Shown in pieces: positions 1-64,000 of a stretch of DNA of 64,000 nucleotides. The DNA lies in contig CAZZPK010000003.1 in assembly GCA_964655995.1 (NCBI GenBank), positions 22,960 through 86,959 of the forward strand, in the 5' to 3' direction. The notes under the pieces are model-generated. The model saw only the letters and a list, made by a program, of their open reading frames with translations. It was not told the origin of the DNA and ran no database searches. A program made the position numbers and the translations under genes. The stretch's first letter is position 1. The number at the start of each line of letters is the position of its first letter. This DNA comes from an uncultured Candidatus Saccharibacteria bacterium (GTDB taxonomy: Bacteria; Patescibacteriota; Minisyncoccia; Phycocordibacterales; XYD1-FULL-46-19).

Positions 1-98
1 CAAACCTAGTATAATTTGCTATACTGGAAGAAGTGATATAAATGGGCCATGGGGCCTATTTTTAATTGGGACATTGTCAAGACAAGAAAGGAGGGAAA

Positions 99-371
99 AT
101 GAGGACTGTAGTCGTGGCAATTATTGTGGCTACGGTCGTTGTTTTGGTTGGTTGGAGTCTTCGACCAGCCAAGAACGACGAGCCATTGTTTGAGACTCCG
201 GTGGAAACGCCGGCGGTCGAAAAGCCGATCCTGCCCAAGAAGGCTACGCCTTCTCGGAAGGGACCCCAAACCGTCGCTTCCGCTCCATTGTCGGAGCGAG
301 AGCAAAAATTGAAAGATCTTGGTTTTGGCACGACGACTCATAATTGGGTTGTCAAAACGGAAGGGGAATAA
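99..371 (+). CDS. small membrane-anchored protein (N-terminal TM helix, Pro/Lys-rich tail)
   Basis: ORF 66..371; the internal ATG at 99 follows GGAGGG and gives MRTVVVAIIVATVVVLVGW (hydrophobic helix). Confidence 0.4.
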   Translation: MRTVVVAIIVATVVVLVGWSLRPAKNDEPLFETPVETPAVEKPILPKKATPSRKGPQTVASAPLSEREQKLKDLGFGTTTHNWVVKTEGE

Positions 372-374
372 CTA

Positions 375-1409
375 ATGAAGGCGAAATTTTTTACCGCAGT
401 ACTTGCAATTCTCGTTTCGACCATGGCCTCGGCTGGCATCGCCGGCACGGCAGTCTGTTGTGGCGGAGTTGACAGCGAGCAGGCGGCGCGAGCCTTTATC
501 TTGCGCGAGCAAGTCGCGCAGTATTGGGGGTACGCCGGTTTTACCCGCGTGTTAGGTGACGGCTCCAAAGAGCACGTCACGCAGGAATTCCGTCTCGGTC
601 AAGATCTCCGAGTTACTTACTTGGCGATCTGGGTCGATGACGGCCCCACTGTCGTCGTGATCGACGAAGGCGACAAACCACTAGATGGTTTGCCGGCTAA
701 CGAGGTGGGCACGGCCACACAGTTCTATTTGTGGCTCAATGCCTACGATAAAGCGGGGTACCCTGTCGCTTATGGCGGTACGGAGACAATCCCTCTGCTT
801 TTGCCGGGTGACCCGATTATGGTCACGCTTAGGCCGGAGTGGCTGGAGGAGTTTCTCTCATTCCAATTGCCGGCGGGAGCGGATGTGCGCGACGTTGTAC
901 TGTGGATGGGTGACCGCCCAACATACTACGACGAGTATCGAGGCGGGTTTAGTGTTTGGTACGATCCGCTTGACGACCTCGATTATGAGATTGTCAACAT
1001 GCGTACCGGCGAGCGTTATCAGTCCGGTCAAATCGATGTCCCGGCTCCGGCTGGCGACTCGCTGATCAGCGTCAAGTTGATTGGCGGAGTCGAGGAGATG
1101 TTCCTCGACGACAACACCTTCTACTCTCAACAAGAGAGTCTGGATGGCGCTGTCGAGAGAGATGGCGAGATGGTCCCAGCCAAGGTCTACATGGCCCGGC
1201 CACAGGGATTGAATTTCTACGTCTCGACTAGTAATGGTCTCGGCATCGAGATCCGAGCCGTAACTGAATCGGGTGAGGTGGTGCTAGTTGCCTCGAATCA
1301 AGAATCGGGCAACGCATGGCTTTATCTCCCTCCCGGGTTTGACAGGGTGATCGTGACGATCACCGGCGATACGGCTCAGGACTTTTACGTCTGGGCCGAG
1401 CGCTTCTAA
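375..1409 (+). CDS. secreted hypothetical protein (signal peptide MKAKFFTAVLAILVSTMASA)
   Basis: 344-aa ORF with an N-terminal signal-peptide-like segment; a hairpin plus T-tract terminator follows at about 1424-1460. Confidence 0.55.
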   Translation: MKAKFFTAVLAILVSTMASAGIAGTAVCCGGVDSEQAARAFILREQVAQYWGYAGFTRVLGDGSKEHVTQEFRLGQDLRVTYLAIWVDDGPTVVVIDEGDKPLDGLPANEVGTATQFYLWLNAYDKAGYPVAYGGTETIPLLLPGDPIMVTLRPEWLEEFLSFQLPAGADVRDVVLWMGDRPTYYDEYRGGFSVWYDPLDDLDYEIVNMRTGERYQSGQIDVPAPAGDSLISVKLIGGVEEMFLDDNTFYSQQESLDGAVERDGEMVPAKVYMARPQGLNFYVSTSNGLGIEIRAVTESGEVVLVASNQESGNAWLYLPPGFDRVIVTITGDTAQDFYVWAERF

Positions 1410-1423
1410 CCCCTATTTTGTTC

Positions 1424-1460
1424 TCTGGACCCCCGTCTGCTTTGCAGGCTGGGGTCTTGT
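1424..1460 (+). terminator. intrinsic terminator after the 375..1409 CDS
   Basis: ccccgtctgc-tttg-caggctgggg stem followed by tcttgtttttt. Confidence 0.5.
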
Positions 1461-1512
1461 TTTTTATACAACTATAATATATAGTAGTCGGGTACTAAAT
1501 AAATAAGCCCAT

Positions 1513-1671
1513 ATGTCGCAAGACCATTTAATCAAATTAACCTGCAAAAATTGCAAGCGGATCAACTACTGGAGTCGCAAAAATCGCAAGCGGGTAGAGC
1601 GCAAAATCGAGCTCAAAAAATACTGCAAGTGGTGCAAAAAGCAAACCACCCATAACGAGTCCAAAAAATAG
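1513..1671 (+). CDS. rpmG: 50S ribosomal protein L33 (absent from the supplied ORF track, below its size cutoff)
   Basis: Translation is MSQDHLIKLTCKNCKRINYWSRKNRKRVERKIELKKYCKWCKKQTTHNESKK, 52 aa. The CxxC...CxxC zinc ribbon and the LELKKYC core are typical of L33. Confidence 0.8.
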   Translation: MSQDHLIKLTCKNCKRINYWSRKNRKRVERKIELKKYCKWCKKQTTHNESKK

Positions 1672-1697
1672 GCTGGAAGACAGCCTATTTTTGTGCC
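1672..1697 (+). terminator. intrinsic terminator after rpmG
   Basis: ggctggaagacagcc hairpin followed by tatttttg. Confidence 0.55.
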
Positions 1698-1712
1698 ATA
1701 CTAACTTTACTT

Positions 1713-1786
1713 GGGTCCATAGTTTCAATGGTAAAACAGCGGTCTCCAAAACCGTCGTTCCCCGTTCGAGTCGGGGTGGACCCGCC
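1713..1786 (+). tRNA. tRNA-Trp (anticodon CCA)
   Basis: Cloverleaf GGGTCCA...TGGACCC acceptor stem, T-arm GTTCGAGTC, anticodon loop cTCCAaa. Confidence 0.85.
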
Positions 1787-1812
1787 TAGATTTGTGTTAT
1801 CATTAAAATTAC

Positions 1813-4158
1813 ATGGCTATGCCAAATTTTGAAAAACCATCAAATGATGAAAAGATACCGGAAATGAAGTTGATGTCCAATAAGAAGCCTAAAGAACTTA
1901 AATTGCCTGAGGTTATCGAATTACCCGATCTGCGTACCAAAGAGGAGCGCCTGATGGACAAGCGTATCGAGAGAGTGAGGAAAAAAATGGGTAAGCCGCC
2001 GCTAGGTTTACGCGCTCGTTATCCAATCACACCTGATACTCCTAAAGTAGAAGAGTCTAAGCCAAAACTCCGTCCGTCAGCCAATAAGCCGCGGCCACCA
2101 GTTCGCCGGCGCATACCACCGCCCCACGAGGTTACTGAGTATGATGATCAAGGTGATCCGGTCAGTTATTTAAAATCAATAGTTAAAAAGAAAAGTCGCT
2201 TATCTAAAAAGCCGGTTAAGCCACCGGCAAAATCTCAACCCAAATCCCAAAAAGCAAAAGCTAAAAACCCCAAGACCGTTGAGGAGGTCTATCAACAAAT
2301 GTTGATCGATGCCAAAAGAGGTAAAATTAAACCGCCGGAAGACTTGCCGATAGGCGATCCGTTTGATCTGAAAGTTCCCGCTTTTACCAAACCCAAAGAA
2401 GTGCCATTAACCGAGGAAGAGGAAAAATATTTTGAAACGCCGGAAATTAAATCCGTGGTAGATGAGGACATCAGCGAGCCGGAGCATGGCCCAGCAGAGT
2501 ACGAGCATGATTTGGAAGAGATGGATTATAATGAAGAATCTTCTATAACGCCAGAACATATACCACCGTCTGTTAGTCGACGTCCAACTCAAAAATCTAA
2601 AGTGCCGTCGCATTTGCCGGAGGTTGAAGTGGTCGAGCCTACCGCTCCGGTTTATCAAGAAAAAGACTTAGAAGAGGTTTTGCGTATTGGCCACGATAAT
2701 AGAAGAGACCGCGAGCGTGAAGCACAATTTGTTTTAGAGGCCGAGCGTCGGGCCATTGATCCACAAGGTCTAGATCAACCTATTTTAAAAGGTACTCCGG
2801 AGGGTGATGCTTTTGAAGCCTTGCGCGCAAAAGAAAAAGAATTAGAAACTCCCGAAATGCCACCATCTTTGCCAGAGATTAAGCCGGAGGTTGAGAGAGT
2901 GGATGAGGATTTTGGACGAATGATGGGAGAGAAGCCGGTTGGGGAGGAGGCTAAACAGTCGGCGTGGAAGAAGTTTAAGGAGGCTGGCGCCGATTTGGGT
3001 GGCGCCATCGCCGACGAGATTAAAGAAAAGTTTAAGCCGGTGGGCGAGAGATTGCAGAGCGGCGCCGAGAGGGCGGTCAATGCTTGGCGCTTTGCTCGCG
3101 AGCGGGTCAAGGGTGTGGCCACCTTCGGCTTTTGGGAGGTGCATGAGGCGGAATATTTGCGTTCGGAGGTTAAGGGTGTGTCTAAAGAGGCCAGTCGTAA
3201 TACCAAATTATTACAACGAGAACAAAATTTAACTTACGATGATGAGCATGAGGAAGCTAACCGAATGAATAATCTCTATGACCAGTTGGGTATTGAGGAG
3301 CGTAACGCTTTGCCGCCACAGGAATTGTATCGCAATATGGCCAACTGGGTTTCAGCGGAAAAGATCAGTCAAAATAAAGAAATTGAGCAAGAGTTGGTTG
3401 ACGGTGCTCTAAGTACTTTGCGCGAGCGTTTTGCCAAAAAAGTCGATTTTCGTGGCCGGCCGATTTTAACTGAAGAGAAATTATTTAATATTGAGTCCGA
3501 GTTGCGCCGAACCGCTTCCGTTGCTCGTTATACTCAAATTGACCGCGATATTATTAATTACAATAAATTAATCCGCAAAAATCTCGATCCGGAGTGGTAT
3601 CGGCGCTATGTGGCCGGCGGCATCGAGTTTGCATTGGCGAGTGTCGCTTTGGGAGCCGTTGCTTATACAAGCAGCGCCAAGATCGGCGCATGGTGGGGCG
3701 GCCGTATGGCCAAAAAAGCGCTCGGTACTGGTGTTAAACAGGCGGCTGAGCGAGTAATGCACGCCGATGCGCCAACCGGCACCGGCAGTAGTTACGTCCA
3801 AGATCTTATTAAAAAATTCCTTACTCCCACAGCCGCCGGCGGGGTGGAGTTGGAGGATTTGCCCATGCCCGACGAGGAGCTAATAGATAAAGGCGACAAT
3901 ATTTGGAATATTACCAAAGATTATTTGTCTAACCATGGCATTAAAAATCCGACCAATGCTCAAATTTTGGAGGCGGCCAAAGAGGTCGCCAAAGAGAACA
4001 ATATCGCGGTTAAAGAGTGGGGCATTAGCGGCGAGATCTCTGATAGGCAGTTACGTCCCGGTAAAGTCTTGTCGCTTAAGAGTTTAGCCGCCAAGGCGGC
4101 GCTCTTGGCCGGCAAAAAAGCAGTCAAAGCCGCGGTTAATATTGCAATGGAATCTTAA
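1813..4158 (+). CDS. large hypothetical protein, Lys/Pro-rich low-complexity N-terminal third, one predicted TM segment near residue 600
   Basis: 781-aa ORF; strongly biased N-terminal composition (KPK/PPV runs); hydrophobic stretch GGIEFALASVALGAVAYTSSAKIGAWWGG; no recognisable catalytic motif. Confidence 0.55.
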   Translation: MAMPNFEKPSNDEKIPEMKLMSNKKPKELKLPEVIELPDLRTKEERLMDKRIERVRKKMGKPPLGLRARYPITPDTPKVEESKPKLRPSANKPRPPVRRRIPPPHEVTEYDDQGDPVSYLKSIVKKKSRLSKKPVKPPAKSQPKSQKAKAKNPKTVEEVYQQMLIDAKRGKIKPPEDLPIGDPFDLKVPAFTKPKEVPLTEEEEKYFETPEIKSVVDEDISEPEHGPAEYEHDLEEMDYNEESSITPEHIPPSVSRRPTQKSKVPSHLPEVEVVEPTAPVYQEKDLEEVLRIGHDNRRDREREAQFVLEAERRAIDPQGLDQPILKGTPEGDAFEALRAKEKELETPEMPPSLPEIKPEVERVDEDFGRMMGEKPVGEEAKQSAWKKFKEAGADLGGAIADEIKEKFKPVGERLQSGAERAVNAWRFARERVKGVATFGFWEVHEAEYLRSEVKGVSKEASRNTKLLQREQNLTYDDEHEEANRMNNLYDQLGIEERNALPPQELYRNMANWVSAEKISQNKEIEQELVDGALSTLRERFAKKVDFRGRPILTEEKLFNIESELRRTASVARYTQIDRDIINYNKLIRKNLDPEWYRRYVAGGIEFALASVALGAVAYTSSAKIGAWWGGRMAKKALGTGVKQAAERVMHADAPTGTGSSYVQDLIKKFLTPTAAGGVELEDLPMPDEELIDKGDNIWNITKDYLSNHGIKNPTNAQILEAAKEVAKENNIAVKEWGISGEISDRQLRPGKVLSLKSLAAKAALLAGKKAVKAAVNIAMES

Positions 4159-4163
4159 AAATT

Positions 4164-4508
4164 ATGACTATCATGACCATCGCACAAAAAGCAGAAAAGA
4201 TTGGTGAGTTGCTCGCCGCCTCGCCGATCAGCGAGGAGCTTAAGACGGCGATTTTAAATAATTTGGGCGAGATGCCCGAGCGGGCGCTCGATGCTTTACT
4301 TACAGCTTTAACCAACGAGCATCAGCTGTTTGGCAATTTGGCCCTGGAGCTTGAAAAATTCACCGCTCACCAAAACGAGTATTGGCGCGACCTGGAGGAG
4401 GAGCAGCGTGAGGCCGTCGATGATGTGGTGGCCAAGCACGTTCGGGAGCTCGAGGAGGAGCTCACTAAAAGTGATTTGCGCAGCTCTTTAGACAAGTTGA
4501 CAAGCTAG
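4164..4508 (+). CDS. hypothetical acidic protein
   Basis: 114-aa ORF immediately after the 781-aa gene; 3' end overlaps the miaA stop convergently. Confidence 0.35.
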   Translation: MTIMTIAQKAEKIGELLAASPISEELKTAILNNLGEMPERALDALLTALTNEHQLFGNLALELEKFTAHQNEYWRDLEEEQREAVDDVVAKHVRELEEELTKSDLRSSLDKLTS

Positions 4509-5355
4509 GCGATTTAAGCCAGACAATTTGGTGATTACTTTTAAACCAAGTGCGTTGCCGCTTGGCAAAGCGCCAAATATCCTGCTCTAACTCTTTTACC
4601 AGTTCTTGTTTACTGATTTTGCCCTGGAGATGGCGGGCCACCGAGCGATACTCTAAGCCCAGCTCCCCAAGCCTTTTCCAGCTCAAGCCTTGCTGGTGCA
4701 ATTTTTTAACTTCGGCCACCAGCCCCTGCTTGAGGCGCGCCGTCAGCCGCCTGTTTATTTTTTGTTTTAAAATCTGATCGGGTAAATCAAGGCCGATAAA
4801 CAGCGGCTCATACTCGGGTTTGGCTTTAAGCTTAGGCACTCGGCCCAAAGCGCGCGCAATCTCAATGGCTCGGATCAGGCGGCGGGGATTATGCCGGTCG
4901 ATAGTTTTAGCCCGGGCGGGGTCAAGGGCGCGCAGTTTTTGGTACAGTTGGTCGGTTGGTAATTTGGCCAGGATTGCTCGCAATTTGTCATTGGGCGGCA
5001 CCTCGGGCCAAACGAGCCCGCCAACCAAAGCGTCGATATAAAAGCCGGTGCCGCCGACGATAATCGGCGTTTTGTTCTTCTTGATTATTTTAGCAATCGC
5101 TTTCTCGCCTAATTTTTTAAATTGATTTGCCGTAAAGCGCTTTTTAGGCGAGGCGACGTCCAAGAGATAGTGGGGGACGCCCTCCATTTCTTTCTTGCTG
5201 ATTTTTCCACTGCCGATGTTTAGGCCGCGGTAAACTTGGCGCGAGTCGGCCGAGATCACTTCGCCACCTATTTTTTTAGCCAGTTTTACCGCCAAGGCGC
5301 TTTTGCCGGTGGCGGTTGGGCCCACTATAACGATGATTTTTGGTTTAGTCTCCAC
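4465..5355 (-). CDS. miaA: tRNA dimethylallyltransferase
   Basis: P-loop GPTATGKS, the DSRQVYRGLNIGSGK motif and the overall MiaA layout. Confidence 0.85.
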   Translation of the reverse strand: METKPKIIVIVGPTATGKSALAVKLAKKIGGEVISADSRQVYRGLNIGSGKISKKEMEGVPHYLLDVASPKKRFTANQFKKLGEKAIAKIIKKNKTPIIVGGTGFYIDALVGGLVWPEVPPNDKLRAILAKLPTDQLYQKLRALDPARAKTIDRHNPRRLIRAIEIARALGRVPKLKAKPEYEPLFIGLDLPDQILKQKINRRLTARLKQGLVAEVKKLHQQGLSWKRLGELGLEYRSVARHLQGKISKQELVKELEQDIWRFAKRQRTWFKSNHQIVWLKSPSLSTCLKSCANHF

Positions 5356-5378
5356 CCTGCCACCGTAGCGTAAATAAA

Positions 5379-5410
5379 GAGCGCCGGCAAGGTGCAGCGC
5401 ACCTTGCCGG
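5379..5410 (-). terminator. intrinsic terminator (perfect 13-bp stem) downstream of the 5419..5757 transcript
   Basis: ccggcaaggtgcgctgcaccttgccgg followed on the minus strand by CGCUCUUUAUUU. Confidence 0.5.
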
Positions 5411-5418
5411 CTTAAATT

Positions 5419-5757
5419 CTAAAACCAAATTTCGGTATTGTCCTTATAAAGGCATACTTGCACTTCCTGTACTACTGGCCCGTCAACGGCGAGCAGCACG
5501 AGCCATCTCGGTTTGGCAAAGCCCAGACTATGCAGTCCGTCAGCCAATTGGCCGCGCTCCTCGTTCGTCATCAGTCGGCATTGTCCCGGCAAAATAAATT
5601 GGACCACCGACTGTCGGGATAATTTAAGCAAACAGCGCCGGAGCCTGGGGTTTCTGATTAAGGAATGAGCCCCGCGGATTTTTGACTTCCGTCGCCCTCT
5701 TTTTCTTTGTTGCTGGTCGTCTGTCGCCCAAAAGGGCACTACCGCATCTGCCGCCAT
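5419..5757 (-). CDS. hypothetical Arg-rich protein (it could instead be a non-coding transcript)
   Basis: 112-aa ORF; a perfect hairpin ccggcaaggtgc-gc-gcaccttgccgg (5379..5410) and a U-tract on the minus strand lie immediately downstream, supporting a transcript that ends here. Confidence 0.3.
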   Translation of the reverse strand: MAADAVVPFWATDDQQQRKRGRRKSKIRGAHSLIRNPRLRRCLLKLSRQSVVQFILPGQCRLMTNEERGQLADGLHSLGFAKPRWLVLLAVDGPVVQEVQVCLYKDNTEIWF

Positions 5758-5829
5758 ACTGCCTCCTTCTGGGGCACATTCTCGCCCCGCTATGATCTGA
5801 TTTGATTATAGCTAAATAGCCCCAATTGT

Positions 5830-6087
5830 CTAATTTTTAAAATATTTAGCTAACTGCTTCTTAATAAATCGATGCCCGGCGCCACTTTTTAAAAATTTTT
5901 CTCTTCCTAAGGCATCACCTTTATTTAAATACATTTCAGCATAAATGAGTTTTAGCTCGTTTTTAGTACTAGTGTAAGGGCTATGTTTTCTCTTGTGGTC
6001 TTTTAATCTTTGCTTTAAATCATGAGTAAAGCCAATATACCAGGTTTTATCAACTTGATCTTCAAGTATATACACAACAAAAGACAT
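5830..6087 (-). CDS. GIY-YIG nuclease family protein (UPF0213-like), in an AT-rich segment
   Basis: VVYILEDQVDKTWYIGFTHDLKQRLKDH is a GIY-YIG motif; about 33% GC against about 55% in the flanks. Confidence 0.65.
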   Translation of the reverse strand: MSFVVYILEDQVDKTWYIGFTHDLKQRLKDHKRKHSPYTSTKNELKLIYAEMYLNKGDALGREKFLKSGAGHRFIKKQLAKYFKN

Positions 6088-6227
6088 GCTCGTAAAATAA
6101 AATGGACTGACCCCATTTTATCACGAGCCACCTAAAACACTTGGTTACCTGTGGTCGCGCCAAACTTAATCTAGTTTTTGTGGCTGCGCCACGTGACACG
6201 TAGCGTCCTCGCTTTACGTGTTTTACG

Positions 6228-6314
6228 TGGTGCCGCGGGAGAGACTCGAACTCTCACAATCTTGCGATTAATAGATTTTGAGTCTATCGCGTCTACCAAT
6301 TCCGCCACCGCGGC
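6228..6314 (-). tRNA. tRNA-Leu (anticodon CAA), long variable arm, CCA encoded
   Basis: The reverse complement reads GCCGCGGTGGCGGAATTGGTAGACGC...cTCAAaa...GGTTCGAGTCTCTCCCGCGGCACCA. Confidence 0.85.
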
Positions 6315-6366
6315 AATACTCTGCCATCTTAGCAATTTTTAGCCCAAAATCAAACATGTTACAATA

Positions 6367-7323
6367 ATGCCAATGGAGCCCATTTCCCGCGGCGACTCGA
6401 TCTTTTGGATCGAGGTCGACAAAATCAAAGCCAACCCCTTCCAGCCTCGGCATGAGTTTAACGAGGATCGTTTGCGCGATTTGGCCGACTCGATCCGCCA
6501 ATACGGCGTACTCCAGCCTTTGGTAGTGACGCGCAAGGAGATTGAGCGCGAGGACGGCGGCCTCTCGGTGGAGTACGAGCTCATTGCCGGCGAGCGGCGT
6601 CTCCGCGCCTCTAAAATTGCCGGCATTAGCCAAGTGCCCGCTATTATCAAAAGCGGCGAGCAGACCGATAAGATGAAGTTGGAGCTCGCGATTATCGAGA
6701 ACCTCCAGCGCGAGGATCTTAATCCGCTCGATCGGGCGCAAGCGTTCCATCAACTGGTCAACGAGTTTGGCCTCAAACACACCGAGGTGGCCAAGCGCGT
6801 GGGCCGCAGCCGCGAGTACGTCTCCAACACCTTGCGCCTGCTTGCTTTGCCGCAGGTGGCGCTCGACGCTTTAATGTCCGGCCAAATTACCGAGGGCCAT
6901 ACTCGGCCGATTTTAATGTTGGTGGATCGGCCGGAGGAGCAGTTGGCCTTATTCCACGAGATCGTGACCAAGCGCTTAAATGTCCGCGAGTCCGAGCAAA
7001 TTGCCCGTCGCATCGCCTACGACAAAGTGCGCAAAAAAGACACTTTTATCCCGCCGGAGATCATTGAGTTGGAGGAGAAATTGACGGAAAAATTCGGTAC
7101 CCGGGTCAAGGTCGACCGCAAAGACAAGGGCGGGCGAGTGACCATCGACTTTTTTTCCGACGCTGATTTGCGGCACATTTTAGACTTGATGGCTCAAAGC
7201 GCCGAGGCCGCTCCGACTGCCGAGGCCGCCGAGGGTGATCAACAGGAGTCCGACCAGCCGCCGGCGGCGGAGCCCGCGGCGGGCGACGACGAGCTTTACT
7301 CCGTCAGGCATTTTTCCCTTTAA
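6367..7323 (+). CDS. parB: ParB-like partition/nucleoid-associated protein with an acidic C-terminal tail
   Basis: ParB box GERRLRASKIAG and an HTH; no parA/soj is adjacent. Confidence 0.8.
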   Translation: MPMEPISRGDSIFWIEVDKIKANPFQPRHEFNEDRLRDLADSIRQYGVLQPLVVTRKEIEREDGGLSVEYELIAGERRLRASKIAGISQVPAIIKSGEQTDKMKLELAIIENLQREDLNPLDRAQAFHQLVNEFGLKHTEVAKRVGRSREYVSNTLRLLALPQVALDALMSGQITEGHTRPILMLVDRPEEQLALFHEIVTKRLNVRESEQIARRIAYDKVRKKDTFIPPEIIELEEKLTEKFGTRVKVDRKDKGGRVTIDFFSDADLRHILDLMAQSAEAAPTAEAAEGDQQESDQPPAAEPAAGDDELYSVRHFSL

Positions 7324-8765
7324 TTTAATTTTTGGAGATAAGATTTGATATGTTTGCGGGCAAGGCCGGTTTTGACGTGCTCGAGCCACTTTACCGACGG
7401 CCGATTAGACTTTTTAGTCTCAATTAAGATCACGTCATCGTTTTTAAGTACTGTGGTGAGAGCCACAAATTTGCCGTTAACGGTAGCGCCGCTGGCGTGA
7501 TCGCCGATCTCGGAGTGGATCGCATAGGCAAAATCAAGCGCCGTGGCGCCGACCGGCAGCTCAATCACGTCGCCCTTGGGGGTAAAGACAAAAATCCGAT
7601 CCTCAAAAAAGTCGGTTTTAAGCGCGGTCAAATAATCCTCCGAGTGTTGGGCCTCTTTTTGCCATTCCAGCAATTTGTTAAGCCAGGCGAGCTTGGGGTC
7701 GTTTAGGCGCGGCTTTTTGGCTTTGCCGTTTTCGTCATAAATTAAGTGGGAGGCCAGGCCATACTCGGCCTCCTCATGCATATCCTCGGTCCTGATCTGG
7801 ATCTCGGCCATACTGCCGTCGCCGGCAAAGATGGTGGTATGGATGCTTTGATAACCGTTGGGTTTGGGATTGGCAATATAGTCTTTGAGGCGGCCGGAGA
7901 CCGGTTTCCATAAAGTGTGGATGAGGCCTAATACTTGGTAGCAGTCGGCCACCGTCGGCACAATCACTCGCAGGGCCGAGATGTCGTAAATCTGATCGAT
8001 ATTCATTTGGTGGCGCTTTAATTTTTCGTACAGACTATAAAGATACTTGATCCGATATTCGATCTTGATGTCCTTGATCCCTTGGGCTACGGCCTCGCGC
8101 GAGAGAGTGCGATACAATTTCTCTAGCCGCTTAATGCTCTCGCGGCCTTTGGTTTTGCGGAGAGCGGTGACCGCGGCGTACTCTTTAGGGTAAGCGTAGG
8201 GGAAGGCGCCGTCCTCCAAAGCGCCTTTGATCTTCCACATCCCGAGGCGATTGGCGAGCGGGGCGTATATCTCAAGCGTTTCCAGCGCGATCCGCTTTTG
8301 CTTGTCTTTGGGGACATGTTGGAGAGTGCGGATATTGTGCAGGCGATCAGCCAAGCGGATCATGATTACCCGCAGATCTTTGGCCATGGCGACAAATAAT
8401 TTACGCAAGCTCTCAACGTGGCGTTCGACGCCCTGGTATTTTAATTGGCCGAGTTTGGTTACCCCGTCCACCAAAAAGGCGACAGTCTCGCCAAATTCTC
8501 TAACCAAATCGTCGCGCGTTACCGTCGTGTCCTCTAAAACATCATGGAGCAGTCCGGCGGCGATAGTCTCATTGTCGGTCCGGAGGCCGGCTAAGATTTT
8601 GGCCACTTCGAGCGGGTGGGCGATATACTCCTCGCCGGAGAGGCGTTTTTGCCCGTCATGAGCCTTGAGAGCAAAGTGGTAGGCGCGCTCGATTAGTCCA
8701 CTGTCGGTATTTAGAGGCAATAAGTCGATTAACTCTTTAATTTGTGGGGATGGTGATTGGGGCAT
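7320..8765 (-). CDS. rel: bifunctional (p)ppGpp synthetase/hydrolase, short Rel/SpoT form (HD hydrolase, synthetase and TGS domains)
   Basis: HD motif HDVLEDT, synthetase motifs (RLKDYIANPKPNGYQSIHT) and a TGS-like C-terminus. Confidence 0.8.
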   Translation of the reverse strand: MPQSPSPQIKELIDLLPLNTDSGLIERAYHFALKAHDGQKRLSGEEYIAHPLEVAKILAGLRTDNETIAAGLLHDVLEDTTVTRDDLVREFGETVAFLVDGVTKLGQLKYQGVERHVESLRKLFVAMAKDLRVIMIRLADRLHNIRTLQHVPKDKQKRIALETLEIYAPLANRLGMWKIKGALEDGAFPYAYPKEYAAVTALRKTKGRESIKRLEKLYRTLSREAVAQGIKDIKIEYRIKYLYSLYEKLKRHQMNIDQIYDISALRVIVPTVADCYQVLGLIHTLWKPVSGRLKDYIANPKPNGYQSIHTTIFAGDGSMAEIQIRTEDMHEEAEYGLASHLIYDENGKAKKPRLNDPKLAWLNKLLEWQKEAQHSEDYLTALKTDFFEDRIFVFTPKGDVIELPVGATALDFAYAIHSEIGDHASGATVNGKFVALTTVLKNDDVILIETKKSNRPSVKWLEHVKTGLARKHIKSYLQKLN

Positions 8766-10954
8766 GTTTTGTCGCTGCAGCGCTCGGGGATGGTCTTGGT
8801 GCCCGTCATCATTAAGTGAGGGCAGGGACCCTGCTCGCGGGGGTAACCACAGATTTTGCCCGTCGGTTTGCTTTTAATAATATGTTTGCATTTGGGGTAA
8901 TTAGAGCAACCGTAAAAGAGGCCAAAGCGGCCGCGCTTCTCTACCATGGTACCTGATTTGCAAATCGGGCAGGTCACGCCGGTGTCACCCTGCTTCTCCG
9001 CATTCTCATCTTTTTTAATAAATTTGCATTTAGGGTAGCGACTGCAAGCCACAAACATACCGTAACGCCCCTCGCGCGAGACCAATTTGCCTTGGCCACA
9101 CTCCGGGCACATCTCGCCCGTCTCTTTGGGGCCCTCTAGCACATTACCTTCCAGGGTCCGGGCGCCGGTGCAGTCGGGGAAGCGGGCGCAACTGTAAAAC
9201 TTGCCGGTGCGGCCCAATTTAATAATCATTTTGCCGCCACATTCAGGACACTTCATCTCCGCCGGAGCGGGGCCCAAGTCGGTAATTTTAGGAATGTCTT
9301 TTTTCTCCTTTACCGCTTTGGTAAACGGTGTGTAAAAATCTTTTAAGGTTTTGGCGTACTCGCGTTTGCCGGCGGCAATCTCGTCGAGCTCATTTTCCAT
9401 CTCGGCGGTAAAGGAGTCGCTGATGTAATTGCCAAAATGATTCTCCAAAAAAGTGCTGACCACCTCGCCGGTCTCGGTGGGCTTGAGTGCGCGGCCGTCC
9501 TTCTCCACATAGCCGCGGTCAATAATGGTTTTGATGATGCTTGCATAAGTGCTGGGACGGCCGATGCCCCGCTTCTCAAGCTCTTTAACCAAACCGGCCT
9601 CGGTATAGCGCGGTGGCGGCAGAGTCTCTTTGCCCTCGGACTCTAGTTTAAGGAGCTTGGCCTCGTCGCCGACATTTACTTTGGGGAGCTCCACCTCCTC
9701 GCCGCGGGCTGCCGGGTCGGCCAGGAGCCAGCCCGGGGCGATCACGCGCGAGCCATTGGTGGCATAAAGCGGCACTCGAACATCGCTGGCCTTTAAAGTG
9801 ATTTTAGTCCGCTTGATTATCGCCGCCGGCATTTGGCTCGAGATGGCGCGCTGCCAAATGAGCTCGTAGAGCTTTTTTTCTTGAGCGCTAGCGCCGGCAC
9901 TTTTAACTAGAGCGTGAGTGGGGCGGATGGCCTCGTGGGCCTCCTGAGCATTTTTACTTTTTGTTTGATAAGCGTGTCGCTCAAATAAATTAGCGCCAAA
10001 TTGTTTGGCGATGGCCTGCTCGATCTCGGCAATGGCCACCGTACTTAAATTAGTACTGTCGGTGCGCATATAGGTAATGTGTCCGGCCTCGTAAAGTTTT
10101 TGAGCCAGGCGCATGGTGACGCTTGGCGAGTAGCCCAAGCGCGAGGAGGCCGTCTGTTGGAGGGTGGAGGTGGTAAACGGCGCGCGTGGCTGGCGCTTGG
10201 CCTCGCTCTCCTCCACATCATTAATTTGCCAAGTTGATTTTTGGCCACAAGCAACGATGTCGAGTGCCTCAGCCTCGGTCTTGGGCTCGACAGTGCAAGT
10301 GGCGGGCATCTCGGTACCGTCTTTCAGTTTAAAGAGTCCGGTAAGGACCCAAAAGGCCTCGGGGATAAAGGCTTTAATTTCGCGCTCGCGCTCGACTAAA
10401 ATGCGGAGCGCCGGCGATTGGACGCGCCCGGCCGAGAGGCCGTAGCGCACCTTTTGCCAAATGAGGCCCGACAAGTCGTAGCCGAACAAACGATCTAAAA
10501 CTCGACGAGCTTCTTGAGCTCGGCGGAGGTCGTCGTCAATGTCCCGCGGATTTTTAATCGCCTCCTGCACGGCCTCTTTAGTAATCTCATGGAAGACAAC
10601 CCTCTTAAGTTTGTTATTTGTTATTTCGGATTTTTTATTTCCGAGATTTAAAATCTCGGCGACGTGCCAAGCAATAGCCTCGCCCTCGCGATCCGGGTCG
10701 GTGGCCAGTAAGATCTCGCTAGACTTTTTAGCCAAGCTTTTTAAATCACTAACCACTTTCTCCTTCCCCTTGCTGATCTCGTAGTGGGGGATAAAGCCGC
10801 CTTTAATATCAATGGCGTTTTTATTTGATTTAGGCAGATCGCGAATGTGGCCCACCGACGCGCGGACGGTGTACTCATTATTTAAATATTTCGCAATCGT
10901 CTTGGCCTTCGCCGGTGACTCGACAATTAACAATTTTATTCCATTAGCGCTCAT
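8729..10954 (-). CDS. topA: DNA topoisomerase I with C-terminal multi-zinc-ribbon repeats
   Basis: Toprim N-terminus (LLIVESPAKAKTI), active-site region, and four CxxC...CxxC ribbons at the C-terminus. Confidence 0.9.
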   Translation of the reverse strand: MSANGIKLLIVESPAKAKTIAKYLNNEYTVRASVGHIRDLPKSNKNAIDIKGGFIPHYEISKGKEKVVSDLKSLAKKSSEILLATDPDREGEAIAWHVAEILNLGNKKSEITNNKLKRVVFHEITKEAVQEAIKNPRDIDDDLRRAQEARRVLDRLFGYDLSGLIWQKVRYGLSAGRVQSPALRILVEREREIKAFIPEAFWVLTGLFKLKDGTEMPATCTVEPKTEAEALDIVACGQKSTWQINDVEESEAKRQPRAPFTTSTLQQTASSRLGYSPSVTMRLAQKLYEAGHITYMRTDSTNLSTVAIAEIEQAIAKQFGANLFERHAYQTKSKNAQEAHEAIRPTHALVKSAGASAQEKKLYELIWQRAISSQMPAAIIKRTKITLKASDVRVPLYATNGSRVIAPGWLLADPAARGEEVELPKVNVGDEAKLLKLESEGKETLPPPRYTEAGLVKELEKRGIGRPSTYASIIKTIIDRGYVEKDGRALKPTETGEVVSTFLENHFGNYISDSFTAEMENELDEIAAGKREYAKTLKDFYTPFTKAVKEKKDIPKITDLGPAPAEMKCPECGGKMIIKLGRTGKFYSCARFPDCTGARTLEGNVLEGPKETGEMCPECGQGKLVSREGRYGMFVACSRYPKCKFIKKDENAEKQGDTGVTCPICKSGTMVEKRGRFGLFYGCSNYPKCKHIIKSKPTGKICGYPREQGPCPHLMMTGTKTIPERCSDKTCPNHHPHKLKS

Positions 10955-11080
10955 GTGTTATGTAAGTATTACCTAAAACCTAGTATGTTAGCAAATTAGT
11001 TACGCTTCTAACTTTCTATATTATTGTATTTTATTAAATTGCTCCATTTTGCTGCCATGGCATTATTTTGGTGCAATTAG

Positions 11081-11109
11081 TTGACGAAAAATGATATTAG
11101 GTGTATAAT
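11081..11109 (+). promoter_or_regulatory. consensus sigma70 promoter (TTGACG, 17-nt spacer, TGn TATAAT) for the 11198 gene
   Basis: ttgacg-aaaaatgatattaggtg-tataat. Confidence 0.55.
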
Positions 11110-11197
11110 AGATAATGGATGGTGAATTGGTCCAAGTATATACTTGTCCCTATATCATTAAGATAAATGGCAAAATTCCAAAAAGGAGAAAAACGCC

Positions 11198-11851
11198 ATG
11201 TTTGACAGACAGACCAAGAAGTTTGCGTCCGCAGTAGTTGATGCTCTGCCGGAGGTGGATGAGGATGTAATGCAGGGTTGGATCGGTAACCCAAAGGCTT
11301 TGCAAGAAGTCTTAAAAAAGGCTCTTTGTCCGCCAAACCCAACTCCCTCGATCCTCGAGTTCATCTCGACGATCGTCATTCCCGCAACCACCGGCAAGTT
11401 CGTCGCTCGCGAGAAGTTCGTTCGTGACACTGGTCGCAAAGCCAAGGTCAAGATCAGCTATCTCGGCGACAACTTCACCGAATGGTTCCTCTCGGACTCC
11501 GGCAAAACCGAAGACCCGATCAGCGAACAAACCCTGCGCTACTCAAAACTGCGCAAGGCATCGGTGGACGGTCCAATCATCGCCGAACTCGGCGGTGCGG
11601 AGAAGTCGGAAACGACGCTCTCCGAGATGTTTGCCCTCATGGAAAAGCAGGGCAAGGGCGAAGATGGTGTTCTCCTGAACAACGGCTACGCCAACATCTT
11701 CTACATCAAGGACCAAAATGGTGTGTTGCGTACCGTCGTCGTCATCTGGATTGATGTCGGCTGGGATGTCGATGCGGACTCCGTCGGGGACCCGGGCAGT
11801 TGGCGTGATGGCCGTCAGGTGTTTTCCCGCAATTCTGTTCTCGAATCCTAG
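11198..11851 (+). CDS. hypothetical protein
   Basis: 217-aa ORF with a strong ribosome-binding site (aaaaaggagaaaaacgcc ATG) and the consensus promoter upstream. Confidence 0.5.
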   Translation: MFDRQTKKFASAVVDALPEVDEDVMQGWIGNPKALQEVLKKALCPPNPTPSILEFISTIVIPATTGKFVAREKFVRDTGRKAKVKISYLGDNFTEWFLSDSGKTEDPISEQTLRYSKLRKASVDGPIIAELGGAEKSETTLSEMFALMEKQGKGEDGVLLNNGYANIFYIKDQNGVLRTVVVIWIDVGWDVDADSVGDPGSWRDGRQVFSRNSVLES

Positions 11852-11942
11852 GAACCTTTGGCTCCGGCGCAAGCCTGATCCTTTGTCCCTTGAACACTTT
11901 GACCCTCGGTCTGCTTCGGCGGATTGGGGGTCATTTTTTTAT

Positions 11943-12806
11943 TTACACTAATCGTAATTCGCCTAAGCTTTCGATAATTAAGCCTTTGATTTCCATCATC
12001 GCTAAAGTGGCGTTGGCGTCGCCGGTGGCCAGGCCCGAGCGGGCGATCACTTCGTCACGCGGCAGCGGCTCTATAGTCAATAATTCTAAAATAATCTTTT
12101 CTTTATCGGAAGCGTTATCAAATAAAGTGGGCTGGCTAACCACGCCCACTTGTATCAAATCAAAGACATCTAAAATATGTTCCGGTTTAGTTACCACCGT
12201 GGCGCCGCGGCGGATCAATTCGTTAGTGCCGGCAGTGCTCGGGCTAAAAATGGATCCCGGTACGGCCAGCACCTCGCGGTTATACTCAAGCGCCAAGCGC
12301 GCCGTAATTAAAGTGCCCGACTTTTCGCCTGCCTCGATTACCAGTGTCGCTTTAGCCAAACCGGCCATTAAGCGATTGCGGCGAGGGAAGGTGTGCAAAC
12401 CCGCCGGCATTTTGGGCTCAAACTCGGAGACGAGTGCACCGCCGCCGGCCACGATCTCATCCGCTAGACGGCGATTAGAGTGGGGGTGTAAAACCTGGCG
12501 ATCGAGTCCCGAGCCGGGGAAGGCGATGGTGGGTAGCCGTGCTTTTAACGCCGCCTGGTGAGCAATGGTGTCTATACCTAACGCGAGTCCGGACACAATC
12601 GCTACCGGATAGCCGCGGAGGCCGGCAATCAACTTCTCGCACACCTCGCGGCCATACTGCGAGAATTTGCGCGAGCCCACCACTGTGAGTAAATGATACT
12701 CTGGTCCGGGCAAAGCGCCCTCAATAAATAGCTTGGCCGGCGGCTCGGGGATCTCGGCTAGGTACGGTGGGTAGTCGTCGGCTGCCAGCGTCCTAATCTC
12801 GGCCAT
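11943..12806 (-). CDS. dprA: DNA processing protein DprA (Smf)
   Basis: Canonical DprA N-terminus MAEIRTLAADDYPPYL starting at 12806 and the Rossmann-like core GLALGIDTIAHQAAL. The ORF-track extension to 13244 would overlap serS on the opposite strand and is taken as non-coding. Confidence 0.8.
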   Translation of the reverse strand: MAEIRTLAADDYPPYLAEIPEPPAKLFIEGALPGPEYHLLTVVGSRKFSQYGREVCEKLIAGLRGYPVAIVSGLALGIDTIAHQAALKARLPTIAFPGSGLDRQVLHPHSNRRLADEIVAGGGALVSEFEPKMPAGLHTFPRRNRLMAGLAKATLVIEAGEKSGTLITARLALEYNREVLAVPGSIFSPSTAGTNELIRRGATVVTKPEHILDVFDLIQVGVVSQPTLFDNASDKEKIILELLTIEPLPRDEVIARSGLATGDANATLAMMEIKGLIIESLGELRLV

Positions 12807-12846
12807 ATGTGGTGTATTGTAACAAATTTTGCTATTCTGGGAGACA

Positions 12847-14124
12847 ATGTTAGACATTAAATTTATTAAGGAGAATCGCGAGTTGGTGGAGGAGGCGATC
12901 AAAAACAAGCGCGCCGAGGCGGTAGACTTGGATCGCTTACTCGAGTTGGCCGAGGAGCGGCGCTCTTTGCAGCAGGAGCTCTCCGAGTTAAACCAAAAGC
13001 GCAATGCCGTGGCGGCCGAGCGCAATATTGAGGAGGGTAACAAGTTAAAAACAGCCGGCCAAAACCTCAAAGACAAAATCGATACAGTAGAAAAGGAGTT
13101 TATTTCCCTGATGATCAAACTGCCCAATATCCCATCTCCGGATACGCCGCTGGGCGAGGATGAGTCCGGCAACAAAGTTGTCCGCGAGTGGGGCGAAAAG
13201 CCCGTCTTTGATTTTGAGCCTAAGCCGCATTGGGAGTTAGGCAAAGCCCTTGATTTAATTGATTCTGAGAGAGCGGGAGATATCTCCGGTGCTCGTTTTG
13301 CTTACCTTAAAAAAGATCTCGTTTTATTGCAGTTTGCTTTAATTCAATGGGTGTTTTCAATTTTAACTAATGAGGAGACTTTAAAAAACATTATCGACGA
13401 GGCCGGTTTAACTGTTAGTCCAAAAGCGTTTGTGCCGATACTGCCGCCCGTAATGATGAAGTCGGCGGTGATGAACCGGATGGCCCGCCTGCATCCCATC
13501 GATGATCGTTATTTTTTTGAGAAAGATGATCTGGTTTTAATTGGCAGCGCCGAGCACACCATGGGGCCGCTCCATATGGATGAGACTTTGCCGGAGGAGG
13601 CTTTGCCGATACGCTATGTCGGCTACTCGACCGCCTTTCGCCGCGAGGCTGGCTCTTACGGCAAGGATACCAAAGGGATTTTGCGCCAGCACCAGTTTGA
13701 TAAAATCGAGCTGGAGACTTTTTGCCTGCCCGAGCACTCGTATCAGGAGCAGGACTTGCTGGTGGCGATCCAAGAGTATTTGCTACGCAAATTAAAATTG
13801 CCTTATCAGGTGGTGCTGGTATGCACCGGCGATATGGGCAAACCTGATCATCGCCAAATCGATATTGAGACTTGGATGCCTGGGCAAAAAACTTACCGCG
13901 AGACGCATAGCGCCGATCTGATGCAGGGCTATCAGGCGCGACGGCTTAACACTCGGGTTAAGCGGGTAAGCGGGCAAACCGAGCATGTCCATATGAATGA
14001 TGCCACCGCTTTTGCTCTCGGTCGTACCCTGATCGCCATCATGGAGAACTATCAGCAGGCCGATGGTACGATTGCGGTGCCGGCGGTACTGCAGTCTTAT
14101 TTGGGGCGGTCAGTCATTTCCTAA
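12847..14124 (+). CDS. serS: seryl-tRNA synthetase
   Basis: MLDIKFIKENRELV N-terminal coiled coil plus class II aaRS motifs. Confidence 0.9.
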   Translation: MLDIKFIKENRELVEEAIKNKRAEAVDLDRLLELAEERRSLQQELSELNQKRNAVAAERNIEEGNKLKTAGQNLKDKIDTVEKEFISLMIKLPNIPSPDTPLGEDESGNKVVREWGEKPVFDFEPKPHWELGKALDLIDSERAGDISGARFAYLKKDLVLLQFALIQWVFSILTNEETLKNIIDEAGLTVSPKAFVPILPPVMMKSAVMNRMARLHPIDDRYFFEKDDLVLIGSAEHTMGPLHMDETLPEEALPIRYVGYSTAFRREAGSYGKDTKGILRQHQFDKIELETFCLPEHSYQEQDLLVAIQEYLLRKLKLPYQVVLVCTGDMGKPDHRQIDIETWMPGQKTYRETHSADLMQGYQARRLNTRVKRVSGQTEHVHMNDATAFALGRTLIAIMENYQQADGTIAVPAVLQSYLGRSVIS

Positions 14125-14130
14125 TTTTAT

Positions 14131-14994
14131 ATGTCTTTGTCGCGCAAGGAGCTTTTGGAGCGTTCCATTAAGCTGCGCCGCCGCGAGCGCTCGCGGCGGC
14201 GCTATCTCTCGCTTTTTTTGGCAGCGCTGGCCTTAATTTTGATTGTCTTTTTGGTCGAGGCGCCTTGGCTAAGGGTGCAAACGGTAGCTGTGTCCGGCAA
14301 CAAAGTGGTGCCAACCAGTGAGATCGTTGCCTTGGTCGAGTCGCTTACGGCCGGGCGCTATTTTTATCTGATCCCCAAAAACCACATCTTGTGGTATCCC
14401 ACCGAGAGCGTCCGCGCGGGTCTGCTCTCGGTTATACCGCGCCTCCACAATGTTTCCGTTTACCGCCAAGGTTTTACCGCCGTAGAGGTGGCGGTGGAGG
14501 AGCGCTCGCCGCTCGCGCTCTGGTGCGTTGGCGAGTCGCGAGACAAATGCTTTTTTATCGATCAAGCCGGTTTGGTATATGCCCCGGCGCCCTGGTTCTC
14601 CAGCGCTCTCTTTTTTGAGGTCAGAGCCACCAGCGCGCCCGCTGTTTTGCCGGCCGAGCCGGTACCGGCGATACATTTGCTTAAATTGGCGCGTTTTGCC
14701 GAGGCTGGCCAGGCGCTCCTGGGCTCAAGCACCAGCACGGCCACGCGCTTTGAGTCGGCGGAGCTCTTGCCGGCCGGCGATGCCGCTTTTACCGTTAGGC
14801 AATACGGCATCGGCGCGCCACTTTCTTGGCAGCTCCGTCTTAATTTAGACCAAGACTTGCTGATCGCCGGCCGCAATCTGGCCTCGGTTTGGCACTCTAA
14901 CGCTTTCCAAAAAGAGTTTGGCGCCAAACGCGGCCGACTCGAGTACATTGATATCCGCTTTGGCAACAAAGTATTTTACAAATTTGCGCCCTAA
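14131..14994 (+). CDS. ftsQ: FtsQ/DivIB-like cell division protein (Arg-rich cytoplasmic tail, one TM, POTRA-like region)
   Basis: RRRERSRRRYLSLFLAALALILIVFLV followed by a beta-rich periplasmic part. Confidence 0.5.
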   Translation: MSLSRKELLERSIKLRRRERSRRRYLSLFLAALALILIVFLVEAPWLRVQTVAVSGNKVVPTSEIVALVESLTAGRYFYLIPKNHILWYPTESVRAGLLSVIPRLHNVSVYRQGFTAVEVAVEERSPLALWCVGESRDKCFFIDQAGLVYAPAPWFSSALFFEVRATSAPAVLPAEPVPAIHLLKLARFAEAGQALLGSSTSTATRFESAELLPAGDAAFTVRQYGIGAPLSWQLRLNLDQDLLIAGRNLASVWHSNAFQKEFGAKRGRLEYIDIRFGNKVFYKFAP

Positions 14995-15009
14995 CGGCAT
15001 AGTAGGCTC

Positions 15010-15984
15010 ATGAGCACTATTTGGGAGACTTTACCGCGGCCGATCATCACCCTGGCCCCCATGGCCGACGTTACCGACTCGGCCTTCCGCCAAATTATTG
15101 CCGGCTGTGGGAGCCCGGATTTGTTTTTTACCGAGTTTGTCTCGGCCGACGGCTTGTGCTCGGACAAAGGGCGGGCCAAGCTCTTGCGCGAGCTTTACTT
15201 TACGCCCAGCGAGCAGCCGATCATTGCCCAACTGTTTAGCGCCAAACCGGAGAAAATGCTCGAGGCCGCTAAGTTGGTGGCCGGTCTTGGTTTTGCCGGT
15301 ATCGACATTAATATGGGCTGTCCCGATCGGACCATAGAGAAGCAGGGCGCCGGCGCCGCTTTAATCAAAAATCATTCACTCGCTCAAGAGGTCATTGCCG
15401 CGGCTAAAGAGGGGGCGGGCTCGCTCCCGGTCTCCGTCAAAACGCGTTTAGGTTACAATCAGCTAGAGTTTGAAAGTTGGGGCGCTAAATTACTCGAGGC
15501 TAAGCCGGCGGCGATTACTTGGCATTTGCGCACGCGCAAGGAGATGTCTAAAGTGGCGGCTCATTGGGAGTTGGCACGCGAGGTGGTGGCGCTCGCTAAA
15601 GATACTAGTGTTTTAACTTTAGCTAATGGCGATGTTAAAACGGTGGCCGAGGCCAAACAAAAAGCGGCGGAGTATGGTTTAGATGGCGTGATGTTGGGGC
15701 GCGCCATTTACGGTAACCCTTGGCTCTTTGCTGAAAAAGAGGTAACTCCCAAAGAACGTCTAAATAAACTACAAGAGCATGTAGAGCTGTTTGAAAAGCT
15801 GTATCGCCCCGGTCCCATCAATGACCAGCTCTTTGGCGGCCATACCAAAAACTTTGCCGTGATGCGCAAATTTTTTGGCGCTTATGTTAAAGATTTGCCT
15901 AATGCCGCTCGAGTGCGCGAGGCGCTAATGGCGGCCGAGACGGCGGCCCAAGTGTCTGCTATACTAAAAAGCGCCCATGTCTGA
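15010..15984 (+). CDS. dus: tRNA-dihydrouridine synthase
   Basis: LAPMADVTDSAFRQI, the NMGCP motif and a TIM-barrel Dus signature. Confidence 0.8.
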   Translation: MSTIWETLPRPIITLAPMADVTDSAFRQIIAGCGSPDLFFTEFVSADGLCSDKGRAKLLRELYFTPSEQPIIAQLFSAKPEKMLEAAKLVAGLGFAGIDINMGCPDRTIEKQGAGAALIKNHSLAQEVIAAAKEGAGSLPVSVKTRLGYNQLEFESWGAKLLEAKPAAITWHLRTRKEMSKVAAHWELAREVVALAKDTSVLTLANGDVKTVAEAKQKAAEYGLDGVMLGRAIYGNPWLFAEKEVTPKERLNKLQEHVELFEKLYRPGPINDQLFGGHTKNFAVMRKFFGAYVKDLPNAARVREALMAAETAAQVSAILKSAHV

Positions 15985-17026
15985 AACGACGCTTTATCGC
16001 AAATATCGGCCGGAGAGTTTTTCCAAAGTTATCGGCCAAGATCACATTGTCTCGGTGCTTAAGGGCTCGCTCAAAGAGGGCAACACCGCCCACGCTTATT
16101 TATTTTACGGCTCGCGCGGCACCGGTAAAACGAGCGTCGCCCGCATTTTGGCGCGCGAACTCGGCTGCCGCGGCCACGATTTATACGAGATCGACGCCGC
16201 CTCTAATCGGGGTATCGACGAGATCCGGGCGCTCCGCGAGGCAGTTAATACTCTACCTTTTGAGTCTAAGGTCAAAGTTTACATTATCGACGAGGTCCAC
16301 ATGCTCACCAAGGAGGCGTGGAATGCGCTCCTTAAAACGCTGGAGGAGCCGCCGGCGCACGTGGTGTTTATTTTAGCGACGACTGACTTGGCCAAGGTGC
16401 CCGACACTATCGTCTCGCGCTGCCAAACTTTTACCTTTAAAAAACCGTCAAACGAGGTGCTTAAAAAGTTGGTGGCCAGTGTCGGCAAAGAGGAGGGTTA
16501 CGCTTTTGACGAAGGGGCGGCCAGTATTTTGGCTTTTTTGGGCGAGGGCTCCTTCCGCGACACTCTCGGCTTGGTCCAAAAAGTAATTAGTGCAAGTTAT
16601 GATAAAAAAATTACCGCTAAAGAGGTGGAGCAGGTAACCGGCGCGCCAAACTCGTGGCTCGTTTACAATTTAATTTTAACCACGCTCAATCGCGATTTAG
16701 CCGGGGCTTTGAGCGTGGTGGCGCAGGCGGTGAGTGAGGATAAAGATATTAATTTGTTTATCAAACTGTTGCTCCGCGAGGTGCGGCTGGCAATGCTCCT
16801 TAAATACTCGCCAGCCTTGAAGACGGAAATTTTTAGCGAGACCGACAAAGAGGAGGAAAAGTTTTTAACCGAGGTGGTGGCCAAACCGGCAAGCACTATG
16901 CTTCCGGATCTCCTCCGCGAGCTCCTCGCCGCCTCGCTCCGATTGGAAAATCCCTATTTACCTCAACTCCCCCTGGAGCTGGCCTTGATTAAATTGTTGG
17001 GGGAAGACAAAACTAATTTGACATAA
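15977..17026 (+). CDS. dnaX: DNA polymerase III gamma/tau-like subunit (short form)
   Basis: YRPESFSKVIGQDHI, Walker A GSRGTGKTS, and the SRC motif (DTIVSRCQ). Confidence 0.75.
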   Translation: MSETTLYRKYRPESFSKVIGQDHIVSVLKGSLKEGNTAHAYLFYGSRGTGKTSVARILARELGCRGHDLYEIDAASNRGIDEIRALREAVNTLPFESKVKVYIIDEVHMLTKEAWNALLKTLEEPPAHVVFILATTDLAKVPDTIVSRCQTFTFKKPSNEVLKKLVASVGKEEGYAFDEGAASILAFLGEGSFRDTLGLVQKVISASYDKKITAKEVEQVTGAPNSWLVYNLILTTLNRDLAGALSVVAQAVSEDKDINLFIKLLLREVRLAMLLKYSPALKTEIFSETDKEEEKFLTEVVAKPASTMLPDLLRELLAASLRLENPYLPQLPLELALIKLLGEDKTNLT

Positions 17027-17098
17027 AATAACCTTTGGTTTATAATAAAAAAAGAAGCTGATCGCGGTGATCGGCTAGGAAAAATTGGGAGGAGAAAC

Positions 17099-17611
17099 AT
17101 GTCCACTTTGGAGTGGTTGCGGGAAGAGTTAGATAAGATCGACATGTCCGAAGTCGATTCGATCATTTTTCCAGAAGGCCCAGAGAAAGGTGAGGTCGAG
17201 GTCAGTGTTGTCGAGGATGCCGAGGTCAAGAAGATGTTTATTTTGATCAAACGTCTCCAAAACAAACTAGACGAGCTGGCTCTGGTTAATATCCCGATTT
17301 TACGGCGACAAATTAAGAAATTTTTTCTCGGTCAGGAGGGTGACAATGATGATGAACTGACCATTATTAACGCCAGGGCCGAGATTGATGTCTTGGGCCA
17401 ACAAATTTCCTTGGTCAAGAAGCTGAAATGGCTATCGATCAGAATGGGATTGACGCCGGAACAGCATATACTCACCTACCAATATGACAGTATCCGGATT
17501 GGTCGGGGTTGGAAGATTTTTGCCTACAATCATTCAGCTACTGTCTTGGTACCAACGGGTCTCGACGAATTAGCCGGTCTGATGAGTGAGGCACAGCCCA
17601 CTAGGCACTAA
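17099..17611 (+). CDS. hypothetical protein, paralog of the 18836..19315 gene
   Basis: 170 aa; the order WLREEL...KKMFILIKRLQ...RIGRGWKIFA is shared with the 18836 product (WLRLEL...KKLFVLSQQL...EIKAGWQVVA). Confidence 0.5.
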   Translation: MSTLEWLREELDKIDMSEVDSIIFPEGPEKGEVEVSVVEDAEVKKMFILIKRLQNKLDELALVNIPILRRQIKKFFLGQEGDNDDELTIINARAEIDVLGQQISLVKKLKWLSIRMGLTPEQHILTYQYDSIRIGRGWKIFAYNHSATVLVPTGLDELAGLMSEAQPTRH

Positions 17612-17639
17612 AAGTTTTCTTTGCCCTGCCTTGCGGGGC

Positions 17640-17683
17640 TTTTTATTGACTAAATTTTAAAAAATCGGTAGGGTGGGGGAGGA
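17640..17683 (+). promoter_or_regulatory. 44-bp conserved upstream element (copy 1) with a TTGACT -35-like box and a G-rich tail
   Basis: tttttattgactaaattttaaaaaatcggtagggtgggggagga is identical to 18556..18599. Confidence 0.5.
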
Positions 17684-17716
17684 AAATAACGAGGCCTTTA
17701 ATAAGGAGAAAAAACT

Positions 17717-18496
17717 GTGGAAAACAGCACCGCGATGCCAGTAATTATTGCACTGGATGTCAAAACACTTAAGGAAGTCGAGGGGCTGATCAGTTTGTTA
17801 GCTCCATTTGGCGTAATCTTCAAAATCGGTTTGGAGCTCATCAGCTCGGTGGGCGGTCCGCAGGCGATTAAGTTTGTCCAAAGTTTGGGTGGTCGGATTT
17901 TTTACGGCGGCAAATTTAAGGACATACCAAATACCGTTGCTGAGGCCAGTCGGGCGGTGGCGGCCCTCGGGGTGGATATGTTGAATGTCCACATTGATAG
18001 CGGTAGTAGGGCCCTCGAGCAAACGGCCGCCGCGGTTAAAGCGGAAAACCCCAACACTAAAGTGTTGGGAGTTACAGTTTTGACCTCGGAGGATTTTAAT
18101 GACTTGGTCGAGATTGGCTATCCCTATCTTGATCCTGCCGATCCAAGTTTGTATCAAGCGGCTGAAAAAAATTATATTGGACACTTGGTCTACAATATGG
18201 CTGATTTGGCCGCCGGTTATGGTTTGGATGGGGTAATCTGCTCGCCTCGCGAGTTACCAATAGTTGCCCGCTGGCACCATGAGAATCCGGTCCAACGCCA
18301 GTTGTTAAAAGTAACGCCGGGCGTGCGGCGAACTTGGGCCGCGGGCGACGAGCAAGCTCGTTTTACCGCGCCTCGTGGGGCGGCGGCGGTCGGTGCCGAT
18401 TATCTGGTAATCGGCCGGCCGATTACCAAACCACCTAAGGAGGTGGGCGGTCCGGTGGAGGCTCTCAAGCTCGTGCTTGATGAGTTGTCGCAGTAA
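17717..18496 (+). CDS. pyrF: orotidine 5'-phosphate decarboxylase
   Basis: The IIALDV start, the conserved K (FKIG) region and the DIPNT motif. Confidence 0.75.
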   Translation: MENSTAMPVIIALDVKTLKEVEGLISLLAPFGVIFKIGLELISSVGGPQAIKFVQSLGGRIFYGGKFKDIPNTVAEASRAVAALGVDMLNVHIDSGSRALEQTAAAVKAENPNTKVLGVTVLTSEDFNDLVEIGYPYLDPADPSLYQAAEKNYIGHLVYNMADLAAGYGLDGVICSPRELPIVARWHHENPVQRQLLKVTPGVRRTWAAGDEQARFTAPRGAAAVGADYLVIGRPITKPPKEVGGPVEALKLVLDELSQ

Positions 18497-18555
18497 TCTG
18501 ACGTCACTCAAGTAAAAATTTACGTTCCCTGGTCCGAGTAAATTGGATTAGGGAA

Positions 18556-18599
18556 TTTTTATTGACTAAATTTTAAAAAATCGGTAGGGTGGGGGAGGA
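18556..18599 (+). promoter_or_regulatory. 44-bp conserved upstream element (copy 2)
   Basis: Identical to 17640..17683. Confidence 0.5.
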
Positions 18600-18632
18600 T
18601 GTCCTTAACAACCAATGGAGGAAGAGAGGAAT

Positions 18633-18824
18633 ATGACCAAGAAAACAGAAGCAAACAATTTTCGTCCGATTCCGGCGGCCAAGCTGATGCGCTGTGAGGG
18701 TCGGTGTCGACGTCGTTATCCGGCCAATGAGCTAGGGCCGGGTGGTATCTGCCGCTCCTGCCACAAGCGTGTGTTTGACGAGCAGCTTGATCGCTGGGCG
18801 ATCGAGTCGTCCTGCGCCAGTTAG
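18633..18824 (+). CDS. small zinc-ribbon protein
   Basis: CEGRC...CRSCHKR (C-x3-C...C-x2-C); the ATG at 18633 follows GGAGGAAGAGAGGAA. Confidence 0.4.
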   Translation: MTKKTEANNFRPIPAAKLMRCEGRCRRRYPANELGPGGICRSCHKRVFDEQLDRWAIESSCAS

Positions 18825-18835
18825 GGGGGTGAACT

Positions 18836-19315
18836 ATGTTCATTATTTTTGATTGGCTGAGGCTCGAGCTTGATTTAATCAACGCGGAGGAGATTGCTCG
18901 TTATGCCCCAAATGAGCCGGTCCGGGAGGATGATGTCCTTTTGTTGACTATCAAAGAGGATGAGCAGCTTAAAAAGTTGTTTGTCCTCTCGCAACAGCTC
19001 ATTGAGCTACTACCCGCGCCGCCTCTGGTCCGCGGTCAGCTGACTGTCGAGGAGATCAAGTTGATCAGTCGGCTTAGTTATCGCATCGCCTTTGTCGATG
19101 AGTTGATGAAGGCCGAGATCTGCGATCGGTTGTCTGGTGATCAGCTGGTCAACTTCCAGCAATACGCTGGCTTTGAGATCAAGGCTGGCTGGCAAGTGGT
19201 GGCGATGCCAGAGCCGGAGCAAGTCCCGGCGCCGGCGATCAGGCAAGAAATTCCCATTCGGCGCTCGCCCGACAGAGTTTTGGCCGATCGTCTTATCGAC
19301 CCCGTGTACCACTAA
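18836..19315 (+). CDS. hypothetical protein, paralog of the 17099..17611 gene
   Basis: 159 aa; ribosome-binding site gggggg; shares its motif order with the 17099 product. Confidence 0.5.
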   Translation: MFIIFDWLRLELDLINAEEIARYAPNEPVREDDVLLLTIKEDEQLKKLFVLSQQLIELLPAPPLVRGQLTVEEIKLISRLSYRIAFVDELMKAEICDRLSGDQLVNFQQYAGFEIKAGWQVVAMPEPEQVPAPAIRQEIPIRRSPDRVLADRLIDPVYH

Positions 19316-19391
19316 TGTCAAGGCGAGACATGGTAATCAAAGGAAATAAGAGATAAGGCGCCCGTGTCCCACGGGCGCCGTTTTTATTTTA

Positions 19392-19922
19392 TTAAAACCG
19401 CCAAGTTTTTTCTGTCTGCCAAATTTTATCGGCCAATCGGAACAAAGTTAAATTATCAAAATTAAGCTCAAAATGTGGCGGCGGTAAGGTTTGTAAATAG
19501 TTCCAAATAGCCGCTGATTGTTCCGAGGTCAAATGTCGGGCAATCGAGGCGTGTAATCTAAAATTATCCGGCAGAGGCTTTTTCTTTTCGCCAAAGTCTT
19601 TAATTTGGTCTATTATTTTTAAAATTTTATTATTCAATCCGTCGTCTTTTCTAACGTTTAAATAAATCGTTTTGCTGTCTAGTCCATAGCGATCAAAACC
19701 ATCAATATCTATAGGTAAAGAGGTTTGGCTGGAAGCAATATCACCCAGAGTTTTTTTAAAAGGATTTATGTTGTCGCTTTCAAACGGTGGCTTAAAAGTA
19801 AAGTGAGGCGGTATCCGTAAAGATAAATTAGCAATTCCAAACCGTGCCGCTAGGTCGGTAGTGATCTGTTGGTAATACTTTGCCGCCTCACCCTCAATTA
19901 AATACCCCACAAAATAGATCAT
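19392..19922 (-). CDS. thpR: 2H phosphoesterase (LigT/ThpR, RNA 2',3'-cyclic phosphodiesterase)
   Basis: Two H-x-T/S-x motifs (HFTFK and HASIARH); the start at 19922 (MIYFVGY) avoids overlap with the tRNA. Confidence 0.65.
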   Translation of the reverse strand: MIYFVGYLIEGEAAKYYQQITTDLAARFGIANLSLRIPPHFTFKPPFESDNINPFKKTLGDIASSQTSLPIDIDGFDRYGLDSKTIYLNVRKDDGLNNKILKIIDQIKDFGEKKKPLPDNFRLHASIARHLTSEQSAAIWNYLQTLPPPHFELNFDNLTLFRLADKIWQTEKTWRF

Positions 19923-19926
19923 AAGT

Positions 19927-20000
19927 TGGCTGCCGGTCAGGGACTCGAACCCCAATACCATCCTCCAGAGGGATGTGTCCTACCATTAGACGAACCGGCA
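19927..20000 (-). tRNA. tRNA-Gln (anticodon CUG)
   Basis: The reverse complement reads TGCCGGTTCGTCTAATGGTAGGAC...cTCTGga...GGTTCGAGTCCCTGACCGGCAGCCA, with a U1:A72 pair. Confidence 0.8.
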
Positions 20001-20141
20001 ATACCCTTAGACTATGCCATAAAATACTCAAGATTCCAAACTGTTATTTAGTTTATAATATGTCCATGGAACCATTCGCCCGAATCGTAGATGGGAAATA
20101 GGGGGGTGGCGTTTTGGCTCAAAGTGCTATAATAAGGGTAT

Positions 20142-21032
20142 ATGAAAAACGCCATTATTTTTATTGTCATTATTTTAATTATTGCCGGCGGGGCTTACTG
20201 GCTCTGGACTAATCAGGCGGCCGCTCCGGCGCCGGTAGAGCCGGGGGCAGGGGCTACCACCACGCCACCGGTAGTAGAGGACAAGACCAAGACGGTCATC
20301 GGTCAGTCGGTGGAGGGGAGGGACATTGTGGCTTACCACTTTGGCGAGGGGGCGGATCGCATCCTCTTTGTGGGCGGTATACACGGTGGCTACTCGTGGA
20401 ATACACCTCTCCTCGCTTACGAGCTGATGGATTATTTAAAAGCTAATCCTAGCGCCGTACCCAGCAATATTACGGTAACGGTGATCCCGGTGCTTAACCC
20501 CGATGGTCTCACTAAAGTGGTGGGTACCACGACCAAGTTTGCCGCCGCCGATGTGGCTAAAAGCAAAGAGACGCAGGTGGCTGGCCGCTTTAACGCTAAC
20601 GAGGTGGACTTAAATCGCAACTTTGACTGCGAGTGGCAACCGGAGGCCACTTGGCAGAGTAAAAAGGTGAGTGGCGGTAGCGCCGCCTTCTCCGAGCCGG
20701 AGAGCCGCGCCGTTAAAAATTATATCGAGGCTAATAAGCCCAAGGCCGCCGTGGTGTGGTACAGCGCGGCTGGCGGCGTCTTTGCCTCCAATTGTCGCAA
20801 TGGCGATGGGGTAATGCCCGAGACTTTGGCCCTCACTAACACCTACGCCAAAGCGGCCGGCTACAAGGCCTATGAGAGCTTTGACTTTTACGAGACGACG
20901 GGTGACATGGTCAATTGGCTCGCTAAAAATAATATCCCGGCGATCAGCGTCCTCCTCACTAACTACAGCGCTACCGAGTGGAGTAAAAATAAAGCGGGCA
21001 TTGAGTCGATCCTAAAATACTACGCTAAATAA
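20142..21032 (+). CDS. M14 zinc-carboxypeptidase-like protein, probably catalytically inactive
   Basis: Signal/TM N-terminus and the DLNRNF motif. The HxxE glutamate is replaced (HGGYSW), the second His ligand is Tyr (VVWYSAAG) and the catalytic Glu is Leu (ISVLLTN). Confidence 0.6.
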   Translation: MKNAIIFIVIILIIAGGAYWLWTNQAAAPAPVEPGAGATTTPPVVEDKTKTVIGQSVEGRDIVAYHFGEGADRILFVGGIHGGYSWNTPLLAYELMDYLKANPSAVPSNITVTVIPVLNPDGLTKVVGTTTKFAAADVAKSKETQVAGRFNANEVDLNRNFDCEWQPEATWQSKKVSGGSAAFSEPESRAVKNYIEANKPKAAVVWYSAAGGVFASNCRNGDGVMPETLALTNTYAKAAGYKAYESFDFYETTGDMVNWLAKNNIPAISVLLTNYSATEWSKNKAGIESILKYYAK

Positions 21033-21907
21033 TGTGGTCGTTACGTCAGCTCCTGATCGGTGCGCTCGCGGTGCTCATTTTGGCCGGCGGGGGCATTGGC
21101 GCGCTTAAGTGGTACCGGTCGCGCCAGGCGGCCGTTTTGCCGCCGGCTCCGGCCGTCGCCACCTCCACCAAGCAAGTTATCGGCTACTCGGTGCAAGGGC
21201 GAGCGATTGAGAGTTACACCTTTGGCACCGGCGCGACCAATCTTTTGTTTGTTGGCGGTGTGCACGGCGGCTATGAGTGGAATAGTGTTTTACTTGCCTA
21301 CGCGGTAATTGATTATTTAAACGCGAGCCCCGGCGTGGTGCCGGCTAATGTGAGCGTAACGGTGGTGCCTAATTTAAATCCCGACGGCGTCTACAAGGTG
21401 GTGGGTAAAGAGGGGCGCTTTGCGGCCGGCGACGTACCGGCCGACAAGGTCGTCCGCGCCGCCGGCCGCTTTAACTCCCGCGCCGTCGACCTAAACCGCA
21501 ACTTTGACTGCAAGTGGCAGGCCACCAGCACCTGGCAGGGGCGCGAGGTGAGCGCGGGCACGGCCGCCTTCTCCGAGCCCGAGGCGGCGGCCCTGCGCAA
21601 TTTGGTTTTAAAAATCAAGCCTAAAGCGGCTGTCTTTTGGCACTCGCAGGCCGGCGCCGTCTACGCCTCGGAGTGCGAGCAGGGGATACTGCCCGCCACT
21701 TTAACCTTAATGAGCACTTACGCCCAAGCCGCCGACTACCCGGCCGTTAAAACCTTTGACGCTTACGCTATCACCGGCGACGCCGAGGGCTGGCTGGCCT
21801 CCCTCGGCATCCCGGCCATCACGGTGGAATTTAAAACCCACGACTCTCCCGACCTCCCCCAAAACCTCGCTGGCGTTAAGGCTGTCCTTAACCTCTATCG
21901 CCCTTAA
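21032..21907 (+). CDS. M14 zinc carboxypeptidase-like protein with an intact catalytic set
   Basis: HGGYEW, FWHSQAG, DLNRNF and ITVEFKTH (catalytic-Glu position) line up with carboxypeptidase A landmarks. Confidence 0.65.
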   Translation: MWSLRQLLIGALAVLILAGGGIGALKWYRSRQAAVLPPAPAVATSTKQVIGYSVQGRAIESYTFGTGATNLLFVGGVHGGYEWNSVLLAYAVIDYLNASPGVVPANVSVTVVPNLNPDGVYKVVGKEGRFAAGDVPADKVVRAAGRFNSRAVDLNRNFDCKWQATSTWQGREVSAGTAAFSEPEAAALRNLVLKIKPKAAVFWHSQAGAVYASECEQGILPATLTLMSTYAQAADYPAVKTFDAYAITGDAEGWLASLGIPAITVEFKTHDSPDLPQNLAGVKAVLNLYRP

Positions 21908-21999
21908 GAAAAATTTTGTTTTATGGTTAGATCAGGATACTTGTTTTTTAACTTAAAAAGTCTATTATCTGAGTAGTTGTATAAAAAATTAGTATTAAT

Positions 22000-22575
22000 A
22001 TGATAAAACAAGAGTCAAGTGAGAGATGGTGGTATCGGTTAATTAAGGTCATTTTTATAACAATGATCCTTTTTTCCTTACTAATTCCAGCTATAATTTT
22101 TCTTGAAAGTAAACCAGTTCTTGATAGATATGAAAGTCGCTTTAGTTTAAAGTGTGCTGACGGTAGGTTCCGAGGTGATTTTGATGGTTCTGATTTGGCG
22201 TACTATGATCTTAAATCTTTTGATAATTCTTATTACAATAAAGATAAATTTACCAATCTAGATAGAATGGCAAAGATTGCTTGCCATTATCAAGAAACTG
22301 GCGATGAATTAAAACCAATTGTAGAGTCAGAAAGTACTTTTGTCCCAACGGAAAAAAATTATGAGATTTTCTTGAGAAAACCATCTTATAGTAATTCGTG
22401 GGTAGAAACAATTAGCTACACAGTCTTAGCGTTTTTAGGGGTAATTCTATTTTTTAGCTTATTAAGAGCAATTTTCCTTTACATTATTTTTGGTGAAAAT
22501 TTTGGCAAAAATCTAGTATTTATATTTTGTTTATTTAAAAGTAAAAGAAAAATCATTGTTGAAAAACAAAAATAG
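22000..22575 (+). CDS. hypothetical two-TM membrane protein (AT-rich island)
   Basis: 191 aa with hydrophobic helices near both ends; about 30% GC. Confidence 0.45.
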   Translation: MIKQESSERWWYRLIKVIFITMILFSLLIPAIIFLESKPVLDRYESRFSLKCADGRFRGDFDGSDLAYYDLKSFDNSYYNKDKFTNLDRMAKIACHYQETGDELKPIVESESTFVPTEKNYEIFLRKPSYSNSWVETISYTVLAFLGVILFFSLLRAIFLYIIFGENFGKNLVFIFCLFKSKRKIIVEKQK

Positions 22576-22608
22576 GTATAAAAATAATAAATTAACTTAA
22601 AAGCTAAT

Positions 22609-22788
22609 ATGAATAAAGAATTTAGAGAAATAATAACAGGGTTAATAATTTTCGGTATAGTAATTCTATTAGCGTGGTTCTTGTTTGGTAGAGATATAGA
22701 ACCAGATTTATCTTCTAATTATAGTGGTTCATTAGAAGATCAATATTATGAGGGTGAAGGGTCTGGTCATCCGCTTTGGAATAATTAG
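22609..22788 (+). CDS. small single-TM protein (absent from the supplied ORF track)
   Basis: MNKEFREIITGLIIFGIVILLAWFLFG..., 59 aa, inside the AT-rich island. Confidence 0.3.
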   Translation: MNKEFREIITGLIIFGIVILLAWFLFGRDIEPDLSSNYSGSLEDQYYEGEGSGHPLWNN

Positions 22789-22836
22789 AGACCTCCGTCA
22801 AGGCGAGGCCTTGGCGCTGGTACGGTATGAACTTCT

Positions 22837-23592
22837 ATGATGAATATTGGAAGAAATGATCTGTGCCTATGTGGAAGTAATAAAAAATTCAAAAAGTGCT
22901 ATGGTGCAGTAAATAGTACTTGTTCCATTTTCTTGAAAGAACAGTGTCAAAAATTCATAAACGAGCACAACGAAAGAGAAAAATTTGTTTTTAGGTTTTT
23001 TAATGAGGTTCTTGAAGATACAAATGTAATTCTTCTCAAGAATAAAGAAGGAGATGACAAACTTCCTTTGCGGGTACAAATGATCATTGCCTTCAGTTTG
23101 ATAGATGTTCTTGGCAGTTATTGGTATGAGTATTTAGGTAAAACAGGAAAGACGAGCGAAAGAGCTCAAAAATGGTACGAACAGTTCTGTTTGAACGATA
23201 AAAATCCTAATCTGCTAACCCCTCAAGACTGGTCAAGAATTTCTAGTGATAGGTTATATCAATTTAGGAATTCACTCGTTCATTTCTTTGGTCTTTCAGA
23301 AAAAAGCGATGGGATTTACTTTGCATTAGCACCTAATAACCTTCCTGACGATAAACACAAGGATTGGCAAAAGCAGTTTAGTAAGAAAGGTGATGAGTCT
23401 TTTATCATCAAACCAGCTAACTTTTACGACCTAATCAGAGAAGGAGCGGTTTTGATGCTTAATGAGTGGTCGGAAGTTATCAAAAATGCTCAAACCAGCC
23501 CAGAGCATGAAAAAAGTCATATTGAGGGGATCGAGAGGATTTTTAACAAGATAAACAAAGAGGGTGCAGTCAAAGTAATGCAGGAAAAATGA
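22837..23592 (+). CDS. SEC-C motif protein with an uncharacterised C-terminal domain
   Basis: The N-terminal GRNDLCLCGSNKKFKKCYG matches the SecA C-terminal metal-binding (SEC-C) motif; the remaining roughly 220 aa are unrecognised; low GC. Confidence 0.55.
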   Translation: MMNIGRNDLCLCGSNKKFKKCYGAVNSTCSIFLKEQCQKFINEHNEREKFVFRFFNEVLEDTNVILLKNKEGDDKLPLRVQMIIAFSLIDVLGSYWYEYLGKTGKTSERAQKWYEQFCLNDKNPNLLTPQDWSRISSDRLYQFRNSLVHFFGLSEKSDGIYFALAPNNLPDDKHKDWQKQFSKKGDESFIIKPANFYDLIREGAVLMLNEWSEVIKNAQTSPEHEKSHIEGIERIFNKINKEGAVKVMQEK

Positions 23593-23709
23593 GAACCTTT
23601 GGTGGGGTGAGACCTTGAGTCTTTGAGGGACTATTTGGGAGGAGGGGAGGGTGGGGAGTTTTGGTATAATTGGGAGATGAGGTGACTGGAGGGGTGGTAA
23701 GATAGGGAT

Positions 23710-24525
23710 ATGACTAAAAATAAGATAATAATCCTAATGGTTTTGGTTGGGGTCGCCGTGGCGGTTGGGGTGGCGTTTTATACGGGCTACTTTTCTTACT
23801 CCACGACCTACTCATACACCGATGGCCTAGGTGAGAGTTGTAATGTTTTAGCTCTATCACTAAATGGCTACTTAACTACTTACTCGTCGGCCGAGGAGGC
23901 TGAGGCTACGGAGGTGGAGACAGCCTCGGAGGATATTGTTTACAGTATAGAGCAGGCCGATAAGGACGAGGAGATAAGGGGCGTGCTCTTGTTGGTGGAC
24001 TCGGATGGTGGTTCCGGTGTAGCGGGTGAGGAGATCGCCAATGCTTTAAAAAGATTAAGTAAACCTAATGTGGCGGTAATACGGGGCTCAGGTCTCTCGG
24101 CGGCCTACTGGGCAGCCACGGGGGCCGACAGGGTGTTTGCCTCCAGCCTCTCGGATGTGGGCAGTATTGGGGTAACATCCTCTTATCTTGATGAATCTCA
24201 GGTTAAACAAAAAGAGGGTTATCGTTTTATTGAGTTAGCCTCTGGTAAATACAAAGATGTGTGGAATCCGGAAAAGCCGATCACTGAGGAGGATAAGGCG
24301 ATAATCATGGAAGGTATTTTAAAGATGCACGACATTTTTGTTAAGCAGGTGGCGACTAATCGTAATTTAGATCTGGAGGAGGTTAAAAAGTTGGCCAATG
24401 GTTTAAGTTACATCGGCGAGGATGCTTTAAAGCTCGGTTTGATCGATGAGATCGGCGATATGTCCACCGCCACTAAATACTTAGAGAGTCAGATCGGCGA
24501 GGAGGCGGAGATCTGCTGGCAATAA
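23710..24525 (+). CDS. sppA: signal peptide peptidase SppA (S49, short 36K type)
   Basis: N-terminal TM plus a ClpP/crotonase-like core (VLLLVDSDGGSG...GSGLSAAYWAA). Confidence 0.7.
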   Translation: MTKNKIIILMVLVGVAVAVGVAFYTGYFSYSTTYSYTDGLGESCNVLALSLNGYLTTYSSAEEAEATEVETASEDIVYSIEQADKDEEIRGVLLLVDSDGGSGVAGEEIANALKRLSKPNVAVIRGSGLSAAYWAATGADRVFASSLSDVGSIGVTSSYLDESQVKQKEGYRFIELASGKYKDVWNPEKPITEEDKAIIMEGILKMHDIFVKQVATNRNLDLEEVKKLANGLSYIGEDALKLGLIDEIGDMSTATKYLESQIGEEAEICWQ

Positions 24526-24609
24526 TTATCTGTTATGGAACCATTCGCGCGAATGGTAGAAGGGGATTTGGTTTATTGGGATATTGGGGTTATTCTGTAA
24601 TTAAAATTT

Positions 24610-25359
24610 ATGTCCGAGTATTATAACCCCAACAGAGGCGAGGCGTGGAATTATGGCGGCAAAAATTGGAAGTTGAGCCGGTCTAAGATCGACCTGTTTT
24701 TGGAGTGCCCGCGCTGTTTTTATCTGGATAACAAGTTGGGAGTTAAGCGGGTGCCGGGATTCCCTTTCTCTATCAACAGCGCGGTGGATTATCTGTTAAA
24801 ACAGGAGTTTGACTCATACCGGGTAAAAAACGAGCAACACCCGCTACAAAAGGAGTATGGCATCGATGCGCGGCCGATGTCGCACGCCGAGCTCGACGAG
24901 TGGCGGAGAAATTTTGGCGGCATTAAGTACCAGCACGAGCCGACCGGACTTTTGGTCACTGGGGCCATTGATGACCTGTGGATCAACGGCCGGGGCGAGT
25001 ATATCGTGGTTGATTACAAGGCCACCGCCAAAGATGAGGCTGTAAAAGCGTTAGATAAAGAGTGGCAGGACGGCTACAAGCGGCAGATGGAGGTTTATCA
25101 ATGGCTCTTGCGCCAAAACGGGCTAAAGGTCTCTAACACCGGCTACTTTGTTTACTGCACCGGCAAAATGGACCGGCAGGCCTTTGATAAGCGCATTGAT
25201 TTTGACGTTAATTTGATAGAGCACCAGGGCGATGACTCCTGGGTCGAAAAAACGTTGTTTGAAATTAAAAAATGTTTGGCGAGCGACGCTATACCCGCCA
25301 CGGGCGAGCAGTGCGACTGGTGCGCCTATTGGCGCGCGCGCCGGCAGTTTGAGGATTAA
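24610..25359 (+). CDS. Cas4-like PD-(D/E)XK nuclease with a four-Cys cluster (DUF83-like), standalone
   Basis: The N-terminal IDLFLECPRCFYL resembles the Cas4 N-terminus; the catalytic core is IDDLW...VVDYK and the C-terminus has CDWC. Confidence 0.55.
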   Translation: MSEYYNPNRGEAWNYGGKNWKLSRSKIDLFLECPRCFYLDNKLGVKRVPGFPFSINSAVDYLLKQEFDSYRVKNEQHPLQKEYGIDARPMSHAELDEWRRNFGGIKYQHEPTGLLVTGAIDDLWINGRGEYIVVDYKATAKDEAVKALDKEWQDGYKRQMEVYQWLLRQNGLKVSNTGYFVYCTGKMDRQAFDKRIDFDVNLIEHQGDDSWVEKTLFEIKKCLASDAIPATGEQCDWCAYWRARRQFED

Positions 25360-25376
25360 AGCTATTATTTTTTAAT

Positions 25377-26537
25377 TTAGTGAGCGGCAAAGACCATTTG
25401 GGAGATGCCGAGAGCGGTGCCGTCAAAGGGTTGCTGGAGGGTAAAGTTTAGCTCCGGATTGGCCGCTTGTTGGGCGGCGAGGAGGGTGGGCGCTTGGGTG
25501 ATGCCGCCGTCTAAGATAATTTTAGCGGGCGGCGGCGTTAATTTGTTTAACACTTGGCCAGCGGCCGCTGTCATCTCGCTTACCACCTCGTCGAGCGGCT
25601 CGTGCCCCGCCAAAAGTGCGTCAATACGCGCGGCGTATGTGCCCACTTTAGCCTCGAGGGCGTAAATGGGCCCGGCCGGCGCCGCCGCCAGCGTGGTAAA
25701 AAAGCCGTCTTGCAGTTTAAACTCCGCGCCCAACTCGCTCATGATAAAAGTGCCGGTGCCGTAAGTGATTTTGGCGGCGGCGCCAGCCTCACGTGCGGCG
25801 TAAAAGCTCGCTTGTTGATCGCCACACACGGCCAAGAGCGGTAAAGGCCAGCCCAGCACTTTAGCGTCGAGGGTGCCAAAGAGGGCAAGCGAGTGTTTAA
25901 CCTCGGGCAGTAAAGGCGCCGGTATCCGCCACATTTTTAAAAGCTCCTCATCCCAAGTTTTGGTTTTAATGTTAAAGAGGAGAGTACGCGAGGCATTGGT
26001 GTAGTCGGTGAGATGCGGCCGGCCCTCAAGTAAATTCCACAGCAACCAGGTGTCGATAGTGCCGGCGAGTAATTGGCTGGTGTCGGCTGGAGCGGCATGA
26101 GCCAGGATCCAAGCGATTTTAGAGGCCGAAAAGTAGCTATCGAGCGTTAACCCCGTTTTTTCTCTAACTAATTGGCTGTAGGTGGGCGCGAGTGTGGCAC
26201 ACTCATCTTTGGTGCGGCTGTCCTCCCACACAATGGCAGGGTAAATCGGCTGGCCACTAATTTTACTCCACACCACTACCGTCTCGCGCTGATTAGTGAG
26301 GCCGAGGCCGGCACAATTTTCCGTCGTGAGGCCGGCCGCCGCCACCACCTCGCGCAGAGCCTCCGTGGCGGCGGTTAAGATGTCGTTTGCGTCTTGCTCC
26401 ACCTGCACGCCAGCGGCCGAAATTTTTTTAGCGATAGTGCGCGCGCTCTTGGCCACGATCTCGCCGCTTGCTTTAAACACCAGCGCTTTAATGCCGGTGG
26501 TGCCGGCGTCGAGCACCAAGGCTAATTTGTTACTCAT
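25377..26537 (-). CDS. FGGY-family carbohydrate kinase (short, glycerol kinase-like)
   Basis: The LALVLDAGTTGIKALVF N-terminus is the FGGY actin-fold ATPase signature; start taken at 26537. Confidence 0.65.
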   Translation of the reverse strand: MSNKLALVLDAGTTGIKALVFKASGEIVAKSARTIAKKISAAGVQVEQDANDILTAATEALREVVAAAGLTTENCAGLGLTNQRETVVVWSKISGQPIYPAIVWEDSRTKDECATLAPTYSQLVREKTGLTLDSYFSASKIAWILAHAAPADTSQLLAGTIDTWLLWNLLEGRPHLTDYTNASRTLLFNIKTKTWDEELLKMWRIPAPLLPEVKHSLALFGTLDAKVLGWPLPLLAVCGDQQASFYAAREAGAAAKITYGTGTFIMSELGAEFKLQDGFFTTLAAAPAGPIYALEAKVGTYAARIDALLAGHEPLDEVVSEMTAAAGQVLNKLTPPPAKIILDGGITQAPTLLAAQQAANPELNFTLQQPFDGTALGISQMVFAAH

Positions 26538-27408
26538 GGTAAAGCGTCTCGATAAGCGAGCGCGGGTCGGCGCCGGCGGTAATAATTTGTTGCAGGGCGG
26601 TAAAGAGGGGGAGGCTCGCCGTTTGGTCGTCCAAGCGCGCGTGCAAATATTTAATCGCGTGCACACCCTCGGAGACGGGTGGAGTCTCGCCGCGGGCGAG
26701 AGCCAAGCCCACTTGGCGATTTAGCGAGCCGGGGCTTAAACCGGTGGCCAGCAAGTCGCCCAAGCCCGGCAAGTCGTAGGCGAGGAGGGTGGGCGCTTGC
26801 TCGAGCTCTAAAATCTTAACCATTTCTTTAAGAGCGGCGGTAGTAAAAACGGCTTGAGTATTGGTGCCGGCCTCTAAACCGGCCAGGAGCCCAAAGCCGA
26901 TAGCGTAGATATTTTTTAAAGCCGAGAGGAGGGCGAGCGCTTTAATCTCGCTGGTGGTGGTGAGTTTAATTTTGGTTTGATCTAAAACAGCGCTAATTAA
27001 ATCGGCCGAGGCGCCGGGGCCGGCCGCCACTAGGGCGGCGGTGTGGCGGCCGGCCAAAATCTCCTCGGCAATCATCGGCCCGGCCAAGAGGGCCCAGGGA
27101 CGGCCGGGCAAAACCTCGGCTAAAATCTCGGGCACTAATTTATTACTCCCTTGCTCTAAGCCTTTGGTTAAAGCCACCACTATGGCCTCCGGTTTAAGGT
27201 GAGGCAGGTACTCGCTTAAAGCGGCCCGGATAAACTGGGAGGGCACACCCACAAACACTACTAGGGCTCCCGCCAGCTCGGCCGGCTCCGCCAGGGTAGA
27301 GCGGCTAGCCTCTTTATCTAAAATGCCGATTAAACTGCCGGGGACTAACAAGGCTTTAATTGCCTGCCCAATCTCACCTCCGCCGATTATGGCTACTTGA
27401 GGACTCAT
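26530..27408 (-). CDS. gpsA: NAD(P)H-dependent glycerol-3-phosphate dehydrogenase
   Basis: VAIIGGGEIGQAIA Rossmann motif and the GpsA layout. Confidence 0.8.
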   Translation of the reverse strand: MSPQVAIIGGGEIGQAIKALLVPGSLIGILDKEASRSTLAEPAELAGALVVFVGVPSQFIRAALSEYLPHLKPEAIVVALTKGLEQGSNKLVPEILAEVLPGRPWALLAGPMIAEEILAGRHTAALVAAGPGASADLISAVLDQTKIKLTTTSEIKALALLSALKNIYAIGFGLLAGLEAGTNTQAVFTTAALKEMVKILELEQAPTLLAYDLPGLGDLLATGLSPGSLNRQVGLALARGETPPVSEGVHAIKYLHARLDDQTASLPLFTALQQIITAGADPRSLIETLYHE

Positions 27409-27452
27409 TTATCAACATCATAACATAGCCCCTCATGGTAGAATATGGGTAT

Positions 27453-28688
27453 ATGAAAAAACTCACTTTATTGTTAATTGTTTTGGTTTTGGTCGGGGCG
27501 GCGGCGGTAGTGCCGGCGCAGGCGTCTACTAAATGCGACTTTTTGCGCGACTTGGAGCTTGGAGTTAATGGCGAGGATGTGCGCTGTCTCCAAAAGTATT
27601 TAAACAGCGCCGGATTTATTATTGCCACCAGCGGGGCGGGGGCGCCGGGGCAAGAGACCTCACTCTTCCGCCAGTTAACTAAAGAGGCCATCGCCCGGTG
27701 GCAGGCGGCCAATGGTATTACTCCGGCCAGCGGCTACTTTGGCCAATTGTCGCGCAAAAAATATCTGGAGTTAATGGGTGGCGGCAGTTCAGGCTCGTCC
27801 AATGTTGAGGCGCTCAAAAATCAAGCGGCTCAATTGGCGGCTCAACTCGAGGCTCTAAAAAATAAAAATAAAAGCCAAGATGACGACGATGATGACGATG
27901 ATGGCAATAAGGGAGTAATAGTCTCCTCGTCTAATAAAACGGCCAATGAGGCGACGGTGCGCGCCAAGATCAAGCAGGCACTAAAAATGATCGATACCGC
28001 CGATGATGAGATCGATGACAATAATAGTGGTGCCGATATTGAGCAAGCAAAAAATAATTTAGCCGACGCCAAAGATGATTTATTTAAGGCGATGGAGGCT
28101 TATTTTGATAGCGACTATGAGGAGGCGTTGGAGCTGGCCACTGATGCTTACAGCAATGCGGAGGATGCGTTTGAGGATGCCGGCGGCGAGACTAAGGAGG
28201 ACGAGGTTGATAACTTAATTGATAAAGTGGAGGACGAGATTGCTGAGGCTTGGGAGACAATTGAAGAGGCTAACGATAATGACGAGAGTACCGACGAGGC
28301 CGAGGAGATCTTAGAGCAAGCCGAGGATAAATTAGACGAGGCTAAAGAGCAATTGGATGAGGAGAATTTTGACGAGGCCGAGGAGTTGGCCGACGAGGCA
28401 CGCGACTTGGTAGACGACGCTATTGATGCTATTGGCGATGAGAGCGACAAGGACAAAGCCAAGGAGGCGATCCAAGATGCCCAGGAGGCCATCGATGATG
28501 CCGAGGAGGAGATTGATGATGCCGATGACGACGGTGAGGATGTCGACGAGGCCGAGGATTTACTAAGCGAGGCTGAAGATAAGCTGGAGGAGGCCAAAGA
28601 CGCTTACAATGACGGCGACTATGACGAGGCTAAGGAGTTAGCCGAGGAGGCGGAGGACTTGGCCGACGACGCCGTTGATGAACTATAA
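27453..28688 (+). CDS. secreted protein with a peptidoglycan-binding-like domain followed by a long poly-acidic repeat region
   Basis: Signal peptide; PG_binding_1-like segment (CLQKYLNSAGF...AIARWQAANGIT); a run of eight Asp; then internally repeated D/E-rich helical units (DEAEELADEARDLVDDAIDA / DEAKELAEEAEDLADDAVDE). Confidence 0.55.
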   Translation: MKKLTLLLIVLVLVGAAAVVPAQASTKCDFLRDLELGVNGEDVRCLQKYLNSAGFIIATSGAGAPGQETSLFRQLTKEAIARWQAANGITPASGYFGQLSRKKYLELMGGGSSGSSNVEALKNQAAQLAAQLEALKNKNKSQDDDDDDDDGNKGVIVSSSNKTANEATVRAKIKQALKMIDTADDEIDDNNSGADIEQAKNNLADAKDDLFKAMEAYFDSDYEEALELATDAYSNAEDAFEDAGGETKEDEVDNLIDKVEDEIAEAWETIEEANDNDESTDEAEEILEQAEDKLDEAKEQLDEENFDEAEELADEARDLVDDAIDAIGDESDKDKAKEAIQDAQEAIDDAEEEIDDADDDGEDVDEAEDLLSEAEDKLEEAKDAYNDGDYDEAKELAEEAEDLADDAVDEL

Positions 28689-29600
28689 TTGATGTCTAAT
28701 TTAGAGCAGGTAGTATTTGGCGGTGGATGCTTTTGGTGTACCGAGGCGGTGTTTAAGATGCTTAAGGGGGTGGGTAATGTCACTCCCGGTTATGCCGGCG
28801 GTACCAAACCCAACCCGACTTACGAGGAGGTCTCTTCGGGGGCGACCGGTTATGTGGAGGTAATTAAATTGGAGTTTGATCCGGTTATTATTAGCTATGA
28901 GAATTTATTAACCGTCTTTTTTGGCTCGCACGATCCAACTACGCTTAATCGCCAAGGTAATGACGTTGGCACCCAGTACCGCTCGGTTATTTTTTACACT
29001 ACGCCGGAGCAAAAAGAAAAAGCCGAAAAATTTATTGCCGATTTAAACCGCTCAAACGGGGAGGGACAGGCGATTGTCACCAAAGTGGAACCGTTAACCA
29101 CTTTTTACCCGGCCGAAAATTATCATCAAGATTATTATGCTAATCATCAAAACGAGCCCTATTGCCAAGTGATTATTAATCCCAAGTTGGAGAAGGTGCA
29201 AAAACAATTTGCCGATTTGTTGGTCGAGAATGAGTGGCGACAAAAATTAACCCCCGAGCAGTATGCGGTGTTGCGGGAGAGGGGGACGGAGGCGCCTTTT
29301 AGTGGCAAACTTTTGCACGAGAAGCGGGAGGGCACTTACAATTGCGCTGCCTGCGGCCAGGCGCTTTTTGCCTCGACGGCCAAGTTTGACTCCGGTACCG
29401 GCTGGCCCTCGTTTGACGAGGCTTTGCCTGGAGCGGTTAAAGAGATCGCCGATGACTCACATGGCATGAGCCGCACCGAGGTGGTGTGCTCTCGGTGCGG
29501 CTCACATTTGGGTCACGTTTTTCCTGATGGTCCCACGGCCACCGGTCAACGCTTTTGCCTCAACTCGGTGTGCTTAGACTTAAAGCCTAAAGATGATTAA
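28689..29600 (+). CDS. msrAB: bifunctional peptide methionine sulfoxide reductase MsrA-MsrB
   Basis: GCFWC (MsrA) and CxxC...CxxC plus the RC-x-SHLGH motif (MsrB). Confidence 0.85.
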   Translation: MMSNLEQVVFGGGCFWCTEAVFKMLKGVGNVTPGYAGGTKPNPTYEEVSSGATGYVEVIKLEFDPVIISYENLLTVFFGSHDPTTLNRQGNDVGTQYRSVIFYTTPEQKEKAEKFIADLNRSNGEGQAIVTKVEPLTTFYPAENYHQDYYANHQNEPYCQVIINPKLEKVQKQFADLLVENEWRQKLTPEQYAVLRERGTEAPFSGKLLHEKREGTYNCAACGQALFASTAKFDSGTGWPSFDEALPGAVKEIADDSHGMSRTEVVCSRCGSHLGHVFPDGPTATGQRFCLNSVCLDLKPKDD

Positions 29601-29608
29601 ATAAAGCT

Positions 29609-30031
29609 ATGAAAATATTTTACCTTACCGTTTTGTTGGTTTTGGTTATTTTAGGGGCAGGTTTTTGGTTTTATCTTGATGCTGATCAATTACCCCAAAA
29701 GACGACGGATGAGCGCATTAGGGTGGCCAGTCCGCGGCCCGGGCAAGCCATCGCCTCGCCGGTGGTTATTACCGGTGAGGCGCGGGGGACTTGGTATTTT
29801 GAGGCCACTTTCCCAGTGGTGCTCGTTAATTGGGATGGTTTGATTATCGCGGAGGGTTATGCCGAGGCCGAGAGCGACTGGATGACCGAGGAGTTTGTGC
29901 CTTTTAAGGCGACGCTCGAGTTTACCAAGCCCGAGTATGGCGAGCGGGGAGCGCTTATTTTACAGCGCTCTAATGCCTCGGGTTTGCCCGAGCATGATGC
30001 GGCGGTGGAGATCCCGATTGTTTTTAAATAA
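29609..30031 (+). CDS. secreted Gmad2-like Ig-fold protein
   Basis: TM/signal N-terminus, then the pattern IASPVVITGEARGTWYFEATFPV. Confidence 0.45.
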   Translation: MKIFYLTVLLVLVILGAGFWFYLDADQLPQKTTDERIRVASPRPGQAIASPVVITGEARGTWYFEATFPVVLVNWDGLIIAEGYAEAESDWMTEEFVPFKATLEFTKPEYGERGALILQRSNASGLPEHDAAVEIPIVFK

Positions 30032-30037
30032 ACAGAG

Positions 30038-30337
30038 TTAACGATTTTTAAATTCGGTAATAGTGGTGCTGGTGATCTGATTGATCAGCTGGTTGAGCTC
30101 GGGGATTTTGTTGTTAATGTATTCGATTACTCGCTGATTGTTGTCCTGGTCGGCAAGCTCAAGCAGGTCGCGCTGCTCCTCGGTAGTTAGCCGCTCAAAA
30201 ATGGCTACATTAACGCGGGAGGAGATGGCCTCGCGGAGCAGCTCGATAATTTGATCTTGTTCAGACGTCGAATAAGCGGCCAAATCAAGGCCGCGCACAA
30301 TTTGCTCTCTTACTTGGTCGTGATCAATAACAGTCAT
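30038..30337 (-). CDS. hypothetical small acidic protein (downstream gene of an overlapping pair)
   Basis: 99-aa ORF; its start overlaps the stop of the upstream 66-aa ORF by 1 nt. Confidence 0.3.
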   Translation of the reverse strand: MTVIDHDQVREQIVRGLDLAAYSTSEQDQIIELLREAISSRVNVAIFERLTTEEQRDLLELADQDNNQRVIEYINNKIPELNQLINQITSTTITEFKNR

Positions 30338-30537
30338 TAGTGATGGGTTGTCTCGTCTATTTGTACCGGGACCATGCTTTTAGCTAAATGCTCATGAACG
30401 ATAATGCCTAAAGCGGTGATTATTTTCTCATGTTTTAACTCGGGCGGGATTTGCGCTTTAAGCTCTTCCAAATATTTAACATCAGAGTTAAAATTTCGTC
30501 CGCGGCTCTCGAAAGTTGGTGTCTGTTCGATCGTCAT
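30337..30537 (-). CDS. hypothetical small protein (upstream gene of the pair)
   Basis: 66-aa ORF, co-directional and overlapping. Confidence 0.3.
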   Translation of the reverse strand: MTIEQTPTFESRGRNFNSDVKYLEELKAQIPPELKHEKIITALGIIVHEHLAKSMVPVQIDETTHH

Positions 30538-30567
30538 GTATCTTTATGATATCCTGTCTAAAATTAA

Positions 30568-31404
30568 ATGCAACTTGTTATCCCCAAATCATTGTGGTCT
30601 AAAATATTTTTAAGTGTAGGGCTTGTTATCGGCCTGTCTATTTTGGTCGTAGCCGGGGTGTTAATCGCCAATAATTTAGGTTGGACCAATGTGGGCGGTG
30701 AGGAGGATCCCAATAACGACTGGCCGGCAAAAATTTTAGGCCCTAATGTAAGGCTCCCCTGGCGTGAGTCAGCCGAGTGGGAGACTTTGCGTGAGGCGCT
30801 TAAGCGTGATGCGGCTGTAATCCAAAGAGTTAGTCAGGAGACCGGCGTGCCGGCCCGTCTTATCGCCGCTTTGGTTATCCCCGAGCAGCTCCGCCTTTAC
30901 ACCTCGGAACGCGAGATTTACAAGCAAGTGTTTAAGCCGCTGGCATTGCTTGGAGTGCAAACGCAATTTTCCTGGGGTGTGGCGGGCATCAAGGAGGAGA
31001 CGGCGCGGGAGATCGAGGCCAATTTGCTTAATCGCGAGTCTCCGCGCTACCCGGGACGGGAGTACGAGCATTTACTCGATTTTGGTCCGGGCGACATAAA
31101 CTCGCTCCGTTTTGATCGCCTAACCAATGAGCATGATCATTACTATAGCTATTTGTATGCCGCGCTTTTTGTCCGCCAAGTGCGTGTCGAGTGGGAGCGG
31201 GCCGGTTACCCCATCCACAATCGGCCGGAGATTATGAGTACCTTATTTAATATTGGTTTTGCCAACTCGCATCCCAATCCCGAGCCGCAGGCCGGCGGGG
31301 CGCTCATTGAGGTGGGCGGCGCGAAATACACTTTTGGCCGCTTGGCTTACGAGTTTTACTACTCGACCGAGCTTACTAGTGACTTCCCTCAAGTAACGTG
31401 GTAA
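30568..31404 (+). CDS. membrane-anchored hypothetical protein
   Basis: 278 aa with an N-terminal TM (IFLSVGLVIGLSILVVAGVLIA). Confidence 0.45.
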   Translation: MQLVIPKSLWSKIFLSVGLVIGLSILVVAGVLIANNLGWTNVGGEEDPNNDWPAKILGPNVRLPWRESAEWETLREALKRDAAVIQRVSQETGVPARLIAALVIPEQLRLYTSEREIYKQVFKPLALLGVQTQFSWGVAGIKEETAREIEANLLNRESPRYPGREYEHLLDFGPGDINSLRFDRLTNEHDHYYSYLYAALFVRQVRVEWERAGYPIHNRPEIMSTLFNIGFANSHPNPEPQAGGALIEVGGAKYTFGRLAYEFYYSTELTSDFPQVTW

Positions 31405-31416
31405 AGTAGCAACACC

Positions 31417-31680
31417 ATGTCTCATTTGCTGATGTTTTACGGCACGGAGTGTCCGCACTGCCACACCATGATGCCATTATTGGATCGCTTGGAGAGCGAG
31501 GCGGGCTTAAAAGTGGATCGTCTTGAGACTTGGCATAATGAGGCCAATGCCAAAACTCTAGCGACTTATGACGACGGCAGTAAGTGTGGTGGCGTGCCCT
31601 TTTTTATCAATACCAAAAGCAATCAATGGTTGTGCGGCTCGGTCGCTTATGAGGAGTTAAAAACTTGGGCGCTTAATTAA
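31417..31680 (+). CDS. thioredoxin/glutaredoxin-fold protein (CPHC active site)
   Basis: FYGTECPHCHTMMP. Confidence 0.6.
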   Translation: MSHLLMFYGTECPHCHTMMPLLDRLESEAGLKVDRLETWHNEANAKTLATYDDGSKCGGVPFFINTKSNQWLCGSVAYEELKTWALN

Positions 31681-31688
31681 TTTTTTTT

Positions 31689-32558
31689 ATGAGTTGGTTA
31701 TTAGTCAGCAACATTCTCGATGTTTTAATTGTCGCCTTTATTATTTATTTGGCGCTGATCTTTATCCGCCAGACGCGGTCCTATTTTATTTTGACAGCTC
31801 TGGCCTCGCTGGTTTTGATCAATTTGGTGGCCAAGACGCTCGATTTGGGCTTAACCGAGAGGATTTTTGAGCCGCTGGTCACCTTTTTTCTGATCATTTT
31901 TGTGGTGGTCTTTCAGCGGGAGATTAGGCGTTTTCTCGAGTGGTTTACGGTTAAGGGGCGCAATTTGGCGCGGGCGCGGACACGGCTTCTCTCGCGCAAT
32001 GCGGCCAATGCCATTGTTGAGGCGGTTTTTGATTTGGCTAAAAATCAGCGCGGAGCGATTATTGTTTTTCCGCGCGAGTATCCGCTCGACAATTTGTTGG
32101 AGGGCGGCTTTGCTTTGGACGGACGCATTTCCTCGGCGCTCTTGCTTAGTATTTTTGATCCATCCTCGCCAGGACATGATGGGGCGGTGATTATCGAGGA
32201 GAATCGGATCAAGCGTTTTGGTGTCCACTTGCCGTTAGCTGAGAACTTTGTCGATTTTAACAAGGTGGGTACCAGGCATCGCGCCGCCGCCGGTATTACC
32301 GAAAAGTCGGATGCTTTGGCCCTGGTGGTCTCGGAGGAGCGGGGAGTGATCTCTAAATCGGAGGGAGGAATTTTGACGCCGCTGGCCGATCGGCCAGCGG
32401 TGGAGACACTGGTCCATCAATTTTTTGCCGACGAGCTTGAGGAGACGATTTTGACTAGCCCGTGGCAATATTTGGTGGTTAATAACTGGTCCATCAAATT
32501 AATTTCGCTTATTTTGGCGGCGCTATTGTGGTTTAGTTTAGTCTATCAAAATGGCTAA
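31689..32558 (+). CDS. cdaA: diadenylate cyclase (c-di-AMP synthase, CdaA type: three TM helices plus a DAC domain)
   Basis: The DAC motifs HDGAVII and GTRHRAAAGIT follow three N-terminal TM helices. Confidence 0.8.
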   Translation: MSWLLVSNILDVLIVAFIIYLALIFIRQTRSYFILTALASLVLINLVAKTLDLGLTERIFEPLVTFFLIIFVVVFQREIRRFLEWFTVKGRNLARARTRLLSRNAANAIVEAVFDLAKNQRGAIIVFPREYPLDNLLEGGFALDGRISSALLLSIFDPSSPGHDGAVIIEENRIKRFGVHLPLAENFVDFNKVGTRHRAAAGITEKSDALALVVSEERGVISKSEGGILTPLADRPAVETLVHQFFADELEETILTSPWQYLVVNNWSIKLISLILAALLWFSLVYQNG

Positions 32559-33792
32559 AGCGCCGATTAAATTTAAAATAACCAAAGAGTTAAATAATAC
32601 TTTGGGCCGGGCGGGCGTTATCAGCACGCCGCACGGTGAGATCGAGACCCCGGCGTTTGTAACAGTGGGTACCAAGGCGACGGTCAAAGCCCTAACCACC
32701 GAGCAAGTTAAAGCCACCGGCGCCCAAGTGGTGCTGGCCAATACTTATCACTTATATTTACAACCCGGCGCCGATTTGGTGGCTCGCGCCGGCGGTCTGC
32801 ACAATTTTATGAAGTGGGATGGGCCGATTATGACCGACTCAGGCGGCTTCCAAGTGTTTTCGCTCGGTGCCGCTTTTGGCCAAGGCGGAGTGAGTAAGGT
32901 TGCGAGCGCCAAGCCGACAAATTTTGACAGCTTTACTCCAGAGGAGTCTCACGCTGATCAAAATTTGCCCGGCTCGGCTAATCATCAGCTCGCTAAAATA
33001 GATAATGACGGCGTGACGTTTAGATCACATTTGGATGGTAGCGAGCATCGCTTTACCCCCGAGAGCTCAATGGAGATACAGCATAAGTTGGGCGCAGACA
33101 TTATTTTTGCTTTTGACGAGTGCACCTCGCCCGGGGCCAGTTACGAGTATCAACAAGAGGCTTTGGCCCGGACTCACGCTTGGGCGGAGCGGAGTTTAGC
33201 TGCTCATTTAGCCAATGGCGAGGCGGCTAGTAAACAAGGTTTATTTGGGATAGTGCAGGGTGGGCGGCATCAAGACCTGCGCGAAGAGTCGGCTAAATTT
33301 ATTGGCCAGATGGACGGCTTTGCCGGCTTTGGTATTGGCGGCTCATTTACTAAAGAGGATTTGGGTACGGCAGTGGGTTGGGTTAATGCGATCCTGCCTA
33401 AAGATAAACCGCGCCACCTACTGGGCATTGGCGAGCCGCTCGACTTTTTTGCCGGTGTAGAAAATGGCGCTGACACGTTTGACTGTGTGATCCCGACGCG
33501 TTTTGCTCGCAATGGCACCTTGTTTACTAATCAAGGTCGCTTACATTTATTAAATAGTGAGTATCGTGATGATCTTGGGCCAATTGAGGAAGGGTGCGGT
33601 TGCTATGCTTGTAAAAATTATTCTCGGGCTTATGTTGGTTATTTGTTAAAAGCCAAAGAGATTTTGGGTGCCACCTTAGCCTCGATCCATAATGTTTACT
33701 TTCTGGTCAATCTCGTTGCCCGCATCCGCCAAGCAATTTTAGATGATAATTATAATGAGTTTAAACGGGAATTTTTGGCCAATTACCACTAA
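32551..33792 (+). CDS. tgt: queuine tRNA-ribosyltransferase
   Basis: TPAFVTVGT, DSGGFQV and the zinc site CGCYACKNYSRAY. Confidence 0.8.
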   Translation: MAKAPIKFKITKELNNTLGRAGVISTPHGEIETPAFVTVGTKATVKALTTEQVKATGAQVVLANTYHLYLQPGADLVARAGGLHNFMKWDGPIMTDSGGFQVFSLGAAFGQGGVSKVASAKPTNFDSFTPEESHADQNLPGSANHQLAKIDNDGVTFRSHLDGSEHRFTPESSMEIQHKLGADIIFAFDECTSPGASYEYQQEALARTHAWAERSLAAHLANGEAASKQGLFGIVQGGRHQDLREESAKFIGQMDGFAGFGIGGSFTKEDLGTAVGWVNAILPKDKPRHLLGIGEPLDFFAGVENGADTFDCVIPTRFARNGTLFTNQGRLHLLNSEYRDDLGPIEEGCGCYACKNYSRAYVGYLLKAKEILGATLASIHNVYFLVNLVARIRQAILDDNYNEFKREFLANYH

Positions 33793-33846
33793 CTTGCTTT
33801 TGGGATTAAAGATGGTATAAATAAAACTAGAAAGGAGGGTCTCAAG

Positions 33847-34134
33847 ATGGCTGAAGTGTGGCAGTTGGTAAGACGGTTGAGTTTTTACAGTCTAAAGCTG
33901 TTCCCGATTGCTGTGTTTTTGGTCGTCGGGCTTATCCTCGCTTTTTTGTCGGAGAAGCGCTGGTGGAAGTATTTGATTGCCATCGGCGCGGCAATACTTT
34001 TGGTTTTGGCCCAGCTCGGGCTATCGATCTTGGCGGCAATCGCCTCGACGCTGGCCAGCTTAACGGCACTTGTTTTAACTAGCGCGGCAGGGGTTTTGTA
34101 CTACCGCTTTTACCGCGACCCCCGGATGTTTTAA
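33847..34134 (+). CDS. small membrane protein (three predicted TM helices)
   Basis: Ribosome-binding site aaaggaggg; hydrophobic throughout. Confidence 0.4.
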   Translation: MAEVWQLVRRLSFYSLKLFPIAVFLVVGLILAFLSEKRWWKYLIAIGAAILLVLAQLGLSILAAIASTLASLTALVLTSAAGVLYYRFYRDPRMF

Positions 34135-34145
34135 AGGAGGGAATT

Positions 34146-34376
34146 ATGTCAAAAGTAATTACCGAACAAGAAGTGGCTTCTAAGGTGGCCGAATTGGCCA
34201 ACTTTTTGCAAGCGTATGGTATGGAGCGGGGGCATTGCCAGCCCAGTTTGGAAATGGTGGCTTGGTTTAAAATTGCCGAGCTCCACTTTCCTCACTTGTT
34301 GATACCGATTTTACGGCAATTTGATCCGCAAGCGGCCGCCGCGCCGATCACCTTTGTCCACCGGGCTTCACTGTAA
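34146..34376 (+). CDS. hypothetical small protein
   Basis: Ribosome-binding site aaggaggg 6 nt upstream of the ATG. Confidence 0.35.
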   Translation: MSKVITEQEVASKVAELANFLQAYGMERGHCQPSLEMVAWFKIAELHFPHLLIPILRQFDPQAAAAPITFVHRASL

Positions 34377-34420
34377 GCCCGGTTTTTCTTTTGCTTAAAA
34401 ATATTGTAAAATGCGGGACC

Positions 34421-36442
34421 ATGTCGTTGTTTACGCTTAAGAGTGAGTTTGCGCCGGCGGGCGATCAACCTAAGGCAATTGCCGCTTTAGCGAGCGGGCT
34501 TAAAAAAGGCGAGCGTCACCAAACTCTGCTCGGTGTCACCGGTAGCGGTAAAACTTTTACCGTGGCTAATGTCATCGCCGGGGGCGATCAGCCGGTGCTG
34601 GTGATCGCGCACAATAAGACGTTGGCGGCGCAATTGGCGCAGGAGTACAAATCATTTTTCCCCGACGCGGCGGTGCATTACTTTGTCTCATACTATGACT
34701 ACTATCAACCCGAGGCATATCTGCCCACCACCGACACTTATATTGAAAAGGATGCCCAGATTAACAAAGAGATTGATCGTTTGCGCCACGCCAGTACTCA
34801 GTCGCTGCTTACCCGCCGCGATGTGATCGTTGTCGCCTCCGTTTCTTGTATTTACGGCTTAGGCAGTCCGGCGGAGTACCAGGAGAGTCATCTTAAATTG
34901 GCGGCGGGAGACAAACTGGCGCGCCAAGAGCTCATGACCAAATTGGTCTCGATTTATTACGAGCGCACTAATGCCGACTTAAAGCCGGGCACCTTCCGCG
35001 CTATTGGCAGTGTGGTGGAGGTAATGCCGCCGTCGGAGACGGAGGTGTATGCTATTCATCTCGGACGAGAGGGTATTGAGGAGATAGTCCAACTGGATGC
35101 CGTCTCGCGGGTAGAGCTTGATCGGCCACGGAGTTTTTTTCTTTTCCCGGCTAAGCATTTTATTACCAGCAAGGCGGAGCGGGAGCGGGCGATCGCTTCA
35201 ATCAAGGCCGAACTCGAAGCTCATTTAAAGTTGCTTAATTCCCGCGGTCAGATCTTAGAGGCGGAGCGGCTTAAGCGCCGCACTAATTACGACTTGGCAA
35301 TGATTGCCGAGGTGGGCTATTGCACCGGGATCGAGAATTACTCGCGCCACTTGTCCGGCCGGCCGGCCGGTGAGCCGCCTGCCACCTTACTTGACTACTT
35401 TCCGCATCATGCCGATGGGAGCCCGGACTTTTTAACGGTAATCGACGAGTCGCATGTCACGATACCGCAATTGGGCGGGATGTATGCCGGCGATGAGAGC
35501 CGCAAAAAGACATTGGTCGAGCACGGCTTCCGTCTACCCTCGGCGCTCGACAACCGTCCACTCAAATTTTACGAGTTTGAGGAGCGAGTGGGGCAGGTTA
35601 TTTACACCAGTGCCACGCCCGGTGAGTATGAGCTGGCCCACTCGGGCAAACCGGTGGAGCAGATTATCCGTCCCACCGGTCTCGTGGACCCGGAGCTTAC
35701 GGTACGGGGCGTAATGGCTCGGGGCGATTATGCCGGACAAGTCAAAGACTTTATTAACGAGGCGATAGCCGAGATTGGCCGTGGCCACCGTGTGATCGCC
35801 ACCACCCTGACTAAAAAAATGGCTGAGGACTTAAGCGAGTTTTTGAAAGGGCAGGGGATCAAGGCCGAGTACTTGCACAGTGAGATCAAAACTATTGAGC
35901 GAATTAAAATTTTAACCGAGTTCCGCAAAGGCTCGGCGGCGGGCGGCTTTGATTGCTTGGTCGGAGTCAACTTGTTGCGTGAGGGCTTGGACTTGCCCGA
36001 GGTGTCGCTGATCGGTATTTTGGATGCGGACAAAGAGGGCTTTTTGCGTTCGGAGGTGTCGCTTATCCAAACGATTGGTCGCGCCGCGCGTAATGTGGAG
36101 GGCCGGGTTATTTTATATGCGGATGCCTCGACTGGGTCGCTCGAGCGGGCGATAGGCGAAACTAATCGCCGCCGGGCAAAGCAGCTCGCTTACAATAAAG
36201 AGCATGGTATTACCCCTAAAACGATTTACAAAAAAATCCACGACATCACCGAGAGCTTGGAGGCCCAAAGGACTAAAACCCTGCGCACTCTGCTTGAGCT
36301 TGATACCAAAACGGCTGGCGGTAATCTCAAAAAACTAATTAAGCAAAAAGAGAAGGAGATGTCCCAAGCGGTCAAAGAGCTCGATTTTGAAACCGCCGCC
36401 CTCATCCGCGATGAGCTAAAAGAACTCGCTAAACTACAATAA
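34421..36442 (+). CDS. uvrB: excinuclease ABC subunit B
   Basis: GVTGSGKTFT Walker A, helicase motifs, C-terminal UVR domain; the ATG at 34421 is preferred over the TTG at 34391. Confidence 0.9.
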   Translation: MSLFTLKSEFAPAGDQPKAIAALASGLKKGERHQTLLGVTGSGKTFTVANVIAGGDQPVLVIAHNKTLAAQLAQEYKSFFPDAAVHYFVSYYDYYQPEAYLPTTDTYIEKDAQINKEIDRLRHASTQSLLTRRDVIVVASVSCIYGLGSPAEYQESHLKLAAGDKLARQELMTKLVSIYYERTNADLKPGTFRAIGSVVEVMPPSETEVYAIHLGREGIEEIVQLDAVSRVELDRPRSFFLFPAKHFITSKAERERAIASIKAELEAHLKLLNSRGQILEAERLKRRTNYDLAMIAEVGYCTGIENYSRHLSGRPAGEPPATLLDYFPHHADGSPDFLTVIDESHVTIPQLGGMYAGDESRKKTLVEHGFRLPSALDNRPLKFYEFEERVGQVIYTSATPGEYELAHSGKPVEQIIRPTGLVDPELTVRGVMARGDYAGQVKDFINEAIAEIGRGHRVIATTLTKKMAEDLSEFLKGQGIKAEYLHSEIKTIERIKILTEFRKGSAAGGFDCLVGVNLLREGLDLPEVSLIGILDADKEGFLRSEVSLIQTIGRAARNVEGRVILYADASTGSLERAIGETNRRRAKQLAYNKEHGITPKTIYKKIHDITESLEAQRTKTLRTLLELDTKTAGGNLKKLIKQKEKEMSQAVKELDFETAALIRDELKELAKLQ

Positions 36443-36464
36443 TTATCATAGCTATTAATTATAT

Positions 36465-36500
36465 TCCTAACTTGAGACGGTCGTCTGAGATTAGGAAAGA
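36465..36500 (+). repeat. direct repeat copy 1 carrying the AGACGGTCGTC motif
   Basis: tgagACGGTCGTCtgagATTAGGAAAGAG, compared with 37058..37090 aaACGGTCGTCaaaaGTTAGGAAAGAG. Confidence 0.5.
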
Positions 36501-36501
36501 G

Positions 36502-37107
36502 CTAAGAAAGATTAAATATTTTCTTTAACCAGCTATCATTTTCTAAATAAGATACTTCCATATACAACACCTCTTTGCCAATATGATAGTTAGCCTTTAA
36601 TAGGGCTACTACTTCTTGGCAATCGTATGGATAAACCCAAACACTATTTTGGAGCCTTATTAAGCCTAAGTGCTGAAACCAAGCTCGCAATTTGTTTCTA
36701 GTGGATCGTTTCCATTCCTTAATATCAAAAATAATAATTCGATATTTACCATCCCAGCGTTTTGGTTTATTTATGGTTAATTTTTCTAACTCATATTCTT
36801 TTAACTTAATTTTGCCACTTTTGGTCAATCGGACAACTTTCTGTCTTTTACTATTATTTTCTATTTTAACTAAACCCTGTTTCTCTAGGCGGCCAACCAC
36901 TTGATTAATGTAATTCCTTTTCTTTGATTCTTGTTTTGGTAGAAAACGGAGTAATTTTAGGCAATTTGGTGCCACTACTGCTAAAGCAATAATCCCAGTT
37001 AGGCCAATAACACTAAGAATTATTTGTTGATAGTCTGAATTTGGTGATCTCATACCTATTCCTAAGTATAAACGGTCGTCAAAAGTTAGGAAAGAGGTGT
37101 TTGACAA
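36502..37107 (-). CDS. membrane-anchored PaaX-like wHTH regulator with a Cas2/VapD-fold middle domain, lacking the PaaX C-terminal domain
   Basis: N-terminal TM, wHTH (QVVGRLEKQGLVK...VVRLTKSGKIKL), then RWDGKYRIIIFDIKEWKRSTRNKLRAWFQHLGLIRLQNSVWVYP. This resembles the E. coli PaaX segment PPWDGKWLLLLSEGLD...LIWQGFG and the Cas2 consensus (YDI...R.Q.SVFE). AT-rich. Confidence 0.5.
   Translation of the reverse strand: MSNTSFLTFDDRLYLGIGMRSPNSDYQQIILSVIGLTGIIALAVVAPNCLKLLRFLPKQESKKRNYINQVVGRLEKQGLVKIENNSKRQKVVRLTKSGKIKLKEYELEKLTINKPKRWDGKYRIIIFDIKEWKRSTRNKLRAWFQHLGLIRLQNSVWVYPYDCQEVVALLKANYHIGKEVLYMEVSYLENDSWLKKIFNLS
37058..37090 (+). repeat. direct repeat copy 2 carrying the ACGGTCGTC motif
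   Basis: See copy 1; together they bracket the PaaX-like gene. Confidence 0.5.
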
Positions 37108-37162
37108 AAATTTAATAAAAAGGTTTACTTAAATTGGAAAATAAACAGGAGGGTCTCTAAAT

Positions 37163-37426
37163 ATGAGATTTACAGCTTTACTGATCGGGCGCTACTGGGT
37201 CGGGTTAATAAAGGAGCAGTCCCATCTAGTTGTTATTATCTTGGTACTTGGGTATCTAACCGTTGGTATTGCTCGGGTGCTCGAGTATGGTTGGGGCTCA
37301 ATTGGCGCCGGCCTCTTGGTTTATCTGATCTTTGTTCCTTTACTTTCTTCGTCTTGGAATTGGTTTTTAAGAAGGCTGATCCTTTATTGTCAAAAAAGAT
37401 CAGATGTTTTGGGCAATCAACAATAA
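37163..37426 (+). CDS. small membrane protein
   Basis: Ribosome-binding site aggagggtc; two hydrophobic helices. Confidence 0.4.
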   Translation: MRFTALLIGRYWVGLIKEQSHLVVIILVLGYLTVGIARVLEYGWGSIGAGLLVYLIFVPLLSSSWNWFLRRLILYCQKRSDVLGNQQ

Positions 37427-37437
37427 GGAGAAAAAAA

Positions 37438-37653
37438 ATGACGTTTTTGGCAATGATGTCATCGGGCTTGTGCTTGATGGCGATTTACCTCTCGATCTAT
37501 GTGCCGCAAAGCGGCGGGCTGATCGGGCTGATTTTGACCATTGCGATCCTAAACATTATGGCCTTGTGGGCATCACTGAAGCTGGGCATCGATTATCCTG
37601 GTCGGCCCCTCAATCTGACTGAGGTGATTGGCCAACGGTTTTGGGTGATGTAG
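37438..37653 (+). CDS. small membrane protein
   Basis: Ribosome-binding site aaggagaaaaaaa; MTFLAMMSSGLCLMAIYLSIYV... The track ORF 37291..37653 starts further upstream in the same frame. Confidence 0.4.
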   Translation: MTFLAMMSSGLCLMAIYLSIYVPQSGGLIGLILTIAILNIMALWASLKLGIDYPGRPLNLTEVIGQRFWVM

Positions 37654-37881
37654 CAAATCAAGCTCCGAGACGAGTCCACTGTCTTGGTGCTATCGCAGGG
37701 GCAAAAAATTTTATGCCTCTTGGTCCCTGGCGATTACGGCAATATGCCGGATTTCCCACTGGCCTCACTGGTAGAGGTAGTGGATCCGGGGCATAATCAA
37801 AAGCCTCAGATCAAGCAGGTCCACATAGACCTGCTCACCTAAAAGAAACTGGTTTTCTTGCGGATGGCCCAGCCATCCGCT

Positions 37882-38457
37882 TTATTTTTTGGTGACTAAC
37901 GACTGGGCATTGCCTTGGAGGCCGGTGGCGTCGCCCTCGAGACCGGAGACATTGCCCGAGAGGCCTGAGACATCCCCGGTAATATTGGTCACAATACCAG
38001 CAATGCGGCTAACATCGCCTTTAATATTAGTGACCGTGCCGGAGATATTGGTGGCATCGCCCGTGAGATCATCGACATTACCCACCAGGTCGCTGACATT
38101 GCCTTTTAGCTTGCTGGCATCGCCGCGGATATTGCTGACCGAGCCGCGGATAAAACTGACATTGCCCAAGAGGCCCGAGATATCGCCGGAGATATTGCTC
38201 ACATCGCCACGGAGAGGGGTTACGTCACCTTTAATGTTGCTAACATCGCCTTGGATTTTGGAGACATCGCCCAAAATGCCGGTAATATTGCCGCGGATGG
38301 CGCTGGCATCGCCGGTAATTTTATGGAGCGAGACGTCGCCGTAAATACCGTGGACGCTGCCGCGCAAATTGGCAAAATCGCCCCAGACATTGGGGTGGAG
38401 ATTGGTAACATTTTTGGTGTTAAGCTGGGTTTTGTTGGTGCTTGGTTGTAAGGTCAT
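37882..38457 (-). CDS. 7-residue tandem-repeat protein (about 22 consecutive GD[VAI]S.I. heptads)
   Basis: GDVSNIKGDVTPLRGDVSNISGDISGLLGNVSFIRGSVSNIRGDASKLKGNVSDLVGNV...; the DNA has a 21-nt periodicity across about 37930..38400. Confidence 0.55.
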   Translation of the reverse strand: MTLQPSTNKTQLNTKNVTNLHPNVWGDFANLRGSVHGIYGDVSLHKITGDASAIRGNITGILGDVSKIQGDVSNIKGDVTPLRGDVSNISGDISGLLGNVSFIRGSVSNIRGDASKLKGNVSDLVGNVDDLTGDATNISGTVTNIKGDVSRIAGIVTNITGDVSGLSGNVSGLEGDATGLQGNAQSLVTKK

Positions 38458-38552
38458 AATATGTAAATTATATCACCTTGACTTCAGATAGTAATATATG
38501 TATTATAAAAGTTGGGGATAACCGGTCTTTGACTAGGAAGGAGGTGCCGAAG

Positions 38553-38927
38553 GTGAAAACCCAACAAGTAGATATTAAGATGGATCAGGAGTTAAAGCAG
38601 AGGTCGTGGCTCATGTTGAGTCACCGAGGTCTTGATTTGGAGACCGCGACGATCCCTCAACTGCATGAGTACCTGACCGAGCTCGACGAGCAAATCTTTG
38701 TGGCGATCGGACTCGCGCTTAATGCTGGGGAGACGGAGATACCAGAGGCGGTGATAGAGGAGATCCGCAATTGTAATGCCGTGGTCAATTTTATCAATCG
38801 CCATCATTGGGCTCAAAACCCAAATACTCCCGCTTTGTTTTACCAACGGGAGTGGAAAATGGAATATTTTACCAAACCGGAAGAGAGGGCCAATGGTCGC
38901 CAACAAGGGGAAGCAACTTGTAATTAA
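38553..38927 (+). CDS. hypothetical protein
   Basis: A GTG start after ggaaggagg is preferred over the TTG at 38478; no recognisable motif. Confidence 0.35.
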   Translation: MKTQQVDIKMDQELKQRSWLMLSHRGLDLETATIPQLHEYLTELDEQIFVAIGLALNAGETEIPEAVIEEIRNCNAVVNFINRHHWAQNPNTPALFYQREWKMEYFTKPEERANGRQQGEATCN

Positions 38928-39039
38928 GATTCGGCCGGGGGTGGTGCGTAAACCACCGATGGCCAAGTTGATCGCTCGGCTCACGCGCCGAGCCGCCTAA
39001 TACTAGCCCTGAGACGTACGTCGTCTCGGGGCTAAATTT

Positions 39040-39561
39040 ATGCTACAATTGCCCATTATGACTTTAGGGACGCACGCGGCGGTGGGGGCGGTGGTGGCGG
39101 GCTTGGTGCCGGCTAATCCGGTACTTGGCTTTGGCTTGGCTTTTGCCAGCCACTTTGTTTTGGATATGATCCCGCACTGGGACTATCAGTTGGGATCGGC
39201 TAGGCGCGACGAGGACAATGCTCTTAACGACGATTTGGTAATTGGCCGCGCTTTTGTCTACGATTTGGCTAAAATCGGCACGGACTTTGCGCTCGGTTTA
39301 TTTGGTGCCCTTATCATTTTGGCCACTTTTTATGATTGGACAGTATGGACCTGGGTACTTGCGGGGGCAGTGGGCGGGGCGTTGCCCGATGCGCTCCAAT
39401 TTGCCTATTTTAAGTGCCGCCGCGAGCCGCTGGTCTCTCTGCAGCGCTTTCACCAATGGGTGCACACCAAAGTGCGTCTCGATGGCCGGCCGCTCTTAGG
39501 AGCCTCCCTGCAAGTATTATTGGCCGGGGTCGTCATCGGGGTGTATATTTTACTGTACTAG
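39040..39561 (+). CDS. hypothetical multi-pass membrane protein
   Basis: 173 aa with four or five hydrophobic helices. Confidence 0.45.
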   Translation: MLQLPIMTLGTHAAVGAVVAGLVPANPVLGFGLAFASHFVLDMIPHWDYQLGSARRDEDNALNDDLVIGRAFVYDLAKIGTDFALGLFGALIILATFYDWTVWTWVLAGAVGGALPDALQFAYFKCRREPLVSLQRFHQWVHTKVRLDGRPLLGASLQVLLAGVVIGVYILLY

Positions 39562-39614
39562 ATTTTAGTCAAAGAGCGTGTTATATTAGCTTATTAGTTT
39601 AATTAATAAAAAAT

Positions 39615-40406
39615 ATGTTTAACGATTTGACACCAAATATGCGCAAGGGGGTACTCGCGATTTTGTTAGTGGTTTTAGTGGCGGTGGGTTACTCGGTGGT
39701 CCGCTACGCCGAGACTTACAGCAAGTCCATTCAGCCGGGCTCTTTCCGCAGCTTTTCGGCTACGGGTGAGGGTAAGGTGGTGGCCGTGCCGGATGTGGCC
39801 ACTTTTAGCTACAGCGTGGTAAATCAAGGTGGTAAAGATTTAGCCACACTCCAAGAGCAAAACTCCACCAAAACGCAAAAGATCAATGACTTTTTAAAGT
39901 CCAAAGGTGTTGATGAAAAGGATATTAAAACCGAAAATTACTCTGTCGAGCCGCGTTACCAGTATTACAGTTGTCCGGAAAAGGGCGGCGCTTGTCCGCC
40001 AGCCGATATTGTGGGCTATACGATCCGTCAGTCGGTAACGGTTAAAGTCCGTGATTTTAAACAAGTGGGCGAGCTTTTGGCCGGAGTAGTCTCGGCCGGG
40101 GCCAATACCGTCTCCCAACTCTCCTTTACTATCGACGATCCAAGCAAGGTTAAAGACGAGGCGCGAGCGTTGGCGATCACCAAGGCCCGTGCGCAAGCCG
40201 AGTCTATTGCCGAGGCGGGTGGTTTCCGTTTGGGACAGCTCCTCTCGGTGGATGAGGCTTATCAGCCAGTACCGTACTATGGTTTGGGAATGGGTGGTGC
40301 GATGGAAAAAGATGTGCGGATGTCAGCTCCAGCCGCATTGCCGGCTATTGAGCCCGGCAGCCAGGAGGTAGTGGTTAACGTTGTTCTCCGTTACGAAATA
40401 AAATAA
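39615..40406 (+). CDS. SIMPL/DUF541 (YggE-like) periplasmic protein
   Basis: N-terminal TM then the DUF541 pattern (GEGKVVAVPDVATFSYSV...TQKINDFLKSKGVDEKDIKT). Confidence 0.65.
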   Translation: MFNDLTPNMRKGVLAILLVVLVAVGYSVVRYAETYSKSIQPGSFRSFSATGEGKVVAVPDVATFSYSVVNQGGKDLATLQEQNSTKTQKINDFLKSKGVDEKDIKTENYSVEPRYQYYSCPEKGGACPPADIVGYTIRQSVTVKVRDFKQVGELLAGVVSAGANTVSQLSFTIDDPSKVKDEARALAITKARAQAESIAEAGGFRLGQLLSVDEAYQPVPYYGLGMGGAMEKDVRMSAPAALPAIEPGSQEVVVNVVLRYEIK

Positions 40407-40436
40407 ATTTTATTAGCTGTTAGCACAATTAAATAA

Positions 40437-41846
40437 ATGTATCGTAAAAAGACCAAAATAGTGGCCACGATCGGACCCGTGACCGCTAATGAAAAGATGA
40501 TGACTGATTTGGCCAAAGCAGGGATGAATGTGGTCCGCATCAACTTCTCCCATGGCGATTTTGCCGAGCATGAGCCCAAAGTCCATTTGGCGCGCCAAAT
40601 CAGCCAAAAATTAAAGCAACCGATCGCCATTCTCCAAGATTTGGGCGGGCCCAAAATCCGGATCGGCGACTTTGGTGTGGAGTCGGTAATGCTTAAGCCG
40701 GGCGCCACTTTTACCTTAACCACCGACAAGGTGGTGGGTGACGACAAGCGCGTGAGTATTAACTACCCGCTTTTACCCAAAGAGGTTAAGGTGGGTGGGC
40801 TGATTTTACTCCACGACGGCAAAAAAAAACTCCAAATCGCCGAGATCAAAGGTAATGACGTTATTTGCAAAGTAATCGTGGGTGGCGAGATCAAGTCGCG
40901 GCGCGGCGTAAATTTGCCGGGTGCGTATCTCTCGATCAGCTCAATTACCGACAAAGATAAAAAAGATTTGGAATTTGGCTTGAAACACAAAGTCGATTTT
41001 ATTGCGCTGTCGTTTGTGCGTCGGCCCAGCGATATTTTAGAGCTCCGCGAGATCCTAAAAAAGCGCAAATCAAGCGCCGGCATTATTGCCAAAATCGAGA
41101 CGCCGGAGGCGCTTGAGAATATTGATGAGATTATTAAATTAGCCGACGGTATTATGGTGGCACGCGGCGACTTGGCCATTGAGATCCCGGCCGAGGAGGT
41201 GCCGTTGGTCCAAAAAATGTTGATCCAAAAGTGCCACCAGGCCGGCAAGCCGGTAATTACCGCGACGCAGATGTTGGAGTCAATGATCAAGTCGCCGGTG
41301 CCGACGCGCGCCGAGGTCTCCGATGTGGCCAATGCCATTTTAGACGGGACGGACGCTATTATGCTCTCGGAGGAGACGACATTGGGCGACTATCCAGTTG
41401 AGGCTGTTAAAATGATGCGGACCATTGCCGAGCGGATGGAGCGCGAGCTCTCGCATCGAGCCGATAAGGCGGAGAGTTTTAATCACGGCATGGCTGATGT
41501 GGTTAGTCGGGCGGTGACGGCATCCGCCAACGAGTTGGGGGCCAAGCTGATTGTTGCCCTAACCAACTCCGGACACACCGCGCGGATGATCTCGCGCTAT
41601 CGGCCCAAGCAAGCGGTGATCGCGCTGACACCAGATGAGGCAGCGGTGGGTAAGATGGTGCTCTCTTACGGCTGTTATCCGATGAGTATTAAAAAATTTA
41701 AAACTTTAGACAGCGTTTTGCCATTGGTGCGCCAATTGGCTTTAGAAAATAAGCTGGCTAAAAAAGGGGACAAGGTGGTAGTGGTGGCGGGTATGCCCTT
41801 TGGCCACTCGATTGACACCAATATGATGCTGATTGAAGAGATCTAA
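40437..41846 (+). CDS. pyk: pyruvate kinase
   Basis: KTKIVATIGP, the NFSHG motif and MVARGDLAIE. Confidence 0.85.
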   Translation: MYRKKTKIVATIGPVTANEKMMTDLAKAGMNVVRINFSHGDFAEHEPKVHLARQISQKLKQPIAILQDLGGPKIRIGDFGVESVMLKPGATFTLTTDKVVGDDKRVSINYPLLPKEVKVGGLILLHDGKKKLQIAEIKGNDVICKVIVGGEIKSRRGVNLPGAYLSISSITDKDKKDLEFGLKHKVDFIALSFVRRPSDILELREILKKRKSSAGIIAKIETPEALENIDEIIKLADGIMVARGDLAIEIPAEEVPLVQKMLIQKCHQAGKPVITATQMLESMIKSPVPTRAEVSDVANAILDGTDAIMLSEETTLGDYPVEAVKMMRTIAERMERELSHRADKAESFNHGMADVVSRAVTASANELGAKLIVALTNSGHTARMISRYRPKQAVIALTPDEAAVGKMVLSYGCYPMSIKKFKTLDSVLPLVRQLALENKLAKKGDKVVVVAGMPFGHSIDTNMMLIEEI

Positions 41847-41867
41847 CTTGAGGGCTATAATAGGGGT

Positions 41868-42224
41868 ATGAAAATATCTATTAAGGCCACCGGCCTCGCA
41901 CTTACTCCAGCGTTACAAGGGTATGTCGAAAAGCGCCTCGCTGCCGTGGGGCGCTTTGTGGATACGGCGCAGAATGTAGCCTTTGCCGCGGTGGAAATCG
42001 GCAAAACCACCAGGCATCATAAGCGGGGGGAGGTTTATCTGGCCGAGGTGACGATTAAAGCGAGCGGCGCCAACTATCGCGCCGAGAGCACGGCCGACGA
42101 CTTGCACGCCGCCATTGACGATATGCGCGACGAAATTTTGGAGGTTATCAAAAAGCGCCGCGGCAAACAAACTGACCTCAAAAAACGCGGCGGCCGCCAA
42201 GCCAAAAAAATGTTAAGGGGGTAA
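41868..42224 (+). CDS. hpf: ribosome hibernation promoting factor (RaiA/YfiA family)
   Basis: MKISIKATGLALTPALQGYVEKRL has the sigma54-modulation-protein fold signature. Confidence 0.7.
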   Translation: MKISIKATGLALTPALQGYVEKRLAAVGRFVDTAQNVAFAAVEIGKTTRHHKRGEVYLAEVTIKASGANYRAESTADDLHAAIDDMRDEILEVIKKRRGKQTDLKKRGGRQAKKMLRG

Positions 42225-42251
42225 AATGTCGTAAAATAAGGTTTTTTAAAT

Positions 42252-42287
42252 TATACCAAGTAGCCGCGATCGCGGTCAGATGGTATA
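42252..42287. repeat. REP-like palindrome R1 (TATACCA...CCGCGATCGCGG...TGGTATA)
   Basis: tataccaagtagCCGCGATCGCGGtcagatggtata; the inner 12 bp are a perfect palindrome. Confidence 0.6.
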
Positions 42288-42385
42288 GTTGACAATATTG
42301 GTAAGGGTATGCTATAATGGTAGGTAGAGTTGTTTGAAAGTAAATAACACGGAACCATAATCCCCAAAGGGAGAGGAGATTGAAG

Positions 42386-42811
42386 ATGAGTTGGATTTTG
42401 GCGGTGGCACTTTGCTTTATACTTTGGAGTACCTACGCAATCCCGGGCAACTTAGCCGAGAAGACGCACGGGGTCTCGGTCAATATGCTTTTTGAGACCT
42501 TGGCGTTTATTGGGGTGACGCTTCTCCTCGGTAGTAAGATTATCGAGGGGTTACCCAAAGTTACTTTGAGCTCAGCCGCTCTCGCCTCAATGATGGGGGC
42601 CGGATCGGCGCTCGGATTTTACTTTTTTCTCACCGCGCTTAGTTTGGCGCCGGGAACAAAAGGTATTGTCCTGGTCGTTTTGATCGCCGGGGTCACCTTC
42701 CCGGTGCAGAGTGCTCTCTTCAGCTTTTTTGGAGAGGCGCTGAGCACCCAGCAGTGGGTAGCGATCATTGGCATGGGGGCGTCCCTCGTCCTCTATAACT
42801 GGAAGTTTTAA
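42386..42811 (+). CDS. small four-TM membrane protein (DMT/EamA-half-like)
   Basis: Ribosome-binding site gggagaggag; four hydrophobic helices; bracketed by R1 and R2. Confidence 0.45.
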   Translation: MSWILAVALCFILWSTYAIPGNLAEKTHGVSVNMLFETLAFIGVTLLLGSKIIEGLPKVTLSSAALASMMGAGSALGFYFFLTALSLAPGTKGIVLVVLIAGVTFPVQSALFSFFGEALSTQQWVAIIGMGASLVLYNWKF

Positions 42812-42840
42812 ATTCCAGCATTTACTCACATATTTCCACT

Positions 42841-42886
42841 CCGCACATGTTGCTTCCGGCAACCTCTGTGCGGTTTTGTTTTTTAA
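42841..42886 (+). terminator. intrinsic terminator after the 42386..42811 gene
   Basis: ccgcaca-tgttgcttccggcaacc-tctgtgcgg followed by ttttgtttttt. Confidence 0.55.
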
Positions 42887-42888
42887 AT

Positions 42889-42924
42889 TATACCAAGTAG
42901 CCGCGATCGCGGGGAGATGGTATA
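42889..42924. repeat. REP-like palindrome R2
   Basis: tataccaagtagccgcgatcgcggggagatggtata; its 5' 34 nt, including the ttttttaaat lead-in, are identical to R1. Confidence 0.6.
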
Positions 42925-43072
42925 GTTTTGTTTTTTATTAATTCCGGTTAATCTTGATTGTTCCACTTGCTCACGATCGTATAAAAGTGGAATAATCAGT
43001 AAGGAGAGGTGGTTGATTTTTGTGGTTTTTTGTTTAATAATGTCTTTAGATTAACCTAGAAGGAGACAAGAG

Positions 43073-43336
43073 ATGTCAAAAATAAATGAGAAGAGACTCA
43101 AACTTTTAACACCCCGTGAATTTGTTTTTATGCGACAGTTGAAAAGAGGTTTAATAACACCTCTTTCTGATGATGTTGTCGCTTGTAAATTAGCTTCTCT
43201 GGGCCTCATAACTTTGCGGACGGGAAAATTAACGGACATAGGAGCACACATTCTGTGGGAAGAAGAACTTGAGCAAAGGCCGTTACTTAAGCTAATTTAC
43301 TTAATTTACGGCCCACTTTTTTGCAGGGTCTCTTGA
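43073..43336 (+). CDS. hypothetical small protein (AT-rich)
   Basis: Strong ribosome-binding site gaaggagacaagag ATG; its 3' end overlaps the fmt stop convergently. Confidence 0.35.
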   Translation: MSKINEKRLKLLTPREFVFMRQLKRGLITPLSDDVVACKLASLGLITLRTGKLTDIGAHILWEEELEQRPLLKLIYLIYGPLFCRVS

Positions 43337-44163
43337 GTGTTGAATTGCTCCCAACTCATCTCGCGTCTACCTTCGGGGACGACGCGGTCGAGGACGAGCT
43401 CACCTTGCGAGAGGTGGGCTTTTATTATTTTTAAACGGATGGATTTGCCGTTTTTGGCGACAAAGGTAAAAGCCCCGGGGCGGGGAGTAAAGGCGCGGAT
43501 TTTTTGGTAATTGACAATTGGATTATCCGCTAAATTAATCTCCGCTTCTGATTTATCATATTTTTTAGTAAAAGTGGCTTTGGTGTGATCTTGCTCTTGA
43601 CCGGCAATTTTGCCGGCTAAGTAATCCGGCAAAATATCAGCGATCATTTCCGCGCCGCGTTTAAATAAAATGTGACCCAGCTCGCCGGTGGTCTCGGTGG
43701 TTAAAGTATATTTCTCTTGCGCAATTATCGGCCCATGATCAAGCTCCGGATCCACTCGGAGTATAGTCACGCCCGTTTCCGTCTCGCCGGCTAAAATCGC
43801 CGACTCGAGCGGCGAGGGCCCGCGATACTTGGGCAAGAGCGAGGGGTGGATATTAAGCGCGCCGTGTTTGGGTAAATTTAAAATTTCAGCCGGGATAATT
43901 TTGCCATAGGAGGCGACGATAAATAAATCCCATTCTCGCTCCGCCAGTTCCGGCGGAGTAATTTTTAAACTGGCCGGTTGGACGAGGGGCCAGTTGTGCG
44001 CTTTGACATATTGAGCCAGCGGCGGGGGAGTTAAAGCGAGTCCGCGACCGGCCGGCTTGTCGGGAGTACTTATCACTAAACCAGGCGTTAAACCGCGTTT
44101 AATTAAAATATCTAAAGCAGTGACGGCATACTCGTCGGTGCCTAAAAAAGCAAATTTAGTCAT
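43306..44163 (-). CDS. fmt: methionyl-tRNA formyltransferase
   Basis: KFAFLGTDEYAV N-terminus and the HPSLLPKYRG motif. Confidence 0.85.
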   Translation of the reverse strand: MTKFAFLGTDEYAVTALDILIKRGLTPGLVISTPDKPAGRGLALTPPPLAQYVKAHNWPLVQPASLKITPPELAEREWDLFIVASYGKIIPAEILNLPKHGALNIHPSLLPKYRGPSPLESAILAGETETGVTILRVDPELDHGPIIAQEKYTLTTETTGELGHILFKRGAEMIADILPDYLAGKIAGQEQDHTKATFTKKYDKSEAEINLADNPIVNYQKIRAFTPRPGAFTFVAKNGKSIRLKIIKAHLSQGELVLDRVVPEGRREMSWEQFNTQETLQKSGP

Positions 44164-44665
44164 TGGTGGGGACAATAGTTTCTAAATCGGTGGCGTGATC
44201 GGTAAATAAAACACCGTTTAAGTGGTCCACCTCGTGCTGAAAGACTTGCGCCATCAGGCCACGTCCGGTCCAGGTAAATTTTTTGCCCAGCTCATTATAC
44301 GCCTCGACGGTGGCGGTTACTGCTCGCTTGGTTTTGCCGTAAATATGGCGCACCGAGAGACAGCCCTCGTCCAAAATGATTTTCTTTTTTGAGAGCTTGG
44401 TGATTTTGGGATTGATAAAAATCAAATGCGCGGGCCGAGCCTCGGGATTAGCCTCGACCATTTTCATCGAGACGACAAAGATCGGCAAAGAGACGCCGAT
44501 TTGCGGTGCGGCAATGGCCACGCCGTCCGGGCAAGAGTCTAAGGCCTCGATCATCGCGGCGATTGTTTTTTGAATTTTAGGCGAGGCAATCTCGCTTAGG
44601 CTAAGCGGCTTGGTCTTGGCGCGTAAGACCGGGTGCTCATTTTGGAGAATTGGCGGCGGAGTCAT
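44156..44665 (-). CDS. def: peptide deformylase
   Basis: GVAIAAPQIG, the EGCLS motif and HEVDHLNG. Confidence 0.85.
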   Translation of the reverse strand: MTPPPILQNEHPVLRAKTKPLSLSEIASPKIQKTIAAMIEALDSCPDGVAIAAPQIGVSLPIFVVSMKMVEANPEARPAHLIFINPKITKLSKKKIILDEGCLSVRHIYGKTKRAVTATVEAYNELGKKFTWTGRGLMAQVFQHEVDHLNGVLFTDHATDLETIVPTND

Positions 44666-44677
44666 GGCGTCTTTATA

Positions 44678-46543
44678 TTACATCAGATTAGTAGGTTCAA
44701 TGTCAATTTGCCACGCCGGTTTTAGGCCGTTGAGTATTGCGAGTAATTGCTCATCAGGCCAGGCCGCCGGCTCAATTTTAAGTAAAAAATTATTCGGCTC
44801 GTAAAAGATGGCGCCCCACGAGGCTAAAGCGGTCTCGGCTTTAACGCCATCGTTTTTATGTTTGGGATTGACGAGTGTGCCTTTAATTAATAATTTAAAC
44901 GGCGGGTAAGCGAGGCGCTCCCGCAGGGAAAGCTCTTGGCGGTAAAAATCTAAAATATTGCCCTCGAGCGCTTGTTTAAATAAAGCGGTGTCGGGGTGCC
45001 TGGTCTGGATCAAAAAGCGGCGGCTGGCTCGGCTTTTTAAATCAATCAACAAATTAAAAATGCGCTCATTCATATTGTAATTTGGTACCATAAACAATGA
45101 GTCAATGCCTATCACCGCCACGAGCGGTATGGCTGCCGGCAAATAATTAAGCGCCTGCTCGGTGCCAACCACAATGCCGCCCGGCTCGGCCAGGGCGGCT
45201 AAAGCGGCTTTGATTTTAGCCGGGGTGGGAGTATGGTCGGCATCCACGATATTTACCGTCCGCTCGGGGAAAGCTTGGCTCAAAGTTAAAGCGACGCGCT
45301 CGCTACCGATCCCCAGGGTGGCCAGCCGCCAGCCGCCGCAGACGGCGCACTTGTCCTCGATTTCCCTTTTGGCACCGCATTGATGGCAGTAAAAGATATT
45401 TTTTACCGGAGTTTGGCGGTGGACCACTAGCGGCGCCGCGCATAGCGGACAAACAACAGTGGTGCCGCAGTCATTGCAAATGGTGGTTGGAGTGAGGCCT
45501 TTGCGGGCGGTAAAAATAAAAGCGCTGCCGCCGCTTTGGCAAATCTCGTTTATTTGCTCTAGAGTCTCAGCGGCGACCACGGCAAATTTTTTTCGGTCGT
45601 GGTCGCCGCTTTGGTCGCGTCCGTCAATAAGCTTAAGCTTGGCCGGCGAGATCACGCGGTGATTCAAAGTCCCGGCCGGAGCGTAATTTTTTTGCTCGGT
45701 TTGGTACAAAGCATCGAGTGAGAGCGAGCTATCGCCAAGTAGCAATTGCCAGCCGGCGGCGCGGGCCAAATGTTGGATCACGCGCCTCAAATCCAAAAAA
45801 GGCGGCAGAAATTGTTTGTAGCCGGGGCTGTTTTCTTGATCCAAAATTACCAGGCCGATATCGGTTCGGGGTAAAGATAAAATCAGCGGGCTGCCGATCG
45901 CCACTATCGGTTTGACCGCCTTGAGCGCATTATTCCAAACAGAGCGGGTTTTGGCTTTAGTTTCCTGGCCGGTAAAAATCTGGGCGTAATCCTCCAGGCC
46001 GCGACTTAAAAACGGCGCCACTTGGGCGATGTCGGCCGAGCCAGGCAAGACAATTAAAACGGATTGATTTTTTGCCAGCATCTCGCGGATCATCCCTTTG
46101 TAAGAGGCGAGTCGCTCGCCGGGCGGTTGTTGGAGGACTTTGATTTCGGTTTTAAATACTGCCGGCTCGGCCGCCACATCAATTGGCTTTTTGGTTTTGC
46201 GTTCCATCTTTTGATCCAAAATAGCCGCCGGGACCAATGATTTCAAAATTAAACCGGGCGCCACGCCGTACCACTTGCTCGCGCTTTTTACGCCGGCGAC
46301 AAACGAGGGTAAAAATAAACCCGGACTGATAACGCGCTTGATTTTTTTGAGCGTAAAGTCGCTCTGCCTTAGCGACTGCTTAATGGCGCTGGCCTCTTTG
46401 GCCGCCAAAACTAAGGCGGGTACCTCTCGATGGCCCAATGGGACGGCCACAATCGCTCCCGGACTTACCGGCTCTTTGGTAAAATAAGCCAACTCATCAA
46501 AGGGGAGCGAGCTGGCGATAGGCGTAACCGTGAGGACGTACAT
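44678..46543 (-). CDS. priA: primosomal protein N' (replication restart helicase)
   Basis: Helicase motifs plus two Cys4 zinc modules (CNDCGTTVVCPLCAAPL...CHQCG...CAVCGG). Confidence 0.8.
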   Translation of the reverse strand: MYVLTVTPIASSLPFDELAYFTKEPVSPGAIVAVPLGHREVPALVLAAKEASAIKQSLRQSDFTLKKIKRVISPGLFLPSFVAGVKSASKWYGVAPGLILKSLVPAAILDQKMERKTKKPIDVAAEPAVFKTEIKVLQQPPGERLASYKGMIREMLAKNQSVLIVLPGSADIAQVAPFLSRGLEDYAQIFTGQETKAKTRSVWNNALKAVKPIVAIGSPLILSLPRTDIGLVILDQENSPGYKQFLPPFLDLRRVIQHLARAAGWQLLLGDSSLSLDALYQTEQKNYAPAGTLNHRVISPAKLKLIDGRDQSGDHDRKKFAVVAAETLEQINEICQSGGSAFIFTARKGLTPTTICNDCGTTVVCPLCAAPLVVHRQTPVKNIFYCHQCGAKREIEDKCAVCGGWRLATLGIGSERVALTLSQAFPERTVNIVDADHTPTPAKIKAALAALAEPGGIVVGTEQALNYLPAAIPLVAVIGIDSLFMVPNYNMNERIFNLLIDLKSRASRRFLIQTRHPDTALFKQALEGNILDFYRQELSLRERLAYPPFKLLIKGTLVNPKHKNDGVKAETALASWGAIFYEPNNFLLKIEPAAWPDEQLLAILNGLKPAWQIDIEPTNLM

Positions 46544-46633
46544 GCCGCCATTATAGCGAGGCCGTGCTTACTTATCCACATTGCATTTAAGGGGCAAAAT
46601 AAGGCTTAACGGCCGAATGTTATTATTAAGTAA

Positions 46634-47749
46634 ATGAACATCGCTGATGAGCTTTTTTATAATGGGAAAAAGTATGTCAAACTAAACGTGGCTAGTAAAC
46701 GTTTAGGTTTGTCTGACGAAGCGCTCGATAAGGAGTGCCGCCAAAAAAAGCTCGAGGCCGAGCGTATCGCCGACCAATGGTTTGTCTTGGAGTCGTCGTT
46801 GTCGCGCCTGTTGCCAACCGTGAACCAATATCACCCGGGCTATTTGCAATCAAGTACCGTTACTTTGGCCAAGTTGGGTTCGGCATTAACCGGCTTGATT
46901 GGCGTTTTAGCTTATCTTACTTTGCTCTCAATTATGCCCAGCCAGTTGTTAAATCTGCCCGAGTTGGCGCATTACCAATTGCTGGCCTCAAGCAATGAGG
47001 CTCTCAAGCAGGGAGCCATTACTATCGATCAAACTGCCGGCCGCCTGGCTTGGGGAGCAGAGCAATTGGCTTTTACCAGCGCCTCGGCTTTAACCGCGGG
47101 ACAAATGCTTTTAATCGAGGCGGCGGCGAGCGCCGGCGATCAAGCGCTTTTGCTCGGTTATCAAAGTTTATTCTGGTTTGAGTCGCGGCTCGTTTTGGCC
47201 GAGGCATTGCCAGCCGATCTTTTGTTGACCAAAGAACGGCTGGTGACTGCCGCCGCTCTGACCACCAATTTAGGAAGCACGACCGCAATTGAAATGGCGG
47301 CGCGTTTTAGTGATCAGGTTTTGGCTATTGCCGGCTGGTTTGTTGATGGCGTAGCGCGATTATGGGATAAAATTGTTTTAAATTGGTCGCGCTTTTTGGG
47401 CAAAGAGGAGGCGTTGCCGGTTAATGTTGAAGCTCCGATGCCAAACTCAAATATCAATCAAATCCAAGCCGATATCAAAGAGATTAAAACCGGTATCAAT
47501 GAGATTTTGCGCCGCCTGCCGGCAGGCGGCGGCGCTCCCGCGCCGTCTGCTTTGCCTAGCCAGGGCATAGTGGTGGCGCCACTAGCCAGCACCACTCCCG
47601 AGGCGCTAAAGAGCCGGGTGGCGGAAATGTTTTCTGATCAGGTTAAGGTTAATGTCGATCCGTCGGGCAAAGCCGGGGTGGTGACACCCATTTTCCGCGA
47701 TCGGACCGGCGATGATTACATCTTTGTTTTGACGCCGATAAATCAATGA
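46634..47749 (+). CDS. hypothetical protein with an N-terminal excisionase/MerR-like HTH followed by a TM segment
   Basis: KKYVKLNVASKRLGLSDEALDKECRQKKLEAERIADQWFV is an HTH_17-like pattern; the hydrophobic stretch is LIGVLAYLTLLSIM. Confidence 0.45.
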   Translation: MNIADELFYNGKKYVKLNVASKRLGLSDEALDKECRQKKLEAERIADQWFVLESSLSRLLPTVNQYHPGYLQSSTVTLAKLGSALTGLIGVLAYLTLLSIMPSQLLNLPELAHYQLLASSNEALKQGAITIDQTAGRLAWGAEQLAFTSASALTAGQMLLIEAAASAGDQALLLGYQSLFWFESRLVLAEALPADLLLTKERLVTAAALTTNLGSTTAIEMAARFSDQVLAIAGWFVDGVARLWDKIVLNWSRFLGKEEALPVNVEAPMPNSNINQIQADIKEIKTGINEILRRLPAGGGAPAPSALPSQGIVVAPLASTTPEALKSRVAEMFSDQVKVNVDPSGKAGVVTPIFRDRTGDDYIFVLTPINQ

Positions 47750-48597
47750 TTGTTTTACGCCTATTGTTAGCGTTTTTTCTCGGATTTGTTTTGGCGGCGC
47801 CGGCGCAGGCGGCGCCGCCTGGTTTTGTCTCAATTACGCCGACCAAGCGCGAGATCACTGTTAATCCCGGCGAGACGCGCCTAGTTGAATTGACTGTCGA
47901 AAGCACCTTGGACCAAGCTATCTCTTTTGAGCTCCGGGTCTCCGATTTAATTGCCGGCGAACACTCTTTAATTAATGAGGTAACGGCGCCTGACACCATT
48001 TTTACCTTAGCGCCCGGGCAGTCGCTCTCGGTGCCGATCGAGATCAAAATGCCAGCTACAGCTTACCCCGGGACGCGTCATGGCCAGATCAGTGTAGTCA
48101 TCAAAAATCAATCAGCTAATCTCGGTAATGCCCAAGCGGCAGTCACTACTGCACTTAACTCATTGCTGTTTATCCGCGTGCCGGGAGAGGTTAAAGAATC
48201 AGGCCGTCTGGATCGCTTTGGTCTTTTGGGCGGCTCGCCGCTGCTTAACGCAGGGGAGCGGACTGGTTTTTACATCGCTTTCCATAATGATGGTAACAGT
48301 TATTTAAATCCTTACGGCTTGATCAAGATTTTAAATTGGCGTGGCCGAGAGCTCGGTTTTGCCGTTATTGATCCATGGTACGTTTTGCCGGGGACAACGC
48401 GTATCCGCGACATACCGGATCTGATTTTGCCGGCCGGTATCTACCGCGCCACACTCGATCTTAACCGAGGCTATGACAATGTCATCGACTCCAAGCAAAT
48501 TTGGTTTGCCGTGTACCCGCTCTGGGCCAAATACTTGGTGGCCGGCATCGTTGTTTTACTAATCCTGGCGGCAATTTATCGTATAATTAGAGTATGA
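47746..48597 (+). CDS. cell-surface protein, DUF916/DUF3324-like (signal peptide, two beta-rich domains, C-terminal TM anchor)
   Basis: Signal peptide; C-terminal TM LVAGIVVLLILAAIY; the layout resembles DUF916-DUF3324 proteins of Gram-positive WxL (csc) clusters. Confidence 0.5.
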   Translation: MIVLRLLLAFFLGFVLAAPAQAAPPGFVSITPTKREITVNPGETRLVELTVESTLDQAISFELRVSDLIAGEHSLINEVTAPDTIFTLAPGQSLSVPIEIKMPATAYPGTRHGQISVVIKNQSANLGNAQAAVTTALNSLLFIRVPGEVKESGRLDRFGLLGGSPLLNAGERTGFYIAFHNDGNSYLNPYGLIKILNWRGRELGFAVIDPWYVLPGTTRIRDIPDLILPAGIYRATLDLNRGYDNVIDSKQIWFAVYPLWAKYLVAGIVVLLILAAIYRIIRV

Positions 48598-49352
48598 TGG
48601 GACGATTATTCATACTAATATTGGCAATGGTGCTGGGGTCGTCACTGACTCCGTTTGCTCTTGCTTATGTCGCCTCGAGCACCAATTATCGCATCCAAAG
48701 CGACAGTATTAATTTTGCCGGCGGTCGCTCCACCTCGACAAATTTTGTGATGGAAGACACGGTCGGGGAGGTCGGTACCGGCACCTCAACCAGTGCCAGC
48801 TATAATTTACATGCTGGTTATCAGGCAATGCAGACCGGCGGGACCATCTCCATTAGCGCACCAAGCGATGTTACTTTAAGTGGGGCCATTACTACCGAGT
48901 CCGGCGGCCAAGCTAATGGTAGCGTGGTTTGGACGGTAATTACCGACAACTCCGCCGGCTATACTTTGGCGATTAAGGCTGCTGCCAGTCCGGCCTTTGT
49001 TTCCAGTAGCAATAGTTTTGCCGATTACACGCCGGTTAGCGGCTCGGATCCTGATTACACTTGGTCGGTTGATGATAACGTCAAAGAATTTGGCTTTACA
49101 CCGGAGGGGACTGATATCGTGGCTAAATACAAAGATAACGGCGCAAGTTGCAATACCGGCAGTGGCAATACAGCAAGCGCCTGCTGGGACGATTTAACCA
49201 CCAGCGATCAGACCATTAGCCAGCGGGCCTCGGCTACCGGTGGCAGTGGGGTTAGCACCACGGTGCGTTTTAGGGCCGAAGCCGGGGCCAGCTCCGCACC
49301 GGCCGCCGGCACTTATACCGCCAGCATCACCGTGACGGCGACAGCGCTTTGA
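48594..49352 (+). CDS. secreted Gly/Ser/Thr-rich protein with a WxL-domain-like C-terminus
   Basis: Signal peptide; the C-terminal ...VRFRAEAG...APAAGTYTASITVTATAL resembles the WxL C-terminal signature (GTYTxxLTWTL). Confidence 0.45.
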   Translation: MMGRLFILILAMVLGSSLTPFALAYVASSTNYRIQSDSINFAGGRSTSTNFVMEDTVGEVGTGTSTSASYNLHAGYQAMQTGGTISISAPSDVTLSGAITTESGGQANGSVVWTVITDNSAGYTLAIKAAASPAFVSSSNSFADYTPVSGSDPDYTWSVDDNVKEFGFTPEGTDIVAKYKDNGASCNTGSGNTASACWDDLTTSDQTISQRASATGGSGVSTTVRFRAEAGASSAPAAGTYTASITVTATAL

Positions 49353-49364
49353 TATTTTTGATTT

Positions 49365-51326
49365 ATGAGACGCTTTCTTTTTTTACTTAGTCTGTTTATT
49401 TTGATTTTTGGCGTGGCGGCCGATAGTTGGGCAATTACCGACTCGATCAATGTCAGTGGGACGGTAACTACCGAGGATGATGGTGGTGGTAGTGATCCGG
49501 TTTACGGCTGTACCGATCCGGCCGCGACTAACTATAATCCTGACGCTACTGCTAGTGATGGTAGTTGCCAGTATCCCACTTTAGTGCCGACGGTTATGAA
49601 TTTTGAAGCGGTTTACGACGAAGACAATGATGAGGTCGATTTAACATGGGTTAATCCTAGTTTTGCCGAATTTGCCGCGGTGCGCATTGTCCGCTCTACC
49701 ACTTTTTTCCCTAACTCGCCCAATGAGGGGACTTTAATTTATGATGGACCGGGAGAAGAAGCGGTGGATGATAATGTGAGTCTGGGCAGCACTTATTATT
49801 ACACCGCTTTTGTCCGTTCCACCGCTAACGAGTATTCAGCCGGGGCGGTGGCGCAGGTCACTATCCCAACTGAGCCGCCGTGCGAGGGCGATGAGTGCGA
49901 TCCAGCCGATCCGTTTGAGGATTTGCCCGAGGGAGGCGGCGGCGGATTTGAAATCGGCGGATTTATCTTTTTCCAACCTGGAGAGGAGCCGCAATATCTG
50001 CGGGCCGGCGGCGAGACCATTTTGCTCCGCGCCGACAAAACTACCACTATTTATTTGCCGTACGATCAGGCGCCGGAGGTGTTAAAAACCATCGGCGTTA
50101 CGGTGATGAGTCCAATTAATCCTAAAAGCAGCTTTTCTTTCCTGTTGCGATTGACTCCAGATAAAAAAGGTTATGCCGCGACGATCGCGCCGCTCGGTGC
50201 GAGCGGCAAGTATCCGGTGGCTATCTATGTGATCAACTATCAAAATCAGAGCCTCAAGCGTTTGACCGGCAATTTGGAGGTCCAGGGTGGTGCGGCTATG
50301 GTTGGACTGGTGCCGGCGACAATTATTGAGCAAACCGTGGCTCCATTAGTGGTGGGGACCGGTCTACTCATCGGCTTAGGCCAGGCCTTGGTGCCGCTGG
50401 CCGCGGTTACTTCCTGGTATGATATTTACTTGATTATTTTGCGGGCTCTGGGCGCGCTCTCGGGCTACTTTGGTCTGCGTAAAAAATACAAGCCGTGGGG
50501 AACGGTTTATGATGCGGTGACCAAACAGCCGATTGATCCGGCTTATGTCACTATCGAGGCGAATGGCAAAGAGATCTCTAGCGCCATTACCGACATTGAG
50601 GGGCGGTATGGCTTTTTCCTCCCACCTGGCACCTATACTCTTAAGGCCGGCAAGACTCATTATCAATTCCCCTCCGCTAAGTTGGCGGGGCGTTCGGCCG
50701 ACGAGCTCTATAATAATCTCTATTTTGGCGAGCCGTTTGAGACCAAGCCGGATGAGGTGATTGACCGCAACATACCCCTCGATCCAATCGGTTTTGACTG
50801 GAATGAGTTTGTTAAAAGCCAGTCCGCCACCTTGGTGGCCAATAGCAAAAAGGAGTTAAGTCGAGCTCGGATTCATAAAAGCATTTACGCCGTGGGCTTG
50901 CTTACCGCCGTGGGCAGTGCTGTATATACCCCCAGTTGGCTCTCATTTAGTTTATTTGGGGCCTATGTTTTGCTGGCGATTTTTGAGCGAGTTTGGGGGA
51001 TTAGGCGCCATGTGCGGACTATTACTTGGAGCGATACTAAATTGCCGCTACCGTTTGCTATTGTTCGCGTCTCGATCCCGGATTTGAATCAGGAGGTCAA
51101 GCATGTGGTGGCCGATCAGCTGGGGCGCTTTTACGTCTTAGTGCGACCGGGGGTTTACAGTTTGTCGGTGGAGGAGAAGCAAGCCGACGGCTCTTACAAA
51201 AAAGTGTATCAGTCGCCGCCAACCAACTTACCCCGCGGTACTTGGGACAGCGACCTTAAACTCAATCGTAATGTCTTACCACCCGAGCCAGCGTCAGTTA
51301 TTTCTACTCCTAACTTGACTAAATAG
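49365..51326 (+). CDS. large surface/membrane protein (signal peptide, FN3-like domain, two carboxypeptidase-regulatory-like beta-sandwich domains, several TM helices)
   Basis: FN3-like segment (DLTWVNPSFAEFAAVRIVRS...YYYTAFVRS) and CarbopepD_reg-like segments (GTVYDAVTKQPIDPAYVTIEANGKE...GRYGFFLPPGTYTL; GRFYVLVRPGVYSL). Confidence 0.55.
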   Translation: MRRFLFLLSLFILIFGVAADSWAITDSINVSGTVTTEDDGGGSDPVYGCTDPAATNYNPDATASDGSCQYPTLVPTVMNFEAVYDEDNDEVDLTWVNPSFAEFAAVRIVRSTTFFPNSPNEGTLIYDGPGEEAVDDNVSLGSTYYYTAFVRSTANEYSAGAVAQVTIPTEPPCEGDECDPADPFEDLPEGGGGGFEIGGFIFFQPGEEPQYLRAGGETILLRADKTTTIYLPYDQAPEVLKTIGVTVMSPINPKSSFSFLLRLTPDKKGYAATIAPLGASGKYPVAIYVINYQNQSLKRLTGNLEVQGGAAMVGLVPATIIEQTVAPLVVGTGLLIGLGQALVPLAAVTSWYDIYLIILRALGALSGYFGLRKKYKPWGTVYDAVTKQPIDPAYVTIEANGKEISSAITDIEGRYGFFLPPGTYTLKAGKTHYQFPSAKLAGRSADELYNNLYFGEPFETKPDEVIDRNIPLDPIGFDWNEFVKSQSATLVANSKKELSRARIHKSIYAVGLLTAVGSAVYTPSWLSFSLFGAYVLLAIFERVWGIRRHVRTITWSDTKLPLPFAIVRVSIPDLNQEVKHVVADQLGRFYVLVRPGVYSLSVEEKQADGSYKKVYQSPPTNLPRGTWDSDLKLNRNVLPPEPASVISTPNLTK

Positions 51327-51343
51327 ATATAGGGGTGTATAAT
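51315..51343 (+). promoter_or_regulatory. perfect-consensus sigma70 promoter (TTGACT, 17-nt spacer, TGn TATAAT)
   Basis: ttgact-aaatagatataggggtg-tataat. Confidence 0.6.
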
Positions 51344-51367
51344 TAAAGGTAGAAGGGAGGTGAAGAT

Positions 51368-51601
51368 ATGCTTGGTTGGGAAATAGTTTTTGAAGATAGC
51401 GCGAAAAAAACAGAAAGGATGAAGGTTCCTGGCGGTTGGTTGGTTTTAACTAGCACATTTTTACCACCGACTGATCTTCATAAGCCTGTTCCTCCAATTG
51501 CTCAGACTTTTCTGCCTGATCCGAAACACAATTGGCAGAGCAAATACTGGAGAGAATATGGCGAACCACCACCGTTAGATAACGAACCTGTGCAGGACTA
51601 A
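51368..51601 (+). CDS. small hypothetical protein (cassette 1)
   Basis: 77 aa with ribosome-binding site gggagg; its own promoter and terminator. Confidence 0.4.
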   Translation: MLGWEIVFEDSAKKTERMKVPGGWLVLTSTFLPPTDLHKPVPPIAQTFLPDPKHNWQSKYWREYGEPPPLDNEPVQD

Positions 51602-51603
51602 TT

Positions 51604-51658
51604 CCCGCCCGGAGACAACGACCCAAATCGTCTGTCACGAGGCGGGTTTGTTGTTTTT
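51604..51658 (+). terminator. conserved intrinsic terminator module, copy A
   Basis: cccgcccggagacaacgacccaaatcgtctgtcacgaggcggg followed by tttgttgttttt. Confidence 0.6.
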
Positions 51659-51736
51659 GCCTAAAATGTAAACTAATTAGACGGTCGTCAAACTATTTCA
51701 CATTCTCAATCGTAAACGGTCGTGAACAGTTGGGAT

Positions 51737-51765
51737 GTTTAGAATTTGACAAGATAACTTTATGG
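51737..51765 (+). promoter_or_regulatory. perfect-consensus sigma70 promoter (TTGACA, 17-nt spacer, TGn TATAAT)
   Basis: ttgaca-agataactttatgggtg-tataat. Confidence 0.6.
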
Positions 51766-51806
51766 GTGTATAATCAAAGTTAGAAGTGTTAACAGGAGGA
51801 GCGGAC

Positions 51807-52046
51807 ATGAAGAAAATTGTCTTGTTTTTTGTGGTAGTAATTCTGGTAATGGTGTTTTACACTGGTATTGAAAAGGAGCCAGCTTACCAGTATCACATTA
51901 CCACCTGGGATGGTCGTGAGGCTATCGGTAAATTGAATCGCGATCAAACCTATACATTTTTTCGATTTTATAGGGTGGGAGAAGTGGTTTACATCGACCA
52001 GGAGATTGCCACTTTTCCAGCTGCAGAAGCGGCCAAACTCCATTGA
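51807..52046 (+). CDS. small single-TM protein (cassette 2)
   Basis: Ribosome-binding site aggagg; MKKIVLFFVVVILVMVFYTG... Confidence 0.4.
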   Translation: MKKIVLFFVVVILVMVFYTGIEKEPAYQYHITTWDGREAIGKLNRDQTYTFFRFYRVGEVVYIDQEIATFPAAEAAKLH

Positions 52047-52106
52047 CCCGCCAACGGACAACGACCCGAATCGTCTGTCGCGAGGCGGGTTTGTTGTTTT
52101 TATTTT
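52047..52106 (+). terminator. conserved intrinsic terminator module, copy B
   Basis: cccgccaacggacaacgacccgaatcgtctgtcgcgaggcgggtttgttgtttttatttttc; about 90% identical to copy A. Confidence 0.6.
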
Positions 52107-52161
52107 TCTATATTTTAGTCAAGTTGCCCCCAAGGCCATAATCGGCCATAATGGCGGGGAA

Positions 52162-53175
52162 ATGGCTATCAACTTTAAACCTAAGTTGGGCATCGATTTG
52201 GGGACGGCTAACACCCTGGTTTTTGTGCCGGGGCAGGGGATAGTTTTAAACGAGCCCTCGGTGGTGGCGATCTCCGAGATCGATAATAAGGTGGTGGCGG
52301 TAGGGGTGGAGGCCAAAGAGATGGTGGGCAAAACGCCCGACAGCATCATCGCTTACCGGCCGATGAAGGATGGCGTCATTGCCGATTATCGCGTTACCGA
52401 GGTGATGCTTAAATATTATATTTCCAAAGCGCTCGGCAAATGGAATATTTTTAAACCCGATGTCTTAGTCTCGGTGCCGGCCGGCGTCACCTCTACCGAG
52501 CGGCGCGCGGTGATCGAAGCGGCGGTTAAAGCCGGCGCTAAAAATGCTTATGTGGTTAAGGAGCCGATTTTGGCGGCGATTGGCGCGGGCATACCCATTT
52601 ACGAGGCGCATGGCCACATGGTTGTTGACATTGGCGGCGGTACCACCGATGTGGCGGTAATTTCTTTGGGCGGTATTGTCGCCTCGACCTCGGTCAAGTA
52701 TGCCGGCAATAAAATCGATCAGGCGATTGCCGATTACATCAAAAAAACTTTCAATTTGGCAATTGGCGACAAAACGGCCGAGGAGGTTAAAATCGCCATC
52801 GGCAGCGCGGTGCCGGTAGAGGAGGAGCTGGTTTACACTATTAAAGGGCGCGACTTTATGACCGGCCTGCCGCGCTCGGTAGAGGTTAAAACTAATGAGA
52901 TTTGTCGGGCCATCGACAATGAGCTCCGCGAGATGATCAAGGCGATTAAAACTGTCTTCCATGACACGCCGCCCGAGCTCTCGTCCGACATTATTGACCG
53001 GGGCATTACCATGACCGGCGGCTCGTCCCAATTGCGCCATTTGCCCGAGCTGGTGTATCGCCGTACCGGCGTTAAGGCGGTGTTGGCCCCCGACCCGCTC
53101 TATTGCGTGGTTAAGGGGACGGGCATTGCGCTTGAGCATTTGGATACTTACAAAAAAAGCATTATCTCAAAGTAA
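52162..53175 (+). CDS. mreB: rod shape-determining protein MreB (paralog 1)
   Basis: GIDLGTANTLVFV and the actin-fold motifs. Confidence 0.85.
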   Translation: MAINFKPKLGIDLGTANTLVFVPGQGIVLNEPSVVAISEIDNKVVAVGVEAKEMVGKTPDSIIAYRPMKDGVIADYRVTEVMLKYYISKALGKWNIFKPDVLVSVPAGVTSTERRAVIEAAVKAGAKNAYVVKEPILAAIGAGIPIYEAHGHMVVDIGGGTTDVAVISLGGIVASTSVKYAGNKIDQAIADYIKKTFNLAIGDKTAEEVKIAIGSAVPVEEELVYTIKGRDFMTGLPRSVEVKTNEICRAIDNELREMIKAIKTVFHDTPPELSSDIIDRGITMTGGSSQLRHLPELVYRRTGVKAVLAPDPLYCVVKGTGIALEHLDTYKKSIISK

Positions 53176-53176
53176 A

Positions 53177-53878
53177 ATGGATTCTTTATCGATGCTTGCA
53201 ACCGGCGATTGGCATCATGCTTACATTTTAAAAGGCGATCGGGTTTTGGTCCGGGAGGCTTTGCTCCGGCTGATCAGCGAGCGTTGGCTGGGCGGGGCGC
53301 CGGTCACCAGTTGCCCCGACTTCCATTTGCGGGAGTACGAGCGCTTGAGTATTGAGGCCAGCCGGGAGCTTGCGGTTTTGCAGTCGCGTCAGCCGCTGGC
53401 CGGAGGCAAAAAGTTTTTTGTCATCATTTGTTCGGCTTTATTGCGGGAGGCCCAAAACGCTTTACTTAAGACGCTGGAGGAGCCGGCCGGCGCTGCCCAT
53501 TTCTTTTTTATTATCGAGGGGCAAACCGAGATTTTACCCACTTTGCTTTCGCGGGTCAGGGTAATTGAGACCGGCCTGTGGCCTGGCGAGGGAGGCGAGT
53601 TATATCGTTTGGCCCAACAATTTTTAGCAGCGTCGCCGACCAAACGCTTGGCGCTCATTGAGCCGCTCTTGGCCGAGAGCGATCATCTTTTGCGTCGGAC
53701 CCAGCTCGAGCGCTGGCTCGCTTTGTTGGAGAAGGAGCTGGCCCCCAATATGACTCCCCGGGCCGGCGAGGCGGTGGCGCACGCGCGGTATTTGCTCACG
53801 ATACCGGGCAGCGTCCCTAAATTACTGCTCGAGGAGCTTGCACTGGTCCTGCCGGTAGCTTACAATCAAACTAAATAA
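53177..53878 (+). CDS. holB: DNA polymerase III delta' subunit-like
   Basis: ALLKTLEEPAGAAHFFFII and the LLSRVRV motif. Confidence 0.55.
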   Translation: MDSLSMLATGDWHHAYILKGDRVLVREALLRLISERWLGGAPVTSCPDFHLREYERLSIEASRELAVLQSRQPLAGGKKFFVIICSALLREAQNALLKTLEEPAGAAHFFFIIEGQTEILPTLLSRVRVIETGLWPGEGGELYRLAQQFLAASPTKRLALIEPLLAESDHLLRRTQLERWLALLEKELAPNMTPRAGEAVAHARYLLTIPGSVPKLLLEELALVLPVAYNQTK

Positions 53879-53884
53879 AATCTA

Positions 53885-54439
53885 ATGTCTTATTCTTTTA
53901 CGTCTTTTAGTGGGCGGACGGCGGCGATTGCCGATTGGTTTAATCAAGAGTCGGCGGCGCTGCGCACCGGCCGAGCCACGCCGGCCTTGCTCGATAATGT
54001 TGTCGTGGAGTCATACGGCACTATGACACCACTTAAGCATGTGGCCAATATCTCCATTGAGGATGCTCGGACGCTCCGGATTACTCCCTGGGATAAAAGC
54101 CAAGTCAAAGCCATTGAGACAGCCATTGCCGCCGCCAACTTGGGGGTCGGCGCGGTGGCTGATGGCGCCAGTTTGCGGCTTAATTTTCCGCCGCTCACCG
54201 AGGAGCGGCGCAAACTGCTGGTTAAGACCTTAAAAACCAAATTGGAGGAAGCCAAAATTTCCATCCGCCAAGAGCGGGAGAAGGTGTTGTCTGACTTGGC
54301 CGGCAAGCGCAAAGAGGGCCAGATCAGCGAGGATGACGAGCGCCGCCATAAAACCGAATTGCAAAAATTAGTCGATGAGGCCAATGACAAGCTGGAGGCG
54401 GCGGCGACCAAGCGCGAGTCTGAGATTTTAAACGAATGA
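53885..54439 (+). CDS. frr: ribosome recycling factor
   Basis: RTGRATPALLD and SIEDARTLRITPWD. Confidence 0.85.
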   Translation: MSYSFTSFSGRTAAIADWFNQESAALRTGRATPALLDNVVVESYGTMTPLKHVANISIEDARTLRITPWDKSQVKAIETAIAAANLGVGAVADGASLRLNFPPLTEERRKLLVKTLKTKLEEAKISIRQEREKVLSDLAGKRKEGQISEDDERRHKTELQKLVDEANDKLEAAATKRESEILNE

Positions 54440-55539
54440 CCGTTGTTATTTTTTTAATCATTTTGGCATTACTCGTCTTTGTCCACGAGTTGGGCCATTT
54501 TGCAGTGGCTAAGTGGTCGGGGATCAGGGTCGACGAGTTTGGTCTCGGCTTTCCGCCGCGCTTGGTTAGTTTTAAACGGGGCGATACTTTATATTCGCTT
54601 AATTTGATCCCGTTTGGTGGTTTTGTCCGGATCTTTGGCGAGACACCGGAGGAGTTGCCGGAGGGCGTTATGCCGGCCGGTGACAGTTTGGTAGCCAAAT
54701 CCAAATTAACTCAAGCGGCTGTTTTGGTAGCTGGTGTGGTGGCCAATATGATTTTAGCCTGGCTTTTTTTGGCGCTGGCTTTGGGTATCGGTGTGCCGAT
54801 GAGTGTTGATGATTTGCCGGCCGGCGCCCAAGTGGCGGGTTCGCACTTGACCATTTTAACCGTGGTGCCCGGTACGCCGGCCGATGAGGCCGGCCTCAAA
54901 GTGGGCGACAAAATTATCGCCCTTGGTCGCGGCGGGGAGGAGCTCGCGCCAACTGGCGCCGATGAGGCGATTAAATTTATCAGCCGAGCAAACGACCCGC
55001 TCGTGATTACCATTGAGCGTCCGACCGGCGAGCGGGAAAATATCTCGGCCACGCCGGCCACCGGCATTATTACCGAGGCTCCGGGACAGCCAGCTCTCGG
55101 CGTAGTTTTAGGGCAAGTGGGAGTAACCTCCTTTGCCTGGTGGCAAGCGCCATGGCAGGCGCTTAAAATGACCGGCTCATTAACGGTATTAACGGTCAAT
55201 GGTTTGTGGCAATTATTACTCCAAGCGGTTGCAGGCGAGGCCTCGCTTAGCGCTGTGACCGGACCGGTCGGCCTGGCCGGTTTGGTGGGCGATGCGCGGA
55301 CGCTCGGCTTTGCTTATTTGCTGTCTTTTGTCGCTTTTATTTCCATCAATTTGGCGGTGCTTAATTTGATCCCGTTCCCGGCGCTCGACGGCGGACGGCT
55401 GTTGTTTGTGTTGATCGAGTCGATCAAGGGCTCGGCGATTAAGCCGCAAGTCGCCAATATTTTAAATTTACTCGGTTTTATTTTACTGATCAGCTTGATG
55501 CTGGTCGTCACCTGGCACGACATCAGCCGATTGTTTTAG
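54436..55539 (+). CDS. rseP: RIP site-2 zinc metalloprotease RseP
   Basis: HELGHF (HExxH), a PDZ-like segment and the C-terminal LDGG motif. Confidence 0.8.
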   Translation: MTVVIFLIILALLVFVHELGHFAVAKWSGIRVDEFGLGFPPRLVSFKRGDTLYSLNLIPFGGFVRIFGETPEELPEGVMPAGDSLVAKSKLTQAAVLVAGVVANMILAWLFLALALGIGVPMSVDDLPAGAQVAGSHLTILTVVPGTPADEAGLKVGDKIIALGRGGEELAPTGADEAIKFISRANDPLVITIERPTGERENISATPATGIITEAPGQPALGVVLGQVGVTSFAWWQAPWQALKMTGSLTVLTVNGLWQLLLQAVAGEASLSAVTGPVGLAGLVGDARTLGFAYLLSFVAFISINLAVLNLIPFPALDGGRLLFVLIESIKGSAIKPQVANILNLLGFILLISLMLVVTWHDISRLF

Positions 55540-55582
55540 GTACTTTTTGACCAAAGTCGGTTTTGGGTTAAGATAGGAGGAT

Positions 55583-56836
55583 ATGTTGCAATCCAAGCTG
55601 TTTACCAAAGTCCGCCGAGAGGACCCCAAAGACGAGCTGGCTAAAAACGCCAAACTCCTGATCCGCGGAGGTTTTATTGCCAAGTCGCTGGCGGGGGTTT
55701 ATGTGCTCTTGCCTTTGGGCTTGCGGGTGCTCGATAAAATCAGTCAGATTATTCGCGAGGAGATGGACAAAATCGGTGGCCAGGAGCTCCGTTTGGCCGC
55801 GCTCCAGGATCCAGCGGTGTGGCAGGCCTCCGGCCGCTGGAGCGACGAGGTGGTCGACAATTGGTTTAAAACCAAATTAAAAAATGATACCGAGCTCGGT
55901 TTGGGTTTTACCCACGAGGAGCCACTGGCCAAATTGATGGCTGATCATATCCAGTCATACCGCGACCTGCCGGCGTATGTCTATCAAATCCAGACCAAGT
56001 TCCGCAATGAGGCGCGGGCCAAAAGTGGCATTTTGCGCGGGCGCGAGTTTTTGATGAAGGATTTGTACTCATTTAATGTCGACCAGGCCGGCCTGGACGC
56101 TTTTTACGATCAAGCCAAAGAGGCTTATCGACGAGTGTTTGACCGGGTGGGCATCGGGGCGCAAACTTTTTTAACTTTTGCTTCAGGTGGTACCTTCAGC
56201 AAATATAGCCACGAATTCCAAGCGGTATGCCCGGCCGGCGAGGACACCATTTACTTGTCGCGCGATAAAGAGATCGCGATCAACGAGGAGGTTTACGGCC
56301 CTGATGTTTTGGCCGAACTTGGTCTTGAGGAACAAGAATTGGTTAAAGAGACGGCGATCGAGGTTGGTAATATTTTTAAATTAGGTACCAAATATTCTGA
56401 GGCTCTGGGTTTGACTTACAGCACCGAGACCGGCGAGCGCCTACCGGTGGTGATGGGCAGTTACGGCCTAGGGGTAACGCGGCTGCTTGGCACTATTGCC
56501 GAGTTGACCGGCACCGATAGCGGCCTTAATTGGCCCAAGGCGGTGGCACCGTTTAAAGTCCATTTACTTGCTTTGGGCAATGATGAGGCGGTACACGCCA
56601 AGTCTCGCGCTTTATACGAAACGTTGGTCGCCCAAGGGGCAGAAGTGCTTTTTGATGACCGCGAACTTAGCGCCGGGGAAAAATTTGGCGATGCCGATTT
56701 GATTGGCATTCCAGTGCGCTTGGTGTTAAGTGCCAAAACCGCCGCGCTTGAGGCGGTGGAGTGGTTTGACCGCTCTCAAGGCAAGACGGAGTCGGTGCCC
56801 ATTAGCGAGGTACCGGCCCGCATTTTAGCTTTATGA
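55583..56836 (+). CDS. proS: prolyl-tRNA synthetase (short form)
   Basis: IRGGFI...AGVYVLLPLG and class II motifs. Confidence 0.75.
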   Translation: MLQSKLFTKVRREDPKDELAKNAKLLIRGGFIAKSLAGVYVLLPLGLRVLDKISQIIREEMDKIGGQELRLAALQDPAVWQASGRWSDEVVDNWFKTKLKNDTELGLGFTHEEPLAKLMADHIQSYRDLPAYVYQIQTKFRNEARAKSGILRGREFLMKDLYSFNVDQAGLDAFYDQAKEAYRRVFDRVGIGAQTFLTFASGGTFSKYSHEFQAVCPAGEDTIYLSRDKEIAINEEVYGPDVLAELGLEEQELVKETAIEVGNIFKLGTKYSEALGLTYSTETGERLPVVMGSYGLGVTRLLGTIAELTGTDSGLNWPKAVAPFKVHLLALGNDEAVHAKSRALYETLVAQGAEVLFDDRELSAGEKFGDADLIGIPVRLVLSAKTAALEAVEWFDRSQGKTESVPISEVPARILAL

Positions 56837-56853
56837 TTAAACGCTGGTATGAA

Positions 56854-57888
56854 ATGTTTTCCCACGATCTGGGGATCGACTTGGGCACAGCCACCACCTT
56901 AATTTACGTTAAGGGGCACGGTATTGTCTTGCTTGAGCCCTCGATTGTGGCTTTAAATCAAAAAACCGGCCGGGTGGTGGCGGTGGGGGCCGATGCCAAC
57001 AAAATGATCGGCCGGACGCCGGCGCACATCAGCGCGGTTAAGCCACTCTCCGGCGGCGTGATCTCCAATTTTGAGGTGGCCGAGGAGATGCTCGCTTATT
57101 TTATGAAAAAGGCCGTGGCGCAAATACCCGGTAAAATATTTTTCCGCCCGCGGGTGGTGATCAGCGTCCCTTCGGGCATTACCAATGTTGAGCGTCGCGC
57201 AGTGCGCGACGCGGCGCGCAATGCCGGCGCCCGCACCGTCCATATTATTGAAAAGCCGATGGCCGCCGCTTTCGGCGTCCGTTTGCCGGTGCATGATCCG
57301 GTGGGGACGATGTTGGTAGATATCGGCGGCGGTACCGTCGATATTGCGGTGTTGTCCTTGGGCGGTATCGTCAAGTCGCGCAATCTCCATGTGGCCGGCG
57401 ATCATCTTAATCAGGATATTATTTCTTATATCCGGGACGAGTTTAAAATTTTATTGGGCGAGCGGACGGCCGAGGATGTCAAAATGGCCATTGGCTCGGT
57501 GATTAAGGGCAAAGAGCCGGAGGAGGCCTCAATTCGCGGCCGCGATCTGGTGACCGGCCTGCCGCGCGAGGTTATCGTTACCGACAGCGATATCCGCGAG
57601 GCGATCATGCCCTCGGTTAATTTATTAATTGAGGCGATCAAAGAGGTGTTGGAGACCACGCCGCCGGAGGTGATCGCCGACATCATGCATCGAGGGCTCA
57701 TTTTAGTGGGTGGCGGGGCTTTGTTGACGGGTCTCCCTGCATTGCTCGAGAAAGAGCTTGGCCTGCCGGTAATCCTGGTTGACGAGCCGACGACGGCCGT
57801 AGTCCGCGGCACCGGAGTTATCCTTGAGGATATTAACGCTTATCGTGATATTCTACTTGATAATGAAGACCAATTACCAGCGCGATAA
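56854..57888 (+). CDS. mreB: rod shape-determining protein MreB (paralog 2)
   Basis: GIDLGTATTLIYV and the actin fold. Confidence 0.8.
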   Translation: MFSHDLGIDLGTATTLIYVKGHGIVLLEPSIVALNQKTGRVVAVGADANKMIGRTPAHISAVKPLSGGVISNFEVAEEMLAYFMKKAVAQIPGKIFFRPRVVISVPSGITNVERRAVRDAARNAGARTVHIIEKPMAAAFGVRLPVHDPVGTMLVDIGGGTVDIAVLSLGGIVKSRNLHVAGDHLNQDIISYIRDEFKILLGERTAEDVKMAIGSVIKGKEPEEASIRGRDLVTGLPREVIVTDSDIREAIMPSVNLLIEAIKEVLETTPPEVIADIMHRGLILVGGGALLTGLPALLEKELGLPVILVDEPTTAVVRGTGVILEDINAYRDILLDNEDQLPAR

Positions 57889-58669
57889 TTTAACCAAATT
57901 TTTTTTAAAACAGCGGGCAAGGCAATGGGCATTGATTGCCGGGCTAGCGGTTTTGATTTTGGTATTGGGCTGGGCCGGATGGCGGCTGTTTGGCGTCTTG
58001 GCTTGGTGGTCGCGGCCGCTGTGGCTGGCCGGCGCGGCGGCCGATGCCCGGATTGATGTTTTGGCCGAGGTGGGCAAAACGCGCCGGACGCTGATTGCGG
58101 AGAATCGCTCATTTAAAGCCGAGACTGATGAGTTAAAAACCCAATTGGTCGTTAAAGATGCTGAGCTGGCCAAGTGGCGGGCACTCGCGTCAGCTTGGGG
58201 GCGGGCCGACTCGGCTCGCTCCGGTTTGGCCGCTTTGGTAATCAGCCAGCCTAATCACTCACCTTACGATACTTTGATTATCGATTTGGGCCGTGATAAT
58301 GCCACTAAGGAGATTGCGCCCGGCATGGCTGTCGCCCATGACGATGTTTTGCTGGGCCGGGTAACGCGAGTCAGCGGCCAGACCAGCCAAGTGCGTTTGT
58401 TGTCCTCGCCGGGAGAGGAAACGGCCGTTTTGGTCGGCGACAATCGGATCCCGGCGCTCGCCACCGGGCGCGGCGGCGGCAACTTTATTATCTCTTTGCC
58501 GCGCACGGTGGAGGTTAAGGTGGGCGACGTGATCGCCGTCCCGACGACCACGCCGTCGGTGCTGGGAGTGGTCGGAGCGGTCAATAATGATCCTAAAAAT
58601 CCATTCCAGACCATTTTATTCCGTTCGCCGCTTAATATTTTTGAATTGCCGGCCGTAACCGTCCTATGA
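57863..58669 (+). CDS. mreC: rod shape-determining protein MreC
   Basis: TM, coiled coil, then a beta-barrel domain (LIIDLGRDNATKEIAPGMAV). Confidence 0.65.
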   Translation: MKTNYQRDNLTKFFLKQRARQWALIAGLAVLILVLGWAGWRLFGVLAWWSRPLWLAGAAADARIDVLAEVGKTRRTLIAENRSFKAETDELKTQLVVKDAELAKWRALASAWGRADSARSGLAALVISQPNHSPYDTLIIDLGRDNATKEIAPGMAVAHDDVLLGRVTRVSGQTSQVRLLSSPGEETAVLVGDNRIPALATGRGGGNFIISLPRTVEVKVGDVIAVPTTTPSVLGVVGAVNNDPKNPFQTILFRSPLNIFELPAVTVL

Positions 58670-58935
58670 TTTGGCGACATTTTATTACCCTGATTATTTT
58701 TTTGTCTCTGGCTTGGGGGCCATGGTGGCTCTCGGCCGCTCTGCTCGGGGCGGCGATATTAACACTCCCTTATTATTTTGAAGCGGCGTTTTTGGTTTTG
58801 GTGTTTGAGTGGTGGTATCGGACGGCTCCGGCCGGCGAGGCTGTTGTTTGGCCGTGGCTTGCGGTGGCTACTTTGGCGCTGGTGGTGATAATCAATAAGA
58901 TCTATGAACATCTTCGATTTTTTGCGGCGGCGTAG
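58666..58935 (+). CDS. mreD: MreD-like small membrane protein
   Basis: Its position between mreC and the PBP2 gene, and hydrophobic helices. Confidence 0.4.
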   Translation: MIWRHFITLIIFLSLAWGPWWLSAALLGAAILTLPYYFEAAFLVLVFEWWYRTAPAGEAVVWPWLAVATLALVVIINKIYEHLRFFAAA

Positions 58936-60586
58936 GCGCCATTACGAGCCTCTGGATCCTGATCAGGTAATGCTCGACTCGAGCAATTTGCCCTCTTTTG
59001 ATAATCAGCAATTTGAGGGGCGGATTGAGCGGCCGATCCCCAAAACGACTCTTTATTGGCTGTTTGGTTTTTTTATTTTTATTTGTCTGGCATTTGTCGG
59101 CCAGCTCGGCTATCTCCAGATTATCAAGGGCGAGGCTTATGCCAAACGGAGTCAAAACAATCACTTGCGCCATATCGACATTTTCCCCGAGCGGGGGATT
59201 ATTTACGATCGCAATAATGTAGAATTGGCCTGGAATGATAATGGCCGGCAATACATTGATCAGGGTGGTTTTGCCCATGTCTTAGGTTATCTGGGCTATC
59301 CTACCGAGGAGGAATTGGCGACCGGCTTGTACTCCACCAAGGAGTATTTGGGCAAGGTTGGGATCGAAAAAGTTTTCAATCAAGAATTAAGGGGCGTCAA
59401 GGGTATTAAAATCGAGGAGGTGGATGCCACCGGCGATGTCGCCTCCGACCACATCTTGCAATTGCCGGAGAGCGGCCAAAGTATCACGCTCTCAATTGAT
59501 GCTCGAGTCCAAGCCGAGCTTTATCGTCAAATCGAGGCCTTGGCCCAAGCGCGTGGTTTTAGTGGCGGCTCGGCCGTGTTGATGGATGTAGAGACCGGCG
59601 AATTATTGGCCCTGATTAGTTATCCGGAATATAATCCGACAATTGTGACCCAAGGCGATGACCGGGAGAAGATTGCCGCCTATTTTAAAGACAAATCAAA
59701 TCCGTTTTTGAATCGGGCGGTCTCCGGGCTTTATACTCCCGGCTCGGTGGTCAAGCCGATGGTGGCGCTCGCGGCGCTGACTGAGAAGGTGATTACGCCG
59801 GAGAAAACCATTTTTAGCAGTGGCGAGCTCTCGGTGCCCAATCCCTATGATCCCAAACTTAAAACCGTGTTTAAAGATTGGAAGGCGCATGGCGTGGTGG
59901 ATATGCGTCGGGCTTTGGCGGTATCTTCCAACGTTTATTTTTACCAAATTGGCGGCGGTTTCCCCGGGCAGCTCGGTTTGGGTATTGAGCGGCTGGCTAA
60001 ATATTTTGGCCTTTTTGGCTTGGGTGAGCCGACTACTCTCGGTTTGGCGAGCGAGCCGGAGGGCAGTATCCCGACACCGGAGTGGAAAGCGGAAAATTTT
60101 GACGGCGAGCCTTGGCGTATCGGCGACACCTATCACACGACTATCGGCCAATACGGCATGCAAGTAACGCCGCTCCAAATGGCGCGAGTGGTATCGGCGG
60201 TGGCTAATAGCGGCAAAGTATTGCCACCCAGGATTACCCGAGTGACGGAGACGGTAAAACCAATTAGAGTAATTGAAGCACCGGCCAGCGCCTGGCAAGT
60301 GGTACGGGAGGGAATGCGCCTGGGCGTTAAAGAGGGGACGGCTAAAGGTCTGGATATCGGCGCGGTGGCGGTGGCGGCCAAGACCGGTACCGCGGAGCTG
60401 GGGGTCAGTAAAGAGCGAGTTAACTCCTGGATTACCGGATTTTTCCCTTACGAGTCGCCGCGTTACGCCTTTGTGGTGGTGATGGAGAAGGGTCCAAGGG
60501 AAAACTTGATCGGTGGCGTCTTTGTGATGCGCGGTCTCCTCGACTGGATGACCCTAAACACCCCGGAGTATTTGAAAATAAATTGA
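58904..60586 (+). CDS. mrdA: penicillin-binding protein 2 (elongasome transpeptidase)
   Basis: SxxK (SVVKP), SSN and KTGT motifs; TM plus dimerisation domain. Confidence 0.8.
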   Translation: MNIFDFLRRRRRHYEPLDPDQVMLDSSNLPSFDNQQFEGRIERPIPKTTLYWLFGFFIFICLAFVGQLGYLQIIKGEAYAKRSQNNHLRHIDIFPERGIIYDRNNVELAWNDNGRQYIDQGGFAHVLGYLGYPTEEELATGLYSTKEYLGKVGIEKVFNQELRGVKGIKIEEVDATGDVASDHILQLPESGQSITLSIDARVQAELYRQIEALAQARGFSGGSAVLMDVETGELLALISYPEYNPTIVTQGDDREKIAAYFKDKSNPFLNRAVSGLYTPGSVVKPMVALAALTEKVITPEKTIFSSGELSVPNPYDPKLKTVFKDWKAHGVVDMRRALAVSSNVYFYQIGGGFPGQLGLGIERLAKYFGLFGLGEPTTLGLASEPEGSIPTPEWKAENFDGEPWRIGDTYHTTIGQYGMQVTPLQMARVVSAVANSGKVLPPRITRVTETVKPIRVIEAPASAWQVVREGMRLGVKEGTAKGLDIGAVAVAAKTGTAELGVSKERVNSWITGFFPYESPRYAFVVVMEKGPRENLIGGVFVMRGLLDWMTLNTPEYLKIN

Positions 60587-60620
60587 CCTAAATTAGGTCT
60601 TGCGCTATAATGTCTCGACC

Positions 60621-61085
60621 ATGAATAGCGCCAAGGAGTATCTCTCGCAGGAAAAATACGACGCTTTGCTCAAAGAGCTTGAGCAGTTAAAAACAGTGGA
60701 TCGCCGCGAGGTGGCAGCCCAGCTCGAATTTGCCAAATCGCTCGGCGACCTCTCGGAGAATGCCGAGTATCACGAGGCGCGCGATCGCCAAGCCGACATT
60801 GAGGACCGGATCGCCAAATTAGAGGAGATTTTAAAGCACGCCGAGATTATCGGCGGCGGCTCGCACTCGCAAGTGGAGATCGGCTCCAAAGTGACAGTTA
60901 AGAAGTCCGGTGGTAAGGAAGAGGAGTTTGCCTTAGTTGGCTCCGAGGAGGCCGATATTACTGCCGGCAAAATCTCTTATCAATCGCCCCTGGGCAGTGC
61001 CCTAATGGGGAAGAAGAAGGGCGATACTGTTGTCGTCTCTACCCCCAAAGGGGATGTTAATTATACGATTAGTGCGATAAAATAA
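60621..61085 (+). CDS. greA: transcription elongation factor GreA
   Basis: N-terminal coiled coil (LSQEKYDALLKELEQLK) and the GDLSENAEY motif. Confidence 0.8.
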   Translation: MNSAKEYLSQEKYDALLKELEQLKTVDRREVAAQLEFAKSLGDLSENAEYHEARDRQADIEDRIAKLEEILKHAEIIGGGSHSQVEIGSKVTVKKSGGKEEEFALVGSEEADITAGKISYQSPLGSALMGKKKGDTVVVSTPKGDVNYTISAIK

Positions 61086-61091
61086 AGCCTA

Positions 61092-62549
61092 ATGGCCTCA
61101 CTTGAAGAATTGCGCGCGGAGCGGCTTAAAAAATTAGCGGCCCTTAAAGCGGCCGGCATTGAGGCGTATCCAATCTCGAGCGGACGTACTGATGAGATTG
61201 CCGAGATTTTAAAAAAATTTGACCGTTTGGCAGGTAAAAGGGTGGTGGTGGCCGGCCGGGTGCTCTCGGTGCGTGGCCAAGGGGCGCTCGTTTTTGCGGA
61301 CTTAAACGACGGCACCGGTAAAATCCAGGCACTTTTTAAAGAGGGGGAGATTAGCGGCGAGCAGTTTAATTTATTTAAAGACACAGTAGATATTGGCGAC
61401 TTTATTGAGGTCGGTGGCAGTTTAATGACGACCAATCGTGGGGAGAGGTCGGTGGCAGTGGAGAGCTGGGCCATGCTTACTAAAAGTCTGCGCCCCTTGC
61501 CCGACAAGTGGCACGGCTTGGCCGATGCCGATGAGCGCTATCGCCATCGCTACTTAGACAGCCTAGCTAACCCTGAGGTCAAAGAGCGTTTTGTAGTGCG
61601 CTCTAAAATAATCTCGTTGATCCGTAAATTATTAGACAAAGACGGCTTTTTGGAGGTGGAGACGCCGATGCTCCAGCCTCAGCCGGGCGGGGCCACCGCG
61701 CTGCCTTTTGTGACGCATCATAATGCTTTGGATATTGATTTGTTTTTGCGCATCGCGCCGGAACTTTATTTAAAACAGATGATTATTGGCGGCTTCCCTC
61801 AAGTGTATGAGGTATCGCGCAACTTTCGCAACGAGGGGATCGATGCCACGCATAATCCGGAGTTTACGATGCTTGAGTGGTATCGGGCCTACAGCGACGC
61901 CAAGACGGAGCAAAAATTTGTCGAGAAGTTTATTAAAACCATAGTTAAAACGATTACCGGCGGCACAACGCTTACTTACGACGGGCAAGAAATTGATTTT
62001 GGCGCTAAGTTTAATAAAGTCTCCTATCTTGATCTGCTTAAGGGGGCAGGGGTAGCTAAGCCGCTTACGGCGACGCTCGCGGAGGTCGCCGATCAAGCGC
62101 GCGAGCTTGGGGTAAAAGTGGAGCCAGCCGATAGTAAGGCTAAAATTTTAGATAATATTTATAAAAAAGTATGCCGGCCCAAGATTATCCAGCCGACTTT
62201 TATTGTGGAGTATCCGGTGGATTATTTGCCGCTGGCCAAGCGCTCGGCTAAAAATCCTAACTTGGTAGACGCCTTCCAATTAGTGGTTGGGGGGATGGAG
62301 TTGGTTAAAGCCTTCTCCGAGCTTAATGATCCGGTGGATCAGCGCGAGCGTTTTGCCGAGCAGGACAAAGTTAAAGCCGGCGGCGACGCCGAGGCCCAGA
62401 CGACCAATGAGTCCTTCCTCGAGGCGCTCGAGCATGGCTTGCCGCCCACCGGCGGCGTAGGTATCGGCCTGGATCGTTTGACCATGCTCCTCACCAACAC
62501 CAAAAACATCCGTGAGGTAATCTTTTTCCCCACTTTACGGCCAAGGTAG
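61092..62549 (+). CDS. lysS: lysyl-tRNA synthetase (class II)
   Basis: OB-fold N-terminus, FLEVETPMLQ, GGMEL...NDP, and the GLPPTGGVGIGLDRL motif. Confidence 0.9.
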   Translation: MASLEELRAERLKKLAALKAAGIEAYPISSGRTDEIAEILKKFDRLAGKRVVVAGRVLSVRGQGALVFADLNDGTGKIQALFKEGEISGEQFNLFKDTVDIGDFIEVGGSLMTTNRGERSVAVESWAMLTKSLRPLPDKWHGLADADERYRHRYLDSLANPEVKERFVVRSKIISLIRKLLDKDGFLEVETPMLQPQPGGATALPFVTHHNALDIDLFLRIAPELYLKQMIIGGFPQVYEVSRNFRNEGIDATHNPEFTMLEWYRAYSDAKTEQKFVEKFIKTIVKTITGGTTLTYDGQEIDFGAKFNKVSYLDLLKGAGVAKPLTATLAEVADQARELGVKVEPADSKAKILDNIYKKVCRPKIIQPTFIVEYPVDYLPLAKRSAKNPNLVDAFQLVVGGMELVKAFSELNDPVDQRERFAEQDKVKAGGDAEAQTTNESFLEALEHGLPPTGGVGIGLDRLTMLLTNTKNIREVIFFPTLRPR

Positions 62550-62580
62550 AATTTTAGGTAGAATTAAAATCACTTGTTTT

Positions 62581-62636
62581 TATTTGTTTAAAAACTATAC
62601 CATCTAGCCGCGATCGCTGGCAGATGGAATAATTTA
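62581..62636. repeat. REP-like palindrome R3 plus shared flank (55-bp unit)
   Basis: aaactataccatctagccgcgatcgctggcagatggaataatttaaaacaataaa, identical to 63693..63747. Confidence 0.65.
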
Positions 62637-62660
62637 AAACAATAAACCAGCTAGTTTGCA

Positions 62661-63620
62661 CTAGCTGGTGACAAAATCGCTCGAAAGAATTGGTAGCCAT
62701 TCATGTTCGGCGACGATAAGATCAACCACTCTTTTTGTCTCATATTCAGAAGCCTCATTAAAGTCATAAAGAACAATGACTTCATATGAGAATTCCTCAG
62801 GTGGATCAGTAAACAGGAGGCCGAACAAGACAACACCATCACGCATTTTTTCATTCAGACTTAGGTCAGGATACTCAAAATGGGCAATCTCAAGATGGTG
62901 CCAAAGAGTATCTATGCAGCTCCTGTGGGAACCAAATCCCCAAGACATTCGCCATTCTAAGAGGCTGGTATGAATAGCAAACCCCTTAACACTATTACCT
63001 AGAGAGACAGCATATCCATTGCTCTCTAGTAATTTGTCAGCCAATCTCTTCTTTTGTATTTTAGACAGGGAGTTTATTTTTTCCAGTTGTTGTTGGTACT
63101 CTTTATTTACTATAGTTGCAGGTGGTGATAATTTAGCTAAGTTGCCCGATCGCCAGCTTGCCTGCAAGGACCTTGCCCATTCTTGTAGCTCAGGATCATG
63201 ATGCCTCAGACTCAACGCGCTTCCTGTTTTTTGAGGACATAAATCATCTTCATGTCGGTCTAAAGGTTTGACGAAAATGAGCGGTACTCCTGGCAAAAGT
63301 TCTTTTTGGAGATAATTCACGCCCTTCTCAAACTCAAGTTCGTTTGTTGCCATTATTGCACCAATGAGTCGGCCGCAGTCTCTGGCTTCTTTGATTCGAT
63401 TGAGTTTTCTGACTAACCCGCGGTTTCCTCTGGTGTCTTTCAGATCAAACCAGGATTCAACAATTAGGACATCAAGCCCCAATCGTTGCCTTAATACTAG
63501 GGCGAGTATATCCCTGTCTGTATTATTGGTGTAAGTAAAATCATTAGAACGCTCGAGTATCAAAATCAGCGGTCTATTATCCATCTGCCCTCCTCCATTT
63601 TGTTTTTGAGGTGCTTCCAA
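62661..63620 (-). CDS. hypothetical protein (AT-rich, bracketed by the 55-bp perfect direct repeats)
   Basis: 319-aa ORF, about 40% GC; no confident domain assignment. Confidence 0.45.
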   Translation of the reverse strand: MEAPQKQNGGGQMDNRPLILILERSNDFTYTNNTDRDILALVLRQRLGLDVLIVESWFDLKDTRGNRGLVRKLNRIKEARDCGRLIGAIMATNELEFEKGVNYLQKELLPGVPLIFVKPLDRHEDDLCPQKTGSALSLRHHDPELQEWARSLQASWRSGNLAKLSPPATIVNKEYQQQLEKINSLSKIQKKRLADKLLESNGYAVSLGNSVKGFAIHTSLLEWRMSWGFGSHRSCIDTLWHHLEIAHFEYPDLSLNEKMRDGVVLFGLLFTDPPEEFSYEVIVLYDFNEASEYETKRVVDLIVAEHEWLPILSSDFVTS

Positions 63621-63692
63621 AACGGATTATGTACTTTTTGTATAAAAAGTCAATATTGTGTCATGGCCCAATACCAAAAACATCTATATTCT

Positions 63693-63747
63693 AAACTATA
63701 CCATCTAGCCGCGATCGCTGGCAGATGGAATAATTTAAAACAATAAA
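63693..63747. repeat. REP-like palindrome R4 plus shared flank (55-bp unit)
   Basis: Identical to R3. Confidence 0.65.
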
Positions 63748-63756
63748 TATTTAATA

Positions 63757-63808
63757 AAACAACAAACCCGCCTCGTAACAGACGATTTGGGTCGTTGTCG
63801 CTGGCGGG
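63757..63808 (-). terminator. conserved intrinsic terminator module, copy C (reverse orientation)
   Basis: The reverse complement ...cccgccagcgacaacgacccaaatcgtctgttacgaggcgggtttgttgtt matches copies A and B; it lies immediately 3' of the partial minus-strand CDS. Confidence 0.55.
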
Positions 63809-63812
63809 TGGT

Positions 63813-64000
63813 TTATGTGGTTGTGGGTTTAGAGAAAGACTTTTTTATTTCATCAATTATGCATTCAATTGAATCAATTGAATTGCTGTCAATTTGTATG
63901 GTTTGCCCTGTTTGCCAAACATAGTTCATTGCCCAGGTATCCAGATTTGAACGAACCCACTCCTGTACTCGTTCAGGGTGATTGATCAATGTTTCCAGCA
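63813..64000 (-). CDS. partial CDS (C-terminal 62 aa; 5' end beyond the window), AT-rich
   Basis: Open frame from the window edge to the TAA at 63813..63815 (...IDEIKKSFSKPTTT*). Confidence 0.3.
   Translation of the reverse strand, partial: LETLINHPERVQEWVRSNLDTWAMNYVWQTGQTIQIDSNSIDSIECIIDEIKKSFSKPTTT

Follow-up and report, generated by a model that had tools for sequence, protein, structure and literature searches.

A glycine-headed heptad protein of a Candidatus Saccharibacteria bacterium, probably a coiled-coil rod, belongs to an unannotated repeat family

A small chromosomal gene in the 64,000-nucleotide stretch analysed here (the window) encodes a protein built almost wholly of seven-residue units that open with glycine, and this protein is probably a stand-alone alpha-helical coiled-coil rod, most probably a parallel homotrimer. 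What is notable here is the glycine at every f position of the proposed register, together with the unannotated heptad family to which the protein belongs. A capped beta-solenoid or another new assembly competes with the rod and is weighed below against the same data.

The open reading frame, as given in a program-made list, lies on the minus strand, runs from ATG to TAA over 191 codons and spans 37882-38457 exactly (Table 1). Its product holds 23 units in total, 20 of which (residues 49-188) stand in perfect register, each opening with Gly; the third of the leading units, GDVSLHKIT, has nine residues and moves the register by two. For a protein with 15% glycine, the chance of finding 20 successive glycines spaced seven apart is about 3e-17 (0.15^20). 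A first-pass annotation of this DNA had counted about 22 consecutive heptads, a number that becomes 20 in register plus three more upstream. It had also described Gly-Asp as invariant, which is correct for the glycine but not for the aspartate: Asp fills position 2 in just half of the 22 scored units (11) and Asn in five, with Ser, Thr or Ile in the remainder. Position 3 is V/A/I, position 4 is S/T and position 6 is I/L, with positions 5 and 7 variable, so the spacing of 3 and 4 that the annotation had reported for the hydrophobic residues corresponds to unit positions 3 and 6.

The composition of the protein is low in complexity, with Gly, Ser, Thr, Asn, Asp, Val and Ile making up 70% of its residues and Ala, Glu, Leu, Lys, Met, Gln and Arg 25%. 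Proline is depleted four-fold within the heptads; it is found at position c in GDVTPLR and also in adjacent units of two orthologs. No super-period of 14 or 21 residues was detected, similarity at lag 2 or 3 being no higher than at lag 1. The protein has a polar N-terminus with neither signal peptide nor lipobox, and its highest 19-residue Kyte-Doolittle mean, 0.87, gives no transmembrane segment, in agreement with what had been noted at first pass. The description of the locus as an exact tandem DNA repeat did not survive: the 21-nt units share a mean pairwise identity of 48% (maximum 86%), and Tandem Repeats Finder reported only three short patches with 71-90% matches. The units having diverged this far in DNA, the periodicity is kept at the level of the protein.

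Table 1 Features of the heptad-repeat gene, in positions of the window
Feature	Positions	Strand	Basis
G+C-rich hairpin of 9 pairs, 2 nt past the stop codon; likely bidirectional terminator	37860..37880	.	terminator scan and sequence
Heptad-repeat protein, complete CDS, 191 aa plus stop	37882..38457	-	ORF list, same protein on independent contig, co-linear orthologs
Twenty unbroken heptads G-[DN]-[VIA]-[ST]-x-[IL]-x, residues 49-188	37894..38313	-	register analysis and orthologs
Three leading units GDFANLR, GSVHGIY, GDVSLHKIT, residues 26-48	38314..38382	-	register analysis
N-terminal non-repeat segment, residues 1-25, with conserved motif NT.N[VI]T.[LI]H..[IV][WF] leading to the first GDF unit	38383..38457	-
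Extended -10 element TGATATAAT, separated from the ATG by 9 nt	38467..38475	-	sequence

Judging from these flanking signals, the mRNA would be monocistronic and nearly leaderless and would be made from its own promoter. The pattern TG.TATAAT is kept upstream of two orthologs described below (L007 and L008). A consensus promoter scan did not list TGATATAAT because it has no -35 match.

The repeat gene is real and under strong purifying selection. The very same protein turned up among the gene calls of an independent Logan contig, and a search through GTDB, at one genome per species, returned co-linear orthologs in a Candidatus Vogelbacteria genome (L007; 191 aa, 84% identity) and in a Paceibacterota MAG (L008; 190 aa, 62% identity). 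Two further MAGs (L009 and L010) carry orthologs of 189 and 191 aa with about 54% identity, and the same scan found more distant relatives in other Patescibacteria. The five orthologs (189-191 aa, 52-84% identity) can be aligned with no gap inside them and share the start codon, all 23 units and the nine-residue irregularity, so the number of repeats is fixed; copy-number variation, which had been expected of this locus at first pass, is not what the orthologs display. Invariant residues in the five include N13, T14, N16 and H21 of the N-terminal segment, and H45, I47 and G49 at the nine-residue unit. Compared with the L007 ortholog, dN/dS is 0.06 at a dS of about 1.6, and 92 of the 130 nucleotide differences fall at third codon positions.

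On the opposite strand a frame of 151 aa (37889-38344) is likewise open. We rejected it as a by-product of the periodic codons, the substitutions falling mostly at third positions of the sense frame. The open antisense frame and the low-complexity composition would both suit a spurious ORF arising from periodic DNA, or a product that is intrinsically disordered. We regard either as very improbable, in view of the low sense-frame dN/dS at so high a dS, the clustering of substitutions at sense-frame third positions, the position-specific conservation of residues among orthologs that lack indels, and the gene's own -10 element and terminator.

No entry in Pfam, NCBIfam or PADLOC and no searchable paper describes this heptad family, which bears out the statement in the first-pass annotation that the repeat was not a recognised one. 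None of the families in the PADLOC models matched the protein. Strings such as GDVSNI and GDVSGL were absent from the searchable literature, where papers on a 'heptapeptide repeat' are unrelated and mostly concern the RNA polymerase II CTD. The near-matches in Pfam are all generic coiled-coil families, Baculo_PEP_C scoring 36.2 bits (cut-off 38) and DUF1664 31.3 bits (cut-off 34.6). LPP (PF04728) scored 29.3 bits for the whole protein against a cut-off of 29.1, with zero stretches passing individually. Scores in NCBIfam lay far under their cut-offs, at 30.9 against 70 for TigB, 29 against 700 for SlaB and 18.4 against 108 for NF011925. Hexapep, Pentapeptide and Bactofilin models gave no match at a Pfam E<=1, and the period of the protein is strictly 7; membership of the bactofilins, the hexapeptide (LbH) proteins or the pentapeptide proteins was rejected on these grounds, the last two having periods of 6 and 5.

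The TigB hit (RiPP_TigB, NF047709; E=2e-7, 30.9 bits, residues 31-80) is what might suggest a repeat-containing RiPP precursor peptide whose cores are modified by a radical-SAM enzyme. Such a precursor is extremely improbable here: the score is far short of the curated cut-off, the several kb around the gene contain no maturase gene of the radical-SAM or any other type, no conserved one was found adjoining the gene at the orthologous loci, and the product is 191 aa long with unit-specific conservation across orthologs.

Searches of solved structures argue for a coiled coil. We searched all PDB sequences three times at E<=1, using the single sequence, an ortholog profile and an idealised array, and obtained 16, 43 and 30 matches, respectively, all of them alpha-helical coiled coils. 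The top match was the phage protein gp26 (4lin; E 1.8e-8 to 6e-11); the archaeal SlaB-like stalk protein (8qox) followed at E 2.4e-6 to 6.6e-8, and further matches were to cavin-1 HR1, SadA fragments, reovirus sigma-1, T4 fibritin, the langerin neck and Lpp. These proteins, which account for most of the best matches, we take to be parallel trimers. The region that matches is the block of 20 heptads, residues 49-188, and heptads identical to those of the window protein are present in solved fibritin (1avy, 'KGNISSLQGDVQA') and in gp26 (4lin, 'GEIASLQTNVSALDGRVTTAENNISALQ').

Related sequences suggest the same fold. P0059 is a trimeric autotransporter by Pfam (YadA_stalk at 9.7e-77, with YadA_anchor and YadA_head), and its stalk contains runs of GDVTTLQ/GNVTTLQ. 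P0065 mixes units of the types GDITNIQ, TDVSNIQ and SEITNIN, and therefore Gly at f appears to be interchangeable with Ser, Thr or Asn. In the window protein itself, the hydrophobic residues spaced 3 and 4 apart, combined with variable c and e positions, read as the signature of an a/d core. From the single sequence, AF2 predicted helix over residues 14-41 and 44-190 in three of five models (pLDDT 88), with block-mean pLDDT of 94-98 over residues 51-180; the break at residues 42-43 falls inside the nine-residue unit. Foldseek with the single-helix model returned no significant match in PDB or BFVD, as expected for a lone helix.

In the register that we propose, Gly would occupy f, Asp/Asn g, Val (or Ile/Ala) a, Ser/Thr b and Ile/Leu d, with a variable or small residue at c and a variable one at e. 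The core would then be built by beta-branched residues at a and d, a pattern that, according to work by Harbury et al. in 1993, reportedly favours trimers. We infer a trimeric state from these beta-branched residues and from how the best PDB matches oligomerise. Asp/Asn at g may pair with Lys/Arg at e, as the residues of several successive units would allow, and Gly, Ser/Thr and small residues would form a smooth outer stripe. At 0.148 nm per residue, a helix of about 147-163 residues would make the rod about 22-24 nm long. Its fixed length, conserved ends and unit-specific conservation suggest a structural element or spacer of defined length rather than a freely expanding repeat, in which the conserved N-terminal cap (residues 1-25) and the C-terminal units (residues 154-188) would be the likely interaction sites. 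The protein is probably cytoplasmic, because it carries no export signal.

A protein of this description would be one more fibrous rod, of a kind already known. It would also show, in a clean natural case, a coiled coil that has Gly at every f and almost no classical helix formers, and would as such be of some interest for coiled-coil design. The first-pass annotation had proposed a novel fibrous or beta-solenoid-like protein. The fibrous part of that proposal is retained; for the rest, the evidence favours a conventional, probably trimeric, alpha-helical coiled coil.

Several observations run contrary to a coiled coil. The composition is poor in helix formers, and the most conserved residue is a glycine at solvent-exposed f, which a simple coiled coil does not need. 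A proline sits inside one unit (GDVTPLR), and relatives include non-helical eight-residue units such as G-H-I-N-P-G-L-T. In many relatives the array is flanked by a conserved N-cap and C-cap, as solenoid repeats are, and in some relatives Cys takes the place of Val in most units. When AF2 was given a 43-sequence MAFFT alignment (926 columns, with repeats out of register), it returned a low-confidence model (pLDDT 55) of scattered short beta-strands instead of helix.

These features could be accommodated by a heptapeptide beta-solenoid or beta-roll, in which G-D/N would make the turn and V-S-x-I-x would be a short strand, each coil taking two or three heptads and the N-cap and C-cap motifs of the wider family closing off the solenoid, by analogy with pentapeptide, hexapeptide and ryegrass ice-binding-protein repeats. 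The invariant Gly followed by Asp/Asn is a typical turn former, and residues that favour strands and turns are abundant in the composition; the strands in the alignment-based AF2 run and, among relatives, the cap motifs, Pro-containing eight-residue units and Cys-for-Val variants are likewise compatible with it. We nevertheless consider a solenoid rather unlikely. The strand model has a pLDDT of 55 and comes from a badly registered alignment of 926 columns; the hydrophobic residues are 3 and 4 apart, with positions 5 and 7 variable, unlike the alternation of a strand; and a super-period of 14 or 21 residues is absent. No beta-solenoid is among the PDB sequence matches at E<=1, no Hexapep, Pentapeptide or Bactofilin model matches at that threshold, and the same heptads form helix in both fibritin and gp26. 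The ryegrass ice-binding protein is a two-faced beta-roll whose 14-15-residue turns are made of seven-residue units, with inward-facing residues 2 apart. A beta-roll of that type was rejected for the window protein, which has no two-heptad super-period, has hydrophobic residues 3 and 4 apart and finds no such match in the PDB.

Returning to the coiled-coil rod, the window protein would resemble in its working the coiled-coil segments of phage fibres and needles, of trimeric autotransporter adhesin (TAA) stalks, of Lpp and of SlaB, and it is a member of none of these families. It shares with T4 fibritin (1avy/1aa0) and the P22-like tail needle gp26 (4lin, 2poh) a common heptad type, [G/S/T/N]-[D/N/E]-[I/V]-[S/T/A]-x-[L/I]-x. 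Fibritin has 'GNISSLQGDVQA' in its solved coiled coil and gp26 has 'GEIASLQ TNVSALD GRVTTAE NNISALQ', both like the heptads found here. In those two proteins, however, only some heptads have Gly at f, whereas the window protein has it in all 23 units. Their coiled coils are also joined to functional ends (a foldon, a gp10-binding tip, virion attachment), whereas the window protein is little more than a rod and is encoded by a chromosomal gene of a CPR bacterium.

TAA stalks offer a second comparison. The stalk of P0059 (YadA_stalk, PF05662) has heptads like those of the window protein, and SadA fragments (2wpr/2wpq), themselves TAA stalk, are among its PDB matches. The first-pass annotation had named a match to a YadA-like stalk as something that would tell against its reading; the likeness of the P0059 heptads comes near to such a match, but no YadA_stalk, head or anchor match accompanies it. 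Membership of the YadA-like TAAs was rejected, as PF05662, PF05658 and PF03895 gave no match at E<=1 and the polar N-terminus has no hydrophobic segment. To our knowledge, Patescibacteria have no outer membrane. An insertion of two residues, making a nine-residue unit, is known to interrupt TAA stalks and forms beta-layers in trimeric coiled coils (PMC4786415). The nine-residue unit of the window protein, GDVSLHKIT, has Ile at beta3, where canonical beta-layers have D/N/T/S (PMC4786415), and we did not adopt a beta-layer reading, since its residues mismatch the canonical motifs.

Braun's lipoprotein Lpp (PF04728; 1eq7) and the archaeal S-layer stalk protein SlaB (8qox; NF040788) form short trimeric coiled coils from x-D-V-x-x-L/x-x-I-S-x-L heptads, which resemble those of the window protein. 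The window protein itself lacks a lipobox, a signal peptide and a membrane anchor. Lpp membership was rejected on the absence of any single stretch passing LPP, the NF011925 score (18.4 against 108) and the missing lipobox.

The family is large and unannotated, with thousands of metagenomic members, and it merits a Pfam entry. A word-indexed search gave 53 clusters, and of 1.84 billion representatives at 50% identity, 3154 matched at E<=1e-3 and 461 at E<=1e-10. Four or more heptads were present in 118 of 189 fetched sequences, with a median of 14 and a maximum of 56. The logo of these 118 arrays reads [D48 N20]-[V52 I17]-[S40 T27]-x-[L37 I34 V14]-x after Gly; the arrays were chosen by Gly at position 1, so that its invariance there reflects the selection. 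Many members have an N-terminal cap like the 'NLHPNVWGDF' of the window protein, and the 'L-H-P-x-V-W-G-D' type is seen even in distant ones (P0071, P0078, P0098, P0099 and P0114). Many also carry a C-terminal motif, G-N-L-D-x-C-x-[IL]-T-x-E-[ED]-R-x-x-G-I-D-I-x-D-L, that is absent from the window protein. Eight-residue units such as GHINPGLT, not possible as helix, occur in the wider family.

Members were found in Parcubacteria and in a Micrarchaeaceae archaeon, and some are fused to unrelated domains. One from Phyllobacterium (P0033) is tail-anchored, and a relative in another Patescibacteria MAG (L011) is a predicted lipoprotein with the lipobox LVAC. Others lie in phage-like settings: one phage-like contig (L002) holds five paralogs in 12.8 kb, many with Cys replacing Val, another (L005) has three paralogs beside a Mu-type portal (Portal_Mu) and a ClpP protease, and podovirus MW202691 encodes a family member. 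A profile scan of viral contigs (alignment A2) yielded only three distant matches, at 25-28% identity.

This distribution bears on a broader alternative, that the array is a new fold (a capped heptapeptide solenoid) or a glycine-faced coiled coil packing into sheets or tubes, with a role between host and virus. The family would on that account be widespread and diversifying in CPR/DPANN and phages, as the paralog clusters, variable unit numbers and Cys-rich variants might indicate. We think this unlikely. If the array did prove to be a new solenoid fold or a lateral-assembly module, its expansion among the phage-like contigs from ultra-small prokaryotes would be a pointer to a host-virus interface not yet characterised.

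The window protein might also descend from phage, as a fibre or needle module that the host has captured or as what is left of a prophage, and would then not be a structural protein of the cell. In PHROG a 'minor head protein' family scores best (5e-14) and tail needle comes next; tblastn matches lie in phage tail-fibre, needle and YadA-like proteins; and the paralog clusters of L005 and L002 and the member in podovirus MW202691 are in line with such an origin. Against such an origin, the gene has a GC content (about 50%) equal to that of its surroundings, housekeeping neighbours and no phage genes nearby, and its length is unchanged across four or more further Patescibacteria genomes, with a dN/dS of 0.06. 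The phage matches are limited to generic heptads, with 24-30% identity among the matches listed, podovirus H7 (41%) being the exception. We therefore judge a phage origin improbable.

The genomic neighbourhood indicates nothing firm on function, and the neighbours are not conserved. Nearby genes in the window are housekeeping ones (uvrB, tgt, pyruvate kinase, SIMPL), and no radical-SAM, phage or defence genes were found near the repeat gene. The first-pass annotation had placed it next to a PaaX-like gene and tiny membrane-protein genes. The PaaX-like assignment is sound (PF20803, 1.2e-17, with a Cas2-like central domain), but a meaningful link is not supported: the PaaX-like gene and the tiny membrane ORFs form a low-GC island (33-39%, compared with about 50%), and this island is absent beside the L007 ortholog. 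The genes neighbouring the repeat gene in the window are syntenic with L007 at 67-87% identity (mostly 73-85%), which places the source of the DNA among Vogelbacteria-like Patescibacteria (CPR). The L007 copy of the repeat gene adjoins the tgt homologue, with uvrB, the PaaX-like gene and the small ORFs not beside it. Elsewhere among the orthologs the gene is flanked by phosphoketolase, BipA, UppP and the like, and because neighbours differ from locus to locus the context is uninformative on function. The sole recurring neighbour, found in three genomes, is a 173-aa DUF457/YdjM-like membrane protein, encoded in the window at 39040-39561.

At locus L011, the N terminus of a Patescibacteria homologue bears a lipoprotein-type signal (ending LSLVAC) followed by a Pro/Ala/Ser linker, which predicts a surface-anchored heptad rod in this genome. 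In the retrieved family protein P0114, which shares its N-cap with the window protein, the heptad array is in frame with a signal-peptide-like segment and then a secretin (Secretin, 4.2e-19; Secretin_N); P0114 is either a true fusion or a merger of two adjacent genes by the gene caller.

Features at the repeat-gene locus and at loci or in proteins of the heptad family
Feature	Location	Strand	Description
Antisense ORF	window 37889-38344	+	151 aa; open across the repeat
Divergent ORF	window 38478-38927	+	149 aa; orientation opposite to repeat gene
Low-GC island	window 36500-37650		33-39% GC versus ~50%
PaaX-like gene	window 36502-37107	-	winged-helix and Cas2-like domains; inside low-GC island
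Multi-pass membrane protein	window 39040-39561; L007 4949-5467; L008 3610-4116	+ (window)	173 aa; weakly YdjM/DUF457-like
Paralog cluster	L002 495-12289 (GCA_003324335.1, contig QMCE01000841.1)		five paralogs in 12.8 kb
Paralog cluster	L005 2424-6354		three paralogs adjoining Portal_Mu and ClpP
Patescibacteria homologue	L011 5893-6828		311 aa; well over 30 heptads
P0114			550 aa, metagenomic; N-terminal array of family heptads

Clusters of heptad-family paralogs were also found on two phage-like contigs, L002 and L005, where the number of motif-matching units varies from roughly 8 to 28 per protein and Cys replaces Val in many of them (GDCSxLx). At their C termini, the L002 paralogs have the conserved motif GNLDDCxLTxEDRENGIDINDLI in common. 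In the L005 paralogs and the family proteins P0018 and P0098, eight-residue units of the form G-x-[IV]-x-P-x-L-x (for example, GHINPGLT and GEITPNLR) are repeatedly interspersed, in register, with the heptads, and Pro is concentrated at unit positions 5 and 7. An uninterrupted helix is hard to reconcile with these Pro-containing units.

The sole recurrent neighbour of the repeat gene is the YdjM/DUF457-like membrane protein, which adjoins it in three genomes (the window, the Candidatus Vogelbacteria locus L007 and the Paceibacterota locus L008) in differing orientations. In the window, the low-GC island holds two small membrane ORFs beside the PaaX-like gene, which matches PF20803 (1.2e-17) and exceeds the cut-off of TIGR01573 cas2 (29.6 versus 24.5 bits) with a match spanning only 38 residues. 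Neither the island, the PaaX-like gene nor the small membrane ORFs lie beside the repeat-gene ortholog in L007, the closest relative, where a tgt homologue directly abuts it.

The divergent ORF, called as 124 aa in L001, has no family match and shares only 31% identity with its positional counterpart in L007, compared with 80-85% for the flanking genes; the gene at this position either evolves fast or has been replaced. The antisense ORF seems conserved in every orthologous locus, solely because it overlaps the real repeat gene.

Follow-up and report, generated by a model that had tools for sequence, protein, structure and literature searches.

The four genes g1 to g4, located in a 64-kb stretch of DNA (64,000 nucleotides, hereafter the window), probably encode a minimal, usher-less, chaperone-assisted system for donor-strand surface assembly, which would be a divergent Paceibacteria variant of the CPR Pam pilus with a chaperone from the WxLIP superfamily. 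The operon most likely builds a small cell-surface stalk by strand swapping, as in bacterial pili. The module probably allows an episymbiotic bacterium to adhere or make contact through its cell surface, and the surface display or adhesion role put forward in a preliminary description of this DNA is still the best reading.

Pam pili were described in the CPR bacterium Ca. Mycosynbacter amalyticus (Troman et al., bioRxiv 10.64898/2026.03.03.709456) and are represented in NCBIfam by NF058579 (PamT) and NF058581 (Pam_pilin_C). In the published model PamT forms the tip, PapD-like chaperones are TM-anchored and PamR, which carries an N-terminal strand, is the anchor; the structure of the filaments was solved by cryo-EM (bioRxiv 10.64898/2026.03.03.709456). 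The WxL/csc clusters of Firmicutes encode WxLIP (DUF916-DUF3324-TM) together with small and large WxL proteins (PMC10599100; PDB 9i1y, 9i25).

Organisation and conservation of the operon

The ORF listing contained exactly four co-directional genes on the + strand (g1-g4, spanning 46634-51326), divergent from priA (44678-46543, - strand), just as the preliminary description had it. The 90-nt divergent region between priA and g1 (46544..46633), presumably the promoter region of the operon, contained only weak sigma-70-like matches. Genes g1 and g2 share a 4-nt ATGA overlap (-4), g2 and g3 also overlap by 4 nt (-4), and g3 is followed by a gap of 12 nt (+12) before g4. Because these junctions are tight or overlapping and there was no enrichment of internal promoters or terminators within the operon, g1-g4 look co-transcribed, in line with the original assumption.

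The order g1-g2-g3-g4 was kept in ∼70 species-representative genomes of Paceibacteria/Parcubacteria, with different flanking genes in some of them, and the median intergenic gaps across the conserved loci were 1-5 nt. The arrangement is therefore far beyond chance, and since it recurs in ∼70 species it is not an odd insertion; the module, at first considered unexpected in this genome, belongs to the syntenic core of the lineage. Downstream of g4 we found mreB in ∼25 loci (directly adjoining in several, e.g. L002 and L003), with mreC/mreB2 further along, while in Lloyd-, Nomura- and Zambryskibacteria-type loci the module is present although neither mreB nor priA adjoins it. Loci of other lineages contain one to three g3' pilins, and their g3 can bear a lectin head; the fuller variant L087 has the order g1 / lectin-headed g3 / g3' / g2 / g4. 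The 64-kb window holds a single g3-like ORF and no shaft pilin, and no usher-like gene was present in the cluster or among the neighbouring genes.

Properties of the four proteins

A hydrophobicity scan revealed one TM segment in g1 and a signal peptide in each of the other three proteins, to which g2 adds a C-terminal TM segment and g4 internal hydrophobic segments. The putative chaperone g2 (47746..48597, +, 283 aa) is a membrane-anchored PapD/WxLIP-like two-domain protein, consisting of a signal peptide (aa 1-22), a DUF916-like Ig domain (∼27-146), a second Ig domain (∼150-257) and a TM helix (259-282). Its AF2 model (pLDDT 94.3) gave E. faecium WxLIP as the top Foldseek matches (9i25_C, E 4e-13; 9i1y, E 1e-12), aligned over both domains (241-265 columns), followed by Caf1M, CfaA, FimC, DraB and CsuC (1e-9 to 1e-8, TM 0.5-0.59). 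The window copy scored 22.1 bits against PF06030 (DUF916), which is below the GA cutoff of 27.3 (E 1.6e-4); 85 of the 112 g2-family members matched this model (best E 2.9e-11), and the family profile found EfmWxLIP1 among PDB sequences at E 4.6e-7. The DUF3324 HMM (PF11797) matched none of the 112 members. Thus, of the DUF916-DUF3324-TM architecture initially assigned to g2, the DUF916 part, the WxLIP fold across both domains and the C-terminal TM helix were recovered whereas the DUF3324 match was not. None of the NCBIfam Pam models was matched by g2-family proteins, which counts against a Pam-like reading. In a Saccharimonadales operon (L085), the genes for PamT and two Pam pilins are immediately followed by one for a g2-family member (P0230, profile E 8e-39). 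In-frame g2-g3 fusions, whose TM / signal-peptide / AxA topology is coherent, occurred in 5 genomes and among the best 149 representatives in 16, and they speak for a coupling of g2 and g3; these 1:1 fusions were restricted to loci without g3'.

The neighbouring gene g3 (48594..49352, +, 252 aa) encodes a secreted PamT-like subunit that lacks a membrane or cell-wall anchor of its own. Ser, Ala, Thr and Gly make up 51% of its residues, in agreement with its earlier characterisation as a secreted, Gly/Ser/Thr-rich protein. A signal peptide (aa 1-24, ending in ALA and followed by YVASS) precedes a triple S-x-N-Y-x-I motif (48666..48833, +, aa 25-80), which is common to authentic PamT, and a C-terminal Ig-like, pilin-type beta domain (48834..49349, +, aa 81-252) with the final strand G-x-Y-x-A-x-x-T-x-T. 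The triple motif is disordered in the monomer model (pLDDT <50) and is the most conserved part of g3 (0.73 versus 0.65 for the beta domain). The PamT model NF058579 was matched by 75 of the 76 g3-family members; g3 itself reached 34.3 bits (E 1.5e-8), far below the cutoff of 240, a point against the Pam-like reading. The 58-aa N-terminal segment alone matched this model (E 1.2e-6) while the beta domain alone did not, and so the PamT likeness of g3 is confined to the triple motif. In hhalign, aa 28-82 of g3 aligned with aa 33-87 of the L085 PamT (E 1.5e-4); the alignment of the g3 C-domain with the Pam pilin C-domain was not significant (E 0.067), which also speaks against a Pam-like protein. 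The best structural neighbours of g3 were CsuA/B, the FimH pilin domain, CupE, FimG and CfaB, with 8aur, 7ueg, 9h8b and 9ikk lower in the fold lists. Overall, g3 appears PamT-like, and its model has a chaperone-usher-pilin-like fold. The identity of g3 across orders was 50-60%, which is unusually high for an adhesin and counts against donor-strand display.

The C-terminus of g3 had been proposed to resemble a WxL signature. This was ruled out: the Pfam WxL domain matched 0 of the 76 g3-family members even at E<=1, the fold searches returned no WxL chain among their matches, and the C-terminal strand (GTYTASITVTATAL) contains no Trp.

The largest protein, g4 (49365..51326, +, 653 aa), is a membrane anchor or stalk protein. 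Its N-terminal half comprises a signal peptide (aa 1-23), a donor-like strand with poly-Gly (24-43) and a Cys motif (49-70); an FN3-like region (∼75-170), a second beta domain (∼190-308) and a membrane segment (323-371) follow, and the C-terminal half contains a CarboxypepD_reg-like domain (375-487), a TM hairpin (503-543) and a second CarboxypepD_reg-like domain (∼550-630). The mature N-terminus, ITDSINVSGTVTTEDDGGGS (49434..49493, +), consists of a strand with alternating hydrophobic residues and, after it, a Gly linker; this is the proposed donor strand. D26 and V34 are near-invariant in it, and the same type of strand is found at the mature N-terminus of most g4 orthologues and of the g3' pilin paralogues. 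The similarity between g3' and g4 strands was 24.9 within genomes versus 17.4 +/- 6.9 across genomes, and 0 of 20000 permutations reached the observed total, some of the genomes being closely related and the data points therefore not independent. Because its donor-strand-like N-terminal strand co-varies with that of the additional g3' paralogues in other genomes, g4 appears to resemble the PamR anchor.

Both FN3-like and carboxypeptidase-regulatory-like domains had been assigned to g4. Pfam CarboxypepD_reg (PF13620) was detected at aa 379-434 with 47.1 bits, above the GA cutoff of 32.3 (two stretches), CarbopepD_reg_2 in 25 of the 26 members of family A5, and PF13620 or PF13715 in 21-25 of the 26 orthologues. 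In contrast, Pfam fn3 was not detected in the window copy and was found in some orthologues only. Most invariant columns of g4 fall within W378...K484, so the first CarboxypepD_reg/transthyretin-like domain with its conserved extension (50487..50825, +, aa 375-487) is the most conserved part of the protein. We assigned the topology from charge bias: the flanking basic clusters average 3.8 to 5.0 K+R versus 0 to 0.7 on the other side, which suggests that this domain, and likewise the second CarboxypepD_reg-like beta-sandwich, is probably cytoplasmic. In Nomurabacteria-type g4 the cytoplasmic domains are missing altogether.

Finally, g1 (46634..47749, +, 371 aa) is a bitopic membrane protein with a weak excisionase-like HTH region in its cytoplasmic N-terminal part, a TM segment (aa 83-106), an extracellular Ala/Leu-rich variable stalk and a C-terminal beta motif. 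It had been described as an HTH-plus-TM protein, of which the TM segment held up; HTH_17 was weak in 8 of the 32 orthologues and absent from the window copy, which had no match in Pfam, NCBIfam or PDB. A small g1-like ORF of L051 matched HTH_17 at E 8e-4. Conservation in the family alignment (A6) is confined to the C-terminal ∼60 aa, which harbour the extracellular beta-strand motif (47552..47746, +, aa 307-371; near-invariant residues GxVVxP...FSDxVxVx[LVF]D...GVITPVF...YLFVLTP). Searched for with an HMM of this segment, the motif turned up in 54 of 86 loci, each time at the very C-terminal end of the product of the gene directly upstream of g2 or g3'.

Comparison with known assembly systems

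With Pam, the operon shares a monoderm CPR host, Sec-exported components and the lack of an usher. The fold and topology of g2 are those of PamC/PamD, a PapD/FimC-like two-domain chaperone with a C-terminal TM helix, g3 matches PamT in length (∼250 aa) and architecture, its triple motif at the N-terminus being shared and its C-domain Ig-like, and g4 may parallel PamR, since it is anchored in the membrane by TM segments, has an FN3-like region (by Pfam only in some orthologues) and begins with a beta-strand. The two-domain PamA/B/E pilins with CPR_Pam_pilin_C are, however, absent from all four proteins and the 64-kb window has just the one g3-like ORF, the 34 bits of g3 fall far short of the 240 set for PamT, and its C-domain sequence is not detectably similar to Pam_pilin_C. 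Neither the additional g1 nor a polytopic g4 bearing CarboxypepD_reg-like domains on the cytoplasmic side has been described for Pam. The surrounding genes are priA/def/fmt and mreB instead of ATP synthase, and the Pam preprint makes no mention of hosts from the class Paceibacteria (bioRxiv 10.64898/2026.03.03.709456).

The likeness to WxL clusters lies in g2, a WxLIP homologue by sequence profile and fold with a DUF916 N-domain and, after a second domain that has no DUF3324 HMM match, a C-terminal TM helix. A small secreted partner (g3) is encoded beside it, relatives have large proteins with a passenger and a C-terminal docking module that are analogous to 'long WxL', and a donated strand completing the partner's beta-sandwich is the interaction proposed for both systems. 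Unlike WxL clusters, with their two or more WxL proteins bearing dual Trp-x-Leu motifs, the window has one partner protein instead of two, g3 has neither a WxL domain nor Trp-x-Leu motifs, and the donor-strand-bearing g3' and g4 have no described counterpart.

Gram-negative chaperone-usher pili, especially the archaic Csu/CupE (SCPU) type, resemble the module in the fold of g2 (Caf1M, CfaA, FimC, DraB, CsuC) and of g3, in the N-terminal strands of g3' and g4, which look like N-terminal extension donor strands, and in the variants with a lectin head and a pilin domain, which recall FimH and PapG. CPR hosts have no outer membrane, though, and here there is no usher, the chaperone is membrane-tethered, an integral membrane protein does the anchoring and sequence homology is undetectable. 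TasA/TapA, archaeal bundling pili and cannulae, the donor-strand fibres of monoderms and archaea to which the lower-ranking g3 fold matches 8aur, 7ueg, 9h8b and 9ikk belong, likewise join subunits of Ig- or jelly-roll-like fold by beta-strand complementation and need no usher, but they have no PapD-like chaperone and their fold is less similar to g3 than that of chaperone-usher pilins.

Assembly, alternatives and implications

In the assembly we propose, g2, g3 and g4 would be exported by Sec, each with an AxA signal-peptidase site, and g2 would be retained in the membrane via its C-terminal helix. The folds are documented above; the two Ig-like domains of g2 would cap the presumably incomplete Ig fold of g3. 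The free N-terminal strand of mature g4 (ITDSINVSGTVT, then a Gly linker) would then displace g2 by donor-strand exchange, leaving g3 on display at the end of the FN3/Ig stalk that membrane-embedded g4 forms; where the motif lies and how it co-varies lead us to infer both the exchange and the tip display. Elsewhere, in lineages that have one to three g3' pilins with an N-terminal strand of this kind, these would polymerise between g3 and g4. The window version would be a short 'tip-on-anchor' fibril and not a long pilus, a long filament being unlikely because the window lacks a pilin that combines a donor strand with an acceptor groove.

Could g2 instead be a permanent anchor that holds g3 by strand complementation in a static WxL-type complex, without hand-over to g4 or polymerisation, g1 and g4 being merely co-expressed surface proteins? 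We consider this unlikely. In its favour, the best structural match of g2 (9i25) is the crystal structure of a WxLIP stably bound to a 'long WxL' protein, there is a single g3 and no shaft pilin in the window, the 1:1 g2-g3 fusions occur only where g3' is absent, and the passenger plus g3-module proteins parallel 'long WxL' proteins (PMC10599100). Yet g3 has no WxL domain, and the matching donor-like strands of g4 and g3', which co-vary within genomes, are hard to explain without strand exchange. Moreover, a g2-family member sits in a true Pam operon, whose type of filament was solved by cryo-EM, and L087 shows the full tip / shaft / chaperone / anchor layout. A very improbable alternative is a trans-envelope structural complex tied to MreB-directed morphogenesis, in which the cytoplasmic domains of g4 contact the cytoskeleton and adhesion plays no part. 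The mreB gene downstream of g4 in ∼25 loci (with mreC/mreB2 further on), the probably cytoplasmic location of the most conserved g4 part and the high conservation of g3, a trait that suits a structural protein better than an adhesin specific for one host, would fit such a complex. Against it, Lloyd-, Nomura- and Zambryskibacteria-type loci do without mreB or priA alongside, Nomurabacteria-type g4 is devoid of the cytoplasmic domains, lectin-headed g3 variants point to ligand binding, and no direct link to MreB was found.

Chance adjacency of four unrelated membrane or secreted proteins is hardly credible even though g1 and g4 have no annotated relatives of known function, since the order persists in ∼70 species while the flanks change, start and stop codons overlap and g2-g3 fusions exist; synteny and fusions effectively refute it. 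A broader reading of the donor-strand apparatus, which we regard as distinctly doubtful, is that this Paceibacteria core apparatus couples the donor-strand tip or fibril to the cell interior as a contact-sensing or host-engagement machine signalling via g4 and g1, and is also the ancestral usher-less form behind WxL/WxLIP clusters, Pam pili and perhaps chaperone-usher pili. Under contact sensing, contact at the g3 tip would be passed through the conserved cytoplasmic beta-sandwich domains of polytopic g4 and the membrane-tethered HTH protein g1.

To our knowledge, next to nothing has been established about host attachment in Parcubacteria/Paceibacteria, a huge group with few cultured members. 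By sequence and structure, the operon bridges Pam chaperones and the WxLIP (DUF916) proteins of Gram-positive WxL clusters, a link that we did not find drawn in the published accounts searched. The g2:g3 pair, the N-terminal strand of g4, the lectin-headed g3 variants, g1 and the cytoplasmic domains of g4 are targets of interest. The principle of donor-strand assembly was newly discovered in Saccharimonadia (Pam); our results suggest that, reduced to four genes, it also reaches at least 256 species-level genomes and ∼2,000 protein clusters of Paceibacteria.

Gene order and conservation of the module

The ORF listing confirmed four co-directional genes on the + strand of the window, as the preliminary description had placed them: g1 (46634-47749, 371 aa), g2 (47746-48597, 283 aa), g3 (48594-49352, 252 aa) and g4 (49365-51326, 653 aa); priA (44678-46543) lies on the - strand and points away from them. 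Neighbouring genes overlap by 4 nt (ATGA type) at g1/g2 and g2/g3, and 12 nt separate g3 from g4. In a hydrophobicity scan, g1 had one TM segment (aa 83-106). A signal peptide was seen in each of g2, g3 and g4, with a C-terminal TM segment as well in g2 and internal hydrophobic segments as well in g4; the three signal peptides close with AxA sites (AQA/A, ALA/Y and SWA/I, respectively). In a promoter and terminator scan, consensus promoters and terminators within the cluster were not above the counts in shuffled sequences, and we found no evidence contrary to the proposed co-transcription of the four genes.

We found at least 780 g3 homologues (50-60% identity), all in MAGs of the Patescibacteria/Parcubacteria group, and a g3-family profile matched 2168 of 1.84 billion cluster representatives at E<=1e-3 (867 at E<=1e-10). 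A scan of species-representative genomes found relatives in 256 genomes, the nearest being a Ca. Vogelbacteria MAG (71% identity); identity of g3 to its closest relatives, from Ca. Vogelbacteria, was 71-79%. The order g1-g2-g3-g4 was present in ~70 of 85 loci, with median intergenic gaps of 1-5 nt and frequent overlaps. The flanks of the window (fmt-def-priA upstream, mreB downstream) recurred in 25 of these ~70 loci, and differed in loci of the Lloyd-, Nomura- and Zambryskibacteria types. The four-gene module belongs to the syntenic core of the lineage, so the earlier view that it is unexpected in this genome does not hold.

Between g4 and mreB the window carries two mini-cassettes (51312-52101) with a common near-consensus sigma-70 promoter (44 nt, 80% identical; hexamers 11/12 and 12/12) and a common 55-nt terminator-like hairpin (89% identical). 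Their small ORFs (51368-51601, 77 aa; 51786-52046, 86 aa, with a TM-like N-terminus) differ from each other and had no Pfam matches, and the stretch had no Rfam matches. Because mreB directly follows g4 in relatives (L002, L003), this stretch of ~800 nt is an insertion. Downstream of the cluster, within 5 kb, are two MreB-like genes (52006-53175 and 56833-57888); in locus L003 this pair recurs and its second copy is followed by mreC. The first MreB-like ORF as listed (TTG start) is over-extended at its 5' end, the likely start being near 52160. Elsewhere, positions 22001-24000 have a low GC content (0.364 versus ~0.51 for the window) and a high GC skew, span the ORFs 22000-22575, 22837-23592 and 23710-24525, and may have been acquired horizontally as an island; smaller GC dips occur at 36001-38000 and 62001-64000.

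The chaperone-like g2 and the pilin-like g3

The protein g2 had been likened to the DUF916-DUF3324 proteins (WxLIPs) of Gram-positive WxL clusters. Window g2 scored just under the threshold of Pfam DUF916/WxLIP_PGBD (22.1 versus 27.3 bits), and DUF916 was matched by 85 of 112 members of the g2 family (best E 2.9e-11). At the sequence level, the family profile matched the E. faecium WxLIP of solved structure (E 4.6e-7); g2 as a single sequence gave nothing meaningful against PDB sequences. In the AF2 model (pLDDT 94.3) the signal peptide is followed by two beta-sandwich domains and then a C-terminal helix. The model's best Foldseek matches were the WxLIP structures 9i25 ('bound to long WxL', E 4e-13) and 9i1y (E 1e-12). 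Next came the chaperone-usher chaperones Caf1M, CfaA, FimC, DraB, CupB2 and CsuC (E 1e-9 to 1e-8, TM 0.5-0.59). The earlier likeness to DUF916 held, together with the WxLIP fold; the DUF3324 model matched 0 of 112 family members. We conclude that g2 is a two-domain, WxLIP/PapD-like protein anchored in the membrane.

The chaperones PamC and PamD of the CPR donor-strand pilus Pam are described as PapD/FimC-like with a C-terminal TM helix, in a preprint from which WxL, DUF916 and Paceibacteria are absent (bioRxiv 10.64898/2026.03.03.709456). On a Saccharimonadales contig, the tip protein PamT (233 bits) and two Pam pilins (130 and 105 bits; cutoff 55) are directly followed by P0230, a member of the g2 family (profile E 8e-39), and because of this position the g2 family takes in the chaperone of bona fide Pam operons. 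The g2-family proteins and the g3-like paralogues (g3') gave no matches to the NCBIfam Pam models. As g2 homologues we rejected the 'PGBD' proteins that cultivated Paceibacteria express highly (PMC10936435), because that paper describes a PG_binding_1-type domain and its supplements contain no WxL or DUF916 term. The sole non-CPR match to the g2 profile (E 1.7e-4, coverage 52%) was P0241 of Sphaerisporangium rubeum (350 aa, UniRef 'Peptidase'), a sequence match which hints that WxLIP/g2-like proteins may also occur in Actinobacteria. Within the signal-peptide coding region of g2 (AAPAQAAPP), a 10-bp all-GC hairpin followed by TGGTTTTG lies at 47793-47819; it is only marginally more stable than shuffles (-27.8 kcal/mol, z -2.0) and is probably a by-product of Ala/Pro codons, and it could be a transcription attenuator between g1 and g2.

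For g3, the suggested WxL signature did not hold: Pfam families including WxL gave no match at E<=1 to g3 or any of 76 relatives, and membership of Pfam WxL or SCPU was rejected (0/76). We found instead that the NCBIfam model 'CPR-type pilus protein PamT' matched g3 (34 bits, E 1.5e-8; cutoff 240) and 75 of the 76 relatives (best E 2.3e-14). The signal comes from the triple S-x-N-Y-x-I motif at the mature N-terminus (aa 25-80), where conservation within g3 is highest: the 58-aa motif segment alone matched at E 1.2e-6 and g3 without its signal peptide at E 1.9e-5, the beta-domain alone did not match, and hhalign of g3 with authentic PamT aligned only the triple motif (E 1.5e-4). In the monomer model this motif is disordered (pLDDT <50), followed by a beta-domain (aa 81-252, pLDDT >95), and chaperone-usher pilins made up ~35 of the top 50 Foldseek matches, with individually weak E values (best 9e-3). 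Sequence similarity between the beta-domain and the C-domain of Pam pilins was not significant, and the three motifs that we aligned by eye are anecdotal. Neither single sequences nor profiles of g3, g4 and g1 had any meaningful match among PDB sequences. We conclude that g3 matches PamT in architecture and in its hallmark motif, has a donor-strand-pilin-like fold, and is too divergent to be labelled a PamT orthologue.

Strands, fusions and passengers in related loci

In about 21 loci g2 is immediately preceded by one to three genes for g3' paralogues (208-236 aa). These proteins lack the triple motif and start with a single alternating-hydrophobic strand (e.g. VTDNVVVTLTVD or AIYDQFTISQTVT) that looks like the donor strand at the N-terminus of classical pilins. 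The mature N-terminus of g4 in most orthologues is a strand of the same type; in the window it is ITDSINVSGTVT, then GGG, with D26 and V34 near-invariant. The g3' strand is mirrored by the g4 strand of the same genome (DQFTISQTVT/DSFTVSQTVT, SAVSLTVDEE/SSVSLTVNDP, SDAVVITQVV/SDKVIITQDV). The mean best 10-mer score of g4/g3' strands was 24.9 within genomes, compared to 17.4 +/- 6.9 across genomes and 13.5 for shuffled sequences, and 0 of 20000 permutations reached the observed total, with data points that are not fully independent because some genomes are close relatives.

The CarboxypepD_reg domain proposed for g4 was borne out, above the Pfam threshold in the window and with related models matching 21-25 of 26 orthologues. 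The ectodomain is variable (Cys motif, FN3-like region, second beta-domain), and aa 375-487, directly after the membrane segment, are the most conserved stretch. Family-wide, K+R counts are 3.8-5.0 flanking the two CarboxypepD_reg-like domains and 0-0.7 elsewhere, which by the positive-inside rule would place both domains in the cytoplasm and make aa 503-543 a TM hairpin. Nomurabacteria-type g4 is shorter, exceeds the Pfam threshold for FN3, has only one TM segment, at the C-terminus, and is closer to the anchor PamR as described. A conserved Cys-bounded ectodomain motif of g4 (aa 49-70, 49509-49574; C-T-D-P-x-A-x-N-Y-N-x-x-A-x-x-D-D-G-S-C-x-Y) falls outside every Pfam model match found and is duplicated in some orthologues (L020, L035, L037, L039).

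Window g1 had no database matches. The only common part of its family is a C-terminal extracellular beta-motif (FSDxVxVx[LVF]D...GVITPVF...YLFVLTP), present in 54 of 86 loci; an N-terminal excisionase-like HTH was weakly detected in 8 of 32 orthologues, and Nomurabacteria-type loci have a small HTH+TM ORF after g4 instead of g1. It may act as a regulator, initiator or anchor.

In-frame g2-g3 fusions (520-577 aa) occur in five genomes (L008:7119-8735, L020:3871-5526, L022:7167-8729, L032:188-1819, L035:3411-5015) and among the 149 best family representatives 16 are such fusions (P0131 and 15 others); in the loci examined they are found only where the extra pilin is absent. The junction runs from the g2 TM segment through a short basic linker to the g3 signal peptide and AxA, implying a putative polyprotein from which signal peptidase would free g3 beside g2. 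About 20 of the 149 top representatives (up to 2187 aa) carry passengers ahead of a C-terminal g3 module, namely ConA-like lectin (Laminin_G_3), DUF2341 and FN3 domains; for two of these proteins the contigs are too short for useful genomic context. Large secreted lectin-headed proteins (P0243, P0274, P0304, P0324, P0341 of 1205 aa, P0262 of 2187 aa and L087:4533-6350) end in a complete g3 module, i.e. triple motif plus pilin-like domain, and in another seven representatives (among them P0255, P0277 and P0377) 200-340 aa are inserted between motif and beta-domain. The L087 operon reads g1, lectin-headed g3, g3', g2, g4, with the strands NDPVVVTQAV in g3' and SDSVDVTQTV in g4, an arrangement as in an operon for tip adhesin, shaft, chaperone and anchor. 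A 23S_rRNA_IVP-family (four-helix-bundle) gene lies between its lectin-headed g3 and g3' (L087:6415-6813), the module being otherwise intact.

A proposed donor-strand display model

Beside the observed folds, homologies, fusions, synteny and strand co-variation, we infer the binding and exchange steps, the g4 topology and any adhesive function; the model with the best support is a minimal donor-strand display system that has no usher. Membrane-tethered g2 would cap secreted g3, the N-terminal strand of g4 would take over g3 from g2, and g3 would stay on the end of a stalk anchored in the membrane. In other lineages this display would be lengthened into a fibre by g3' subunits, and g3 can bear a lectin head. 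The main rival is a static complex of the WxL type in which g2 permanently holds g3, which fits the stable WxLIP-WxL crystal complex, the 1:1 g2-g3 fusions and the lack of a shaft pilin in the window. A weaker alternative, that the module is tied to MreB-dependent morphogenesis, draws on the gene neighbourhood and the conserved, probably cytoplasmic part of g4 as its sole basis.

Under the donor-strand display model the locus would work like the Pam system, with which it shares the chaperone family and the PamT motif, but it lacks the defining Pam pilins and its g3 is far under the PamT cutoff. With Firmicutes WxL clusters it has the WxLIP protein in common but no WxL proteins, and its likeness to chaperone-usher pili is in fold only, without an usher. 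Our literature searches found no earlier account of this module from Parcubacteria, nor one that connects DUF916/WxLIP with CPR bacteria or their pili. The locus brings two conserved components to light, joins three surface systems hitherto described separately, and would carry a just-discovered assembly principle over to the largest CPR class.

Follow-up and report, generated by a model that had tools for sequence, protein, structure and literature searches.

Two small-gene cassettes with shared promoter and terminator modules, apparently acquired horizontally, beside mreB on a Candidatus Vogelbacteria-like chromosome

Why should two unrelated tiny genes, lying side by side next to mreB, begin with nearly the same promoter and end with nearly the same hairpin? 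The locus belongs to a window of 64 kb (the whole stretch of DNA that was analysed), and all element counts given here refer to this window of one genome. In our opinion, held with somewhat better than even confidence, the two genes are horizontally acquired, self-contained accessory cassettes with shared modules, placed among housekeeping genes on the chromosome of a Candidatus Vogelbacteria-like (CPR) bacterium. The window neighbours are mreB, holB, frr, rseP, proS, lysS, fmt and def. A prophage was considered and rejected given this housekeeping gene content; Pfam gave no phage structural or integrase genes within the 64 kb window and no integrase or transposase match in any sizeable window ORF scanned. 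Among Rfam covariance models, three tRNAs only reached the gathering score. The relevant features are these:

49365-51326, plus strand: gene S, encoding a 653-aa surface or membrane protein (CarboxypepD_reg; Pfam and synteny)
51291-52120, no strand: cassette block without counterpart in the related sequences L007 and L008 (BLASTN)
51315-51343, plus strand: predicted promoter P1, with -35 TTGACT (51315-51320), a 17-nt spacer and -10 TATAAT (51338-51343)
51356-51360, plus strand: Shine-Dalgarno GGAGG of cassette 1, 7 nt upstream of the ORF1 ATG
51368-51601, plus strand: ORF1, 77 aa, GC3 0.36, assigned to the PHROG 14288 family
51604-51658, plus strand: predicted terminator T1, with outer stem CCCGCC/GGCGGG and inner stem GACAACGA/TCGTcTGTC, then UUUGUUGUUUUU
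51664-51740, plus strand: spacer between T1 and P2 with two ACGGTCGT-apex hairpins, the copies (51664-51705 and 51699-51740) overlapping
51746-51774, plus strand: predicted promoter P2, with TTGACA (51746-51751), a 17-nt spacer and TATAAT (51769-51774)
51795-51799, plus strand: Shine-Dalgarno GGAGG of cassette 2, 7 nt upstream of the ORF2 ATG
51807-52046, plus strand: ORF2, 79 aa, GC3 0.42, with a transmembrane helix at the N terminus and a small beta domain after it
52047-52101, plus strand: predicted terminator T2, starting directly at the end of the ORF2 stop codon
52124-52152, plus strand: resident mreB promoter and leader, TTGCCC-17 nt-CATAAT, kept in all relatives
52162-53175: mreB, the right-hand neighbour of the insert
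63754-63810, minus strand: predicted terminator T3, 4 nt past the ORF3 stop codon
63813-64000, minus strand: 3' part of ORF3 with its stop codon, GC3 0.35, the start lying beyond the window

The preliminary description reported two unrelated small ORFs, each with a TTGAC(T/A)-17-TATAAT promoter, GGAGG and a near-identical terminator of about 55 nt, and the coordinates and folds agree with it. P1 and P2 are identical at 33/41 positions from -35 to +12 and at 21/23 from -14 to +9, the modules reaching to about 51355 for P1 (GGGTGTATAATtAAAGgTAGAAG) and about 51786 for P2; the other consensus promoters of the window match at 17-25/41 only. The distance from GGAGG to ATG is the same 7 nt in both cassettes. 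Some details needed correction. In the proposed TGnTATAAT register a base separates TG from the -10 hexamer, while TG in fact abuts TATAAT directly (GGGTGTATAAT; the scanner verdict was "TG before second: no"). Further, the perfect-consensus promoters are indeed present but not cassette-specific, since exact TTGAC-N18-TATAAT occurs at three more sites, ahead of other window genes. P1 and P2 would be active promoters to judge by these signals, and the cassette genes may be highly expressed, a reading drawn from the consensus signals only.

The hairpins behind the two genes are equally alike. T1 and T2 share 89% identity over 55 nt, and the remaining pairs 93-98% over a core of 44-49 nt. The third copy that had been noticed in reverse orientation behind a minus-strand gene is real (T3), but the gene described there as partial is a complete ORF of 84 aa (P0003), an ORFan. 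A 23-nt core of T occurs exactly three times in 64 kb at <=3 mismatches, with 0 expected (100 shuffles), and a search with the 3' arm and the U-tract likewise gave three copies in the window. With only three copies in 64 kb, a DNA-uptake-sequence pair within the terminator was rejected. Folding, proposed earlier as a check, gave a long bulged hairpin for each of T1-T3 (-21 to -24 kcal/mol, z ~ -3), then UUUGUUGUUUU. Each copy is in sense orientation to its gene and starts 2, 0 and 4 nt from the stop codon (T1, T2 and T3). A G+C-rich hairpin, a U-rich tract, sense orientation and a place downstream of a stop codon are the sequence features of an intrinsic terminator, and it seems reasonable to regard T as one, its termination activity being predicted from them.

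A regulatory RNA had been offered as an alternative. The unusual length and high conservation of the hairpin would suit an attenuator or riboswitch-like leader acting in cis on downstream genes, yet we find this hardly plausible at all. The Rfam covariance models returned nothing relevant in 51200-52200 even at E <= 10, T abuts stop codons, and the downstream genes (ORF2, mreB and a 307-aa ORFan) are unrelated. Moreover, T2 is followed by the mreB promoter, and this promoter is conserved also among relatives without T; no alternative antiterminator fold is evident.

If T is a terminator, is it simply the usual one of this genome? It stands behind 3 of ~56 window genes, each of them small and low in GC3, and therefore within the window it is not a generic terminator, the finding that would have spoken against any special association. 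GC3 is 0.36 in ORF1, 0.42 in ORF2 and 0.35 in ORF3, compared with 0.61 +/- 0.055 in 49 other genes; the genes on either side of the two cassettes have 0.55 and 0.67. The three genes are thus compositionally foreign. Seven genes of the window are low in GC3, and all three genes that end in T are among them (P = 0.0013).

On a different view, T would be a selfish palindrome of the REP or MITE type, which spreads independently through intergenic DNA, terminates transcription by accident and has the small ORFs as mere bystanders. Further families of repeated intergenic hairpins in the window (D3 and the ACGGTCGT hairpins) fit with it; moreover, the related Logan contig L041 ends exactly within a remnant of T, and such a break hints at a multi-copy sequence. 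Like REP/BIME and Correia-type repeats, T is a repeated intergenic palindrome with terminator-like properties. Unlike them, it has very few copies in 64 kb and is strictly tied to stop codons, in each case that of a small foreign gene: 3/3 copies lie 0-4 nt past the stop, in sense, and only behind small low-GC3 ORFs. Neither terminal inverted repeats beyond the hairpin nor target-site duplications at the junctions were found, and the scanned ORFs of the window include no transposase or RAYT gene. An independent terminator repeat would also leave the common promoter module unexplained. We consider this origin of T unlikely.

T is not the only hairpin here. Between the cassettes there is a covarying hairpin family, separate from T, in two copies with the invariant apex ACGGUCGU; two copies of this hairpin lie on either side of a PaaX/Cas2-like gene. 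Other single window genes likewise have direct repeats on both sides, made of regulatory or hairpin modules (D3, D9 and D15); D3 is a 55-nt GCGATCGC palindrome. A cyanobacterial HIP1 context was rejected, as GCGATCGC has only 6 occurrences.

The hairpins could be imagined as integron-like sites of site-specific capture, that is, an attC cluster without integrase, with circles inserted at T. Small ORFan cassettes of ~440 bp with a near-identical imperfect palindrome behind each do recall integron cassettes and CALINs, and several window genes lie between direct repeats of one hairpin family (one 55-nt pair is 100% identical). The attC site has the cores R'' = RYYYAAC and R' = GTTRRRY. On inspection these are absent from T, whose ends are CCCGCC and GGCGGG and whose single AAC, in AGACAAC, has no GTT partner. 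Unlike integrons and CALINs, there is no integrase or other tyrosine recombinase among the scanned ORFs of the 64 kb, every cassette has a strong promoter of its own, and the copies do not form one co-oriented array, since T3 is on the opposite strand and 12 kb away. Besides, three hairpin families would need one recombinase each. In our opinion such a system is very improbable. A looser variant supposes that the three hairpin families, T, D3 and the one with the ACGGUCGU apex, act as sites of recombination in a cassette-capture mechanism of CPR bacteria that is so far undescribed. Accessory genes could then arrive as circles and join at a hairpin already in place, with no need for an integrase of the integron type. 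We think this decidedly unlikely; if true, it would explain why direct repeats of one hairpin stand on both sides of at least four single genes in the window and why relatives differ at hairpin-bearing intergenic sites.

The reading that we prefer, acquired cassettes, draws on the comparison with relatives. Gene S is the resident upstream gene, its synteny being kept in L005, L007 and L040, and the right edge of the insert is marked by the mreB promoter and leader. BLASTN homology to L005, L007 and L008 ends at 51290/51291 and restarts at 52121. In L007 and L008 the site is empty, with 39 bp from the S stop to mreB; L005 has other DNA at the same site, a different small-ORF insert. Apart from the window, the cassettes were found on one contig only, L001, and this is identical to the window. 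The cassettes are insertions relative to related genomes. The site between S and mreB is variable across four relatives, and every T copy stands behind a small ORF of foreign composition. These observations bear out the earlier notion of promoter-ORF-terminator units with shared ends: the genes are unrelated, accessory, foreign in GC3 and inserted.

The fourth relative is L040. In it the cassette block is mostly absent, and what is left is a scar in which the -35 part of P is joined to the 3' half of T. In both L040 and L041 the tail of S with TTGACA is fused to GAGGCGGGTTTGTTGTTTTTATT, which is identical to T2 at 23/23 positions, and the first ACGGTCGT-apex hairpin of the spacer between the cassettes includes ATTAGACGGTCGTCAAA, matched in L040 at 17/17. 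The S protein itself ends there in PNLTQ before the stop, as against PNLTK in the window (by translation), and in the window the P1 -35 hexamer is embedded in the final S codons (N-L-T). The genes flanking the scar in L040 and L041 are only 65-77% identical to those of the window. By its sequence, the scar fits a cassette that has lost its middle part; alternatively, it could be a weak terminator that is ancestral.

The 21-mer from the inner stem of T, ACAACGACCCNAATCGTCTGT, had only chance matches, with the outer stem absent, in GTDB genomes, JGI metagenomes and IMG/VR; this probe is the part missing from the L040 remnant, which retains the 3' arm as its sole T part, and diverged members of T would escape the scan. 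The viral collection gave no match to either the P module or D3, and no donor phage or plasmid with T or P was found in the scans.

What do the genes themselves tell? In a word-index homology search, ORF1, ORF2 and ORF3 matched only themselves. ORF1, whose coding status was established in this analysis, has 52 remote homologues and contains all invariant residues of the family motif WE..T.R.KVPGGWLV...FVPDP.H.W. By itself it meets the PHROG 14288 profile at E = 0.036, and 23 of the 33 aligned family members (ORF1 included) match that profile, with a best E = 1.8e-7. Thirty loci of the family lie on IMG/VR viral contigs. To judge from these matches, ORF1 is a member of a phage-borne family of small proteins without assigned function. 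No relatives of ORF2 or of ORF3 were found, and for this reason a phage origin is shown for ORF1 alone among the three. In its AF2 model ORF2 has an N-terminal helix (residues 2-21) and then a 4-strand beta meander; the single-sequence AF2 models have pLDDT of 76 and 68, and with Foldseek nothing in BFVD or PDB matched below E = 0.2. The suggestion that these are toxins, bacteriocin-like peptides or immunity proteins gained no support: Pfam, PADLOC, the PDB profile search and Foldseek were all empty for toxin, defence or domain functions of the small genes, and the family of ORF1 is phage-borne.

One could still ask whether a single promoter-ORF-terminator unit was duplicated locally in tandem, with the coding part later diverged or replaced, or ORF2 arising de novo. 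P recurs as a direct repeat at a distance of 431 bp and T at 443 bp; the sequence around the P2 -35 (AATTTGACA) is similar to the S tail that also forms the P1 -35; and ORF2, as said, has no homologues. This scenario has to account for ends that are 80-96% identical around ORF bodies of 230-240 bp that are at background similarity and unalignable as DNA and as protein. It has also to account for the phage homologues of ORF1, for the foreign GC3 of both ORFs, and for T3, which lies 12 kb away behind yet another unrelated gene. We hold a local duplication very doubtful.

Returning to acquired cassettes, we imagine their working as follows. Each would be its own transcription unit, in which a sigma70-type P starts an mRNA with a short leader and a strong Shine-Dalgarno leads to translation of a protein of ~80 aa. 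T, right at the stop codon, would end the transcript, so that transcription from the strong P does not continue into mreB or a following cassette; T2 would separate transcription from P2 from mreB. Between the cassettes P and T are homologous and the ORFs are not. Since the modules are shared, the ORFs unrelated and T found behind a third tiny gene, we infer that the modules act as fixed ends common to one family of cassettes. The source may be a mobile gene pool, probably a phage-linked one. P and T would probably serve as short portable homology, by which cassettes are gained, lost and swapped through general recombination, as has been suggested for PeSL (promoter-early stem-loop) cassettes; this mechanism, and any role of the proteins, are put forward as suggestions. 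Against the reading stands that T1 is a little nearer to T3 than to nearby T2, and therefore nothing indicates a recent event linking T1 with T2.

Two known systems are close to this picture. Morons of HK97/HK022-type phages are single extra genes with their own promoter and factor-independent terminator (PMC3594210); they differ in GC from their neighbours, lie between genes that are adjacent in relatives, and encode small, often membrane-associated products (PMC3594210). Like them, the cassettes have their own predicted promoter and terminator and a deviating GC3, and are absent at the same site in relatives. Unlike morons, they reside in a bacterial housekeeping region (surface protein gene, then mreB-holB-frr) and not in a phage or prophage, and 2-3 units have promoters and terminators that are homologous from unit to unit, a feature outside the definition of a moron. 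In the PeSL of T4-type phages, strong sigma70-like promoters and terminator stem-loops recur on either side of ORFans within plastic regions; ORFs are proposed to be inserted, deleted and replaced by way of these repeats, and the motif begins at the upstream stop codon (PMC2839356, PMC4122927). Here, too, repeated P and T flank ORFans at a variable site, and T begins at the stop codon. However, PeSL is a compact composite motif, while T1 and P2 are separate modules 87 nt apart with a spacer that is not repeated; the context is a chromosome, and the window has three T and two P copies. As for the recombination and mini-circles of PeSL, a counterpart is suggested here indirectly by the L040 scar, where the -35 part is joined to the 3' half of T. 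By this analogy the cassettes resemble phage morons and PeSL, now on a bacterial chromosome, and would be an example of an idea already known, as opposed to a new type of system.

The moron and PeSL concept would thereby be extended to a CPR chromosome, with current ideas not overturned. CPR bacteria (Patescibacteria) have small genomes and few recognisable mobile elements, and the ways in which they gain strain-specific genes are poorly understood. If our reading is correct, tiny foreign genes, at least one of them from the phage pool, would come to them as ready-to-express, insulated promoter-gene-terminator units, and would land in a recurrent intergenic hot spot beside essential genes. Their constant ends could double as expression signals and recombination handles, and P and T may be compact natural expression parts for organisms that are still without genetic tools.

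The two cassettes between S, a 653-aa surface-protein gene, and the resident mreB gene are built alike, each of a promoter module (P1, P2), a Shine-Dalgarno sequence, a small gene (ORF1, ORF2) and a copy of the terminator module T. All of these parts were located within 51300-52110, as the preliminary description had proposed, and the third, reversed copy of T near the window end is also there.

Parts of the cassettes, as read from the sequence
51315-51343, plus strand: promoter P1, TTGACT-17-TATAAT
51356-51360, plus strand: Shine-Dalgarno GGAGG of cassette 1
51368-51601, plus strand: ORF1, 77 aa
51604-51658, plus strand: T1, 55-nt element
51746-51774, plus strand: promoter P2, TTGACA-17-TATAAT
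51795-51799, plus strand: Shine-Dalgarno GGAGG of cassette 2
51807-52046, plus strand: ORF2, 79 aa
52047-52101, plus strand: T2
63810-63754, minus strand: T3, third copy, 4 nt past a stop codon

For both the 23-nt core of T and its 20-nt 3' arm, the 64 kb contain exactly three occurrences (up to 3 mismatches; 0 expected by chance), and a covariance model of T found no additional full copy within the window. Identity is 89% for T1 against T2 (55 nt) and 93-98% for the cores. Two checks proposed at the outset were run. In the fold predicted for all three copies, a long hairpin with bulges (-21 to -24 kcal/mol, z about -3) precedes UUUGUUGUUUU, and the Rfam covariance search gave no match at the cassette region. 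P1 and P2 are identical at 33/41 positions from -35 to +12 and at 21/23 from -14 to +9, and the window's other consensus promoters match them at 17-25/41; the Shine-Dalgarno-to-ATG spacing is 7 nt in both cassettes. The TTGAC(T/A)-17-TATAAT promoters first described are indeed present, but their TG abuts TATAAT directly, which places it out of the extended -10 register, and perfect-consensus promoters also stand ahead of several ordinary genes.

Between the P and T modules no DNA alignment of the ORF bodies is possible, and the proteins of ORF1, ORF2 and ORF3 (P0003, the tiny gene ahead of T3) have no pairwise similarity. ORF3 had been taken for a partial gene; it is a complete 84-aa ORFan whose start lies just outside the window. 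Hence T stands behind three unrelated genes of 77-84 aa. These genes are foreign: their GC3 is 0.36 (ORF1), 0.42 (ORF2) and 0.35 (ORF3), that of the other 49 window genes averages 0.61 +/- 0.055 (minimum 0.47), and the 7/56 genes with low GC3 include all three that T follows (P = 0.0013). Less probably, T is a selfish REP/MITE-like repeat; this would leave unexplained both its strict coupling to the stop codons of foreign small genes and the shared promoter. The results support the original idea of expression cassettes for small accessory genes, with homologous P and T ends around unrelated foreign ORFs. The strongest compositional island of the window lies elsewhere, at 22000-23592 (GC 0.30-0.35, GC3 0.23 and 0.35), where a 191-aa ORFan and a 251-aa SEC-C-motif protein are encoded.

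A word-index search with the three small genes returned self-hits only. An exhaustive phmmer search with ORF1 found 52 remote relatives; they make up a family whose proteins are about 60 aa long and share the invariant motif WE..T.R.KVPGGWLV...FVPDP.H.W. PHROG 14288 is matched by 23 of the 33 aligned members (ORF1 included), and 30 loci of the family are on IMG/VR viral contigs; one viral homologue sits within a run of small genes, adjoining a gene that is ligase-like on inspection of its translation. Given the viral relatives and the PHROG match, ORF1 is a genuine gene drawn from the gene pool of phages. ORF2 is predicted to form a transmembrane helix and a four-strand beta meander (pLDDT 76), and searches found no sequence or structural relatives. 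Toxin, bacteriocin or immunity roles had been suggested for such proteins; our searches for these functions, and for defence, gave no evidence for any.

The window is a housekeeping stretch, with (by Pfam) miaA, parB, relA/spoT, topA, dprA, dnaX, pyrF, uvrB, pyk, hpf, fmt, def, mreB, holB, frr, rseP, proS, a second mreB, mreC, greA and lysS, and without transposase, phage structural genes or integrase. The missing integrase speaks against an integron-like system, which we disfavour also because T has no attC core sites and the cassettes have promoters of their own. MreB shares a 90%-identity cluster with the Candidatus Vogelbacteria protein MBI2482363.1, hence the organism is a CPR/Parcubacteria bacterium. 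The two MreB paralogues (52162-53175 and 56833-57888) lie 4.7 kb from each other; behind the second come mreC, an mreD-like gene and pbp2, and the pair is kept in all relatives examined.

Four syntenic loci were retrieved via members of the MreB cluster, with flanking genes 65-79% identical to the window in nucleotides. In L007 and L008 the site is empty: 39 bp separate the S stop codon from mreB, and homology to the window ends at 51290/51291 and restarts at 52121. L005 has here (9589-9980) a different, unrelated insert of about 390 bp, in which inspection of the sequence finds, on the minus strand, an ORF of about 77 aa that is rich in Cys and has a TTGACC-17-TAAAAT promoter and a separate terminator hairpin of its own. 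This insert shows that the S/mreB site is a hot spot where small, independent transcription units arrive repeatedly. L040 (GCA_016188295.1) and L041 (a Logan contig) tell most about the site. Their S protein ends in PNLTQ*, that of the window in PNLTK*; since this tail is common to them, TTGAC(A/T), the -35 of P1, belongs to it. In L040 and L041 the S stop codon is joined directly to GAGGCGGGTTTGTTGTTTTTATT, which matches the 3' part of T2 at 23/23 positions; this remnant has no -10 element, ORF or inner hairpin and folds no better than shuffles (z = -0.4). Farther downstream, ATTAGACGGTCGTCAAA (17/17) and ATTTTAGTCAAGTTGC (16/16) are common with the window. On the simplest reading, L040 would hold a same-family cassette with an internal deletion, and the module sequences would have been retained, or exchanged, with much higher fidelity than the genes around them. 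All relatives have kept the promoter and leader of mreB (52124-52152). The sole other contig found with the cassettes is identical to the window, and an inner-stem probe of T gave only chance matches in genome and metagenome collections. Between rseP and proS, L005 (13403-14254) and L007 (6016-6822) have a further gene of 268-283 aa on the minus strand, which is absent from the window (55547-55568) and L040.

Further single genes of the window also lie between direct repeats, either of regulatory or of hairpin modules. D3 is a 55-nt palindromic repeat containing GCGATCGC. Its hairpins are strong (z from -3.7 to -6.9), and its four copies make two direct-repeat pairs with one gene inside each.

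Copies of D3
42248-42302 and 42885-42939: first pair, around a 143-aa membrane ORF
62592-62646 and 63693-63747: second pair, 100% identical, around a 307-aa low-GC3 ORFan next to T3, 8 nt from T3

The 143-aa ORF comes with a TTGACA-18-TATAAT promoter and a terminator of its own and lies, with an 87-aa ORF, in a 1.1-kb block (42225-43337) of the hpf/fmt interval that is absent from L005 and L040; this interval is a second hot spot of insertions. A 49-nt promoter-like module (TTGACT...GGGGGAGGA) flanks pyrF at 17635-17683 and 18551-18599 (96% identity), the second copy lying ahead of a short ORF rich in Cys (18615/18633-18824).

The spacer between T1 and P2 contains two copies of an intergenic hairpin whose apical ACGGUCGU does not vary and whose 8-bp basal stem covaries.

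Copies of the ACGGUCGU hairpin
Window: 36460-36501, 37055-37096, 51664-51705, 51699-51740; weaker, 42956-42997
L040: 1708-1749 and 9849-9890

In the basal stem, paired cells make up 89%, compared with 64% in shuffles and 27-56% in slid controls, with both-sided changes in 8/11 pairs. Copies with the ACGGTCGT core are on the plus strand; the weaker match has its best score on the minus strand. The hairpins adjoin accessory or window-specific genes, their positions are conserved at corresponding intergenic sites of L040, a relative about 72% identical, and the family has no Rfam match. A PaaX-like gene (36502-37053, minus strand; GC3 0.28; winged helix and Cas2-like domain) has a ACGGTCGTC hairpin on either side, the arms of the two being identical (TTCCTAA/TTAGGAA). 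Its protein might recognise this hairpin, or the gene might be another inserted cassette. Mainly because of the ACGGUCGU family we keep in view, at a small probability, a dedicated cassette-capture mechanism.

We are fairly confident that each cassette is an autonomous, insulated expression unit: P would initiate an mRNA with a short leader, the strong Shine-Dalgarno sequence would promote translation of the small ORF, and T at the stop codon would block read-through to the next unit and to mreB. With less confidence, the constant ends around variable ORFs suggest a cassette pool whose P and T modules may double as portable homology, through which general recombination would act. The activity of promoters and terminators, the way recombination proceeds and what the proteins do are all inferred. 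A recombination model of this kind has been proposed, and partly demonstrated, for the PeSL cassettes of T4-type phages (PMC2839356), and the repeated modules here can be read in the same way. Phage morons carry their own promoter and terminator, have deviant GC and are inserted between genes that are adjacent elsewhere (PMC3594210), and in promoter, terminator, GC and insertion our cassettes come near that definition. However, they are not within a phage or prophage, and there is no composite PeSL motif, T and P being separate modules 87 nt apart. Hence the locus would function like both systems while belonging to neither class. In our opinion, the cassettes are moron/PeSL-like units on a CPR chromosome, a variation on a known idea.
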